This document shows, piece by piece, positions 1 to 64,000 of a DNA stretch of 64,000 nt. The position numbers were made by a program, and so were the translations under genes. The notes below the pieces were generated by a model. It had not been told where the DNA came from and searched no databases. It saw only the letters and a program-made list of their open reading frames with translations. How positions within the stretch are numbered: position 1 is the stretch's first letter; each line of letters starts with the position of its first letter. Source of the stretch: Marsupella aquatica (Eukaryota; Plantae; Marchantiophyta); assembly GCA_973895155.1 (NCBI GenBank), contig OZ316893.1, positions 432,760 to 496,759 on the forward strand. The letters run 5' to 3'.

Positions 1-794
1 ATAGTGCTCTTTGTTGGTATTTTACTGTAGTTCCTGTGTTCGGTGTTGCGGATGTGAAAATTTTGTTTTCACATTTTTGAATGTGGCGGGGCTTATTCGG
101 GGGATCCTATCCGTTGGGGAAGACTTTTATGTTCATTCGGAAGATTGGTAAAGTGACTCGAAGATTTCTATGTAATGGGGTTGATAAGCACCAGTTTATT
201 GTGTTAGTGGAAACTAAACCGCGAGTGTGGACATCAACTATTGTCTTTCGTCTTAGTGACACGATTGAGAAGGTTATATCGAGTTTGATACTATTGATAA
301 GCAACCTCGGTGCTCACATTGCTTTTCACCAACGCACTCAGCCAGTGGATGCTTTGAAGGAGTAGATAGTGAGAAGAAAAATCACTTGATCTTGAATCAA
401 GGAGTGAGGGATAATTCTTTACAAAAGATTCAGGAGCAGGAGAGGGATCCTCAGTACGGGTCATGCATCCTCAATACAATAGATTCCCCCAAAACCTCAT
501 GACAAATAGAAGTCATCATGACAGAATGTGAAACAATGAACATTTGGACCAAGTTATATGAGGCTAATTCAATAATGAACATCTCAAGACATAACACATT
601 TTGTCTTCACATCAATTCTTGAAATCCTTGATCGTCCCGTCGTGGCGAGACCGACTCTAAATGAAGCATTTGACGGTTTGGTCAAGTCGCTTGCACCCAC
701 GGACAGGTTCAGGTAGAGTGCAATTGCAATACACATTATCATGTCATGAACCATAAACTATCAAAGGGTGTTGATTGTGTAACAAACATACTTT

Positions 795-893
795 GGGGGG
801 TCGATTGGGGCAGATTTGAACATAGGGGGTCGGTTGGGGCAGATTTGAACATAGGGGGTCGATTGGGGCGGATTGGAACATATGGTGTCGATT
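795..893. repeat. Minisatellite, ~3.3 copies of a 29-bp unit (GGGGTCGATTGGGGCAGATTTGAACATAG)
   Basis: Tandem copies read directly in the sequence, with a few substitutions. Confidence 0.85.
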
Positions 894-1410
894 AAGCAAG
901 AAACAGTCCAAAGGGGGTTTATTAAGCATAAACCTCCAATAATTCTAGTGTTTTAGAGGGAAAATTACCGGATTATTGTGTTGTACATTCATCTATTCAT
1001 CTATTTCAGAGTAGGTCTTGAAAGGTTCACAGTAAGTTGTTGTTCTCCGCGACGGTAGGTGTACAATCACCGAATCACGCATCCACTATTCCACATTTCC
1101 ACTGGTTATGGTGGGTCCGTGGGTGCCGACTAGCTCAGTACTTCGTTAATGAACCATATGCAGTACAGGCGCCAGCCCATTGAATCGCGAGGGATCCTCA
1201 TCAGTCATGAACGAGGACATCATCAAGTCATCAACCAGGCCCATGACCGAGAGGGTCTGTCGCGGAGGCTCAACTAAATTACACGAGTACTACTCTGTAG
1301 TAAAATGATTAAGGAAGCAAATCATGTTTGACATGTGCCCAGTGTGCCACAGGTCTAGTTAGAGACTCTTGTAATTCTGAAAATTCAGGGAATACACGTC
1401 ATCTCATAAA

Positions 1411-1570
1411 TTCTTAACCATTGGATCTATGTAATTGGACCATCTAGATTCTTATCATGTGTGAGCACTTGTGTGAACAGTTAGGTGAGACAAAAGTGTC
1501 ACTTCAATTCTCAGCCATTGGATGTTTATGATTGGAGCATCTAGATGCTTTGCATGTGGGAACACTTGTG
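1411..1570. repeat. Two degenerate ~63-bp direct repeats (CCATTGGAT...CATCTAGAT...CACTTGTG), ~97 bp apart
   Basis: Copies at ~1411-1473 and ~1508-1570. Confidence 0.6.
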
Positions 1571-1918
1571 GGACAAAAGTGAGAACTAATGTCAGATTGC
1601 ATTTGTCCATGCATTCATGTCATGCCAAAATAGATGCATGTATATTTCTCTCACATTTTTCTTAACCATACCATGCCAAAGTGAATGAGTGTACAATTAA
1701 CTCCCCCCCCCCCATTCCACGCCTCCACATCTATTCTGCACCAAATCATCATCATCAAACACTACAGTACAAGTTCCACCCCCTAAATCCACCTTTTTTC
1801 TTTAACTTTTGTCCTTTATAAAATGAGGAAAGAGTGTGAGTAAATGGTAGCACTTCATCAAAAAATAAACTTTTTTGGTGCCATCAGATCCACCTAGACA
1901 CTCCTCCCACTACATGAT

Positions 1919-2160
1919 ATTATGCACAACTACCTCAATATCAATCACCCATTTACAATGTTATATAATCCCTATAATCAACCATTAAAGGGCTCTACAA
2001 AAGTATTTGAAGTTTTGGATGATTGGACATTGTTTGAGAATATTTGGGAAGTTTGGGTTGATTGGTATTGAGCTAGTTTTGCATAATATCCAATCACCCA
2101 AAATTCAAATATTTTTGTAGAGCCCTTGCTGGTTAGTTATAGGGATTATATAACATTGTA
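1919..2160. repeat. Interleaved inverted repeats A-B-A'-B' (foldback/MITE-like remnant)
   Basis: 1919-1951 is the near reverse complement of 2054-2087, and 1954-2027 is the near reverse complement of 2089-2160. Confidence 0.75.
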
Positions 2161-3916
2161 AAAAAGAAAACTCAACTAAGATTTCCCCCCAAATCCTTGC
2201 AACACTTAATTGTTCCCATTTCTTAATAAAAATGGGGAATGAAGAAAACTAGTGTTGAAGTTGATGGCAAGCTCAAAAATTCCAAGATGAGTGAGAGAAA
2301 TAAAGGGAAATAAAAAAAAGAAAAACTACTATTATTGATTTGAGGATTTCATCTCAACTTGAACTAAATATATACTTTGCCAATTTTCTTGACATCTTCT
2401 TCCATTGTTGATTAAGGAAACTAGCATAGATAGTTAGCTTGAAGTATTTTGAATGTCTTGAACATCTAACCTGGTTTTTCCATTTGATTGTCGTCCATGT
2501 CCTCTACTGTAAGTGCAACACCCTTTCCAACCCTTGACAGTGGATTGGGTCTCTTACTTTGCTCCCACTCCACCCCTCCTGATTTGAATCCTGGTTGGCT
2601 GGCCCACTCCCAGTTCGCTGTTCAAGGGAGGGAGAGCATATCGGCTAACTGAGGATGGTGACAAACATCCCATTATAAGAAACTCACAAGATCATGTTCA
2701 CCATTGGATGATTCCAAACTAGCCAGAGTTCCTTTGCTTAATCAACGGTGGAAAATGGGTTGGAATGTCATAATTTAACACATTCAAAATAGTGATCGAC
2801 AAAGTATCCATTTCTATCCTTTTGGTTTCCCTCAAGCTTGCATTTGACCTAAGGCTGTAGTACACAACAAGAGCATACAAGTGCCTTCAAATCAAGTTGG
2901 ACTTATTCAGAGTATTTGTAGTAGTGCAATCCATGCATTGACTGGAAAAGTCCAAATATAAATACAAATTCTTCCACAAAGACACAAATAAAGCTTCTTC
3001 CCGCTTAGAAGGTAGTTGTGTCCCAATTTGTGACTATCTTTGGAAAACTAATCAATGGTTAGCTGACCTCAAAATTTAAAACAACTTTGCCCAATTTTAA
3101 TTTCATTTCTATTAATAAAAAAGAACAAATTTCCTAATTTTTTGGCACCAAACATTGCCTTTGGGTAGAGTCCAATTGATAGGGAAATGGTTGTTTGGCA
3201 ACAAACAAATTTTGCCGTTTGGTAGAGTTCAATTGATAGAAAAATGGTTGGAAATTAAAGCTCAATGTTAAAAACACATCCCAACTAGACCCACATACTG
3301 GTTTCATATTCCCAGTGTCCTACACTTGGTAGCGCTCGCTAGAATCTAAAATGGCAAGAAAATCATATTTGAGATGTGCCCAGAATCCCTAAATCACTGT
3401 GCATGAGACTTGCATTACTTTGCAAGTATCATGCATGTAAGACATCAATAAAATATTATTTACCTTGTATTTGCTATGGTTTTTCCAAACATTGAAACTA
3501 CTGTAAACGAATGATCATAGGAATGATCTTTACCCTGTAGTTCTTAAATTTTTCCCACATAAAAAGAATGAAATGAAATTCGGTATGCTCTCTTACATGA
3601 ATCCAATATAATTTATCTATCATAGGTATTTGCAACAAAAATTCGAAGAATAATCTAGTATCATGGAAACGTAAGTTGAAGTTTAGGGTTTAGGGTTAAG
3701 AAGGTTGCGCATTATTTTGCATATAAAGTCATGATTAATTTTAAGATTCTGGAAAATTCTAGTTCTTGGTCTAAACCCTAAATCCAGCCACGCTCGTCCA
3801 TTACCGTCCAACAATACACTCCCATTGTTGACATGAGTGCTTTGATACTTGTTCTTAATTTCCAGTTCATCCTATTGTGACCGTGCAAACCCATTTTCGA
3901 TGACAGGCCAGGTTAA

Positions 3917-4859
3917 TGTCACACCTTATCTGCGTTAATAATTAGTTACCCTAAATGTTGCCCTTAATCGCCCTTAATTAATTCAAAACTAGCAACAATA
4001 CTATTACTTGCAATGTAAAACAACATTCAACATAACCACACGGCAATGCTAGAAACACACATTCGAACCTCCTGGATATGAAAAGTCGTTCAAGCTTGCC
4101 GGTTCTTCACCAACTCGAAGCTTCCATCCTGGTTTTGATTGTCTTTTTTCGTTTCTCATGCATCCACATGAGAAACACCAACTCTGAATTACTTTGGCAC
4201 CGAAGATGGCGAAACTGATAATACTCGCGTGGTTTTATCTTTGTATTTACAAATCCGTCAGGGTTTCACATAAAGAAGTTAAATTTAACAAAGTTACCAG
4301 GGTGGGAATATACGAAAACCATGATAGCATGTTTGTATATACTAAAACAACCCAGGCGGACTCGGACTGGTGCGCCGACTCGGATAATTATTATCCCGGG
4401 GTTTAGGGTACGAATTGCACGGAACCCCATGAATTTATGATTTAGGGTGGGAAATGGCAGTATATGATGCACGAAATAGAGATTCTGGACATGCACAAAA
4501 ACCCGTTGGCCCGTTGAACAACGGAGAGTATGTACTCTGTAGAGTCATAGAGTGGAGAAGGAGGCCAGAGTGCAACTGGAGGAGTAATTATTCTTATTGA
4601 CCATTGGCTGAACTATTGTACTACCGTAGAACTTTGAGTTTCTCCGCATACTATTCTGCGCATACTATTTGGGTACCGTCTACAAACACTCGTTAGTTCT
4701 TGTTAGGTATAGAATTATACAGTATACTATCATCAATGGCTCCCTCTATCTTTATTCTCTCCTAACTCACTTTCAATGTGTTTGTTTTTTCTTCTTTTTT
4801 CTTCTTTCTCTTTTTTAACTTCTGTTTTCCTATGGGTGAGAGATGGGTCACCTGTGACA
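3917..4859 (-). mobile_element. Possible LTR (TGTCACA...TGTGACA termini)
   Basis: 7-bp inverted termini. A purine tract GGAAAGAG abuts the minus-strand start at 4860-4867, like a polypurine tract. No TSD or second copy found. Confidence 0.3.
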
Positions 4860-6481
4860 CTCTTTCCAAGGTGCTGAACTAGTATATGGGTCCAAACTCA
4901 ATTCTTTCACGTAATTTATATAGCCAAAGTACATTCAGAGTAGTGTTGTAAATTTGTATTAAATTTATGTGCATTAAATTAAATTTATAAGAATGACATC
5001 AAAGCTCATCTACAATAACAAGATTATGCCATAAGAAAAATGATGGCTTGGATTGAGCCATTAGTTATAACTATCTGTAATTTGATCTTGGGCAACTTAG
5101 TTTGAAGATTCAATTTGTTAATACATACTAGTAAAAGAAAATTCTCATCATTATCCTAATATCATGGCAAGTGGATTCCAAGCTCTTTTCTTTGCATACT
5201 TTCCTCACAAAAATACAAGGCCTACACTCTGTCCCCCCAACGGGCCCAACCAGGTTTTAATTTTTGCATAGGCAAGGGTAGTTTGGGTACATGATACCTT
5301 CAAGAATGTAATCCATGATGACATCCTATTATGTGCTGATTGTTACTAAGAACGAAAGGCAAGATCAAGGCTAATGAATGCCATTAGCCTTTATTAACCC
5401 AGTACGTGACTGCCCGCTGCCCAGTATTTCTAACGTTACATGGTTTACATGGTTTTAATTAATTGTTTACATGGTTGTGAATTATTACCATGTCAGATAT
5501 AAAATTGGAAGATGAAAGAGGACAATAAAGATGTGCGTTCCGAACTTGGTGTCACTCTCTAATTAGTCAATTTGGCCCCGGCCCTGAGAGAACCACAAAA
5601 CAAGTTGTTAGAGGAAGAGTTTTACACATGTTTTTGATGCAGAGAGATATTAGATGAATTCTTTATCATGATGTATCACTCACTTCAAGATAACTCCTGG
5701 TTTTTAATCAATACTTGAAAAATGTCATCAGTCATATCTGAAACATGACTTTCATCCGCGTAATCAAGCGTAGAATATTTCAACAGTTCACTTTAACACT
5801 TCATCTACTACTACTACCCTTCGGTCATGGGCCTGGTATTTGAGAGTTTGCAAAAAGGAATTTCTTGCAACAGTAGTAGCATTGTTGTTGTTGTTCACAA
5901 TACTGCCCCTACGGTAGCGATACAATAATGTTGTATGCACTAACAACGGTGGGGGCCGGTTTAGGGTCCTTATTATTATGATGACACTCACGGGTACAGC
6001 CGTCGGCCCATTGAATTGCGATGGACCGTCTTTCCAAATAAGGGCGAATGACTCTGACAAGGGTAATAAATGATAGGTTGCATTGATTAGTCCTGCCGCC
6101 AGCTGCCAGGCACAGTTATGTAATTCAGGCTCAAGCTGCATTTGCCATCACCAGGTCCGAGGCGTGGTTATAAAGCGTCTCACTTGGCCGGGCAGGACAT
6201 GTTAACTAAAATAAACCAATGAGCGTGTTAGTAGCCGCCTCCGAGAATTTGTTATACGGACCCGAAGTGTCCCCTTACACGCTCGTAACCTGGGAGTACG
6301 AATGGTGCTCTGCCGCCATCCCGAACGTAAATGCTCCTTATTAACTAATGATTCCCTAGTCATAAGTACTACCTACTTAGTGTCATTATGCTAATAACTA
6401 CGGCCTATGATACCCCTAATGAGTGTGCTAAGCACGAGCTAGGCCAAATCAATCATTAACCACCGTGCTGGCGGCGTCACA

Positions 6482-7529
6482 CACCGACAACATTCATGTA
6501 TATTTGCAACTTGGTTAGAGAAGATATGACCACACATCCCCCACCTGGCCTTCGCGATTTGACAAATAGAACATTGTCTGTTGAGCGTCAGGTTGCCATA
6601 GCCCTCTGTCGCTTTCCAGTGGTTGTTTGTTGTTGACGCTTTCAGAGATGTTTGGGGTTTCCGTGCCATGCATATCGGATACTGTTTGGCAATTTGTTAG
6701 GGCTTTAATTATGCGAGCAAGGAGAACACATTTGAGTTAACCACAAGGAGAAGCCATGGCAAGAGTGAAAGAAGAATTTTGCCAACTACAAGGATTACCA
6801 AATTGTTGTGGTGCAATAGACGACACTCATTTTCAAGTGGAGCTACCGCCTAGAACAAATTCCAATGATTACCGTGATTACAAGAATGGTCAGAGCATTT
6901 CTATGCAAGCTATCTGTGATAGTCGTCTTTGATTTTTGGATGTCTTTTTAGGATGGCCCGGTAGCATACAAGACTCTCGCCTTCTATGGGTGTCCGGATT
7001 TTTTGACGATGTTACAGTACACCACACAAAACTCTCACGTCCCATGTTTACATCACATACACGATTTTGTACAAGGGAGTACATTATTGGTGATGCAGGT
7101 TATCCTGCATATCCTTGGTTGCTAAACCCTTTCCCCGGTGCAAGAGAGCATAGCCGTAAGAGAGAATTTAACTACATGCTTAGCTCAACTAGGATGTGCG
7201 TAGAGCGTGCTTTTGGTCAGTTGGAAAATAGCTGGAGATTTATTTCATGCAAAATGTATTGTCCCTCTCCTTATCGATTGCCACATTATGTTACTTGTGC
7301 ATGCATTCTACACAATATTCGTATTGATCATGGAGATGTGTATGATCCAGCTTGGGGATTAGATGCAGACCCTCCTTATGAACCTGGAGGCCCTCCAGCT
7401 GGAGATCATAGTTTTGGTAATGGACGTAGACATCGTGTTGCAATGATGAACTATTTGTTGCCTGAGAGAGAATGGGAGCAGGAACGACAAAGACGTCGGA
7501 CTACCCCAAGGGATAATTATACATTGTGA
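6482..7529 (+). pseudogene. PIF/Harbinger (HARBI1-like, DDE_Tnp_4) transposase, 5'-truncated and disrupted
   Basis: Motifs LSVERQVAIAL, GLPNCCGAIDDTH, GWPGSIQDSR, IGDAGYP, FNYMLSSTRMCVERAFGQL and ACILHN. There are two in-frame stops and a frameshift upstream of ORF 6936-7529. Confidence 0.92.
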
Positions 7530-8120
7530 CTATTTATGTTTTCAAATGCAAATGTTGTAGGCAAGTTGAAATAAAATTTTCAATTGAAAAGTGCATGAAA
7601 GTGTCATCATAGTTTTTTTGCAATTCCATGCAACTGTTAATTGAAGTACTAGACCCTAAGTACTACACTTGATAAATACAAACTAGCCAAGTGCTACTCT
7701 ACTCGGGACTCTACTGTAAAGGTCGTGAAGAACTTGCAAGCTTCTCCATAAGGGCATTAGTCAAACGTGTCATCTGCTTGGATGTTGTCTTCATTGTTGT
7801 ACTCAAAGTTCTCTCTAGTCGCTCTCGGATTTCATACTCACATTCTCGCATGCAAGAATCATGTTCTTGGATATGAACATCACGCTTGGCCGTAGAAGCC
7901 ATCTCAGCACAACTGTTTGCCATGGTTCTCAAATGCGCTTGTTTATCACTACCAGACTTGGTTGCCTTTCGCTTCACACCTCTCTTGCTTGGGCCAGAAA
8001 AGTCCTGAGGGGTTGATGGTTCTCTCACTCCACCGGTATTCTCGACATTGTGTGACTGCATACCCTCGTGTGTTGGTCCTGGGCAGTATTCTTGGTTGGT
8101 AGGGATAGACATGAACCTCA

Positions 8121-11100
8121 TGTGGTGCGTCCCATGGCTCCCTAAACCCAAGAAACCCCCCAGCTCAAGCCGATTCCCGCGGGTTTCGCGCTTGGCGAGG
8201 CCGTTTCTGCGGCTTAGCGGCATGGGACGCTGCTAACCTTCTACTACTACTATTAACATTTTACACACATATACTGGACAGATCCTTCATCGGGTCATGA
8301 GATACGTAGCCGGCCTAATCTAGGCCTTCCCCTGTCTTCCCCTCCGTCTTGTTAGGTATGTTTGGATTCCGCCGCCGGAATGATCCCCAATAGGCTTGGT
8401 TAAGCCGCTAAGACCTCTCTCAGCTCGACACATCCAACTCTCACTCCCCTGCTTACTTTCCTTCCTTTTGGTTGATGTGGGCACTCTTCACACAAGTTAA
8501 TGCGACACACAAATAGCAAAATGACTCATTCTGATTGAGTCATACCATGCACTTGCCATACAAACAGTACATCTCATACACAAGCTCTGCGAACTAAGCC
8601 GTGAGGCCAACTCTATTCAGCTCTTAGGCATGAGGAAACATGAATATACACAAGGGTCACTGTATGACTAACCGAGAGCTTCTCGTACTACTTGATCCCA
8701 GCCCGGCTGGTGCAAACTAAAAACTTGCTAAAGAAGAGGCCCTGAGCTCCCCGCTGCCCAGGTACTTATCCTGGTAGTGGATCCGCCATTCTTTGCATCG
8801 TAAGCCTAATCTACTTAACAGTAATCTACTTGCCCGAATCTACCTATGTACAGCAAGGCAGGAGCACAAGTGTTGCTCCTACCAGTGGGACCGCAATCCC
8901 ACTAAGCTAAGTGTCAGGGCCGCTCCTAGTCCTGATCCTAATCCTAAACTTGGAGATCCGCGCCCGCCCTGCCCACTCACGCCTCCTCCCTCCATGTCCG
9001 CCCTCCCTAAAAGGAACGGCGCCCTTGCACCGTCACGACACCGGTGGTGGATCCTTAATGGACGCCCCCAACGCTTCCTCCTCAGCCACTGCCGTAGGCT
9101 CATTCCCTGACAGATTACCTGCCCTTGACTGAGTCAACTCTCCATCGGCCTGACTGGGTCCACCATCGGCGTCGGCATCGGCTCGGGAATCGGTTACAGC
9201 CTCAGCCTCGGCTACGGTCTCCCCGGCCTGCTCAAGAGGCGGATCTGGAATACCGGCCTCATTACTGAGTAGTTCGGCTTGGGCCGCACCACCCCCACCT
9301 GTGATGATAGCGGGATCTATTGCCGTATTCATGCCGGAGGATGGTGCTGGTTCTACCTCTTTGGTCACCACGGCTTGTGGAGTCGGATTACTCTTTGACC
9401 CAGAAGGTTTCCGTTTTTTCTTCTTTTCTGGTTCGGCAGCTGGTCCCTTCCCCTTCCCACTTACTTCCGGCACTGGTGCAGTTGGCGCGGCTTTTTCTTC
9501 GGCCAGTACCACTCCTGGTAACTTGGTTGCCCCAATTGGAGTTGGGCCTGATGAAGACAAGCACTTAAATACTGCGGCTTGTTTCTTCAGCCGCTCCATT
9601 TGGTTGTCGGCCCGCCGCTGGAGGTTCTCCATCTTCCTCGTGATTTCCTCCAACTCCTCCTAGGTCTCATCCAGGTCCTTGCGTGCCTCCTCTAGTTCCT
9701 TCTGGGCTTCCTCCCGTTCTTGTTTCAAGGTAGTCCTCTCCTCCCGGGTTGCTCTTAGCTCCTTGTCGAGCTCTGCAATGATGACAGACTCCATCTGGTT
9801 CATCTTGGCGTAAGTCTGTTCGAGCATCTCGTCCTTCTCCCTTAGGTCGGCCTTGAAGCTGGCCGCCAGGGACGCAAGCTCCTACTGCAGCGCCATAATC
9901 CCTTGATAGGATTTCCCTAACTCGGCCTCCTTCTGCTCAAGGGCTCCGCGGATTTTCTCGAGCTCCCCCTTCAACGCCCATTCCTTTCTTTGGGTCTCCG
10001 CCATGGCCCGACTGTTGGCTGTTATGTGGGCCTCCTCTGTATTCTTCAGCTCTTGCTTCCACTTCTCCCTCTCTTTGATCGTGTCGGCCAACTCTCCCTG
10101 CATCTGAGTCAGTTTATCCTTGATATTCTGATTATCAGCCTGCGCGGTGTCCAACTGCCCCTGCATGATGTTCAGCTCATGTCGTTTAATCCGCAGTTCA
10201 TCTTGGGCTTTCTTGGCCGCCCTTAGATCTTCAATCTCGGCTTCCATCCTCCTAAGCCGCCGAATGACCTCGTCCTTCTTGCTTCTCTCTAAAGCCACCG
10301 CTTCTTCTAATTGGTGCTTCTCCAACTGCTCCCTATGGAAAAAGGGTCCTACCTCCAAGTCCTCTCCAAAGATGCCGAGCGCAAGTTCCCCACACATCTC
10401 ACCATACTCCATGGCTCTATTCTTAGCGTAGGTGGAGTAAGTAGAAGTGATCGGCATCGCCCATCGCGGCCTCTGCTCCCAAGCCGTCCTGCGGATCTCT
10501 TCAATCGTGGCTAGAGGTTTGCTTCCTTTTTCGGCTAGCCGCCTGATGTCCTCCGGCCAATCTCCTCCTGGTAAATCCTTTTCCCTAGCCAGGGCTGCCT
10601 CCTCTTCCTGCCTAATTCGCTCCTGAAATTCCTGCACCGTCTATTTTATGCCGTCGAAGTTTGGGGGAGCAACATCTGGTGGGGGAGACTCAGGGCTACT
10701 CTGCTGGTTGGGGTCCCCTCGCACTACCCTTGGAAGTGTGGGGACAAACCGGCCACAGGTCCTTACTCCTGGAACGTGATGGTCCGACCCATAGCCGGAA
10801 TTATCATGGCTGCAGTCCTCCATTGCCTCCTCTACTTCTTGGACGTCCGGCTTCTCCCTCTCCTCTTCGTCGGTAGGAGCTTCAGGCAATTCTGCCTCAG
10901 ATTCGGAGCTTGAGATTCCCACGTACATTCGAACACCTGGCTTGGATTCCGGCCTGATTCTCTCCTTGTCTCCAGCAAAGGGTTTTCTCTTGTGAGCCGG
11001 TGTAGGCCTACCTCTGTAGTAGTGTCCTGCATTGTTGCCGTTGCCGTTGTTGTTGCCGATGCCGATTTCTTTTCTTTCTCCAGTAGGTTCACCAGACTCT

Positions 11101-12782
11101 GCATGCCTGGTTGCTGCATCGGCAAGTCCTCCTTCTTGGGCCTAAACACCTGCTCGATCGTAGGGCTAACAGGTGGTTGAGGCTTCTCAGCCAACGGTCT
11201 CGGCGTTGGAGCTTCCTCGGGTGCCCTTACCTGCAGGGGAAGTACTGGGGCAAAAGTCTGACCTCTGGCATACCGGCACAACAGCGGCATGTGATAGCCA
11301 AGCCGTGACACGCTCCCCATGCCGATTACCTACTGCTCCTCCTTTAAGATCTTCTTCAATTGGTTGAGGAGGTACCCGTTGTAGGCCCGGCTTGGGTCTG
11401 GCCTTTCTGCCAGATAGACCTGTGCCTTGCCGATCTCTGCCCTCGGCAAGTTACAATGCATGGTCACCCGCAAGAAGTCGATCATCTCTCCTATGTGCGG
11501 GTTGGTGCAGGTGTTCCGGAAGAAGCCATTCTTCGTTGATGGCCCGGGGAACGACCGGAACTCCTTGTCAGGCAAGGTCTTCCTGGTATCAACTTTGGTC
11601 TTATTGCCTATCGGCAAGCCAAACACTTCGGCAATTACCTTGGGAGTAAGATAGAAATCCTTCCCATATATCCTCGTGCAATTGGTCTCGGGTTCCCATG
11701 ACCCCACGAATTCTAATAGGTCTGACTCCGGTACCTCCGGCTTCAGCCATGGTAATCTTACAAAGGCCTCCAAGCCGGATCCGGCCATGAAGCCTTGGTA
11801 CTTCTTGGTCTGCATGGCCGTAAAGCATGCATCCTCCTCCCGTGCAAAATGTAGTTGCACCTCCACCGGTAGGGTTGCCGCCCAGCCCTTCCAGGTGTCA
11901 TCCCTGGTTGGAATGGCCTTGATGGGATCGACCTCCTCCTCTTCGGCTTCTCCCTGCCTCCTGCTCTGCTGCTCGGCTGGCTTCTTTGGTGCCGCCAACC
12001 TCGTTCTTTTTGCCGGGGTGGCTTCATCGTTGACGGCTCCCTTCCTCTTCATCTCTGCTGCCGTGGAGGTTTCTCCTAGCACCGTTGCCTGGGTCCACCT
12101 TTCCGTGCTACCCTTTAATTCCCAGTGTATGTCGTTGCAGTTCTTGATGGCCTCTCGGATGCCGACGATGCTGTCTTTGCAAAATAGAAGATCATCGAGT
12201 TGATTGGAAGTAGGCATCCACAGGAACTCATCCTTGATGAGTTCGCCTCCTAAGAAAGCCGTCTTCTGCAGCTCCCACAATCGAGCGAGCTCCTGCCGTT
12301 CTCGAGCTGCCCTTTCTGATTCCTCGTCCTCGTAAGTCTTGATGTACTCAGTTGCCCGTTCGAACAGGCATCCCCAGAAATGTGCCGCTTGATTGACGTT
12401 GCTCATACCCTCCTTAGGTTGATCGTCGGTATCTACTCTCTCCCCGAGTGCTTGCCTAAGCAGCTGACAGTAGTTGGCCTCCCGTAGTCGTCTGCCTAGT
12501 TCGTGCTCGCAAATGAGCCACCATCTCCTGCAAGCGCTCCTTACCCCTCTCCTCTGCCGGTCCTTCTTCCCGTTGATCCTTCCTAGCCGCCGACGCTTAA
12601 AGCGCCCTAACCCTAATCGAGTTTTCACCCTCAGCGTCCTTACCTCCGGCCTCGGCCCGGGTTCCATGGTTGCCCCTAATGGTTTATATTTTCCTTGTTT
12701 TGTCCCTATACTAAGGTGTTCCTAGGGTGCCTTCCTGGTTTACCCACTTAACTGGCCGAGTGATTCCTGTCTAGGCATCACA
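8121..12782. mobile_element. 4,662-bp TG...CA element with 5-bp TSD (solo-LTR-like)
   Basis: CCTCA at 8116-8120 and 12783-12787. Termini TGTGGTGC.../...GCATCACA are imperfect inverted repeats. No internal direct repeat and no RT or integrase motif seen. Confidence 0.8.
9033..12667 (-). pseudogene. Broken ~1,200-codon ORF: retrotransposon accessory-type domain, long coiled coil and acidic/Ala-rich tail
   Basis: ORFs 11330-12667, 10832-11320, 10641-10928, 9882-10637 and 9033-9653 join through four in-frame TAG codons (11330, 10641, 9882, ~9660) and one frameshift. EFVGSW...RIYGKDFYLTPKVIAEVFGLP resembles extra ORFs of plant Ty3/gypsy elements. Confidence 0.65.
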
Positions 12783-13779
12783 CCTCAACATCATCATCAC
12801 CTGCAAATGACATAATGTACTTGTTGTACTATTTAATAAAGGAAAGATATAGGTGTTGAAAAGGGGACAATAATTTCAGCGCAAAATAAAATCTGTGATA
12901 AAATATCACAGAATCACTTGCATAAAAAAATACCAAAATATAGCTACACCATGCAAAAATAAACCAATGTAGAGGCAAAAGTAAGTAAGTTCTTACTCTC
13001 TAATGATAAATCAAACGGATTCTCCTGTGCATTTTGGTCCATAGAAGAAATGTCAGAGATGAACTTTTTAGGTGGAGTGCCCGGTGGAGTGACGCGTGGA
13101 ATATTTGCATACCACTCCAACAATTGCTCATACAGATCAACAGAAAAATTAGTGGGGAATCGATGGTCGCGTTGGTCCTTGTCACCCATGTTAAAGTAAG
13201 AAACCTGCCCAGTTTTCTCCTTCTTTTCATAGTCATAAATTGTTTTAACTTGTTCTCAATAAGCTGCCACTTCTTCTTACAAGAGTTTGGATCTCGAGTA
13301 GGATTAGTGTACCCCTCATCCACCATAAACTTTGCCACTACTTTCCATTTCAACTTGCTACTAGTCATTTTTTTCTGTGTTGAGCCTTCCATAATGACAG
13401 TGTGAGAGGTTTTTTGCCGTGACAGGAAACATTAACAGGAAACAGGAAATGGTAACAGTAAAATAAGTGAGGAAATTTACACAATATTTGTGACATCCAT
13501 CAATAAAAAGGGTGTATAAAAATGCCGAGTATATTAGTAGTGCTTGGCGCTACTTTAAAATGTGTGTTACATGGTAGCAAAAACACAAAGCCCGATGACA
13601 ATACAAAATCTTAAGAGATACAGCGAGCAGAAAAACGGCTAAAGAACTGGGATGTAGTAAGCTCGCAAGAAAACATGGAGAACCGAGACTACAACCTAAC
13701 ACCTTCAATCTCCGATGGCGGTAGCGCCAGGCGCTACTATCGCAAAAGTCTTTAAGAAGACTCCATCTTTCAAACAATC

Positions 13780-14250
13780 TCAAGACGTTGATGAATGACA
13801 CTCATCATCGACTCCCGCATTGAAGCGATCCTCGTCTTGGCGAAATCCATCCTCTCGCTCAGCGAAAAAATGCGGTCCTGGAAGGCGACTCCTCAGCCTG
13901 CAATTTGGAATGTTGGAGTCAGAAAATCCGACTCGCCCGGTCCATTGTTGAATGCCCCTGAAAAACGCCGTCCGTCCAACCCTATAGACATTGGAAGGAT
14001 CCGGATCGTGAATAGAGAACCGTTCTCTAAAAGACCGGGGAGGAGACGAATCAGGGCATGATTCTGGTTTTGCTTGAAGGCTTATCCCTTCGTCCGAGGC
14101 CAGCCATAGTTGATTCCTCTCCATTGAGGTGATAGGGTGAGGAGTCTCATCGATCGGGACCTCTGAGGCAAGCAAATCAATTGAAGCTTTGCCTTCCAAC
14201 TTTGTGGGGCCGGAAGTTCTCTCACACAAGACTTGCTTTCCTTTCTCCAT
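13780..14250 (-). CDS. Hypothetical MULE accessory ORF or exon (156 aa)
   Basis: Open frame inside the element, bracketed by palindrome copies. No recognisable motif. Confidence 0.35.
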   Translation of the reverse strand: MEKGKQVLCERTSGPTKLEGKASIDLLASEVPIDETPHPITSMERNQLWLASDEGISLQAKPESCPDSSPPRSFRERFSIHDPDPSNVYRVGRTAFFRGIQQWTGRVGFSDSNIPNCRLRSRLPGPHFFAEREDGFRQDEDRFNAGVDDECHSSTS

Positions 14251-14652
14251 GGTCTCTGGATCAATGTCTATGCGGCGCTAAACGCAAAAGAGCTCCTGGA
14301 ATTCCTTGAACATCGGCGATGTCAAACGGAGAGGGTGTAAAATAGAAGAGGGTGTCGAAATACCTACCGTTGCAAAGGAATTCAACCTAGGGAAACAGGT
14401 ACGTATGGTAGTCAAGGTCTTTAAGGATTTTCATCGTACATCAGTACATGTACTTGCAGTTTGGAAAACATTACACTACACTTCACATCAGAAAAAGATA
14501 TGCGGAAGCTAATACCTTTCCCACTTCGTATTTATATAAAATTGATGCGTACAATAAGTAGCGTCCGGCGCTACTATTTTGGAGGAGGTAATCTGTTTTA
14601 AAATCATGAATATATAACTAATCTAATTTAAACTAACCTAATCCAATGTAAT

Positions 14653-14991
14653 CTAATCTCCAGATTCCGACTCACTACTCTCCGATCTATCCGTACTCTC
14701 TGCTTCATCGTCGATAAATTCATTTCGTGCCATATCATCGACAAATGGATGACGGATGAACTTTCTATCCAAACCACGTCTCAATCGCAAGCCCTTATTC
14801 TCCCAGGTCAGGGTTCTTCTACTCTCTTCTTTGCGAGCGGCATACTCTACGTATGAAGGCAATACAAATGGTTTCTCAGGGGTAATGAGGACTTTGCTTG
14901 AAAATTTCCTTCGCAGATTGAACCTCTCGCGAAGATTCCACCCTGACCTGCGAGTCAGTTGAAACACTAAGTACACTTCGAGAGATTCCAA
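14653..14991 (-). CDS. Hypothetical MULE accessory ORF (112 aa, basic core with acidic FIDDEAE tail)
   Basis: ATG-initiated open frame directly downstream of the ParB/MTase gene. Confidence 0.4.
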   Translation of the reverse strand: MESLEVYLVFQLTRRSGWNLRERFNLRRKFSSKVLITPEKPFVLPSYVEYAARKEESRRTLTWENKGLRLRRGLDRKFIRHPFVDDMARNEFIDDEAESTDRSESSESESGD

Positions 14992-15055
14992 TAATTCAAG
15001 TATACAAGATAAAAAGAAAACGGAAAGTTAAGTAATGTAAAAGAGCTTACGGGCA

Positions 15056-18000
15056 TTACTCACAAGAATCTGAATCTTCCGTTTCTCCTTCTGAATTCCC
15101 CTCATCCTTTTTCTCTCCTTCTTTCTGGACATCAATCTCGGCCTCTTCATCAGGTACATCATCTTCTTCTTCTTCGGAATCAAAATTCAGAACAGATCGA
15201 ACTTTATCTTTCACTTTTTTCTCCATGTCTTTGCTCGGACCAGCCTCACTCGATTCTTTCGGGAGGAGCAAGTCAGTGTATATCCTCTCTGCAATAGAAA
15301 CAAATTCCTTGCGATTCTCAATCCCAAGGATGAAACGGCCACAAAAATCACCAGCCACAAATGTACTTCCTGACCCAACCGTCCAGTCCATAATAATATC
15401 TCCCGGACGAGAAATTAACTCCAGGACAAACTGCATGAAACCAACCGGTAGTCGTGCATTCCCTGCAAATGCAGCTTCTAGAACAGGATCCTTCTTCAGA
15501 GTCTGCAGCCCAATGAGGTTTGTGATTGAAGGGTCCTCGGTTGAAGACAAAGGCTTGAACTTTGAATCTTTGGGGACCCTAACCTTTGATGTAACTCGAC
15601 TAAAGATATCAAGTCTTAAGGTGAAAACCTGGAAAATAAACAGTATTCAATATGAGATTTGGTAACATATAGTAATAGTGCCTGGCGCTACCCAAAAGAC
15701 CCTGCGTACACGAGGACATTTACATGTGAACATCAAACATGAAATGAGATCTATTAATAGCACCAAGCGCTAGCAAATGATTCTCTTGATTCAAAAGGAC
15801 AATTACCTGACAATCGCTTTTGGCCATGTACATTGGGGCACCCATAACAACGTTGAGCGTTTTGAGGCACTGGAACTTTTGGGAATCTTGGCTGGCCGAA
15901 ATTACTTGGGAGATCTGGTCATACTCCCCAATGTGCAAAACTGCTAACAACCCATCATTGGCAAGAAATGGGTCCATTGCCCGAAAGAAAGAGCCAACCA
16001 TTCGGTGATCCGGTACATTCCACTTTGGCAATTTTCGGTGAAGCAAAGAAGGTTGCAGACCTGTCGGTAGGTAGACAAAACCCGCATCCACCCCAAAAGA
16101 TCTCAACTTGCCTCCCCTAACTACCCCTTTCTCCCGGAGACCAAGTGTCACTAAGTCTTTTCCCCACTTCTCGACATTCGTCACCCACCTGGGTTTAGTC
16201 TCTTTTGTAAAAATAGAATCAAAAAAGTCCATTAGACTGGACTCAACAAACATATGACGGCAAACTTTGGACTTGAATTGACCAACTTCTTGTTGGACGC
16301 CAGTACATGCATACGAATCTCTAGAAGAAGAACCGAGATCAAGATTTTTCTTCTTCTTTTTTCTGGTGCTTGTGGCATCAACTGGACGATCAATGTTGGT
16401 ATTTGCAGGAGGAGTCTGCTCTTGGGTAGCATCGGCAGCCTCAGTGTTTGCTTTAGATTGATCAGGGGTAATGGTCGTCTTTGCATCTTGAGTTTCTTCT
16501 CCCTCTGATTTCCTACCCCCTGCAGAGAATCGAAAAGGTAAGAACACTGGGAAAACTATAACAGCGCCCGACGCTAGCCAAACATTTACTTTCTAAATTC
16601 TCGTGTATGAGTATACATTTAATAGTTTAAAGTAGCGCTTGGCGCTAACCAAAATCAATGCAAACAACTAAGTGAATTTCAGAGGAAAAGATCAAGAAGA
16701 ACTGCAAAAAGTCATATAACTTACGTTTTCTTCCGGATCTCGTGGATGGACTATTCAATCCTGTATCAACTTTTACTTTTGCGCGAGGTTTTTGGCTCCT
16801 TTCAACATGTAAGACTTTAGTCTCACATATTTTTTGAAGCTCCACTGCAGAAGCTTCAACGTCTCCCACCAATCCTTCCTTCATCTCAGACAACCATTTC
16901 CGAGGAACTAAAGATTTGGACAATTTCAAAAAGGCGTCTTTCTCAGATTCATCAAAAGGTGTATCCCACTTATCAGTATCGTGGTACCAGGAACAGTTTG
17001 TTCGCTCCCAAACGGAAATGTCACGTGGAGGATTGGCTCCTTCTACAGGATACATCGAGTAAACCTCACTGAAATCATCCCCATCCATGACCAACCACCT
17101 TTGGAACGCAGGAGGATAAGCCCAGAAATATTCAGGAGAATTGCTCTCCATGGACAAGAAGAACCGATAAAGGTATCTCTTTGCCCGCTTCTGGTTTCGG
17201 GAAGAAAAATCTTCTTTCTCCCCGTACTTTGACGCCCACATTGTGTTAAAAAACTTTGCCTTGACTGTATCTCCGTAACTTTTGAAATCATTGCAAATCG
17301 TCTGCACTAAAGCATCAAAAGTTTCTACACCTCCTGTGACAAGTCGTTCCGGAGGCATGACAGATTGAACTTGTCTGAGAGCAGTCTGCATCATTCCCAT
17401 TGAAATTCCTTCGATCCAACTCCACATGTGCCAAGTGTGACACCATTGTTTAACTGGTTCGTCGTTCACACTCGGCGGATGGAAAAATTGCTTGCGAAGT
17501 TCGGGCGTGCAATGCGCCACAAGAAGAGTGGAACGCAACTTTGGGTCCAAAGCTGAGACAGCAGTAAAGAGACGAGCACGATCCATCGTGCAAACCACAG
17601 CGTCTGCTTTCCGCTCTCGCTTGTTTTTCTCTGTCAGCGTGTACATTTCCGCACATGTTGACAGAAAATCTTCGAATTCGGGGCTAAGGAGTGGAGTGAT
17701 CTTTGAGGTCTTCACGCTCCATTCTTTTGTGGCCTCCTTCATCATTGCCGCATGACGCTTGGTGACCTCCTCCTTTGACCACGGCCTCCCTTGAGTGTTT
17801 GCAGTCGCCATGTCCAGTTTGAATTGCACAGAGTATGACTTGATCTTGTTCTCGCACAAGATGTACACAAGGGCCTCCAAAGGCATCTTCTTTGTATACC
17901 AAGAGCCTTTCCTTGTCTTTGCGCAAATTGCCTCAAAGCGTTTGAAGTTTCTGGCGTCAATTATCATCTTGTAATAATCAAGGTCATGGGACAGAATCCG

Positions 18001-18843
18001 ACTAATTCTGTCAGCATCGAGGATCCACGACGGTTCTACAACTGCTTGCCCCAATCTGTATACAACCATAATTTGTTAGCGCCAAACGCTAACCAAAATC
18101 CCATAATTGAAAATTTTTCCAAATCAAAGAAAATGACCAACTTACTGATTGACAGTGTGCATGGCGGCTTCAATCTCAATAAGAGAACCTCGATCTCCCT
18201 TGAACACAGTGCATAGCACACAAGGGTGGTACTTGACATTTTCGGGGTTCTCTTTTGTTACCTGTGACCAGGAATACAGACGATGATTCCCGTCGAACAC
18301 ACAAAACATCTTATCTTTTAAGACAAGGAAATCTGGATCTGCTTCTCATTTCTCATTTTGGACAGTCTAGACAGCATCCCAACTCTCGCGGATTTTGGGG
18401 GTACAAAATTGGATGACGCCTTTAGAATCAGCGGGTTGCACGTAGAATCGCATCCCAATAGAGGAGTTGTAACCGGAACTGCGAAATGATTCTTTTAGCT
18501 TCTCGATTGAAGCGCTCTCCTTCTGGAGAGTCCAAACAACTTCCATATTGACCAGGCGACAAAGCGGTATACGCGGAGGGTCCTTGGGCTCTCCTCTGAA
18601 ATCAGTGCCGAACGACATTGCATGTCTGGCAATCACATCTCCCATCGCTAGCGACCCTTCACACCCGTCTTCCATGATGAAATCACTCGAATTCTCCATG
18701 ACACCTCGTCTCTGCGTTGGGAAAGTCTGCGTAGAGTTCCGAAGAGAATGCGATGCAGTCGAGCGAGTAACGCGTCGTGTGTAAACAGAACCAGCGAAAG
18801 ATGTCTCCGATGTTTGAGAATTACCCGGGGAAGTGTTGTCCAT
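15056..18843 (-). pseudogene. Four-exon ParB-like domain + beta-class N4/N6 DNA-methyltransferase-fold protein
   Basis: Phase-consistent GT-AG introns at 18145-18056, 16724-16520 and 15806-15629. Exon 1 has MFCVFDGNHRLYSW (DGNHR at 18280-18294). Exon 3 has VDAGFVYLPTG...FLANDGLLAVLH at the motif IV-VI position. Exon 4 has PVGFMQFVLELISRPGDIIMDWTVGSGST...GRFILGIE (motifs X, I and II). Two in-frame stops in exon 1 (18367, 18346). Start codon uncertain. Confidence 0.72.
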
Positions 18844-19283
18844 ATCTGGATAAAGAGTCTTTGGCCCTAAAATTTGGAGAGTTCTCAGCCACTCACGAAG
18901 GCCTGCAACGTACTGTTGCAACCGAATAGATACGACCCACGTCCGAAACAGCCAGTATGGAGACCGTTTTCCCGCAACAGAATGACACGACAGCAAATCA
19001 CACAGCAAGATCAGATCTGTCAAATTGACCTTTGACAGGAAAAAGATCCAAAAAAGACCGACATCTGACTTAAATATGAATGTTCCATGATGAAAAATAT
19101 CAGGTAATAGAGCAATCGAACCAAAGAGAAAGGGACAGTTGGCATATAGTACTGACGTGGCTACTCAAATGTAACGAAGAATCTCATAATTAACATTCAT
19201 TCAAGAGGTAAAAACGGTCACACAGGCATAAAGTTACCGTTACAAATATTCGTTGGACAGACAACTCGGAGGATAAACATTAA

Positions 19284-19609
19284 TAGCGCCCGACGCTATC
19301 ATAAACATCACTCCTTCTAGACCAAAAAGTATACATATTTTCTGGTGAGTCGACCTGCAATACTAGTAATCCACTGAGTTTCTATAATAGCGCCCGACGC
19401 TATTATTGATTGTTGTCTAACATTCGTAAAATCTTTAAATGTTCCATCATATACATGAGAATCTCTTGTTTTTTTCATTTTCTGCAATAATAGCGCCAGG
19501 CGCTATCAATGTAGAGTATCAAACAAAGTCACGTTTTGCAGAATTCTGATTTTAAATTTCACGCTTTTGAATGACGATCTTGTAGGGTTTTTGCTAGCGC
19601 TTGGCGCTA
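19284..19609. promoter_or_regulatory. Phased array of four palindromes in the divergent intergenic region
   Basis: Start-to-start spacing is 104, 103 and 104 bp, with unrelated AT-rich spacers. The regulatory role is inferred from position. Confidence 0.65.
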
Positions 19610-19826
19610 TTATTCTCCGTTGTGAAAATGTTCGTTAAATTAACGGAAACATTTTGTTTTCAACGGTCATCCATCGCCATTTATCTCAAATTTATCCGTT
19701 GAGTTAAGGGTAAAGTTCTAAATATTTTTTGCGTTCGAGTGTGGTTTCTTCGTTCTTGATGATTTACTTGATGGAAATAATAAACCGAGGTTGGAAACAC
19801 CCTTACCATTTTGCCATTCTGTCAGA

Positions 19827-22800
19827 ATGTCACGGGTTATTAGGGTAAAATGTCTTGAAACGGGAGACATGATTAGCGTTCCTGTGACTTACGGAGATGG
19901 TAATCAGCGTGTGAGTGAAGATTATCTTTGCGGAAGGTTTGATGTTAGGAGGAAAGACATTGAAAGCTTAGGGACAACTGCTGAGGGGGTAGTGAATTCT
20001 TTTTACATTTTTGGTCAAAAATGGTGGGAACTGCACTGCGGTGTCGAGTACACGCTTGTCCTCCGAGGAAAAGTAGTGAAACTAGAGATGGTGGATGCAC
20101 CAACAAAGGTCACTGACCTCACGTTTGATGGCGATAACTCTTCCCCTGTCTCTCAATTGCCGATTGACATTAGGAACATCAAGCGTGAAGAGTGTCATTT
20201 GTTAAAGAATTCATTTCCAATGCATCAATGTAGTACCTCAACGGAAGACAATGGAGGTGACAAGCTTCTTAAATCTCCTTCTCTTGCTATAGTTTACAGA
20301 AGGAGCGCGTTAGATGCCCTTCTGAAATCGACTGGTCAAAGTGAGCTATCTCGATTTGTACGATCAGAGACTTTCAAGCACAAGCAAGTAGAATTTCTTC
20401 CCAAAACTTACAACGGCAATGTCATATTTGAGCTTCCGCCTGTCGATTGTGTGGGTTCAAAGGGGAAGCGTCTCCTTAACATGGACCGTTCAAAGGATTG
20501 CTATCTCTGGACTTGAATTCTTCCTACTTCTGCAAATGTTTTGCCGAAGAAGATGTGGGAGTTTGGTAAAGTCAGCTGTAGCGGATCACTTGAATGCCGA
20601 AACAAATCATGCAAGTTTTATACCAGAACAAATGGTAGGAATTGTAGCTCCTGGGAAGGGACCCCCAAGTTGGGAGGCCAACATTGTCCAGGAAAGTTGA
20701 TTGATTCAGGAGGGATTGTTTATCGGTATTGTCTTCAACTTCCGTTCTGTTTGGACTCCTATTCCGCAAAAATGTTTTACATGTACCCACAAGTTCTCCT
20801 GGATTCGGCGACAATGCAACATATGTCACGCCTCGCAGTGCATATGGGTGTCCATAACCATCCGTGTCGAAAGGTCTGGTCTAGAAGTTCGAAGATGATA
20901 GCGGTCGAAGAGATTCGGAAAGAGCATTTGAAGAATCCTTCTTCCTCGCCAAGTGTTTTGAAAAATGCGATCACTGGATCTCTTAAGGATGCACTAGATG
21001 AATCTATCGATGACATCTCAAAGATGGAAGAGAGTGAGATTTGGCAATCACTTATGCTTGTTTTGACTCCGCAGAAGTTCTCTGCCTTGTTTAAGAGTGT
21101 CCGGAAAGATCAGGCCGGGCGAGGAGACCTCGAATATCTGGTTTGGATGCAGAAGAATGTCAGGTTCCCATTTGTTCAAAAGTATCTACTTCCAGGGCAA
21201 GGCTCTAAGGAGGACCGAGCTCATATTTTCAAAATGACGATCAAAGGGCATGGATCCGGAATAGATTTGTTGCGACAGATGAAAAAGGGTGGACCCCTTG
21301 AAGGTGCGTGGGTGAGTTTTGATGTCATGAAACGAATGTCGAAAGATTGGAGTACTTTTAGCGCCCATGTTTATGACCATAACTATCGAGCTTTATGTAC
21401 AATATTTACGTGTGAGCTGAAAGCGGAGGACACTGAATCTCTCAAGCAAGCATCCAGGAGATTAATGATCTAGGTCGCTTTAGAAAATGGGGTAGATGAT
21501 GTTCAAATTCATGGATTCATGGCTGATAATGCTCAGTCGGGGTGGCATGCGGTCAGAAATGTTTTCTTTGGGGCCCATCCAAATCCGAAGAAAGAGAGAT
21601 CGGATGCTTTTCATTTTTACCAATCTTTGCACCGCCATTCTATCGAAGGAGTGCTTGAAGACAAACATTCTGAGCATCGCCTCCTTTGGGATAAGCTCAG
21701 AAATGCATCAACGTTTGTCGAAGCTTACAGGATTTCCCGAGAAATTGATTTGTGGTGGAGATCTGGCAATTGCATTCCCGGAAAGCTTCGGATGCTGCAG
21801 GGATGGATCTCTTGGTGGGTTGTAAGATGGCGGCAATGGGGAAATTTTATTCGACTTGTAAGTATCACCATTTTTGATTTTATTGAATAGACACTTCCAT
21901 ACTAGCGCCTGGCGCTATTATTAACACCTTATTTTTCTTGATTCTCTCAGCGTTTTGGTCAGCGCCTGGCGCTACCTTTAATTGATACATATTGTTGAAG
22001 AATATCAACTTATCTTCCAAAAGTAGATTTTGAGATTTGACGAACTCTGGCCGTCCTGCAGAGCAAAAGTGCACAAGGAGGGATGATTCCTAACTGCACT
22101 GGATTTGAGGCAGTTCATGGTATCATGAAAGCTTGGCAAGGGAAGAAAACTGTCGGATTATTTGAGGGTTGTAAAATTGACCACAATCGTGCAATCTCTT
22201 AAATTGCTGCTTATACTGCCTATCGGGATGGGTTACATAGAGGAACAGGTCCTACGGTATTTGAGCTAGCTTTCCGTTCAGCGGACCTGGCTGGATCCCC
22301 TCGATTGTTCGAAGAGGCTTCTAATTTGCTACTAGCTAATGCGGCGGAATTTGATTTGGAGAGGAGTACTCCATTGAACGGTGATTTTGTAACCAAATCT
22401 ATCAAAAGAAAAGGTCTAGCGACAGGGAATGTCTCGGCACAAGACTCCCATCGTCATGACACCATTCTGATAACAACACCGAATACACGGGGTTTGAAAC
22501 GGAGAAATCTGAACTCGGCTAAGTTTTCTCATATTCCACCAAGTGTTCCTGAGACATCGATCGATTTGACTGGGAGTGAGGGCCCAAGTGACTTGCTGGA
22601 CGCATCTGCTTCTGGTCCAGGTGAAGAATTTTCCACATTACCAGAAGTCTCTCAAATGGACCAAACTCCAGTCCTCCCTGACACGTCGCTTTTGGAGTCG
22701 GACGTTGAACCTGGGTCTTGGCATCTTCGTCGAATTTCAAGACTTGGGCCTGGTCCTCAGTGTAACGGGACATTGTCAAGTAGATGCGATTGTGATGAGT

Positions 22801-23573
22801 GTCGAAACCGGATTAAGAAGGTTGGATATCCTTCTAATGCTGGAGTGATCGGAATTGTTGCGAAGGGACATCGCCTGTTCAGGAGTGAACCTCATGCCAA
22901 GTTCGTGTGGTTTTGCCCCAACGGCAGTTGTTGGAAAAGCCGCCCACGTCGAGGCATCGCTAACCTGCCTCCTTATCCAGTTTCCTTGCCAGTACTAACA
23001 GGAACACATTTGTCAAACTTGGAGTTACGTTTCCTGGAAGAACAGGGTGTTGCAATCTCCAGACAACACCACCAAAGCATGCCTGCCAACCCTACGCCTT
23101 TTGACTTGAGAATCAATATTGATGTTTTTCCTGAGAAGATCAATATGGCACAAATCAACATCCGTGTTCGAACTAGGAATGGGCGCCCAATGAACCCCAG
23201 ATCAAATCTTACTCAGGAATACCATAGAAGGATCAAATCTACTGCGAAGGAAACAATGACTCTTATCACAGAATTGGACGTTTCCTCGGGGAACTCATAT
23301 GGGAAACGATTACTCATCCAAACACACGCTCATCTAAGGATGGCAAACACTTATTGGGTGCAGATTTGCGTATTCCCTTGTTGCTCTTGTGAGGACTTCT
23401 TTCGCCGACATTCTCGAGGAAGACCTTTCATGCCTTGTAAACATTTGTACTGAGTTTACAAAACAATCTTCAAGCTTGATCCGTTGGATTCGGTCTTACC
23501 AAGCCAGCCAATTTTGACTGTTGGAGAACTCCAGTACATCATAGGAAGGGGGAATTCGCATGGTTTAGAATAA
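19827..23573 (+). pseudogene. MULE-type DDE transposase with N-terminal WRKY/GCM-like Zn module and C-terminal SWIM finger
   Basis: One reading frame across an intron at 21858-22061. Motifs: CSGSLECRNKSC...HMGVHNHP; candidate catalytic residues in WVSFD, FMADNA and TGFEAVH; DAFH at the CxxH position; SWIM CSCEDF...PCKH. In-frame stops at 20514, 21471, 22200 and 23451, no frameshift seen. Confidence 0.82.
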
Positions 23574-24471
23574 TTCTTTTCAATCTACTAGACGTTGAAC
23601 GGGAATTTTTGGGTTGCCGTTTTTAACGGTAACAAATATTTTCTTAGCGGTCGGCGCTAGTTAAAGGCCGGCATTTTGTAATGTTGTTTTATCTGGCAAC
23701 AAGTATTTGGGTAGCGCTCGGCGCTAGTAAAAGGTCTTCTGATATTGTTGTATTCTGCCCTAAAAATATTGGAGTTCTGATTGAACTTGGTCTCCTTTTT
23801 GTCCAAAATTATGTCATGTTTTGTCGATGATAGTAGGTAATCTCCTGTTTTGTTGCACTCTTTTTCCTGTTATGAGCATTACTGTTTCCTGTTTCCTGTC
23901 ACGGAGGTTGGGCCCACAGTGTGATATTCATTCTGTTTTGCTGCAATGAGAACCGTCATCTCCTCGTCAGTCCAATCAGGCAACTTATTCCTTCCTTGAC
24001 GTTGTGGTGTAGTAGACTTGGGATCTGCAGCAATGTTCAGATCCAAATCACGCAATGGCACACCTTGTGAAGCCAAACTTTGGCCTAGAACCTGTCTCTG
24101 ATTTTGGCTTGTCATCTGAAAGGGACACAAATAAGTCAGTGGTGATTTTGCACATCAATATGTTTTAAACATATTCAATGCACAAAACACATCAAGTTCA
24201 TAGAAAGCATATAAAAACAAATTAAAAAAAATTTAAACCACAAGAGTTCTTCAAAAACCAATTGAAATTATTGCAACATGTTAAACCACATGTGTCCTCT
24301 TGAGGCTTTCAATATTTTCAACAAAATGATGAAGCAAAGTTTTATCATATTCATATATAATGATCCACAATATAATCATGGTCTGGAAAAGACAGTGCCA
24401 ATAGTAGGTCAAATAAGTATGACCTTAGAATTACATATCTATCTCTATCTTATGAAGGTAGTTTCATATGT

Positions 24472-25068
24472 TCAGGGCCCAAGGCCAACAGAATCACTCT
24501 CCAAGCAGATTTTCTTCCCAGCTCTTGCAGAAATAGCATCATGCTGATGAGTGGATGGAACTCTTGTACTATTCAACACATAGGGTGTGTCAGAGACCAA
24601 AGAATCTACTACGCAAAGTGGAAGTTTGCCTTTCAAAGCATGTGTATGTCCTGGATCTATTCTGTGCATAGTAATCTCCCAAGTAATCTTGGACAGGTTG
24701 GGAGAAATCGGGACCAAAGGTTCCCGTGCTTCTACTACAAGTTTTCTCTCAGTTGCAGTCTCTGTAGAGATTGTTTTATTCTTATGTCCTCTCCGCTGCA
24801 ACATCTGAACAACCTCTGATTGCAGGACTTCCAATGTCTTGTTCTCGCTGAGAAGCCGATGGTTTTCTGCTTTCAACCTCTCAACCTCGTGTTTCAATTC
24901 CTGGGTCTCTCTATCACGAATTTTGGCATTTAACATGTCCGTCTGCAAAGCAGGCCAAAGGTCTTCACAAAGCATTGACTGCACGTGAGTCAAGTACTCT
25001 TTCGCCTCTTTTATCTTCCCCAAATAATTAGTAGCAAGGCCCTTCAGATTATCTTTGCTAGGCTCCAT
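24472..25068 (-). CDS. Coiled-coil protein or upstream exon within the Harbinger element
   Basis: 198-aa ORF with a heptad-rich segment (ETQELKHEVERLKAENHRLLSENKTLE). A splice-acceptor-like TTTCCTTTCAG lies just upstream. Confidence 0.45.
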   Translation of the reverse strand: MEPSKDNLKGLATNYLGKIKEAKEYLTHVQSMLCEDLWPALQTDMLNAKIRDRETQELKHEVERLKAENHRLLSENKTLEVLQSEVVQMLQRRGHKNKTISTETATERKLVVEAREPLVPISPNLSKITWEITMHRIDPGHTHALKGKLPLCVVDSLVSDTPYVLNSTRVPSTHQHDAISARAGKKICLESDSVGLGP

Positions 25069-26592
25069 TGTGTCAAAACCTGACCCTGAAAGGAATTTTC
25101 ACAACAAATTTGACATAGCAAAGTTGTTGTACTTCATGAATAGTTTATATGCCTTTCTAAGTATGTATCGGGCGGTATGTTTGGGTACTATTTAATGCAC
25201 AAGTCTACCGCAGCCACTACAAAGGAAGCAAGTAGTCACGACCTACAATTGTGCACTCCCTTCCAAGCTCCCTTCATGATCAGGTATACTACATTGGTGC
25301 ACTCCAAACTACCCTATGTATAGAGTTTGTTGTACAGTATGAGCTTGAGTATATGAAACAATCGAGCATCATCATTCAAACCAAACTATACTGACATTGG
25401 GCATACAAAAGCTATAAAACTGAATCCAAAATTTGAATTGCACTTGACATGACTTCAAAACATTCCACAGTTCAATTGAAAGTGATCCATCCAGGTTAAT
25501 TACACAAAATGTGAGATGCATCCACTCGCTCGGTAGGGCAGCATCCTGCCCCAGCCCTACTCTTCGCATTCCACCACAGCAATGTAGAGCCTGGTCTAGC
25601 CACTATTGCCGATCGATCCAAAAAGTGAGAAGGAGCCTCCTCTCTCACATTTGTTACACTCTTTGGGCAAGGCAGCATCCTGCGCCTAGCCCCAGTCTTC
25701 CGTGTTCCACCACAGCCATGTACAGTAGAACCTATCTAGCTTGGTTGGATCACAGCTGCTCTAGCCACCTACCTAGTTTCAACAACCGATGGGGAGTACA
25801 GAGAAGATGGCTGGCTGATTGATTGACTTTCAGTAGAGGTCGGTGGTGATTTCGCACATTTTGAAGAGAGAGGCAGGCGGGAGATGAAGGAGTCATTCTC
25901 ACAAATTATTGACAATTGAAATGCAGCATAGAATGTGAGACTTCAACTTACTTGTGAGCTTGATTGGAATCGGTAAGGTTAGCCGGGGCAGTGTTTTTCA
26001 ATTGTTGTCGTGTGTTGATGCTGTTTCAACGCTTACAAATTGAAAGAATCTGGAGGCACGATCAAAAGTGACTGCTATTGAGTGCATGTACAATCCTTAT
26101 CTATTTCTACACTCTCAATGTCGTCTCAATGCTGAAAGCTTACCATATGCTGACTTCAATTTCTACACTCTCACGAGCACTCTCATGATGCTCTCAAGTT
26201 CAAATACGTCGCAGTGACAGGAACACATGCGAAGTGTTCAGGTGAAGTGCACAGTGAATTGTTGAAGCATTTCATATGTAGGGCAATTTGCAGGGTCTCC
26301 TACGTGTACGAGCAGGTGAGAGTTGATAACCAGGACCAGATCAGGCGCACGGCAAAATCATAGGCAGCCCAGTTCAATGACATGTGGAAAGCAAATGCCA
26401 TTGTCTTCTGTGCCATGCAAAGGTTGGGACTGTGATGGGTTGCAAGGTTTGCGTGCCTTGCCCTTCCAGGTCCTAGTTTAGTGCCGTCAAGACGGCCTCG
26501 TTCAGGGGGCAGTTTTGTTCACTCAGGGGCTGCCACCGTTTGTATGAAAGGCCATTTTTTGAAGGACCGTCTACATATATGCAAGACGGCCC

Positions 26593-27363
26593 TAAGAGTC
26601 CGAGCCTTTGGTATACTGGTCTGTTATGCATAGACTGAAGTGTGTGGCGGATTCACGAGCAGTCTGGTTTGGAAATTTTGAGGTGGTGAATCGTTGCATG
26701 TTTAATTGATTGTCATGATAGACTGCGGATCAGAAGGCCTTACATCGCGCGGTTGCAGGATTTTGACTGGGATTTTGGTGATCTAGGGTTTGGTGGATGG
26801 TGAGTTTGACAGCCTCATACTGTAGTTTTCACCCTTGTGGTGTGCTCTTTCCTCTATCACTTCCTCTGTTGCTACAATTTCTGTCACCTCGAGGGGTTTC
26901 GTTTCTGCCTGTCATTTGTATGTGCTTTCTTTTGTTATAACTTGCGTCTGTGGCTGTCTTGTCTATGCCTGGTTTCATAGCATATATCTTAAGAAGTAAG
27001 CAGTATATCGCTCAGCCTACAAGATCCAATGGCGAGTGGTGAAGAAGAAAATATTATGAACCTGCTTCGGGGAACTATTCATGACGAAACACAATTGCGA
27101 GACGTTGCTGCAAAACTATGCCTTGGCTGGGTCGGAGTACCTCTGTTGCTAGAGTCGTCGGAATTGGAGCTCGAAGCCATAATCCGTCGTGTGTTCCCAG
27201 TGGCACTTGACAGATTGGAAATGGCAATTAAGTTTGCAATTCGGCTTCAAAAAGGAAACTCTACGGATGGTAATTCCAACTGAATTTCACAGCAATGTGT
27301 TTCTCGTCAGTATCTTCTGGTTCTTGTTCTGGTTTGTCTTTTTGTTGAGTTTTTTCCTTTGAG
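26593..27363 (+). repeat. ~770-bp duplicate of 29783-30553 (upstream region, first coding exon and intron start of the kinase gene)
   Basis: Long colinear near-identity that ends abruptly after TTTTTCCTTTGAG in both copies. Confidence 0.92.
27029..27269 (+). pseudogene. Orphan SAM-like header exon (paralog of 30219-30459), with no downstream exon of its own
   Basis: 80 codons plus a G|GTAATT donor. Homology to the intact copy stops at 27363. Confidence 0.7.
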
Positions 27364-29550
27364 TAGTAGATGGATAGTATTATGCAATTCTAGGAATGGG
27401 TCCAAAAATCACGAGGTGCCGGATAATGGTTCAAGCATATTGCCAGAGAGAGTTTGAAACCTGAATTTAGGGTTTAGGGCCTCGCGCTGTGTGACATCTA
27501 CCTTTGGTTGTGGTGGAGACTTCGCTGGTAGACCTGACTTTGGTGGCGTTGGTGTTCGCCTCAATGATGATGATGATCCAACAGATTGATCTTTCTGACC
27601 TACTGCGGTTGGGACACTGCTATCTGCAGAGACCTTGACAGTGTCGACATTGGTTTGATGCTTCGGCGGAGAGTCGTCTTCTAGAGGGCCATCCGTTGCC
27701 GGGTTGAAACGACGGACCTCAAGTCGTCATTTCCCATTAGGAGGAATGGTTGGAACCCCTGACATGTCTCTGCACTTACAAGAACCAAACAGTGATTAAA
27801 AATGAACGCCATTTGTGAAATGAAAAGCCTTTCCACGCTAAAAAACAATGAATGCCTTGACGCAGAGTTTTTCACTGAAAAAAGATCAGAGAGGCGCGTA
27901 CCTGAACTTTGATCTGGTGAGCTTTGAGGACTTGTAATACTAATAGCAGTTCCAAATCAACGAGCTCAAGATGGAGGCGGTGGAAATGATCGGGAGAACG
28001 ATTCCAAAGACTGGAGGTTTTAGGGTGACTGGCTTTGTTTAAGTGGAGGGTTCGCCTTGCATTCGCCTGTACGTGGTTCAAACGGTAATTGTCCCATTTA
28101 CTCGCAAGTGACTTGATTAGGTTCCAAACGGCCTTAATCATCCTTGACTCATCAGTAATGAGATGCGGATTCTTGTCACGCGGGAATTGCGCTATACTTT
28201 TCCGTTTTTGCTTTGCCTTGGGTGGGAATTTTCACATGTGGGAGCCTGTATCTGGAGCCCGTACCTTGTGTGAGTGGCCCAAAGTGTTGGTGTGATTGGA
28301 CTAGCGATTTCGCTGGCCTGAAGCAAATGTCATTTGAATGATCGGACATGGAGGTAAAAACAGGTGGCTAGAGTTGCCTCGTAAAAATTGGTCCAAATGT
28401 TTTCTCCCAGTACATTCAAGGGACTAGAACATGCTCATGTTTACTCATTTTCTATGTCATTATCTTCTCCTTTTTTAATGATCAAACGGGGTCTTCATGC
28501 TAGCGAGGAAGATTCCGGACCTGATTTTGGGGCCCAATACAAGGGGAAAACTTGTTTGTGCAAGCAAAAATTCTACTATTTGCTCACATGTTACAATTAC
28601 CCTCTGAGAGGTGCTTTCTATTCCCTGGTTAGAAATATATTAAGATTTAGGATTAGGATATTTCTGCCTTGATTGTAGGTGCTTTGCTCCTTTGGCTGGG
28701 GCTCGGTTGTCTTTGGGTATGCCTGGATGGGTCCCCTGGGCTCCTTTGCCTGCGACCTCAGTGTGTCACTTACCTACGACACAGATGAAGTAGGCTTTTT
28801 GTCTTCCCCCTCACTTTGGGGCTGACTCGAAGTTAGTTTCAGGTTTTTGCTTGGCCATGATTTCACTTGTCTTTGTCTTCGCTTGGCTTTGGTGCTGGCC
28901 ACCTGGCTCTCTTTCCGTTTTGGGGCTTTGTGGGCTTTGCCCTGGCCTGTTTGGTCCTCCTTTCCCGCGGGGTTTCGCGGGTTTTATTGAAAAAAAGGGA
29001 AAAAAAGAAGAAGAAAAAAAAGAGCAAGCTGAGTTGCGCTCCAACTGTCAACGCACAGCCGAACCCACATTCACCGCAGCCGGTCATCCTGAGCCCAGAC
29101 AAAACACCCGAATCTACTCAAGCTCTCGATGAACACGGAATGAGAGGCACGAAGAAGAATGACTAGAATGCGAGAGAAAGCTCATCCCGGCCGAGACGGA
29201 AATGGCTCCTGCACAGACGACAAACTTCCAGCCTGACGGCGTTTCCAGAAAGTGAAATGGGAAGTGGCCACATCCTGCTGCTCTCCTAGATTAACGCCCG
29301 CCCAGGAAACCACCGGCCCATTGAACAAAATCTGGGCCGTCCAATAGCAGCTGTCCGTTGGATGGCGATGCAGGAACGCCCTCAACCCTAACAATCTGGG
29401 CCGTTCATTTTTAAATGGAGGGCAGAGATTAGCCGCGGATTGAGCGCCCTGAATGGACGGCCCAGATTGGCCGCGGGTAGAGCAGCCTGAATGAAGGACC
29501 AAGATTTGCATCATCAAGGGCGATCCCGAATGGAGGGCTAAGTACCAAGG

Positions 29551-29749
29551 AGTAAGGAAGGACCATAAACATATACATAGGGGTTCTCAAATATAGACCA
29601 GTAAGGAAGGACCATAAACATAGGGGTTCTCAAATATAGACCCGGAGGTTACACAAGGCACAACAGGTCGGCAACGGATCAACATTGGGAGGTCTCAAAT
29701 ATAGGCCCGGGGGTTTACACAAGGCACAACTGGTCGGGAACGGATCAAC
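29551..29749. repeat. Two pairs of short local duplications upstream of the kinase gene
   Basis: AGTAAGGAAGGACCATAAACATA...GGGGTTCTCAAATATAGACC occurs twice, and TACACAAGGCACAAC.GGTCGG.AACGGATCAAC occurs twice. Confidence 0.75.
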
Positions 29750-30218
29750 TCCTTGTCTGCCGACCGAGGAGGCCGTCGGCATAAAGAGTCCGAGCATTCG
29801 GTATACTGGTCTGTTCGGCATAGACTGAAGTGAGGCGGATTCGCTAGCAGTCTGGTTTGGAAATTTTGAGGTGGTGAATCGTTGCATCTTTAATTGATTG
29901 TCATGATACACTGCGGATCAAAAGGCCTTACATCGTGAGGTTGCAGGATTTGGACTGGGTTTTCGGTGATCCAGGGTTTGGTGGATGGTGAGTTTCACGG
30001 CCTTGTACCGTAGTTTTCATCCTTGTGGTGCTCTTTCCTCTGTCGCTTCCTCTGTTGCTACGATTTCTGTCAACCCGAGGGTTTCGTTTCTGCTTGTCAT
30101 TTGTATGTGCTTTGTTTTGTTATAACTTGCGCGTTTGTGGCTGTCTTGTCTCTGCCTGGTTTCATAGCATATATCTTAAGAAGAAGTAAGCACTATATTG
30201 TTCAGCCTGCAAGATCCA

Positions 30219-32321
30219 ATGGCGAGTGGTGAAGAAGAAAATATTATGAACCTGCTTCGGAGAACTATTCCTGACGAAGCACGACTGAGAGACGTTGCTG
30301 CGAAACTATGGCTTGACTGCGTCGGAGTATCTACGTTGCTAGTGATGTCGGAAAAGCGCCTCGAAGACTTAATCCAGCGCCTGTTCCCAAAGGCACCTGG
30401 CGGATTGATACTGGCAGTTGAGTCGGCAATTCAGCTTCAAAAAGGAAACTCTACGGATGGTAATTCCAACTGAATTTCACAGCAATGTGTTTCTCGTCAG
30501 TATCTTGTGGTTCTTGTTCTGGTTTGTCTTTTCGTTGAGTTTTTTCCTTTGAGCACCCCTCTGTTGCTGCTTTGTTTTCTTTGCTGAAAAGTGATCAAGG
30601 GTATCATGGACAGCAGCTGTCGCCCTTGCTCTGGCATTTGTTTTGAAAGCACTTTTGCAATTACAGGTGTCCTGTGTCTTCCTGCTTTGCTAACCGATAA
30701 AGCATTTCTGCCGGAATCGTGCCAAATTTGTAGACTCCTTGCTCGAGTGATTATTGGATGACTTTCCTGTTTTTCTCTTCCTCTTCAACACTTCGTGATT
30801 GGTGTGTACGCAGAGGGGGCTCGACTTGCAAAAAAGGCAAAACCGTCACCAGAGGTCCTGTCCTTCGCAAGAGCTGCTGTTGATGCTAGACAGCGCTATT
30901 TTGGGAAACTGTTGGAACCACCTCCGACGCTCCCACGAAGTGCACATGAACTCTCGGAGTTTTTGTCCCAGACACCAGTACCGCTCCCAATTCGCAGTCT
31001 TGTAATTTTCAAGAAAATATGCTCTTCTGAGCTGGTGGAGCTTGATATTCCCGCAGCGGCGAAAGACTTGGCAACCTTCTGCGACGGTGTGTTCGGACAG
31101 ATAATGCGTCATTGTCCAGGCAATGAGGCCACCAGCTCACATGAATTGGCTAATCTCACTGGAGAGTTCATCTCATTATTAAATGAGGAGGCTCCAGCAA
31201 ACGGAAAATTACAAGGTTTGGACTGGTTACTGGATTCACCCAATCCCCCGACTAGTACTGTAGCATCGCGACCACTAAAACCGCTATTAAGACCAGATTT
31301 TCAGCTGTTTGTGAGGGATTGTCTCATTCTCCGATGGGAGAATAAGACAGACCGGGCACTTCGGCACGAGGCTGCAGTTGAGAACACCTCAAAATTAAAG
31401 GCATGGAGCCCTTTGTTCTATGGTAAGCTCCCTTATGTGATTGGTGGTTGCTCCGGTGGAAGGCTGTTTCAATGGCTGAAGCTCTATCCGCGAGGCAAGG
31501 AAATTGTTTCTGAAAGTATCTCACAACTCTATGACTTGAATATGTTGAGCGATGTAGCCAAGTTCCTACATAGCACCATTCGGATGCACTGTCTCCTACA
31601 GAAACTACAGGAAGAACTGGATAGTTACATCCCCTTGGCATTATATAGGCCAATAGCAAGAGGTGATGGTGGAGCAGTGACGATCTATCCTAACTGCGTG
31701 ACGAAGGAAATCCCACGATTGATGAAAGATAAGGTGACCGCGATAAAATGCCTGTATGAAAAAATCGATGGTTCCAGGTACCTGATCCAACTTATATGCG
31801 CCCGATCATCCAGGGCTAAAACAGTATTGCGACTACAACCTGTTGGTGACCCATCTGCAAAGCCTAAGGATTGCAAGGATTTAGTAAATGCCATGCATGA
31901 CATGTTATGCGGCCTTGCGGACTTGCACATGAAAGGCTACACCCACAGGGACATAAGGTGGCCCAACGTTATCAAAGTAAATGATATGGGTGAATGGAAA
32001 TGGGTGATCATAGACTTGGAAGCTGCTGGACCCGACAATGAAGTATGGGTTGGTGAGGACTTAACGGGTTGGGATGCGGAAACGTTGGAAGAAGACAATG
32101 ACAAAAGGAAAAGATACACCAAGGGATCGGACATGTACCAACTCGGGAAACTTATAGCTGAATGGCTCGATGACTTTTATATAGGCGGTACGGAAGAACG
32201 TCAATTGATGAGATCCCGGGCAAAACAAATGCAGCAGGAGCGTACAGCAGCAGCGAAGATGCTTGAGGATATCTGCAAGAAACGTTGCGAACGATGTCGC
32301 GTGTTTGGCACAAAGCTGTAG
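30219..32321 (+). CDS. Crinkler/CR-like protein: SAM-like header + PD-(D/E)xK-like domain + protein kinase (~582 aa, two exons)
   Basis: Exon 1 (30219-30459) and exon 2 (30814-32321) join in phase 1. LRPDF...LRWENK is an REase-like signature. Kinase motifs GLADLH, HRDIRWPNVI, IIDLE and SDMYQLG are present. No stops. Confidence 0.78.
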
Positions 32322-33955
32322 ACAGGATTCTGATACTCGTATCAGTAACTCATTGGAAGGTGATCTGCTTTCCCTGAAATTCGTGTTCAATTCTCATCAG
32401 CATACTCATCTTGGGTGGTTTACCCTTCGTTTTGCCCATTGATCTTACTCTAGATGACTACAAGTCGGTCACTTCTTGTGGATGTTGATCTTTTCAATCT
32501 CCAATGCACTTCACATGGATACGTTAGGTGGCAGGCATGATAGTGTTGATCTGCTGTTTTCTGGTGTTGTGTGTCTGTTTCAGTTAGTCTGAAAAGTAGG
32601 TGCTTCTTGTTTCTCAGGCAATGCCAAGACCGCATTCCTTGCTGAGATTTGGGCCTCAAAACCCTGAAGATAGTGATGACTATAGTTCACATTTCATGAG
32701 AGGGGTGTGTTGGAGTGACAGTTGGTGGCCAACTTTGAAGACACAATCAACGATCAACTGATGACACCCTAAGAGAACATTTAACATTTTTGTATTAAAT
32801 TTTACTTCTTGACACGCAAGTATAACTGATACATTTCTATCTTCCATATTTGTTGAGTTCTGTCAAGTCGATTGCTGTTGATTGGCATCAACTGTCTCTC
32901 CTTGGAGGAGACTGCCCTATGTTTTTTCTTCTCCAAATCTTCATTGACTGACAGATGCAATAACAAAACCCAATTGTAGTTGGAGAAGTCAGAGAAACCA
33001 TAGGATCAGGTGTCCCCATATAGGAGAAGCCAGAGAAACTATGGGTGAATCAGTTGTCACCATATGACATGGACTTGACTGTCCAAAATTGAGTCTAATG
33101 CAGTTAGTATACTCAATTTGCATAGCATTGTTGGTATGCAAAATTTGCACGAAGATGGCAGACGAGAGCCTCGTTGCCCCCTTTTTCACTCTGCCTTGCC
33201 AGAACTTTGCCTTCGATCATACCATTATTTTTTATGGAACAGGATAGGAAGTAGCAACTAGAGGCACAAATTGAGTGATGCTCCACATGTAAGCATACTT
33301 TAATGTACTTCTCTGCACTTACAGTAGCAACGAGGTCCAAAGACATTCAGTAGTTTGGGATGATGAATCCTCCGTTGATTTTTGTCGAATAAATTGATTT
33401 TCAAGTCTAAAATCCCCCACTTGGGAACGGAAAGGACAGAGTACAAGATGCCAAATAATGACCCAATCAAGAATGAGGACACACGGGACCGAAGAAGGGC
33501 ACAGGAGAGTTTAAAATATCAATGGGTTTGAGCTACACGCCGGCCCAATCGTCAAGGAACAGGAGATTCTCCCTTTGCATCGGAAACTGAGTGGGAAGTT
33601 AGCAGAATAAGCTACAACTGCTAGAGTTTCCCCCAAATAGGAACTAGTGCATACCTACATCGGTTGCCAATTAGATACTCTTTTTCATTGTGAGATCCTT
33701 TTGAACTATGTTTGACATATCTGACTTGCTCACTCTGCAAGTCGTGAGATCATGTACGAAATCTGACAATTTAATCCCAATAATGGTCTTCCAAGAGATT
33801 GATCTGAGAGGCATGGTTGCGTGAGCCTTCACTTCTTCCTTTCCAAAACCTGACAGCAATCCACTATGAAATAATCAGACCGAGCTGTCAAAACAAACAT
33901 GGAACTACACTAAATGCAATTCTTCTGTACATTCTGCCCTTTAAAACGTAGTTCA

Positions 33956-34094
33956 TGTTATACCCTAATTATGATTGGGTATACTAACTATAGTTAGAAC
34001 CCATGGTTAACTCCAACCAGAGTTACCATATGTATATATTCTCTCCTTGAAATAGAAGAACATATCATTGTTGGTGTATTTTTAGTTTGTAACA
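33956..34094 (+). repeat. 5' LTR (139 bp)
   Basis: Identical to the 3' LTR except for one TA unit. Confidence 0.95.
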
Positions 34095-34327
34095 CGTTAT
34101 CAGCACGAATGTGCTCTTAATTTATTTTTTAGGGGGTCGTTCAGTCTTTAGGCAGTTATACTTGACAGTTATCGAATTTGTCAACTTTTGGGCATCTGAT
34201 GCATGCCTTTTTCTTTAAGAAAACATCGAGTAACAATGAGGGATGATTACCAATAGCATTCCTATTCAATAGAATTATTTTTTTCGCACCACAATTCGGA
34301 ACTCAATTAGACATTTTTGATCTCAGG

Positions 34328-37300
34328 ATGACATCGAATTCCATTGAGAAACTTCTATTCCCAGCCTTGCAGATTGATGGCAAGAATTACAATGATTGGT
34401 ATATAGATGTAGAGGTCCATCTCACTGCAAAACGAATTGATGAGGCCATACACACAGATGTCGGTGTAGACCAATACACCAAGGCACAAGCCTTAGTACT
34501 ACTCCGACATCACTTAGTAGATCCTCTGAAACGTCAGTATAAGACTGTATACAATCCTCGATTACTCTGGGATGCATTGAAATCGAGATTCGAGCATATC
34601 ACTACGATCAATCTGCCTAATGCTCTACAGGCATGGGTTACTCTAAGAGTCCAAGATTTCAAATCAGTAGATTTATACAACAGTGAGATGTTTAGGATCT
34701 CAAATGAACTCCAAATGTGTGGAGAACCAGTAAGTGATAAACAGCAAATTGAAAAGACATTAGCTACATTTCACCCGACTAACTTGGTGATTTCGAACCA
34801 GTACAGGAATATGGCTTTTACAACATACTCCGCGCTCATTGCCCACGTGCTTTTAGCAGAACAAAATTCCATCCTCCTTATGAATAATGCAAAGGAAAGA
34901 CCTCCGGGGACACTTCCTGTACCACCCATTACTGAAACCAACTTAGTCACACAGGATATGAGAGGAGAAACATATATGACAACTTCTAATGGACAAACAT
35001 TAAGGGGGAGAGGTTCATACCGTGGCCGAGGAACAATTAGAGGAAGAGGAAATTTCTCTCAAAGAGGTGGATATAGTTCCAACTACAGAGGACGAGGTCG
35101 TGGAAGAATGAACAATGCGAATAGGAGCAACTGGAAGAGTGGAAAAGCAGATTTCCAACAACCAAATCGGGAGCGACAACGAACCTCCTTCAGCAATAAA
35201 CAACAAAACCCAATTACATGTTTCAGGTGCGGAACCAAAGGACACACCCAGAAGGTATGCCATGCACCTAGCCACCTCATTCTACTTTAGAAGAAGAGCT
35301 TGAACGAATCAAAATTCGAAGCACATGGGGCTTATTTAGAGTCACCCGAGATTATACCAGAAATCCATATGCTGAATTCATCACTGAATATCGAGGACCC
35401 AGACTTCTGCATCGTCGACAGTGGTACAACCCATACTATCCTTTGAGATAATAAATATTTCCATGGAATTACCCCTTCACAAAGGAAAATAACAACGATA
35501 ATGGGACAACATCAAATTGAGGAGGGTCATGGCAACGCCACAGTAGTTCTCCCAGAAGGAACAATTATTAAAATCACATCTGCGATATATGCTCCCAAAG
35601 CAACGAGAAATCTACTTAGTTTTAAAGACATAAGAGCAAATAACCTACATATTCAAACAGATATTCAAGACTCACGAGAAGTTCTACAAATAGTATCTCA
35701 CTCGTCAAAAGGCAGACTTGTTAAAGAAACTTTACAAGCTTACCCTTTAGGATACTATGCAACTCGAACTCAATGCTACCATGTTCAGACTGAATCACAG
35801 AACCTCACAGAGATCTGGCATAGACGATTGGGACATCCTGGAACAAGCATGTTCCACCGAATTGTCAATAACTCTAAAGGAGTATCAAAAGAAGTACATC
35901 CTAGAGCATTCAAAGGACCATGCCTTGCCTGCTCACAGGGCAAGATGATTACTGCTCCCTCCAATTCCAAAACCGGAAACCACATACCTGCATTTCTTGA
36001 GAGACTTCATGCAGATGTTTGCGGACCCATCGATCCTCCCAGTGGCCCATTTCGCTATTTTCTGGTCGTCATAGACGCAAGCTCCAAGTGGTCAAGGGTT
36101 TCCCTATTATCAACCCGGAACCTCGTTTTCTCTCGGATTCTGGCACACATTATACGGCTAAGAGCTCAATTCCCAGAATATCCAATTTGAACCCTCAGGA
36201 CTGATGGAGCTGGAGAGTTTACATCAAAAAATTTTGATGAATTTTGTCTCATCAACGACATTGATTCACAATACAATGTACCATATGTACATTTTCAAAA
36301 TGGTTATGGCCGAGTCACTTATTAAACGCATATAACTGATCTCTCGACCTTTATTAATGCAATCCTCTCTTCCAGCGACTGCATGGGGACACGCAGTCCT
36401 ACATGCTGCGTCTCTCCTTTTATACAGACCATCAGCCTACAATAGCACTACACCTCATCAATTGGCATTTGGAAATTCTCCAGACATTTCACACTCGAGA
36501 ATATTCGGATGTCAAGTCCTCGTACCCATCCTAGGTCCCAAACGGACAAAATTAGGACTTCAGAGAAGAAAAGGTATCTATGTGGGATTCGACTCTACAT
36601 CGATCATCCGATACATGGAACCTACCACTGTAGATATATTCAAAGCCCGCTTTACTGATTGTCATTTTTATGAAACCATTTTTCCAACTTTAACATCACC
36701 AGAGGGAAAACAGAAAACATTACCAAATATATTCACCTGGCACGCTAGTCCTGAACTATGTCCAGATCCACGCACAGAACAGGCTGAATTAGAAGTCAGA
36801 AGAATTATCCAACTCACAAAGATTATGGAAGTTATACCTGATTCATTCGCAGATGCAATGAATGTAACTAAATCTCATATACCAGCAACGAATACCCCAT
36901 CCCGGATACAAATTGGACCTCAGTTAGCGTCTGATCAACAATTGAAACCAAAGAGAGGACGCCCTCTAGGGGCTGTTGACAAACAACTCAGACAAAGGCG
37001 AAAGCTTCCAACATCACTTGAAACAAGACCACAAGCTCATACTTATATTTCAGAATCATATCACCCAGAGACAGCCATACATTATAATACCACTGGCCAC
37101 ATCTTAGATAGAACCCGAGTAATACCTGATGATCAATTTTCTTTTCATATATCACAGGATATTACTAACTTACCTGACCCGAAATCTGTCAAAGAAGCAC
37201 AAAACCAAACAGATTGGCCTAAATGGCAAATAGCAATGAACTCCGAGTTAGATTCTTTGATATCTAGAAAAGTATTTGGTCCTATAACCATTGCTTCTCC

Positions 37301-39050
37301 AGACCAACACCTTACAGGATACAGAATCATATTTAACAAAAAGAGGAATTCCGAAGGAGAAATTGTGAGGTATAAAGCTCGACTCGTTGCAAAAGGTTAT
37401 ACTCAAATCTATGGCACAGATTATGACCTAACATATTCTCCAGTCATGGATGTAACTACTTACCAATACTTGATAGCATTTGCAATCCAGCACAAACTTC
37501 TCATGCATCAACTTGATGTGGTGACCGCTTACCTTTACGGTCAACTTGACACTGTGATATATATGGAAGTTCCACCAGAGCTTATAGAGCGTGTCAATTT
37601 CCATGCAAATTCAAATCATGATGCAGATATGCATAGTAGCAAACATGCAAATGAATTTGACTACGTAAATAAGCTGGTACTTCACAATGCTTCTAAAGCA
37701 ATTGCATTCCAGGAAACTCCTGGAAAATACAGTACAAAGACCAAAGCAACCGATAGAAAAACTCGGTTTGCTATTCAGGTTCTTCGTTCACTTTACGGCC
37801 TAAAACAAAGTGGACGTACCTGGTACCAACGTTTTAAAACAGAGATGATATCCATGGGATACAAACATTCAGAGATTGCACCTTGTCTATTCATAAAGAA
37901 TGAAGAGTCTGAATTCATCATAATTGCTATTTATGTTGATGACTTAAACTTGTTTGGTACCCACAAGATGATGCAAGAATCTATACAAACGCTTAAACAC
38001 GTATTTGAAATGAGGGATTTAGGAAGAACTTCCTACTGCATTGGACTTCAGTTTGAACATTTGAAGTCAGGCATTCTCCTGCATCAAGAGACTTACACAC
38101 AAAAGGTGTTAAAACATTTCCGCATGGATTCGTTAAAAGCTGTGAAGTCCCCCATGGATATACGTACCTTGGACATACAGAAAGATATGTTCAGGAAGAG
38201 AGAAGATTTCGAACCTTTACTAGGTTCAGATATGCCATACCTTTCGGCTATCTGTGCTCTAATGTTTCTATCTAATCAAACTCGACCGGACATAGCATTC
38301 GCGGTCAACTTAGTCGCAAGACATAGCGCACAGCCCACTATCAGACACTGGAATGGTATTAAAAGGATATTTCGTTATCTGATTGGTACATCAGACTTTG
38401 GTTTATACTTTCCTTATGATGCAGATTATAATTTAACAGGATATGCTGACGCTGGCTATCTATCCGATCCACAAGATGGTAAATCTCAAACTGGATATAT
38501 TTTCTTGATGGGCCCGACACCAATTTCATGGCGTAGCACCAAACAGACTCTTACTACTACTTCTTCCAATCACTCTGAAATAATTGCTCTCTACGAAGCA
38601 AGTCGTGAGTGTTTATGGTTACGAAAAGTCTTAGATCACATTCTGATCAACACAGGTAAATCAAAGTTAACAGAACCTACTACGTTATTCGAAGATAACA
38701 TGCCCTGCATCACTCAAATAAAAACCGGATTCATCAAAGGCGAATGTACAAAACACATTGCACCTAAGTTCTTTTTCTCACATGAACAACAAGGAAAAGA
38801 AATTGATGTACAATGGATTCCAGGAAATCAGAACTTGGCAGATCTTCTTACAAAGTCACTACCAACATCACTTCATCAATCACTAACTTATTCAATAGGT
38901 ATATACAGCAAGACAAAACTTTTGCAAGATGCACAGATAGAGGCGAACATTCAATTTTCAGGGGGAGCACGAACTCACCTGGAAATCCAAAATCAACAAA
39001 ACGGGACTGGCAGACAGCATCCGCAGCAACAACTTCTCACACAATTTTGA
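34328..39050 (+). pseudogene. Copia gag-pol polyprotein, disrupted
   Basis: Zn knuckle CFRCGTKGHTQKVC; protease IVDSG; integrase WHRRLGH...CLAC and HADVCGP; RT YKARLVAKG, LYGLKQSG and YVDD; RNase H YADA. Stops at 35288, ~35443, 36188 and ~36333, and a frameshift at ~36305. Confidence 0.95.
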
Positions 39051-39927
39051 GCAAGAAAATATGAAACAATGCACTCACCTCCAACATGATCTGACTGATG
39101 GCACAACAACGTATGATGCAGCAATACATTATGCAATAGTTCATGACACAAATCCATGATGACATAGCAACAATCAATGCAGATCTACAACCAACATCTC
39201 CACAAGAATTCATTTGAACTCCACAAAAAGCAAGCGCGAACGGTAGTAGATATTTCTACTTTACACTCCACGAAGACAACAATCGTGAGCAGCAGTAGCG
39301 CGCAGCAGTCACGAGCAATCGCGAACACCCTTTAACATCCCTAAATCTTTTTCAACATTGCAAGAACAGACAGCAAATGATTATGACCTGCTGTCGACTC
39401 CGAGCAGCAATCGATTGCTCACCTCCCGATCTCCGAATAGTCAACCTCAACCTACTATCGACTTCAACCAGCAGTCGACATTTTTAGTCGACGTTTCTAC
39501 CTCTCACATGTCACGATTTTCCTTACACCACTTACTTCCAAAAAGCCACAGGAAACCTAATTTTTATTTACACTATTACTCCCAAACACTCCTTAATGAT
39601 CATCTTACCATTAGACCACGTAAGATAGAATTATTTTGAGTAATCTTGCAGATCGATACTACACACTAGAATACAAACCTTAAACAAAATTACTCTAACC
39701 ATACTTCTAGAACAGTAAAGAGTAGACAAACACAAAGATAGATTACTTTAGAAAGACATAAATTTATTTTGACATTTAAAGGGATGCAGGGTGGCAATAC
39801 TCTTTCCTTCCACAAAAGAAAGTAGGGAAGGTTGTAATGAGGTTGCACCTCCATCACCTAACTTCACATACATTAGTAGAAGATTGGTTGTCACATTTTT
39901 CTTAAAATGATAACACCCAAGGGGGAG

Positions 39928-40068
39928 TGTTATACCCTAATTATGATTGGGTATACTAACTATAGTTAGAACCCATGGTTAACTCCAACCAGAGTTACCA
40001 TATGTATATATATTCTCTCCTTGAAATAGAAGAACATATCATTGTTGGTGTATTTTTAGTTTGTAACA
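39928..40068 (+). repeat. 3' LTR (141 bp)
   Basis: Preceded by the PPT and followed by the TSD. Confidence 0.95.
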
Positions 40069-41303
40069 GTTCATATGACGCAAAAAAGAAGCCCCCTCTC
40101 ATTCAACTGCCAAACTTTCAAACAATGGATAGTATTCGGCAACCAACGCAAATCTCAGGACAGTCCTTTGTCATTAACACCGCGGCCGGACTGATAAATT
40201 TTGAGACTCACAAGTCCTGAAATTCAGATGCCATAAAGAAAAACTTCTTCTATGAGTTGCCTTAACTCACCAGGTAAAGTCTTCGATATCTCTCTTTAGT
40301 CTACTCCCAGTCTTCCTTTCAGAAACCTGCGGAAGTCTTAGAATAAGCTTGACAACTTCCATATTAGCTCACTATTTCCCCTTTCGCAGCTTACCAATCT
40401 CAAGATGGAACTTTAAAAACTGTACCAGGACGTTCGCCTCGATCAGTTTCTATGGTCCAGTTGACTACACACATAATCTCACTAGTAGAAATCGGGGGGT
40501 ATTTAGACCCCATTAAACGACTATTCAGTACCGTATAGGACTTGGAAATGACTGGGAAGGACTCTAGTCCTTTATAGGACTGCGAGTCGTATGTTTTGTT
40601 ACTATAATCAACTGAGTCCTTTATAGAACTGGTTTATAAGTCGTTTAATAGACTGGATTTTCAGTCTATTTTAGTCTTTGTGTGGGTAGCTTTGGTGAGT
40701 CGTTTTCAGTCTTTTATGGGCTGCGATGATGAGTCGTTGGGAACGACTAAAAAGGTTATGGAGGGTAGTCTTTAAATATACTTTGTGGGGTATGTATAAG
40801 TCTTTCATGTCAACTGGATATGAGTGATGAAAACCCCACTATACTACTTGGAATGAACCCACTCTTGTGCACAAATAACATATTGCATTCATGTTTTATT
40901 GTGTACTTGGAATGAACTCACTCTATAAGTTCACCATTCATCATGTTAACATTAGAATACATAGTTTCAGAAAGCCATCTTCTATACCATGTACACTAAT
41001 ATGAATTCACAGATTCAAACTTCATAGACTACAAAGAAGGTCACAAAGTATTCCTCTATACCATACACACTAATACTGAAATGATAAAATAGATTCAAGT
41101 ATCATAGACAATCACCATAGAGCCATAGTTTGACATCAATCACTTGTTTCATACATACAGAATTCAGAAATATCAATGTCACACAACGTCTCCTTCATCC
41201 TCTTTACCAAATGGAAAAATTGGTACAGATATTTCTTGGATCTTTCCAAGGCAATGTCAAAATGTGACACAATTCACATGATTCTATCTACACTTGCATT
41301 CAG

Positions 41304-44300
41304 TCACTGCAGACTAACACACTCTGATGGCCAAAGCACAAGAGATCCTACTGCATCTGCAATTATTTCCTGAGGTGGATCATCGTCTCTATTCGGAAAT
41401 GGCAAATTACAATCAGATACAATCACTGTAGTCAACAACACTACTACATGGTCATCCGGGACCACTTTGCCATGGAATTTTGCATGATCCGGTCGCAAAA
41501 TGCCTGTACCCACACATACCTGCGAGTCATCCTCCCATGATAGAAGATTATGGACTGGCTCTGCTGTGGCTATCACCTCCACCTTACCCTGGCTGTTTTT
41601 CTTGGCTTTCCTGGGTGGCTTATACATGACATTATTCATACCTTGGTTGCGAGTCATGACTTTGGCACGAGTGTTTTGTGCTGGTGATCGAGAATTGGCT
41701 ACACTCTTCTTCAAAGAATCTGCATCCATATTTGACACTTCTGATTGTGTAGCAGGATTTCCCTGCGACATCATCTCAATATCTGCCAACATTGTACTTG
41801 CTTCAATTGAAGCATCTACAATCTTACTTGCATCCAATGTTGCTCCCAAGTTTCGACGTCGCTTCACCCTACTCCCACTTGGTTGAGAGTCTGTCAACTC
41901 TGCATCAACTACAATTCAGTGTCATGTCCAACATAAGTCAATCACTCATCACATGTGCTAAATGTACATGTCACCAACCACAAAGTTGTCACTATCTCCT
42001 TACCATTATGAACAGCCTTCTTCCCCTTCTTTGCCATTGCCATATGCTCCATGTCTGCTTCTGTTGATCAATAAACACACCACAATATTCAGGTTGAATC
42101 TATTAACCACTGAATTGTTGCTCAACATTCATATAGAGGAATTTAAAGCATCAGCTTACCTGATACCTCCTTGGCTATGGTCACTGAGGCACTGGGCACA
42201 TCTTCTTCATTATTGCTCTTTGAATCACCTGATACATCAATCATGATGTCACTTCAGATCCCAGTTCATCCAACCAGTTCTTACAGAAAAGATTACCTCC
42301 AACCGGCTTAAGCTTCACAAAACTCCATGCACTTTTCAAATGTAATGTACTGGATCATAGCAGGTTACCTGTCTCAGCAACCTTCTTGCCCTTCTGCTTA
42401 CTGATTACAGGGTCCTTCTCTGCCTCCACTCTTCCTGCATTCAAACCATTCACTCAATTCATGAAAACTTACTTCTAACATTTGAACATAGGACACAATG
42501 AACAATGGGCCGGTGTCATTTCCATACCTGTGTCAGATTTGCCAATTCCCTTTTTTGTTAACAAGGGCACACTTTGTACAATGTTGCCCTCATTGTTTGG
42601 TTGGGAACCACCCAATTTTTCAATCACAAGCTTGAAATTAGATTCCATTGATACAAGAAGGTTCGCTACAGATGCCTCCACAATATCCAAACGATCAGCC
42701 AATTTACTTTCCACTCGAGGGAGTCCACACTCTAATGACTTCAACCGTTCACACATCTCTGTGAGAGTTGTAACAGTTCCCTGTCATAACACAGCTTACA
42801 TATCTCAGATAACTGTCCCCAAGAACTGGTTGTTTATTTCCTACTATATTTCTTTCTGATGCTCAAGGCCAAATAGTCACAGAACATACATAATTACAAC
42901 ATAATCACCTGTTTGGAAGTCACACTTGTCACCTCACTCCTTTGTTTCATGAACTCCTCTCTCACTTCTTGTGCTGATGGTTCTTCACCTGTCAATTTCT
43001 TCTGCAGTCCACATCAACATACATATGAATGAAACCAAGTGTTGATTGTCAATGAAAATGTAATAATGGTAACAAGATGATAAGTTTGAGGCTTACTATC
43101 AGGCATGTCACTGCCTTACCAATTGTTCTTTCACTGGAGCATAACTTCCTCTCCCAGCCTGTGAAAGGTGTTTCACTTTGCCTCGAGCATTTGACATCAG
43201 TTCACTCTTGCTCTGTCCAGCCTCCGACATGAACCCTTTGATTAACCGTGTCCATTGATCCAGTTCCAATGATGGGGGTGGTGGCATTCTCCTGTTAGAA
43301 CCATTGTCTATCCACATCCTTTTCAACCTATGTCTCTCTTGTTTCAAAATCCTCATTGCATAATCTGATATGCAATCTTCAACTGGGCCCTTACCATCAT
43401 TACCAACATAGTCCCACCGTTCAAGAATGTCCTTGCAGATAGCAGCCCAATCAGCTTTGTTCTGACTCCTAAACTTTGTAATGCTCAAATCTAACCAACG
43501 CAATACTTCTCCTTTTAGGTCAGAATGCCAACGGTTCTTACCATCACATGTGGGAGTTATCCAACCTTCGGAATTCACTTCTACTTTACCAAATTTGTTA
43601 CTATCTCCTGCCTTGGTATTCCCTGAAGCGCTACTAGGTGTCCCTCCACGGCCTGGTGTCCCCCCACGGCCTGGGGTCCCTCCACGGCCTGATCTCCCCC
43701 CACGGCCTGGATTGCATTGTCCAAACCTCCCTGGAGTCCCTGCACATTTACAAGATCCATTTACAGTCACTTACATTAGGTAAGTATGAATCATAAATCC
43801 TGCTGCCAAATATACACTGGACTTCAGAGCAATTCTGCAATGACCAAGTTACCTCTCCCTTGGCGCATAGATGGTTCTGGACCACCTGTCCTATTGCTTT
43901 GTCTTGATGAATTAGGGCCGTTTCTCCCGCCTGTGAATGATTGCCGCCTATCTGAACGTGGATGGCCTTTGTTGTTTTCGTGATTGTCCCAATCAGAGTC
44001 TGCATACCAACAGGTACATGCCACACTCATGGACCTGTAAGATAAACTCTTTGCCCTAGCTACACATCAGATAAGTCCATATTGAGCTAAATCTCTACTA
44101 CCATCACAAAATCACTAGCACAAGGCACTTACTTGTCCAATCATCCTCCTCACCTTTCCATTGCCCTCTGTACCCGTCTCTATCACGCTCTGGGTGTTCA
44201 TATTCATCCCATCCATCTTCTGCTCCATCATAGTCATCATCATAATTATCAGGCGTCCCTTGCCAATAACTCTGGCTCCTTCTAGGGTATGGATTATGTG

Positions 44301-44475
44301 ATTTCTCTCTAGCTGCCCACCTACCTGGGACTTGATGAGGGCCCTGTGCATCCTGCACAGGTGCATTTTTCTGTGAGCCCCCTGCATCTGGGTCTCCATC
44401 CATATCCAATCTTTCCTCTTCACCCCACTCTCCAAGCCCCATGTCTGTCTCCATGTCATCACTCTCTTCCCCCAT
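41304..44475 (-). CDS. CACTA second gene (TnpA/Ptta-like), multi-exon; exon boundaries not resolved
   Basis: ORFs 43108-43770 (KNRWHSDLKGEVLRWLD), 42475-42756 and 41304-41897 (FHGK...LPFPNRDDDPPQ...GSLVLWPS) match paralogous exons of the second element. Confidence 0.65.
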
Positions 44476-44652
44476 AGCTTCTGCACAGCACCCACAACCA
44501 AACAGGGAGAATCAGCACACTAAATTCAAAGTATCAATCAATTTCATGCATATCCAACTATCCTAAACATCATTCCAGGCAGCAATTCCCGTTCTGTGAC
44601 TCTATGCAGGTAGTCATCCTCAACCTCATACTTGCCAATCGCCAGCTGTTGC

Positions 44653-45140
44653 CTATTGCAAATCATCAACCTCATCATATTCCATTTGCCCAGGTTCATC
44701 ATATGTCTCTCTCAATGTTAAGGGGATGTAGTCAGTCCCTGCCCGAGTTGGAAGTACAGTCTCATGACTAGGATGCTCGAATGCAGCATGGTCATCCAAA
44801 CTGAACTCTACTTTACTTCCATCCATCCGCCTGTTCCGTGCTTGGCTATGGCATACCACCCTCCAGCCATGTGACTCCTCCACATCTGCAAAGAAAGCCT
44901 GTTCAACTTGGCTAGGGAAAACAAAAGGCTCAGACCATTCTGGTACTCTGGACCTAAAATTGGCCAACAAGAACCCATCATGATCACGCTTCATGGTGGC
45001 CCTTGGTCTCTGCCACTCTGATTTCACCCATGATCCCTTCATCAATATCACTGGGACACTTGTGTTACCATAATTCAACACCCAAATGTCGGTCAACTCC
45101 CCCACGTAACCCATCTTCATCCACCCCCTCTGTTCTTCAC
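44653..45140 (-). pseudogene. C-terminal fragment of CACTA transposase (DUF4216-like)
   Basis: YVGELTDIW...DGFLLANF...EPFVFPSQVEQAFF...WRVV is closely similar to ORF 59114-59992. Confidence 0.88.
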
Positions 45141-46141
45141 CTCAGTGCTTAAGTGGTGCATCTCTGTCGTTGATGCTTCTGGGTACTTTCTTTCAGCATT
45201 TTCTCATCTCAGAGCTCTCCTCCATCTGAAGACACATCAACTTTAAGTACATACACAGGGACATGGCTCGGGTACCCAAGTGTAGACAAGGCTCAGAATC
45301 GACTAATGAGGGAGCTTTCATATCCGACGAGACACTACTCACACAAATTTGATAAAGGTTTGTATGGTTGTTTATAATCAGCTGCCTGTCTATTGAGAAA
45401 CAATTTCCATCTTTGATAAGAACATCTAGGCAAGCCAGGTGTGTGATCGAGGTTTATGTAAACTAGTCAGGTGGCTGCCCACATAATGACCTTCTCCGGT
45501 TGAAAATGTTGCCTACACACCTCAAACCCACTGACGACGATAACTCTAAATCTATTTGGGAGATACTTTGCCGTGGCCTTTGTTCCGATCATGCAAGCAA
45601 CTGCGCAACTGCCAGCCAGCTTTCAGTTCTATAGCCAGGATGGTTGGCACAGATTTCATACTCTAACACTCGTTCGGTTTTATGACAGATGCCAATCTAG
45701 GAGGCTCCTTCGTAGTTTTCTAGGAGGTATGTCACAGCCAGGACGTGAGCTTCGTACCCCCTTGCTTGTCAAAGTGCCTGACAAACACTCAGTTCAACCT
45801 CCGAAAAGAGGACATACCAAAGGAATCTGTGTCCTGAAAACATGTACCCCAGTGTGATGGTAAAAACCATTGACAATAAGATGAATCTCGTAAAATTAAA
45901 GAACATGTTTCTGAACGGTAGGTTCTGAAGATCTTGGAACACCCAAAAATCCCAGTCTACTGCCCGCTCTGCAGTCACATCACAGACGGTAAATTCTCCG
46001 TGGCAGGCAGACGTCTCTTGGTTGCCCTGGTGTGAACTTAGAGAGACGTATACTCGTCATTTGATTCCATGTACTGCGGAAAAGGATACATCTAGTCGAG
46101 TACAAGCATGCAATAAAGCTTATCTAGTTAAGACTTTTATA

Positions 46142-46269
46142 GAAGTATATGCCCCTTCCATAGCACATGAAATTGTGTTGTACGCACTCGTGCATTACGA
46201 CTTGTAAGCAAGTATATGCTCCTTACATAGCAGATGAAATCAGTGTTGTACGCAATTGTGGATTACGAC
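46142..46269. repeat. Degenerate ~67-bp tandem duplication
   Basis: AAGTATATGC.CCTT.CATAGCA.ATGAAAT...GTGTTGTACGCA...ATTACGAC occurs twice. Confidence 0.7.
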
Positions 46270-48240
46270 ATGAAGTACGCGAAAGGAACGAAGGTGCTTG
46301 TGCAGAGAGTAACCATTATCCTCTAACTGGTCAATACGGTGCTTAGACAGCAGATTCGCCTCCTCGACGGACCATATAGAAAGCATAAAAATACAGTATG
46401 GGACCCTGGATGACTTACCCTAGTGATATAGAGTCGTCCCTCTTGTACAGTCTTTCCCTGTATCATTCACTAGAAGAAAACCACCCATTCTGAGACCCTC
46501 CCCTATGTGACTTGTGCGAGACCTTCATAAATATGCGACTCCAAGTTTGTGGGTGTCATGTTAGTTACATCATACCAACTAAGTTTTGGTGAGGTTGTGG
46601 GAAGTCATGCTTACAACTTTATCCAATGTCGCTATTGTAACACTAGTAAGTAAGAAATAGGTAAGTTATGTTAGTTACTCCACAATAGTGCAATATGAAT
46701 TGGACATCATTTTTTAAAATTCCGTCAGCATGCATACCCCATTAGCCAATTTCGGATGCCAATCCCTAATATGCAACTCCCGGTGCAACTACATATTGCA
46801 CACTCATGGTTCAATAAGTCCAAATATAATGGGTATAAATATGGGGGTTTTCATCAGAATGGTGGGTACTTTCACTTATAATGTGGATTCATACCTGACT
46901 ATATTTGGCCTTGTTCTTGACCAAAGTGCACTCTCCCCACATTGAACTTTTTGCTAAGTCATTTGCATTGGTTCTTTTATGTCCAAACCAACCTGTTTGC
47001 TAAGTCACTCGATGGCTGCCCACATGTGAGGGGTACTACTTTCCCTCAGGGTCAGTGTACCTTGGAGGTTGGTTTTGCGAGAGATTTTGGGGGTACTACT
47101 TGCCCTAAGTGTTCAGGGTCAGTGTGCCGCAGAGGTTGGTTTTGCGAGGGAAATTGGGAGTCGACGACCTTCATTCCAGCTGCACTCTTCGCGAACTTCC
47201 TGCAGGGTCGTTTGAAAGTGTTTGAGCGCGACTGGACTTTAGGGTGCAAATGTGTTTAGGATTGGGCCTGCTACGAGCGTCAGTGTGGAGGTCTGCCAAT
47301 CAGTTTTGAGGGGAGTCCATTGTCGCTTTTCAACCTGCTGGTGAGCTAAGCTGCTATTGAGTTTCAAGTGAGAGCTGCCGACTTGGAGTTGAGCTCTACG
47401 AGGTGGTGCCTGAGTGTACATCTGCTCGACATACTTTTGGGAGCTCGTAGTTGGTAGGAGGGCCAAGTCATTGCACAAAAAGTTGCAGCCGTGACAGTGC
47501 AAACTAGCTAGGCGGAGGCTGGTTACTGCAAGCAAGGCGGAGGATCACTGCGAGCTAGGTGGAGGAATGCTGCGCTGCTTCACATTGTGAAGAGACATGC
47601 TGCATCGGCCCAAGTAAGGTTGCATTGACCTATCTATCTCTATGTCTATAAGGTCCTAACCGATAGTCTGCTTAGTGAGGTCCTGCTTTAAGCTACATTT
47701 GTGCGATTGATTGTGTCCTCAGAAGCTTAACCATCACATGGGGGAACGGTAGCGAGAAAGGAGGGGTGGAGCCTGATGGTCGCCAAATATTCAAACAGGG
47801 TCGCCTTGCTCGATATTGGTCTCATTGTTTTTTGCTACGGTGTGAAGGCGGCGGAGCTTCTAGTCTGACCTTTGAGTGACTTGCGGTGAGCTTCTAGTGT
47901 GGCTATTGAGGTCGACTGACCTGCATTGACCGAGCTGATCAACCTACTGAGCTGCCATTGGGAGTTGGAGGTTGTGTTGCGTTCAATTTTGGAGTCGGGA
48001 GGCTAAATGCGATAGCTCTGTTCCGGGCTCTGTTTAGCTAATGCAGACGTTTCTGCTCAGGAGACGAGGTAAAATCTATCGACCTTCAAGCTGTTGTGAG
48101 GTTCATTGAAGAGGGAGGTTGAATGCCTAGCGCTATGAGGTGAGGAAAGAGAGTATGGCCAAGCTGCATCTTTAGGGGTTTTGCTTCAGCTTTGACCATC
48201 TTTCATCGTCGTAATCGCTGCTCTCGCCTATCGCTACATG

Positions 48241-49286
48241 GCGGATTGCTGCTCTGCCCTTTTGGCATGGGTCGCCGGCCTGCTGGATGCTATCTCCAGT
48301 TTAAAAACAAGTCATATCCTAAGTCCCGGTGTTGCAGTAGTGTCCCCGACTCTAAGATGGAACAGAGTATCATCTTTCTTGTTTCCTGCTGCTGCTGATG
48401 TATGTCTATTCTCCCCTATTTTTGCTTACTGATTGGTCTCTCCACGCTTCTTGCTTGACTTGCTGCTTCCTTCAATCCCCTATCGCGGACTCACCTCGTG
48501 GCTGCAAGTATAGTTGTCTAGGTGATGTATGCATTGCGTGTTTAGGGTCTAGGTGACATCGCTGCTGAGCAAAATTCGCGAGCTGCCTAGGTCCATTGCC
48601 GAATGCTGCTTCCTTCAATCGCCAGGTGCCTGCTGTTACAATTGCCTACTCAATCATGCACCCAATCTCCTGGAGCTCATTCGCCTAGAGCTTCATCCGT
48701 CAGATTCAAACTATTATTGGACCTCCCTGTTGCCCGAAGTGTATACACTCCTAGCATTGTCGTCCCAAACTGCAAAACGCTTCTCCCTGTTCTGTCCTCG
48801 TGCTTCACTATTTGTATTCAGGTGTTTTTATCAGTTTCAGAGGGGAGGTCATTGTTTCTGCAAGTTGTTGGTGAGCTAAGCTTCCGCTGTGTGTAGGTTT
48901 AGGGAGTTGCGCGTGCGAGCTAACGACTTGGACCTGAGGCCACAATCTTTTAGGGAGCTTGGAGTGGAAGCCGACAACTTGGAGCGGGACTTCAACTTGC
49001 TATTACTAGCTACCTTGGACAAAGGTGACAGTCAGTAGCGCAAAGGTGAGACTCGGTAGTTTTAGCGGATTGTTGCTCTGCCCTTTTGCCATGGGTCGCC
49101 GGCCTGCCGGATGCTACTAGCAGATTAAGAACAACTCATATCCTAAGTCCCGGTGTTGCAGTGGTGTCCCCGACCCTAAGATGCCACCCAAAATCATCTT
49201 TCTTGTTTCCTGCTGCTGCTGATCATGTATGTATGTTCTCCCCTATTTTTGCTTACTGATTGGTCTCTCCACATTTCTTGCTTGAC
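48241..49286. repeat. ~220-bp dispersed direct repeat (48241-48459 and 49065-49286)
   Basis: Colinear high similarity from GCGGATTG.TGCTCTGCCCTTTTG to TTCTTGCTTGAC. Confidence 0.85.
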
Positions 49287-52200
49287 ATGACTGTTTTGCT
49301 CCTCCCTGTATCAGAACATGCCTTGTGCCCCGTGCTCTGGCAATGGGGTGGGGGGCTGAACAGACGGCCTTAAGGTCCACTAAATTTATAGGAACCGTGC
49401 AATCGTTCAGCTGATTTTAGCAGCAAGTTCCCTTGCTTTCCCCTATTTTTGCTAAGATCCCTCCCCACTAATCACATGCATCCTTTACTTTTCTCGGTGG
49501 CCCGTGCACCTGCCTTCCTACTTTCGTTCTTATGGACTTTCCTTAGGTTTTCTTTCACCTGATTTTGGACTTTTTGCTCCGGTGGAATCTGTCTTGACAA
49601 CTTGTGTTTGTTCTAATTGTTAATATCTCAAGAGGGTCGTCAACTAAGCTCACAGGAGTCAAAGCTAACTACAAGCTAGCAAATAGGGAGAATGCTCCCA
49701 AGTCGAGTCAGGAGGAAGTTACTAAAACTAGACCTTCAGAACTCTCGAAACTGGAAAGTGAAATTCAGCCTGAGACACGCAGCTGAAGGCCACAAGGATA
49801 ACTATATGGCCACGCTGTCCCTCATTCAAGTCCAAAGTCCTCTTCAGATTGTCTGAACTCCTATCTGAACTCCTGAACTGGATGAAGTCCTGTCTGAATG
49901 TGAAGTTCAGATTGGCAATCTCAAATGGCAAGTTCTGAACTCTTGTCTGAACTTCATCCACCCTTCTAAACTGGGATTTGTGCTACGTGTATAGACTCCA
50001 CATTGTTGCTTCTCCCTTTCGGGCCAGCCCTCCTTGTGAAACGTAGGAGCACGATCATGGCACTTACACATAGTCTGACATTCAAAAAATGTTACTTCTC
50101 AGCAGCATGTTTCGAGTAGTTTGCCTGTGTGTTGAGCCCGGGGTTGAGCCTAATTATTTGTTTATTGCTTTAGTAACATGCATGGCCAATTGGTTTCTCT
50201 TCATGTAAAGGCAAGTTTTTGAAACTTACTACTTGAATTGGTGGTTTGAATTTAGTTAAGTGTTGAGAAATTAGCATTCACACTAACTATTTTTCTTTTG
50301 TGATTGAGTTCTCTTTGCTATTGAATGTATTGAATAATTATTTCATCACAGAAATTTTCAGAACAAACACGGAAGCACCAGGGGGCTGAGGATTGGATAT
50401 TGAGGCTGAAGACATTGAGGTAATAAACTGGGTGTGGTTCGGGTGACAATGTTAGCAACTGGTGCTTCTTCAGGGGAACTTCCCATGTGCAAAATATCCA
50501 CACATGATTGACTTTGGTTCTTGCTGTTTTTCTTTTGGTGTACTCTTCAGTTTGGTGTCACTCTATCCTTTCTTGTAGCCTCGAAATAGGAACACACCTG
50601 CTTAGTGGTCCCCAATTGCCCAATGATTTATAATGACTGTGTCTAGGCGATGTATGCATTGCGTGTTCATTCCAGAAGAATGAATATGTACACTTTGCAC
50701 AAACCTGGACAGATTTTGAATGTTATTTATCTGAGTTTCTGTTTGTGAGCTCTGACTTGGAGCCTTAACATTTGTGTTTTTGTGGGGCTGAGCAGAGTTT
50801 GTTCCGTCCAGAAGCTGCTGTACTGAAGTGATCGGCCTCCGGCTTGGAGGTGAATCTTCAATTTTTTGTGGATCCGAGTGACTTCTGTCCAGCTGAGTTT
50901 TGCTTTGTCGGGACGATTGTGTTTGGCTAAGATGCTAGATTGTGGCTTGTCTTCTTGCTTCCAGCTTGTGTATATTCAATTAATAGAAGTTGGGAACGAG
51001 GTGATAATTGAATTTCCTTATATTAAGCATCTTGACCTAGAAACTCAATACATAAACTCCTGGAGTCCCTCGGGACATAAAATGAGCCAAATTGTTTCAA
51101 AATTGGGAACCTACACCCGCACTACTCAAACAAATGTGTTGGGCTTGGTGGCCTTGTAAGTCGTCTTTAGCTTTCGCGATGGAGGTTGAATCTTGCGGTA
51201 CGTCAAGGGGAACTTGATCTTTGAATCATGGAACTGCTTGGTACTTTCTCGCTTGCACAGAGAGACAGGGACTGTCGTAGTCTTGATGATCTGGATGCAA
51301 GGGAACCGAACTCTATGACAAGAAGCCATCTCATCATACATCTGCTGTGTGGTTGTTTAATGTGGTATCACAATATTTCTTGTACATGTTGGGATAACCT
51401 GTACAACTCTGATACCTCACCCAGATACCAAAGTTCTTAATTGTGGTGGGCTTCTTTTCGAAGATCTGGTAGACACATTATTCAGCATTTGCTAACTTCG
51501 AAACTAGAAGGGTAACACATTAAACAACAGAGAAACTCACAACATCCTCCTTTGGTCCTTCAGAGTCTGTACTTTGATTATGAAGTTTGATTGAGTTTCT
51601 GTTTACTGAAAGAATGTGACTGTGTAAGAGTTCCGTTTGGCAGTGGATTGGTTGAAGCACTTCATGCTAGTGTGTTGTCCACAGCTCTTCAACCAGCTTT
51701 CGTCTTCCTTGTCTTTCACCACTTACGATGACATCAATTCAGCTAAGACCATAGAAGGTTCCAAAGCATCTAACTTGTAAAATCGCATTCTGTTACATCA
51801 AGGACTAAGGTGTTGGGTGCCAAAGGAGACAGCACAACAAACACGCTGAAAAGACTTCAGGACTGGGTTCAACAAGGTAGTGAAGGTGCTTAGAGCCATA
51901 GTAAGTATGCATTCTGTATTTTTCTCTGTTGATGTGAGCTTGTGCATAATGGGAGTTGTAGTTGGCAAGAGTTCCAAATATGAATAGATCCAGAAGTATG
52001 TGATCATGTACTTGCTCTATAAAGTTCTGAAGATATAAGCATTTTCTGTTAGACCAGGCAACTTGGGAGTTGGTAAGTGTCACCTGCATCTGAGGGGCTA
52101 CACCGGGGGCATCAGTGGAGGTTCACTTGCACAACACGACAACCAGTGAATTTTCTCTCTGCTGCAACCTGCAAGGTGAGACTTTCGGTCTTTCTGGATG

Positions 52201-52460
52201 AAAAAACAGGATTTTAATACGATTGATATACATGTCCATCGAGAATATGGGTTTATCACCAAGCTCTTTGTCTTAGGAAACTCATAAACTCAGAATCAAA
52301 TATGTACTATGCACGTTTCATGCTATGTGTATACTATGACCTGTAGTTGAGTGGGAACTGATTAGTTTAGGTGGTTGCTGTTGGCGAGGCAAGTCGACCT
52401 CCTGCTCACCTTGCTCATCAAAGGACGTGAACAGAGGACATCACAACAAAAGCAACACTT

Positions 52461-52910
52461 ATGGTGAGGACCCGCAACGCTGAACATGTGCGACTTGCAC
52501 GCAAGGCAGAGATGTTGCGCCTTGAGTATGTCAGACTTGGGATCCTTCCAGCCCAGTCTGCATGGTACTTTGAGTACCCTGTTGTTTCCAGGAACAACTA
52601 CAGCCGGCCTCTACTTGCTTCAGTACCCTTCCCGACATCCTTGGTATTTGTGTCTCTTGTACATGACCCGCCACAAATTAGGTGCCAAGGGTGTGTACAC
52701 AGTTGCCAATATGACTGTCCTGCCTGTAGGGCTTCTGGCCCAGAATTGGATGACCGTTCTCTTGGATGCCGATTTTTGCATAGAGCACAATGTATCATTT
52801 GGAACCACTCGCCATCCTGCAGTGTGCCTGGTGATGTCACTTGTCCTGCCCTCCCAGACCCCACCACCGGTGACTTTGGTGTCTACACATGTTTGGATCA
52901 CATGCTCTAG
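52461..52910 (+). CDS. Small Cys/His-rich protein, possibly a degenerate PHD-like Zn finger
   Basis: ATG-initiated 149-aa ORF with CQGC-x3-C-x3-CPAC...C-x3-H-x3-C...CLDH. Confidence 0.4.
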   Translation: MVRTRNAEHVRLARKAEMLRLEYVRLGILPAQSAWYFEYPVVSRNNYSRPLLASVPFPTSLVFVSLVHDPPQIRCQGCVHSCQYDCPACRASGPELDDRSLGCRFLHRAQCIIWNHSPSCSVPGDVTCPALPDPTTGDFGVYTCLDHML

Positions 52911-53525
52911 AGGACCACTTGTCACACCGCATGCACAGACCAGATACCATTGACCTATAGCTTAACACTCTGACTTCAACACAGAGGATATTTACTTAAA
53001 ATTTTGATGTATGAGCAATTTTGGGTCCAGGGTTTAGGGTCAACAGTATATAACTTATATCCTATTATGCCTGCACTAAGCAAAATATCCTAATTTAAGA
53101 GGCTAGCAAACTCGCATAAAAGTCTCTATTGAAAGACTGCTTTCATGACTGCTTTAACCTGGTGAACATTGCAACGTTGAATGAATTAATGGGCCATGTG
53201 ATAATATGCAAAATGATTTATGCCTCACTTATTTGTCTCAGCCACTATCATAACCTATTTAGGATGTATAAATTTCAACCCTTATGACACTGCTTCATAC
53301 CAATCCTCTTCGAAGAATGCCTGTTTTACATGTCACGACTATTGTATGTGATTCAAATGCATGAAATGTTGTTGCAGATCTCCTTTGGTGAATCATAGCC
53401 ACAATTAAAATTGAGGTGTTGGTGGAGAAATTGTATTAGGGGATCAGTTTTGTGTGTGGGCTCAACATACCAAAAGTATGTGTGCTCTGCATCCTTGTGT
53501 GGCCATTCCAATTCATTGCAGTAGC

Positions 53526-53669
53526 AAATGCCTTTGTACCTTAAATGCTAAATATATTTTACTTTCTGTGCAGTCTGCTAAATTGTAGAGTCTATCTAAA
53601 TGCCTTTGTACCTTAAATGCTAAATATATATTACTTTCTGTGCAGTCTGCTAAATTGTAGAGTCTATCT
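53526..53669. repeat. 72-bp tandem duplication just upstream of the PHD ORF
   Basis: 53526-53597 and 53598-53669 differ at one position. Confidence 0.9.
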
Positions 53670-53680
53670 CATGCGCAGGC

Positions 53681-54361
53681 ATGGCACGGCCTAAAATTCA
53701 AGCCAAAAAGCGTGTGACAGAGGTGAGAAACACAGGTGTACTTGGGGCAGATGCTACTAACTTCTCTGCAAGTCAGATTTTCCAGAAGGCAGCTCATTGT
53801 TGTGCCATTTGTGACGATGGTGGGGGCCTGGTCATTTGTGAGGGCCCTTGCATGAGGCATTTCCACCTCAACCCGGAGTCTGACCTTGCTGCAGAAAACA
53901 ACTGTCCAGGGGTGGGCCTCCCGTCAACACACCAGGGAGACTGGATGTGCACTGATTGTTTGGAGAAGCAGGCTAAGTGTGCACAGTGTGGGAAGTTGGG
54001 GTCCTATGAGGGCTCTGTTGATGCTGCAGCAAATGTTAGGAAATGTCCAGACCGTTTTTGTGTGAGATTTTTCTGTTTTGAGTGTTTGCCTGCTCATGCC
54101 ACAGCTTGCCCACTTCATAGGTGCAAGGCATGTGGTGAGCATGATGATGACTACTGGACTGACATAGTCCACTGTGCTAGGTGTCCCACTATGTGGCACT
54201 ATCATTGCCTGAAAGATCATCAAGCAGAGGGTTATGCTTGTGACAGAGAAATCTATGATCACTCTGCACATGGTGTTGATCGATGGATATTTTATTGTCA
54301 TCGCCATGCCATTGATCCTACCTCGCGCACTCCTGTGAGAGATCACATATCTTGGCTGTGA
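53681..54361 (+). CDS. Stand-alone EDM2/NSD-type multi-PHD finger protein (226 aa)
   Basis: CAICDDGGGLVICEGPCMRHFH...CTDC...CAQCGKLGS...CPLHRCKAC...CARCPTMWHYHCL...IFYCHRHAID...TPVRDH matches the recalled EDM2 PHD cassette. Confidence 0.82.
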   Translation: MARPKIQAKKRVTEVRNTGVLGADATNFSASQIFQKAAHCCAICDDGGGLVICEGPCMRHFHLNPESDLAAENNCPGVGLPSTHQGDWMCTDCLEKQAKCAQCGKLGSYEGSVDAAANVRKCPDRFCVRFFCFECLPAHATACPLHRCKACGEHDDDYWTDIVHCARCPTMWHYHCLKDHQAEGYACDREIYDHSAHGVDRWIFYCHRHAIDPTSRTPVRDHISWL

Positions 54362-54948
54362 AGCTGAACATTGTACATGCACAGTGCACCTGATGTGGAT
54401 GTACTATTTTTTGAGATTGCAGAGATTCCAATTTTGAAAAGGAGTTGGGTAGGCGAGTTTATATAGGCAGCACTTATCTTGTGCTCTGGCGTCAGTGGCT
54501 GGGTACATGCCTATACAAACTTATCCTTACAAGCCTTCTTGGAAGTATTTAGGCTGAGTGGTCATTTTCATAAACACTTTCATCACACTGCTAAATTAAA
54601 ACAGGACTTCTAAGTTGTAAGCGTATAAATTATCAGGCATGCAATTAATCAAATTGCCCTATAAGTTTGTCATTGAATGTATCCTCCTTTACAACAAAAT
54701 ATGTATGTGCCATGACAAGTTGGTTGCACTTCATTTCACCACGGATATGGATTTTGTAGTATATATTCAAACAATGTCCTGCATCCGTGCAGGTGCCTAG
54801 TACGTATTGTGTGACATATCCCTTGTACCTATCAAAATCGGACCTGAGCACCAGTGGGCCAGATCAACTCAAAAAGCAGGAATTTTGTTGTCCTTGTATT
54901 GTCAGGTGAACCCATTCTTCCAAAATTCACTGTCATCACGTAGGGTGT

Positions 54949-55827
54949 GTGTACATGGAGCCTGGTAAACGTAGAAAGTGTGACCACCCAGCAGTGTTTA
55001 CAGGGGTCAGAGCGATTTTGGTCCATGGCCAGCATGGGTTGACCAAAGTGCATTGGCCAACTGTACAGAAACGATTCTCTGAGCTCCATGGCACTGTAGT
55101 TCAGGACATCACTCCAGAGACTACACATGTTGTTGCAGGGACATGGCTATCAGTGATAAAGAAGTGGTCATGGTCCTACATGAATTCTGCAATTACTAAG
55201 CAAGGCCTAAAAGTAGTTGAGGCCTCTTGGATCACAGATTCCATAGCACATAAGATTGTACAGGATACTGAGCAATATGAGTTGTGGGAGGATGAAGAAG
55301 CTACTGCATCAGCTTGGGCTGAACAAGAAGTCTGGGAAGCAAAGGCACGGCTTGCTGATCTCCAATATGGACCTGTACTCAACAAAGGACAGAGCTCTAC
55401 AAGGCTGAAGAGTATGTTGGCTGAGGAGACGAAGCAACCAACCCCCATTCTGAAAGGGCTGAGCATGGTATTTGTGGAGGCGGGAATTGGAGAGGTTAAG
55501 TGCAAAGTGTACAAGTCCACAGTGCTTGACCTAGGTGGGACAGTGGAGGAGAATATAACAGAGGACACCACTCATGTCATTACTAAGTCATATCCCAAAG
55601 CCTGCCGCAAGTTTGGGAAGGGAGACATTCGCTTTTATGTCATGTCCCATAATGTGTTTGTGGTTTCATATGCTTGGCTTGTGGAATCAGTAGCAGCTGG
55701 GAAGCGTCAAAACCCAATGGACTATGATCTTTTTGAGGCCTGGCCATGGAAGGGTCAGGATCCTTACAGAGAGGACTATGAGACAACAAGTGAGGAATGG
55801 GTCATTAGCGATTCTGAATCAGAGTGA
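54949..55827 (+). CDS. Tandem BRCT domain protein (DNA polymerase lambda-like BRCTs)
   Basis: Two repeats: FTGV...HGTVVQDITPETTHVV...VVEASWITDS...YEL and LKGL...LGGTVEENITEDTTHVI...VVSYAWLVES...YDL. First ATG at 54955. Confidence 0.85.
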   Translation: MYMEPGKRRKCDHPAVFTGVRAILVHGQHGLTKVHWPTVQKRFSELHGTVVQDITPETTHVVAGTWLSVIKKWSWSYMNSAITKQGLKVVEASWITDSIAHKIVQDTEQYELWEDEEATASAWAEQEVWEAKARLADLQYGPVLNKGQSSTRLKSMLAEETKQPTPILKGLSMVFVEAGIGEVKCKVYKSTVLDLGGTVEENITEDTTHVITKSYPKACRKFGKGDIRFYVMSHNVFVVSYAWLVESVAAGKRQNPMDYDLFEAWPWKGQDPYREDYETTSEEWVISDSESE

Positions 55828-56260
55828 GGAGTAGTAGCATCAGTTTGGACACAAGTTTTTTTGTATAAATCAGATCATTGAAATAAATGTGATCTTTGAA
55901 CTAATGTACCTTGTTATGGTTGGTGGCAGTTGGGCTTATTTTACTGTTGGCGGATTGTTGTTTCCTGCTGCCTGGGGGTGTCACTGTAAACGTACATGCA
56001 GAGGCGGTACATTTGAGGACAGCGGAGGAGGTGGTGACACCCTCCAACATTTAGAAATTTTGTGTCATTCACTTGACAATAGGTACACTACTTGCGAACC
56101 TGTTTTTTTCTTTTGGGGTGGTTTAGGGTTTGTGAGAATTTAGTACACGTTATGTTAACTCTTTTGGCAGATACAGTCAGGGATATATGGAACACAAATA
56201 CCACCATTAGGCATCCTTGTTCACTGCTGTCCATGACTGCAGAGCTCCCAGCCTGTTACA

Positions 56261-59200
56261 ATGCACCCTGGTCACCACCCTCCCCAGACCCAGCCCAGGG
56301 CACAGGCACTGCCTTTGCATCATCCCACAAGGATATCACGCCATGATAATAAGCTTTGGCAGCGTGAAAGGTTACGAACCAGACTTTCAGGAGCCAGTAG
56401 GATGAGATGTCCTTGTGCAATCTGCCAAGGATCCCGTACCAGGGGTCTGAATGAGGTTTGGCGGCATATCGCGGTTCATGGAAGAGATCCACGACATCGA
56501 GTTTGGAATGATCCTGCAGAGGAAGATTCTTCCGACGAGGAGTGGAGGTTAGAATTTGATGCTGCCAATGCTGCAAGACGGGCAAGTGAGGTTCTGCCTG
56601 GTGCATTTGAAAATGTTGTAGCTGGTCTCTGTGGGTTGTCAGCTCTCCAACGGGATGGTGCTCAGGCAGCACCACGTGACGAAGGAATTCATGTGGAAGA
56701 GATGGTGAGAGACATCTTCCAAGACTTGGATGCATTTCATGATGGGCTGGACAATGAAGAGGATACGGCTGCAGATGCAAGTGTGCCCCCTGTCGAAGAG
56801 CCTCTTGATGAGTTTGAGATAGGGCAGGAAACCCCTGGGCATGATGGGATGTTTGGCTCTCCCCTGCAAATACAGGAAGGCAGGAAGTCTTTGTACCCCG
56901 GTAGCAAATGTTCTAAACTGGGATTTGTCATCATGTTCCTGAACATTTGCGGCAACCACAATGTCCCCAACGTTTTGGTTTCTGAGTTGTTGGCATTCTT
57001 GCGAACAACTGTGCTACCAGATGGTAATATTTTGCCCAAGAACATGTACGAGGCAAAAAGATGCATATCTAATCTTGGATTGAACTATGATTCGATCCAT
57101 GCCTGTCCTGATGGGCATGTTCTTTTCAGAAAGGAGTATAAAGAATCGTTGACATGCCCTAAGTGTGGGAAGCACAGGTATCGGAACTCAGGAAAGTCTA
57201 TGGTTCCCGCCAAGGTACTTCGTCATTTTCCACTCATTCCCAGACTTCAGCGGATGTTCAGAAGCCGTGCCATCTCGGAGATGATGACTTGGGCAACTGA
57301 CAAGAAAAGTGATGATGGGCTACAACGACATGCTGCAGATTCAAGGCAATGGAAACTCATAGATGAGATGTATCCCGAATTTGCTGCTGAGCCGAGGAAT
57401 GTCAGACTTGGGCTGTCATTGGATGGGGTAAACCCATTTGGAGACAAGAACAACAAATTTTCATGCTGGCCTGTAACTATTTTGAATTATAACCTTCCTC
57501 CTTGGATGACTACAAAGCGATTTTTTGTTCTGATGGTCCTACTGATACCAGGGCCAGACAGTGCTGTATCTGCCAACATAGATGTGTTTCTGGCTCCCCT
57601 AGTGGAGGAATTGAGAAAGCTTTGGGAGGAAGGAGTTCTCACATATGATGTCCTACAGAGGCTTGGGAGGTTAAACCCATTCATCCTTAGAGCCATTGTC
57701 ATTCTGACTATAGCTGACTACCCAGCCCATGGGATGATATCAGGCCAAACAACAAAAGGATATTGTGCTTGTACTATCTGTGGGCGCAATGTCACCAGTG
57801 AGTACTCCAGAGCCCTGCAGAAAGTGATATACATGGGCCATCGTCGTTTTCTGAAGACAGATCACCCTTACAGAGAAAGACAGGCACTGATTGCACACTT
57901 TGGCAATGAGATTGAGCAACGTGGACCCCCGGCACGAGTGACCAAAGAGGAGATCAGGCAGTGGGGAGCACTGAGGGATGACTATATCAAACGAGGGGGC
58001 AGGGAAGATGGAGTGAGTGATCCAATAAAGCGATATGGTGTAAAAAGACTGAGCATATTGGACTTGGAGCTCAAGTACTGGAGGGTAAGCCTCTTGGAGT
58101 TGATGCTAATTGGGATACATGTTTTGGTTCAGAGCATGTGCATTCATTTCGAAGAGAGAGACTAAACTTGAGGCATTTCCTGACGCTTTTGCATTGCAAC
58201 GATGCAGGAGTTTGAGCCAAGCAAACATAACATTGATGTTATGCACATTGAAAAGAATATTTGTGAGAGTCTACTCAGATTCTTGTGTGGAGAGAAAGAC
58301 ACTGGTTCAGTGAGATTGGATCTTGAACAGAGGGGAATGAAACCCCATCTTTGGTTGAGGCCACATGCCCACAGAGCTGATGTGCTCTTGAAGTACCAAG
58401 CGCCCTATGTTCTGACAGACACAGAGTGGGAACTATTTGTGCAGAGGTTGAGTTCTTTGAAGGTTCCTTCAAACTATGGCAGTGCTTTCAAGAAGCATAT
58501 CATGACTAGAAAGCTTGGTAGTATGAAAAGCCATGACTACCATATGTTGATGCAACAGGTGTTGCCTTTATGCCTGAGGGGCCTGTTGCAGAAGCCTGTT
58601 CGTACTGTGATCATGCGACTCAGTGATGTGTTTCGTCGTATTTGTGTGAAGGTTTGGGATGAAACACACTTCCCACAACTGACAGAAGATGTCGCTCAGG
58701 TGCTGTGTGACCTGGAGATTTATTTTCCTCCCGCATTTTTTGATGTCATGACCCACCTACTTGTCCATGTTGTGGAAGAGCTACACCAATTTGGGCCTGT
58801 GAGTGCTCGTTGGTTGTACCCTTTGGAACGGTACATGAAGCTACTCAAAGGTCACGTGAGAACATATTACAAACCTGAAGCAAGCATGGCTAAAGGTTAC
58901 ATCAAGGATGAGACTCTGGGATTTCTGACCGAATACATAGCACAATATGAGCATGTGAAGACCAGGGTGTGGAATTCTGATGAGGAGGAAGGGGTGGTAG
59001 GTGAAGTACTGGAAGGGGCTGCAACCACAAAGAACCTGACCATATCTATGAGAGACTTGGCACATGACTTTGTATTGCACAACACTGTGGTGATGGAACC
59101 CTGGATACAGTGAGTGCATACATGTGCTATAATCCAGTTCATGAGCTTAAATGTTGTGTTCGTGTGGTTTTCTCCTTCAGCCTGTTCATGTTTACCCAAG

Positions 59201-59992
59201 CTAATGCTGTGTGGTTGTTCGTTCAGGGAGTATGAGTCATTGAAGGCGGCCCATCCCACTGCAGGAACAACTTTTCCAGGTTTCATGGAGTGGATCAGAG
59301 TGGCAATTAGAGAGCATCACGAGACCCACCCAGACATGGATGCAGATGTTTACCTACTGTCTAATGCCCCTAGCCTGAAAGTGAAGACTTACAAACGGAT
59401 GAGAGCATATGGGAATCACTTCCGAGTGAAGGATGGTGACAGTGCCTACAGGGTGACGAATGACTGCGGGCTCATCACTGTATTTGAGCAACAGAGCCAC
59501 AATCACGACAGGGCCTGGATGGAGATGGGATATGTGGGAGAATTAGTTGACATATGGGCTCTGGACTATGGGGCGGTGTCCAGTCCTGTGATTCTTATGA
59601 AAGGTTCATGGGTGCGGCAGGATTGGCTTGGTAACAGGGCTACCATGAAGAGAGACAACGACGGTTTCTTGCTGGCCAATTTCAGAGGGAAATTGCCCGA
59701 ATGGTCTGAGCCATTTGTGTTTCCTAGTCAGGTGGAGCAAGCTTTCTTCCTGGATGTGGAAGACTCCCCAGGTTGGCGTGTAGTGTGTCATAAACAGGCC
59801 AGGCAACGCCGGATGGAAGGATCAAACCTTGAGTTTCATTTACACTCTCATAGTGCCTTTGATCGTCGGCGTTCAGACCAAGTGCCTGTAGTTCATGATA
59901 GCGGGGACTTCATTCCTGTGACAAGGGTAGATGCATTTGCTGAAGGAGGCGAATTCAGAGATGCAGATGCCAACAGTGTGCCTGTGCCATGA
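56261..59992 (+). CDS. CACTA transposase (TnpD/Tnp2: Transposase_21, DUF4218 and DUF4216 regions), three exons, apparently intact
   Basis: Motifs IHACPDG, RNVRLGLSLDGVNPF, YNLPPW, IADYPA, IDVMHIEKN, KSHDYH, FFDVMTHLLVH, WLYPLER and EPFVFPSQVEQ. Phase-consistent introns at 58085-58207 and 59110-59226. No internal stops. Confidence 0.95.
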
Positions 59993-60148
59993 GTAATGTG
60001 AATTGTTTGCATAGACATTAGTGAGGGGAAGGATGTGTAATAAAGTAATTCTGAAGCAACACAGATGTATGGATGGATGCCTGGTGATTGTGGTTGCATT
60101 GTGTTATACGGGGTGACCATAGATGACATGTTTTTGTGGTCCAGTAGG

Positions 60149-63100
60149 ATGGAACAGAGTGACACAGAGATGTGTGAGTATGAAAGGAAAGCTATGGAAC
60201 AACGAGCATACGTGAAAGCCAAAATCGCAGAACTGGATCTGGAAAAGGATGTGGCTGAATTGTAAGGGAACGATTCTCAACTACACCCCTCCGCTGAGTT
60301 TGTGTGACATGAATAGTTCAATGTGGCACTGAAATTGTGACTGTATTCTCATATTGGAATGTCGCAGAGCCACAGCATTTTCAAAGAAACAAAAGGAGTA
60401 CGCAAGAAGGGTGACCAGCACTATCTCTGGGCCTGTGCGTCGGAGTGACAGGTTGAGCAAGAAGGTCGTACCTACAATGGCAGAATGTGGAGATGACATT
60501 GATGCTGCACAGGTGGGTGCAGACACTAGACAAGAAGATGCAGATGATGAGTATTTTCCAGAGGAAATGGATGAGGATGGGGGTTATGAAGATGAATACA
60601 TTGCAGAGCAGCCCCAAAAGAAACATGTAAGTAGTTTTCCCAACAAGGTTTTGAGTTAAAAACTCTTGTTTAGAGGTTTCATATGTTCAGTACTACACAT
60701 ATGTACCTTGCTTAGTTCCTGACATTGTAGTTGGTGATGTGATGCAGCGTCCTGCCAGTTCTGTTTTGCCTTCGAAGCCTGTGCATGCACCATACCAGCA
60801 GGGGGGGCTGACCTCTGATCAAGGTTGGCGAGGTGGTAGTAGTGGTAGATCCCAGGCTGGTGCCCAATACTATGGCAGGGGGCAAGCTCTAGGTTATGCC
60901 CGTGGTAGAGGCAGAGCAGGTCCAAACCCACAATCTCGTGGGTATGGACGTCCACCTCAACCGTGGGGATGTGAGTATATATCTATATGCCAGTTCTTTG
61001 TGAAGGCATGGCACTCCTGAATTTCAGACTGCATATCAATTTTTGACATTGTTTGGGATGTATTGGATTCAGACAACATGAAATTCTGTCCACCTGCCAT
61101 TGCATGCAGATTCTGCCCAACCTGATTGGGCAAATGCTAGTAATGATCAGTTCCAATGTCCACAAGGACAGACATGGGTTGAACCAGGTTGGGAGGATGG
61201 TGGTGGGTCGTGGAATGAACAAGGTTGGGAAGGTGGTGAAGGTAATTGGCAGGGATATCAAAATTCAGTACCTACAAACGCTGGAAGAGGAGCAGGTAAT
61301 GTCTGATCTTGTCAGCAATGGAAGAACTCATTATATGTGGAGTCCATTCACGTGGGGGGGACTCTGCACATGTATAATGATAGAAAATGTATGTGTGCAG
61401 GTTGGACAGTCGAACCATCGACTCAAGTATTCACTAATGCCCCTATGCAGATGCAGCACGGAAGGGGGACAGGTATGTCGGTGAATGTTCAGTTGTTTTC
61501 CTACAGTTTGTACTTAGTTTTCAGTACATATGTTTGCACACACATACCTAGAAAGTGACATCATCCGGCCCCTGTACTAGGCTGGACAGGTGGTCCAGGG
61601 TCGCAACAATTTCAGAGTGCAGTCCCTGCACAGGCATCTACAGGCAGAGCTACAGGTATGTATGTTTGAAGAATTTTTCTTGAAGTGAAGCATTGAATGT
61701 TGCCGTCATCCATTCTGCTATATGTAGTTCTCAAGCATGAATGGCATTGTATTTTCCCAGGTGGCTTCAGAACCCCAGGTAGGGTGAATGAAGGGGTGGC
61801 CAATACAACGCCCAGTACTACCGAGAGCAGTGCACGAGGGGAGGTGACAAAGAAAGGGAACGTAAAGTTGAATGAGAGACAATGGGTGGATGCTGAGTGT
61901 CCTCGCAAGAACCGATGGCATGCTGATTTGAAAGCTGAAGTATTGCGTTGGTTAGATGTGAGTGTTATTAATTTTAAAAAACAGCATCCAAAAGATTGGA
62001 AGACTGTATGTGAAAATGTTGCTGCCAAATGGAATTATGTGGGCAGTGATGATGGCGTGGACATAGGTTGCCTAGAGAGTACAGCAGGTAAAATTATCAA
62101 GCAAGAGAGGTGGAGAATGCATAAGGCTTGGAAGGAAGGTGGGGAGAAGCCAGATATGCCTCCACCAGCCAGTTGTGATGATAAAGTGTGGGCAAGGTTA
62201 GTAGCTTATTTTGTAACAGATGCTTCAAAAAAGAAGAGTTCACAGATGACCGAGGCCAGGTTGAGTGTTCAGAACCCTAATCTGACAGGAAGGACCGGCA
62301 CTGCACCGACAGCTAAACGTTTGGTAAGAATGAATGGCCTAGCTATGTAATTTATGCTACACTATGTACTATTTTTTAGTGTACTGTCCCTACATGTAAA
62401 CTTTGTTTTTTAGTGTACGTTCCCTGAATATTGATCGATAACTTGTGTTTGCCATGCATGTGCAGAAAGCCCAATTGGGGCAAAGCCCTTCAAAAGAAGA
62501 GTTGAGGGCTGAAATTGTGAACACCCGGGCTCAAGAGGGTGCATCTGAATCCTCCAAGCATGTAAGTTATATGAGTTCTGATTGGTAATTGAATGACCTG
62601 CGTTGAATTTCAGGTGTACACTGTATATAACATTGATTGTGCATATATTGCCCAACATTTCATATGGAGTGATTGAACCTATACCCCTGTGTCATGTAGG
62701 GAGGTGGATCTTCACTTACAGAGATAAGTGGTCGTTTGAAGGCTGTCGAAACATGTCTTCCAGAGATCAATGAACGTTTGAATTCATTGACTGACTTGTT
62801 CCATGTGAACTTCAAGACATTAATGGAAGCTGTTGTGTCGGTGAGAGATAAAATTGATTCCAATTCTGCAGGAGTTCCACCATCACCACTTGAGGTGGCA
62901 AAGTCGATGCACTCTTCTGGCATGCCAACGACATGTAGGCTTGAAGGTAAGGCCTTTACAACTGTGTGGGATATGATTATTAAATGTATAGTTTGAATTG
63001 ACATTGTTTGTTGAATGTGTTATTTTCAGTAACATATATTGTGGTTGTTGTGTCCATAGAGAATAAGACAGGTGCTACAGAGAAGAAGTATGAGAACCTG

Positions 63101-63856
63101 GCAAATACTCGCTGTAATTTAGAGGCAACAAAGTTGCAGTCTGTACAAGCAACTTGTTTGACAGAGGGCAGTCAACCATGTTTGGATGAGGATGACATTG
63201 GCAAGGGAGTGGATGATATCAATGTTGGGGCAAATGAGGATATCAGCAAGCATGACAATGATACCATTGAGCCAGATTCATGCTATGTAGATCTTGACTC
63301 CATTGCAGAGATAAATGATTTGCAGAATGTATCATTCTCAATGACAGGTGTGCCTCTTGTTGAGATAAATCCAACCAAAGAGTTAGTTGGTATGACACTC
63401 CCAGGTGATGAACCTGCTACTGTGACAGTCCTAACAGAGGAACCTACTGAGCCTAGCTTCACTACTGTGAAGAGAGGAAGCATGCGCACACGAAGCAAGT
63501 CTGCTGGTGGGAGCAGAGCCACGTCAAAGGTTTCATACAAACCTCCAAGAACAGTGCTGGCAGAAAGATCTAAGGTGGAAGTGGGGAAAGCACCTAATGC
63601 TGAGGGACAAAGTGGCTTGTTAGCTGTTGATGAGAGTGGAACACGAGTAGGATTTGCCAGAGTGCAGGTTGGTTCCACAACGTTCCATGGCAAGAGGATT
63701 CCCCCAGGTTATTCAGTAGTGTTAGTCACATTACTAGTGAAACCTAAAGCTGTCCTTCCCATTCCAAACACAAATGATGATCCTCCTCAAAAGACACTTG
63801 GAGATGCTGCAGGTTCTTTGGTATTATGGCCAAGCAAGTTCATAGAGGATCCATAA
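60149..63856 (+). CDS. CACTA second gene (TnpA/Ptta-like), many short exons; boundaries approximate
   Basis: N-terminal CEYERKAMEQR...I.EL.L and RRSDRL motifs, G/R-rich exons, the KNRWHADLKAEVLRWLD exon, and a C-terminal FHGK...LPIPN.NDDPPQ...GSLVLWPS exon. Confidence 0.7.
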
Positions 63857-64000
63857 CAATGTCATGCCATTATTTGTTTGTAGTGTGAGTCATGTTATGT
63901 AGATTTTAGATGTCAAGAAACAGTACAAGAATCATGTCCTCTTGGAGATTCATAGTATCATGCATGTGCTTTCAGTTATCTCATCCTACAGTCATCAATT

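Follow-up and report, generated by a model that had tools for sequence, protein, structure and literature searches.

Does a transposon in a liverwort genome carry, beside its transposase, a gene whose product recognises the element's own DNA? The question arises at a locus in the 64-kb window (the whole stretch of DNA that was analysed), where the original prediction had placed a pseudogenised 10.5-kb element bounded by target-site duplications and had proposed that one of its genes and a private set of palindromes form a self-recognition system. The boundaries were confirmed by a 9-bp duplication and by an empty site, in which position 13396 is joined to 23916 with 9 common letters, in contigs from three of the four runs (X1, X3 and X6). 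The element has moved, and its reading as a MULE-type mobile element is supported. Contigs that match it at ≥80 % number 212–2408 per run and vary among themselves. As terminal inverted repeats it shows no more than a brief, degenerate match in inverted orientation, in which ACAGGAAA words recur; these words are likely to be sites of the transposase.

13406..23915, no strand: Mutator-type DNA transposon, pseudogenised copy of a multi-copy family, 10,510 bp
13397..13405, plus strand: left 9-bp target-site duplication ACAGTGTGA
23916..23924, plus strand: right 9-bp target-site duplication ACAGTGTGA
13416..13462, plus strand: left degenerate terminal repeat, three ACAGGAAA words
23863..23904, minus strand: right degenerate terminal repeat, three inverted ACAGGAAA words
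13780..14250, minus strand: possible small third gene, 156 aa (family searched for, none found)

The transposase gene lies, as anticipated, on the strand opposite to the second, "cargo" gene; its two exons are on the plus strand and relatives of it were found.

19827..21857, plus strand: transposase exon 1, Cys/His-rich N-terminal region and DxxH; stops at 20514 and 21471
22062..23573, plus strand: transposase exon 2, SWIM-type CxC..CxH (23379-23447); stops at 22200 and 23451

We take D 21321, D 21525 and E 22107 to be the catalytic residues, and the roles given to the motifs, including DxxH and CxC..CxH, are likewise assumed. The two D, DxxH, E and CxC..CxH are conserved in the relatives, as is the Cys/His-rich N-terminal region. 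The exon join across the intron (21858-22061) agrees with an intronless relative (L002), and at both stop codons of exon 2 the relatives differ. Neither the window transposase nor five homologs matched Pfam MULE or SWIM, the comparison of the transposase with PDB sequences gave no match, and no relatives were found in viral contigs. Words of the type AACGG/CCGTT are clustered ahead of this gene.

The cargo gene runs divergently. Its four GT-AG exons yield a frame of 1105 codons with two internal stops, both in exon 1 and both private to the window copy; with the four internal stops of the transposase they bear out the view that this copy is pseudogenised. The predicted four exons do splice in frame, but the count is perhaps one short because a probable fifth exon joins in frame via a GTGAGT donor; its word PFVDDMA resembles the tail of the Riccia protein P0031.

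18146..18843, minus strand: cargo exon 1, acidic N-terminus and predicted ParB/Srx-fold domain (~18582-18148)
18291-18280, minus strand: GNHR motif in cargo exon 1
16725..18055, minus strand: cargo exon 2, conserved all-helical middle region
15807..16519, minus strand: cargo exon 3, linker and N-half of the putative beta-class methyltransferase, degenerate motif IV YLPT at 16073-16062
15056..15628, minus strand: cargo exon 4, C-half of the methyltransferase and acidic tail; SAM-binding motif I DWTVGSGST at 15388-15362
14653..14966 or 14653..14975, minus strand: probable cargo exon 5, in-frame join, predicted splicing

The DGNHR motif announced for the N-terminal part is present. When exon 2 was compared with longer proteins, none of 3820 candidates matched. 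An Atlas match of this exon to DUF6589 (0.91, low recognition) was set aside as a weak lead to which the structure model gives no support.

Is the N-terminal domain a ParB? At the level of the fold, modelling answers yes. A Riccia homolog that shares 28 % identity with the window protein across the N-terminal half was modelled from an alignment, and the pLDDT was mostly 80–98 over the N-terminal domain. The best four VIA rows for this model were KorB (Z 7.2, rmsd 2.8, 93 aligned), PadC (6.7), pNOB8 ParB-N (5.7) and Srx (5.5), and the top 12 Foldseek rows were ParB, Noc or Srx without exception, all with middling scores (Z<8, Foldseek E>0.3). The GxxR phosphate-binding motif occurs in 73 of the 86 rows that cover it, and D/E-GNHR in 80 of 120 family clusters. 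The plant protein has an insertion of ~40–45 aa within the fold. A single-sequence structure prediction of exon 1 (pLDDT 35) was set aside.

The claim of a canonical ParB CTPase, by contrast, fails on sequence comparison. Against a chromosomal ParB profile of 30 domains the cargo did not score above shuffles (hhalign probability 0.2), Pfam ParB had no match among 70 homologs, and structure comparison of the middle region returned generic helical matches only, with no helix-turn-helix (HTH). Exon 1 alone matched nothing in Pfam, PDB sequences or plasmids, and in 401 bacterial genomes it gave matches in two, both at chance level. Matches of DGQHR to the cargo are weak (E 0.094; E 4; 5/90 rows); its local profile scored 13.9 bits, where shuffles reached 4.9 at most. 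In a post hoc comparison, exon 1 minus one internal stretch scored 15.0 bits against four phage fusion domains, with 0/150 shuffles as high; the same truncation against chromosomal ParB, also post hoc, was equalled by 10/150 shuffles.

For the C-terminal half, the predicted beta-class amino-methyltransferase fold was recovered by profile methods. The last methyltransferase exon matches Pfam N6_N4_Mtase above the cut-off (E 1.4e-8), the region aligns with five phage enzymes at an hhalign probability of 97 across 202 columns, and both the motif order IV ... I and the SAM-binding motif I are retained; Atlas matches of an exon-3 homolog to N6-MTase clusters were all below 0.9. However, the motif IV that should be DPPY, on which the original prediction is silent, reads YLPT in the window and in P0009, and DLPT, DLPT, DMPT and DMPS in four Riccia proteins. 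The cargo methyltransferase is likely a pseudo-enzyme because this motif is degenerate in 6/6 readable family sequences, none of which matches (D/N/S)PP(Y/F/W), and the proposal that the element marks its own copies by methylation loses its support for the same reason. It is most improbable that the protein is an active methylase with an unusual motif IV, writing 4mC or 6mA at or near a CCNGG-centred site to mark self or block 5mC. Such an enzyme would account for the retained motif I and entire beta-class order and for the first catalytic Asp in 4/4 Riccia sequences, and both Marchantia (bioRxiv 10.1101/2021.02.12.428880, accessible part) and rotifers (PMC8885841, accessible part) have active 4mC enzymes of bacterial type. 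Yet the aromatic fourth residue is missing in all six sequences and the Asp also in the window and P0009, and changing SPPY to APPA abolished the activity of rotifer N4CMT (same portion of PMC8885841).

The cargo is no isolated oddity. Searches at E<=0.001 gathered 120 clusters (50 % identity), with an expansion in Riccia and members in Adiantum. Judged by homology, they make up a large branch of the ParB/Srx fold in eukaryotes, uncatalogued so far and missed by Pfam. The full-length Riccia protein P0132 has a domain order identical to that of the window cargo. Among the exon-1 variants listed for family contigs 20 of 30 are synonymous, against 23 % expected; by this measure the family is conserved under purifying selection, and the selection acts on the ParB-fold exon. 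In an unrooted quick tree, made without 16 near-duplicate rows, the window clusters with 13 of 14 Riccia rows (SH-aLRT 98). A distant contig (L004) holds a decayed family ParB gene head-to-head with a relative of the transposase; this match (E 7e-23) is significant only with the family profile and not by tblastn. Another putative relative (L005) was dropped, since its match is antisense to an unrelated gene. By locus tag, the Riccia transposase model R1sor_020142 adjoins none of the 16 Riccia cargo models examined.

What, then, would the cargo recognise? The element contains TAGCGCYNRGCGCTA in six exact copies, nine with one mismatch and one with two; the predicted "16 copies" is valid only with mismatches permitted, since exact copies number six.

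13538..13736, no strand: palindromes 1-2 (13538, 13722), left subterminal region
14559..14573, no strand: palindrome 3, ~20 nt upstream of a TATA-like box preceding the small third ORF
15676..15772, no strand: palindromes 4-5 (15676, 15758), cargo intron 3
16562..16647, no strand: palindromes 6-7 (16562, 16633), cargo intron 2
18077..18091, no strand: palindrome 8, cargo intron 1
19284..19609, no strand: palindromes 9-12, between the divergent genes; spacing 104/103/104 bp, spacers unrelated
21903..21974, no strand: palindromes 13-14 (21903, 21960), transposase intron 21858-22061
23645..23726, no strand: palindromes 15-16 (23645, 23712), right subterminal region

Within the window the palindromes are restricted to the element: the rest of the 64 kb holds none at up to two mismatches, as predicted, and three at three mismatches, and a shuffled-sequence control gave 0 in 100. 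Non-coding DNA makes up 27 % of the element and holds 16/16 sites (p ~6e-10), in three cargo introns, the transposase intron, the intergenic space and close to either end; no site falls in the probable fourth cargo intron. The core appears conserved amid diverging surroundings because the sequences on either side are unrelated (best identity 34 % in the median), one pair at 60 % excepted. Of the 18 departures from a perfect palindrome, 15 are C>T or G>A, which fits a copy that is methylated and decaying. Of the two near-identical variants listed for site 18077, one has lost a core base, in X1. The joints in relatives suggest that site-bearing units were gained and lost. A repeated palindrome was searched for and not found in the badly decayed L004, which has both genes, and the perfect palindrome is absent from the short sequences L001-L003.

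Transposable elements often bear sites for host factors, and this one also has the AACGG/CCGTT cluster before the transposase. It is nevertheless very unlikely that the palindrome serves some host DNA-binding protein, or acts as a structural feature or at the RNA level, independently of the cargo: the other 53.5 kb, which includes Harbinger, copia and CACTA elements, holds no copy, and an RNA role fits poorly because the palindromes occur at both transcribed and probably untranscribed positions.

The main rival, itself rather unlikely, gives the palindromes to the transposase, which would bind them to activate itself or to prepare the organisation of the element for transposition, and makes the cargo an accessory without sequence specificity of its own. 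The conserved Cys/His-rich region of the transposase would suit such a role, four palindromes have subterminal positions, the cargo gave no match to an HTH that could read DNA, and the AtMu1 transposase by itself binds sequence motifs and switches on cognate copies (bioRxiv 10.64898/2026.08.24.746577, accessible part). On the other hand, 12/16 sites lie >1 kb from either end, and the ends bear a different repeated word, ACAGGAAA. Peaks of the AtMu1 transposase lie at terminal inverted repeats (same excerpt); the two classes of repeat, taken with this, were counted in favour of the cargo as palindrome binder.

The cargo might also bind the palindromes and repress in the way of KorB, or form a bridging or condensing clamp that limits or organises transposition, with no anti-silencing. 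KorB, a sliding clamp turned long-range repressor (PMC11790492, accessible part), is the best fold match, and the space separating the divergent genes holds four sites. We regard this as quite unlikely, given that intronic and other non-coding sites resemble known anti-silencing systems (PMC5735166, as far as its accessible text goes) and that a partner such as KorA is not evident.

We tentatively prefer, at a probability of about 45 %, that the cargo binds the 16 non-coding palindromes, recognises copies of its family and counters silencing by DNA methylation in the manner of VANC. A cargo dimer would recognise the two-fold symmetric site. The conserved GNHR pocket would bind a nucleotide, of a type not predictable from sequence, which may control loading or spreading in the way known from KorB and ParB. 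The methylase fold would retain SAM and DNA binding and write no mark, and occupied sites in promoters, introns and ends would keep both genes transcribable; the transposase would act on the separate ACAGGAAA words at the ends. The anti-silencing role is proposed by analogy only. Of the predicted self-recognition system, the folds, the element-specific sites placed as for VANC and the conserved family stand, but methylation marking finds no support and the ParB would not be a canonical one. A bolder version, in which a transposon family of seed-free land plants turned an imported phage-type ParB-methylase fusion into a nucleotide-gated sliding clamp that loads at parS-like palindromes, spreads and shields the element from silencing, is doubtful. 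If true, it would mean that a ParB switch was carried into eukaryotic chromatin, and it might offer a site-directed epigenome tool.

Transposon self-recognition and escape from methylation are known mainly from flowering plants, through VANC, TnpA and transposases; the cargo family may represent a separate solution put together from prokaryotic parts. With a defined 15-bp site and annotated full-length liverwort proteins at hand, its binding, its dependence on a nucleotide and any demethylation are open to direct tests. A literature search that did not extend to subscription papers, bioRxiv supplements or the supplement of PMC4738411, where such proteins could be listed, found no plant transposon with such a cargo.

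Among known proteins close in architecture are phage and prophage fusions (L050-L052; accessible parts of PMC4738411 and bioRxiv 10.1101/2025.10.10.680097) that join, like the cargo, an N-terminal ParB fold and a C-terminal beta-class N6_N4 methyltransferase in one chain. They measure ~400–510 aa with an intact DPPY or SPPY, whereas the plant proteins reach ~1100–1200 aa, with introns, the ParB-fold insertion, a long helical middle and a degenerate motif IV. RK2 KorB (PDB 8qa8), the closest structural match of the N-terminal domain, is also encoded by a mobile element and binds the OB palindrome with TAGC..GCTA arms (PMC11790492, in part); the common arms may be coincidence, and the spacing is different. 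KorB has an HTH, a dimerisation domain, CTP binding and repression, while the cargo is known from sequence and a fold model. Marchantia MpDN4MT1 and bdelloid N4CMT likewise bring bacterial-type beta-class folds into eukaryotes (bioRxiv 10.1101/2021.02.12.428880; PMC8885841; accessible parts), but they are host genes with a catalytic (T)SPPY and demonstrated activity, and those texts mention no ParB domain. The DIRS1 retrotransposon carries an amino-methyltransferase domain, judged inactive from substituted catalytic residues; unlike the cargo it belongs to a PCIF1-derived group in a retroelement and lacks a ParB fold, and cognate palindromes are not described in the available portion of PMC4738411. 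Spm TnpA and the AtMu1 transposase also bind clustered family-specific motifs and de-silence copies, but derive from transposase DNA-binding domains and act chiefly at termini (bioRxiv 10.64898/2026.08.24.746577, in part).

The Arabidopsis VANDAL MULEs with VANC differ in that their motifs are 9 bp long, in the same orientation and in tandem repeats, as opposed to a 15-bp palindrome with unrelated flanks (PMC5735166, accessible text); by description, the cargo also departs from VANC in its ParB/Srx and amino-methyltransferase folds. They too are MULEs that pair an accessory gene with a short motif, specific to the element and amassed in introns, intergenic and terminal non-coding DNA, and the VANC21 motif occupies non-coding positions like those of the palindromes here (same source, in part). 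The best reading of this locus, made by analogy, is a VANC-like self-recognition that would have been assembled from phage-type ParB-methylase parts.

The 10,510-bp Mutator-type element is framed by a 9-bp duplication (13397-13405 and 23916-23924), as the original prediction had it, and contigs from three of four sequencing runs (X1, X3 and X6) join position 13396 straight to 23916 with nine letters that fit both sides, which identifies an uninserted allele. Since contigs over the element's stretch number 212-2408 per run and spread in identity from >99 % to <90 %, the element is a multi-copy family, found under at least two organism labels. One X3 contig with a joint 15636-21947 lacks 6.3 kb and with it most of both genes, which suggests non-autonomous, internally deleted copies. 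The insertion interrupts a reading frame of Myb/SANT type, whose match to Myb_DNA-bind_4 (E 2.4e-4) does not reach the cut-off; nearby lie Harbinger, copia and CACTA genes of plant type.

Features around the element
6936-7529 (+): Harbinger DDE_Tnp_4 fragment
13003-13431 and 23882-24154 (-): Myb/SANT frame split by the element
30762-32318 (+): ORF matching Pkinase_fungal (E 3.9e-7), adjoining the 26587-30480 repeat pair
33956-40094: copia LTR retrotransposon, LTR segments ~98 % identical, with gag-pol remains
53654-59989 (+) and 61697-62347: CACTA Tnp2 region, PHD-finger and BRCT ORFs ahead of it

The DDE_Tnp_4 fragment and the Myb/SANT frame may be two genes of one Harbinger, while the CACTA region with its PHD-finger/BRCT ORFs is possibly a second cargo-bearing transposon, or a host gene.

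Genes of the element on either side of the cargo
19827-21857 (+): transposase exon 1 (two-exon gene)
22062-23573 (+): transposase exon 2; the join gives the same spacing as in the intronless relative L002
13780-14250 (-): candidate third gene, a palindrome lying just upstream of its TATA-like box; no family found

The transposase has six homologs at 33-59 % identity, one of them in Riccia sorocarpa, and contains D, D, DxxH and E residues and a CxC..CxH motif, presumably catalytic and SWIM-type, respectively. A Pfam scan gave no family match, so that membership of the MULEs rests on the target site duplication and these motifs. Three ACAGGAAA words stand at each element end, inverted relative to one another. 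Four AACGG/CCGTT words are grouped within 80 bp ahead of the transposase ATG (19617-19700), a cluster that resembles MYB3R/MSA cell-cycle elements; the window has just one more such cluster, close to the right end of the element. In L001, a relative at 48 % identity, three such words lie upstream (108-224), plus a TATCCGTTGAGTT stretch in common with the window.

The minus-strand cargo gene had been described as four exons. Four GT-AG exons indeed splice into a 1105-codon frame, but a predicted fifth exon joins in frame as well. The copy is pseudogenised, as proposed: four stops interrupt the transposase (for the two listed, 22200 and 23453, relatives have a different sequence) and two the cargo, both in exon 1. 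At these two positions W and F occupy 96-97 % of the family alignment rows, so the exon-1 breaks are private to this copy. Among the 30 exon-1 variants listed (from 41 rows, 10 intronic and one hidden), third codon positions account for 21, and 20 are synonymous where 23 % would be expected. Searching 1.84 billion proteins with exon 1 gave 120 clusters at E<=0.001, one of which (P0074) looks spurious; the records of 20 were consulted (11 Riccia sorocarpa, 1 Adiantum capillus-veneris, 8 without organism), and cluster members include 5 additional Riccia models. Riccia P0132 (1207 aa) can be aligned to the window protein across both halves (28 % and 24 %). Linkage to a transposase was seen at one of four transposase loci, the other three contigs being too short for this comparison: in the metagenome contig L004, whose transposase is 26-37 % identical to the window's, a decayed ParB gene of the family (E 7e-23 with the family profile) lies ~5 kb upstream on the opposite strand, head-to-head as in the window. 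L004 showed no repeated palindrome.

What fold does the cargo adopt? For the Riccia homolog P0044, a structure model computed on an alignment of 90 rows, window exons 1 and 2 among them, has high confidence across the ParB-fold domain. Compared by VIA with 48,161 chains, it ranks KorB best (Z 7.2, rmsd 2.8, 93 aligned), followed by PadC (6.7), pNOB8 ParB-N (5.7) and Arabidopsis Srx (5.5); each of the four matches covers model residues about 135-307, corresponding to window exon-1 residues about 89-233. Foldseek has ParB, Noc or Srx in its first 12 rows, none reaching E<=0.001, and several viral rows are ParB-like. GxxR is present in 73 of 86 covering rows. The scores are middling, yet fold, motif and the agreement between two programs all lead to the same assignment. 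Profiles of chromosomal ParB give no match to the cargo, the structure comparison assigns no HTH in the middle region, and a Pfam scan of 70 homologs gave no ParB match. The modelled domain of this gene, noted as ParB-like, is thus of the ParB/Srx superfamily, not a canonical ParB. Among the orphan members of the superfamily, ligands are CTP, ATP, GTP or nothing that could be detected, and 11 of 28 tested bound a nucleotide (bioRxiv 10.1101/2025.10.10.680097).

The predicted beta-class amino-methyltransferase stands as a fold: the complete motif order is recovered (hhalign probability 97 over 202 columns versus five phage enzymes), and motif I is retained. The catalytic motif IV, however, is degenerate in six of six sequences, reading YLPT both here and in a relative 64-68 % identical, and DLPT, DLPT, DMPT and DMPS in four Riccia proteins, where the phage enzymes have DPPY or SPPY. 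The residue lost in all six is the aromatic one, which stacks on the flipped base. From these motifs a pseudo-enzyme is the likelier reading. Mutating motif IV abolishes the activity of rotifer N4CMT (PMC8885841).

The 16 element-only palindromes of the original prediction were recounted as 6 exact copies, 9 with one mismatch and 1 with two; none with up to two mismatches occurs elsewhere in the 64 kb, nor in 100 shuffles. All 16 lie in the non-coding 27 % of the element (p about 6e-10).

Placement of the palindromes
Three cargo introns: 5
Transposase intron: 2
Between the two genes: 4, spaced 104/103/104 bp
Ahead of the TATA-like box: 1
Near the element ends: 4

Flanks of different sites are unrelated (median best identity 34 %, one pair 60 %), and the core is therefore maintained on its own. 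Departures from the perfect TAGCGCCNGGCGCTA are C>T or G>A in 15 of 18 cases, which fits 5mC deamination, although part may be inherited in common; site 18077 also varies among family contigs. L001 holds at 92-104 a near-palindrome one mismatch off the KorB OB pattern, at about the position of the window's last intergenic site. It could be a variant site of the L001 subfamily, as a single, post hoc instance.

The most likely partner of the palindromes is the cargo, because two-fold symmetry in a site fits recognition by a dimer, the ends carry a repeat of their own, presumably for the transposase, and site placement matches VANC21 binding; we put binding by the cargo at roughly 0.6-0.65. A cargo dimer would recognise the palindrome and the transposase would use the separate terminal repeat; by further inference from the KorB/ParB fold, the cargo might load at the site and slide as a clamp. 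Binding by the cargo together with an anti-silencing outcome is a tentative proposal, at slightly less than even odds. The transposase is a serious rival for the same sites, since the AtMu1 transposase is reported to recognise motifs and to lift the silencing of copies without help from another protein (bioRxiv 10.64898/2026.08.24.746577).

Several parts have precedents. ParB-fold/N6_N4 fusions are already known in phages (PMC4738411 and bioRxiv 10.1101/2025.10.10.680097). Motif-guided anti-silencing is likewise known, in angiosperm transposable elements. The word "methyltransferase" is absent from the accessible part of a MULE survey (PMC6446971), no plant transposon with such a cargo was found in the main texts of open papers, and the element is a real and probably undescribed variant. 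DIRS1 elements likewise carry an inactive methyltransferase (PMC4738411), a parallel to the predicted pseudo-enzyme. In site placement the element matches VANC21, which binds introns, intergenic and terminal non-coding DNA (PMC5735166), where the element's own palindromes are found.

Follow-up and report, generated by a model that had tools for sequence, protein, structure and literature searches.

Published accounts already report two features that meet in the locus described here: motif arrays in the non-coding DNA of VANDAL transposons, and ParB-methyltransferase transposon genes in algae (2025). VANC binds a motif in the introns, intergenic regions and terminal regions of VANDAL (PMC5735166), and these elements resemble ours in having a Mutator-like host, an accessory gene and a family-specific short non-coding motif that is absent from exons (PMC5735166; PMC10398659). 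VANC motifs are, however, 8-9 bases long, non-palindromic and multiplied by tandem repeats, whereas at our locus a 15-base palindrome with mostly unrelated flanks lies in non-coding DNA in 16 of 16 cases, with one clear tandem pair among the 16 copies. The accessory protein also differs, being ParB-like with a methyltransferase fold, and general searches reported no VANC similarity.

Accessory genes of the ParB-like/methyltransferase type and of the ParB-like/2OG type have been proposed to bind their own elements (PMC12477816 and 10.1101/2025.02.11.637652, respectively). The former are represented by Sola1-1_Ec32 of Ectocarpus, a 21.5-kb brown-algal Sola element that we liken to ours by its description; the passage on it describes no target motif, and 'palindrom' occurs 0 times in the main text (PMC12477816). 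The red-algal Plavaka PAG2/PAG3 genes share with our locus a ParB-like accessory protein, inverted repeats and proposed self-recognition, and their homologues are reported in Chondrus Mutator elements; in Plavaka, however, the fusion partner of ParB is a 2OG oxygenase, the methylase has a gene of its own, and the repeats form tandem arrays beside PAG3, whereas here they are dispersed through introns (10.1101/2025.02.11.637652). Other ParB-HTH/Dam fusions are described in a further report (PMC4738411). Marchantia DN4MT1 and bdelloid N4CMT share the beta-class fold with our protein (N4CMT structures, E ~1e-8), but DN4MT1 is a host sperm gene with TSPPY (10.1101/2021.02.12.428880), whereas here that motif is degenerate and the domain, joined to a ParB-like part, sits inside a transposon. 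The literature covered contained neither a ParB/methyltransferase Mutator element in land plants nor the palindrome, and the Bostrychia (Fig. 13, Table 6) and Ectocarpus supplements may show closer layouts.

The locus lies in a window of 64 kb, the whole stretch of Marsupella aquatica DNA that was analysed (Table 1). Judged by its target-site duplication and ends, the element is Mutator-like. The 9-bp duplication ACAGTGTGA on both sides falls within the 8-11 bp of MULEs, and in keeping with their G...C ends and terminal inverted repeats a G stands at both 5' ends, the repeats being short and degenerate. An empty-site joint from 13396 to 23916, with 9 bases in common, was recovered in three of four runs. 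The ACAGGAAA words at both ends are likely to be transposase sites. An N-terminal Cys/His cluster of the transposase is conserved among homologues, and a D, a D, a DxxH and a later E, conserved on visual inspection, may correspond to the MULE DDE transposase pattern; the C-terminal CxC...CxH is presumably SWIM-like. The transposase had no Pfam, NCBIfam or PDB-sequence match and no profile match for its zinc/SWIM parts, and the third ORF had no Pfam match. In four of six homologous ORF calls, similarity is lost and the call terminates shortly after the donor of the transposase intron. Metagenome scans returned four distant transposase loci (three short fragments and a weak match), with no ParB-like gene and no palindrome at up to 3 mismatches.

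Table 1. Features of the element and its surroundings, in window coordinates.
Feature	Position	Strand	Evidence
Mutator-like DNA transposon, decayed copy, 10,510 bp	13406..23915	.	ends and 9-bp duplication in sequence; empty-site joint
Target-site duplication ACAGTGTGA, left	13397..13405	+	sequence
Target-site duplication ACAGTGTGA, right	23916..23924	+	sequence
Left end: terminal G, 15-bp inverted core beginning 12 bases in, 3x ACAGGAAA	13406..13449	+	
Right end: same 15-bp core, 3x ACAGGAAA	23863..23915	-	
Third ORF, one premature stop, TATA-like word near 14535	13780..14313	-	sequence
Exon 5, overlooked in the preliminary description	14653..14966	-	resembles the C-termini of Riccia relatives
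Predicted intron 4, 97 nt, no palindrome	14967..15063	-	GTGAGT..TTAG, 44% U, in frame
Exon 4, methyltransferase motif I region	15064..15628	-	Pfam N6_N4_Mtase E 1.4e-8
Predicted intron 3, 178 nt, two palindromes	15629..15806	-	Riccia models imply an intron at this position
Exon 3, linker and first half of methyltransferase fold, degenerate motif IV YLPTG	15807..16519	-	
Predicted intron 2, 205 nt, two palindromes	16520..16724	-	
Exon 2, helical domain without matched fold	16725..18055	-	107 homologues; pLDDT >90 in homologue model
Predicted intron 1, 90 nt, one palindrome	18056..18145	-	GT-AG, in frame, spanned by homologues without a break
Exon 1, DGNHR-type domain, two premature stops	18146..18843	-	
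Transposase exon 1	19827..21857	+	6 homologues, 33-59% identity
Predicted transposase intron, 204 nt, two palindromes	21858..22061	+	in frame
Transposase exon 2, SWIM-like CxC...CxH motif (presumed)	22062..23573	+	sequence
Palindrome 1, left subterminal	13538..13552	.	
Palindrome 2, 44 bases past ORF3 stop	13722..13736	.	
Palindrome 3, between genes	14559..14573	.	
Palindrome 4, intron 3	15676..15690	.	
Palindrome 5, intron 3	15758..15772	.	
Palindrome 6, intron 2	16562..16576	.	
Palindrome 7, intron 2	16633..16647	.	
Palindrome 8, intron 1	18077..18091	.	
Palindromes 9-12 (19284, 19388, 19491, 19595), spacing 104/103/104, divergent promoter region	19284..19609	.	
Palindrome 13, transposase intron	21903..21917	.	
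Palindrome 14, transposase intron	21960..21974	.	
Palindrome 15, 67-bp tandem unit 1	23645..23659	.	
Palindrome 16, 67-bp tandem unit 2	23712..23726	.	

The palindrome TAGCGYYnRRCGCTA occurs 16 times in the window against 0.05 copies expected (degenerate pattern, 1 mismatch), a number reached by 0 of 100 shuffles. Each copy has at most 2 mismatches to TAGCGCCnGGCGCTA, no further copy exists at that threshold in the rest of the window, and weight-matrix scores of 20.0-27.1 stand against 9.7 for the next-best site. No copy lies in a predicted coding exon, though exons make up 73% of the element; the chance of this is ~8e-10 for 16 independent sites and ~2e-6 for 10 clusters. The preliminary description had placed the palindrome in every intron and never in an exon. 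Its counts were correct (one, two and two copies in introns 1, 2 and 3 of the ParB-like/methyltransferase gene, including the one in the 90-nt intron, two in the transposase intron and nine outside predicted introns) and the exon part of the claim stands, but only four of the five predicted introns are occupied because the fifth exon adds the empty intron 4, where the best match has 8 mismatches. With that exception, the sites are spread along the whole element, as it had proposed, but only as far as non-coding space permits. Helical phasing was rejected as a general rule, spacings between neighbouring copies including 57, 67, 71, 82 and 184 besides 103-104; CCWGG was rejected as a conserved core, being kept by 5 of the 16 copies only; and the copy at 13722 was rejected as coding, variants at 13783 and 13789 probably being silent in the third ORF, whose frame stops at 13780.

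With exon 5 joined, the ParB-like/methyltransferase gene comprises 1206 codons, the two stops in exon 1 being the only ones. Exon 5 resembles a C-terminal segment in Riccia sorocarpa (best match P0131, E 1e-6; 5 of 145 proteins at E<0.1), in relatives that were reached via the methyltransferase domain; used alone as a query among longer proteins, it found 0 of 147 candidates. The accessory protein, encoded divergently from the transposase, is predicted to be a ParB-like part fused to a bacterial-type methyltransferase fold. On the ParB side, a Riccia homologue falls in ParB_N clusters of the ESM Atlas (0.92, with 127 of 256 features, and 0.91), the N-terminus of the window protein gave a weak DGQHR match (E 0.069) and a weak ParB-like PHROG match (E 0.45), and DGNHR is kept in the homologue alignment. 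Fold searches of a 906-residue model, the N-terminal part of which is of mixed confidence, against PDB, BFVD and VIA did not confirm the ParB fold and gave no helix-turn-helix match. The helical domain of exon 2 had no PDB match at Z>=5, and PDB sequence searches with queries A3, A5 and A1 returned nothing useful.

The C-terminal part of the same protein is a PF01555-type methyltransferase domain, and in a homologue the fold matches CcrM, M1.HpyAVI, PvuII and N4CMT (E 4e-11 to 1e-8). The motif-I region is retained. Motif IV reads YLPTG in the window protein in place of DPPY; among 31 relatives it reads D[LM]P[ST]G in 19, the other 12 giving no pattern match. The (D/S/N)PP(Y/F/W) of active beta-class enzymes is absent from the window protein, and its aromatic residue is missing in 19 of the 19 relatives with the pattern. 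This degeneracy makes it more likely that the methyltransferase part binds or shields DNA than that it deposits a canonical N6/N4 mark.

On balance, we consider it probable that the palindromes are double-stranded docking sites at which the predicted ParB-like/methyltransferase protein of the element itself binds as a dimer, serving self-recognition and likely countering host silencing. Each TAGCGYY half would be read by one subunit, and the predicted introns would be spliced. The reader would be the ParB-like protein and not the transposase, whose own candidate word sits at both ends. Once bound, the protein may cover or spread over adjacent DNA and keep off 5mC silencing, as VANC for VANDAL, and docking would allow it to distinguish members of its own family from other genomic DNA. 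Bacterial ParB proteins have a ParB/Srx-type N-terminal domain and several ~15-16 bp palindromic parS sites in cis. A tentative, more specific version, doubtful as it stands, is that the ParB-like protein loads at the palindromes and spreads clamp-like while the methyltransferase fold marks the element or shields it from 5mC silencing, in a rebuilt parS/ParB-type system; unlike in bacteria, the gene is eukaryotic and intron-containing, no helix-turn-helix was identified, and no ParA-like ORF was seen in the element.

Docking by the ParB-like protein is consistent with how the word itself has been kept. The 15 bases of the copies are 86-100% identical to the consensus, 32 of 32 half-sites carry the same letters at positions 2-3, and an A/T-rich outer flank is common to the copies. 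Clearly related flanks occur in one of 240 oriented copy pairs (23645/23712, the 67-bp tandem duplicate, z 6.4); the next-best pair has z 3.6, and 15676/15758 are weakly related (z 2.8). Retention of the word between flanks that mostly bear no relation from copy to copy indicates that it is under selection as a double-stranded binding site, in agreement with the selection proposed earlier. In 19262-19630, motifs take up 60 of 369 bases; in other family copies they contain 2 of the 37 variable positions listed for this one region and 0 of its 12 listed indels, so listed variants avoid motifs there (p ~0.04 for substitutions). It should be noted that this test (four runs with the family, 40 of 67 variants listed, 10% cut) is biased towards conservation, because high depth at motifs pushes minor variants below the cut; read depth peaks at four of four promoter copies in these runs, and other contigs show motif-spacer-motif arrangements in which the spacers, 33-37 bases long, are unrelated. 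The departures from the consensus number 18, of which 15 are C>T or G>A, as the preliminary description had noted in proposing methyl-cytosine decay of a CG-rich site, yet the CpG accounts for only 3 of the 18 and the inner CC for 12. The changes may stem from methyl-cytosine decay, as the inner C stands in CHG context, but the CpG core is largely spared.

That sparing, together with the beta-class fold and the retained motif-I region, would also fit an active methyltransferase for which the palindromes are targets, the element marking its own DNA as self with 4mC or 6mA; a liverwort employs a bacterial-type 4mC enzyme, but MpDN4MT1 retains TSPPY (10.1101/2021.02.12.428880), whereas motif IV here reads YLPTG, and D[LM]P[ST]G in relatives, in place of (D/S)PP(Y/F). 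We regard this as unlikely; it is a sub-case of docking by the element's own protein, with another effector step. Rather unlikely, too, is that the transposase, through its N-terminal zinc domain, binds the palindromes and that these enhance pairing, transposition or self-activation from within the element. The AtMu1 transposase is reported in a 2026 preprint to activate cognate copies sequence-specifically (10.64898/2026.08.24.746577), and the outermost palindromes lie 132 and ~190 bases from the element ends; however, each end carries three copies of its own word, ACAGGAAA, which is unrelated to the palindrome, and 12 of the 16 copies are over 1 kb away from the nearer end.

A host transcription or chromatin factor, recruited by the element to drive its expression, is a distinctly improbable reader. 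Four copies ~104 bp apart occupy the divergent promoter region, another lies ~20 bases upstream of the TATA-like word, and one contains TTTGGCGC, which we take to be an E2F-type word. That word is, however, found in only 1 of the 16, intron and post-stop copies are as well kept as promoter copies, and the other 53 kb, including other transposons and a BRCT-domain gene, hold no copy.

The preliminary description had offered dimer-binding sites or hairpins; the dimer reading fits the fixed half-site letters and the A/T-rich flank, whereas hairpins in RNA or DNA, acting as aids to splicing, decoys for small RNAs or cruciforms, are very unlikely. Single copies can form a 6-bp stem with a 3-nt loop, loop position 7 being the most variable, and two intron stretches are more stably folded than shuffled sequence (z -1.9 and -2.45), but the fold in two of three two-copy introns is copy-to-copy and not a single hairpin. 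The arm sequence is fixed beyond mere symmetry, departures disrupt pairing on either strand, and some copies lie in probably untranscribed regions. Hairpins are unsupported because 0 of 18 departures are compensated and the symmetry of the flanks does not exceed chance. Over 3 bases, 19 complementary flank positions stand against 18.4 expected (p 0.48), and over 4 bases 25 against 25.3 (p 0.57; 20,000 re-pairings), a complementary run of at least 3 occurs in only 1 of 16 copies, and the AGT..ACT and GTT..AAC examples of extended symmetry include the motif's own T/A; flank covariation was accordingly rejected. That the array is selectively neutral, left behind as a small unit was locally duplicated or converted, is extremely unlikely, for outside the tandem duplicate and the weakly related pair the flanks are unrelated while the 15 bases persist, and even the duplicate keeps 14 of 15 motif bases beside far less identical flanks.

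Within the window, CpG depletion is weakest in the element (observed/expected 0.82, against 0.25-0.68 in 10 of 10 other stretches measured), a contrast that favours the docking reading but is confounded by the element's age and origin; its non-coding DNA without motifs has 0.85. One 15-bp word in 16 copies, with none elsewhere in the window and a ParB-like/methyltransferase gene alongside, makes a sharp candidate target, so that docking is directly testable. If true, docking would extend sequence-specific transposon anti-silencing beyond the eudicot VANC and Spm systems and could yield a programmable means of keeping DNA unsilenced; the parS/ParB-type version would, if correct, mean that an anti-silencing system evolved a second time, independently, in plants, here outside the flowering plants and with a defined 15-bp address. 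Relatives of this Mutator-like family are numerous in the liverwort Riccia.

The palindrome TAGCGYYnRRCGCTA occurs 16 times in the 64-kb window, always within the element, against an expectation of 0.05. This number was reached in none of 100 shuffles, and in a weight-matrix scan of the window the lowest copy scored 20.0 compared with 9.7 for the next site. As the preliminary description had held, the palindrome never lies in a predicted exon: predicted coding sequence makes up 73% of the element and holds 0 of the 16 copies (P ~2e-6 for 10 clusters). The copy numbers given there for individual introns (1, 2 and 2 in the ParB-like/MTase gene, 2 in the transposase intron) were likewise correct. 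Its claim that every intron is occupied fell with the position of the gene end, originally placed at 15056, since the open frame at 14653-14966 matches the C-terminal segment TPE.P..LP.Y...A...HPF.DD of homologues from the liverwort Riccia sorocarpa (protein P0131, E 1e-6; E<0.1 for 5 of the 145 proteins compared). In several of these homologues, whose gene models are predictions, that segment and the MTase domain share one predicted polypeptide. A predicted GTGAGT...TTAG intron (14967-15063, 44% U) links this fifth exon in frame, giving 1206 codons; its best match to the palindrome has 8 mismatches, so that four of the five predicted introns are occupied. Even if copies fell at random over the non-coding DNA, one empty 97-nt stretch would be unremarkable (P 0.57).

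The window is transposon-rich plant nuclear DNA with copia, CACTA and Harbinger-type domains. Contigs from three of four sequencing runs show the empty site, a junction of 13396 with 23916 at which 9 bases are shared, and depth across the entire element in all four runs indicates a multi-copy family. The copy in the window is decayed, with internal stops in the ParB-like gene (2), the transposase (4) and ORF3 (1). It interrupts a Myb/SANT reading frame, adjacent to a DDE_Tnp_4 transposase, that is probably part of a Harbinger element present in multiple copies. For both main genes the closest named relatives are from R. sorocarpa (~25-33% identity), although closer matches exist. ORF3, which had no family match, could be a further accessory gene.

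Features of the element and its surroundings
Feature	Position	Strand	Description
Element	13406-23915		9-bp duplication ACAGTGTGA on both sides; G...C ends; 15-bp inverted core
ORF3	13780-14313	-	~177 aa; TATA-like word near 14535, ~20 bases from palindrome
Four-palindrome array	19284-19609		copies spaced 104, 103, 104 bases (~ten helical turns); spacers unrelated; shorter, different spacers in related contigs
Interrupted Myb/SANT frame	13003-13405, 23916-24154		
DDE_Tnp_4	6933-7529		in presumed Harbinger element
Several ORFs	7711-12721	-	in presumed Harbinger element
Nested long inverted repeats	1916-2162		arms 31-40 nt, 88-90% complementary; MITE-like
519-aa ORF	30762-32321	+	Pkinase_fungal E 4e-7 (fungal-type protein kinase); beside 3.19-kb direct duplication
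Copia retrotransposon	33956-40068		terminal repeats 97-98% identical
NSD-type PHD fingers, then BRCT domains	53654-55827	+	directly upstream of CACTA transposase
CACTA/EnSpm transposase and TnpA-like pieces	56237-62350, 43108-43770		strongly CpG-depleted

On balance, we favour the view that a dimer of the ParB-like/MTase protein docks on the palindromes as double-stranded sites; in this way the protein would address its own family, most likely as a means of countering silencing. It is the product of the gene divergent from the transposase, and its N-terminal domain carries a conserved DGNHR word and weakly matches DGQHR and ParB PHROG profiles; ESM Atlas rates this domain of a homologue ParB_N-like (0.92, 127/256 features), an unfiltered search gave fungal DUF3723, and structure searches did not confirm a ParB fold. 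The central helical domain, modelled at pLDDT >90, had no clear structural match in fold searches. The C-terminal domain combines the fold of beta-class amino-methyltransferases (CcrM, M1.HpyAVI, PvuII, N4CMT) with a degenerate motif IV; active self-methylation, a sub-case of docking by this protein, appears doubtful. No other stretch measured in the window is as little depleted of CpG as the element (CpG o/e 0.82, and 0.85 in its non-coding DNA minus motifs, versus 0.25-0.68 in the 10 others), which fits long escape from 5mC, although age and origin could also be the cause. Dozens of copies of the gene are present in R. sorocarpa (proteins P0116, P0114, P0117, P0120-P0145), several mislabelled 'trimethylguanosine synthase'.

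Comparable arrangements are known, as far as the cited passages describe them. VANDAL elements carry family motifs in their introns, intergenic DNA and terminal regions, to which VANC proteins bind (PMC5735166; PMC10398659); the layout is alike, whereas the protein differs and the VANDAL word is non-palindromic and tandemly amplified. By analogy, the element would thus work like VANC, yet it is not a VANDAL. In Ectocarpus a ParB-like/N4-N6 methyltransferase gene is divergent from a Sola transposase, and such proteins are proposed to bind the element that encodes them and to modify it (PMC12477816); in red-algal Plavaka a ParB-like/2OG gene adjoins tandem inverted repeats (10.1101/2025.02.11.637652). 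The accessory gene is therefore of an already-reported kind with a putative role, while the papers listed by our literature search included none on a ParB-like/MTase gene in land-plant Mutator elements and none on a palindrome scattered over introns.

Binding of the palindromes by the transposase is unlikely; its natural candidate site, judged from sequence, is ACAGGAAA, which differs from the palindrome and occurs three times at each element end. A host factor as the binder, for sites that in this window lie solely within the element, is a slimmer prospect. Hairpin formation is improbable: none of the 18 departures from the motif is compensated, and the flank symmetry said to extend the palindrome is at chance level (p 0.48 and 0.57). 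Methyl-cytosine decay may supply the departures, 15/18 of which are C>T or G>A, although just 3/18 lie at CpG and 12/18 in the inner CC. Those at 19293, 19397 and 19601 are absent among the best 40 of 67 variants from other copies and are, for this reason, probably tolerated states across the family.

Thus word, count and non-coding placement stood from the preliminary observation, and its view of the sites as selected dimer-binding sites or hairpins is partly supported, by a word kept amid unrelated flanks and not by flank symmetry. Every copy is within two mismatches of the motif, and flanks are unrelated except in one tandem pair (z 6.4; of 240 oriented pairs the next reaches z 3.6), so most copies did not arise by recent duplication and neutral duplication, which that pair would suit, is a very remote explanation. 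Some contigs also show motif-spacer-motif with unrelated spacers. At 19262-19630, of the 37 variable positions listed only 2, each of them minor, fall within the 60 motif bases (substitutions p ~0.04, best 40 of 67), as do 0 of 12 listed indels, in a test biased towards conservation because high depth (~2-5 times greater at the four promoter motifs than between them) masks minor variants and 27 substitutions are unlisted. Upstream of a relative's transposase (48% identity; distant locus L001, 1-100), GATATCATTTT occurs twice with a third similar word; it is not the palindrome, and is possibly its family-specific counterpart.
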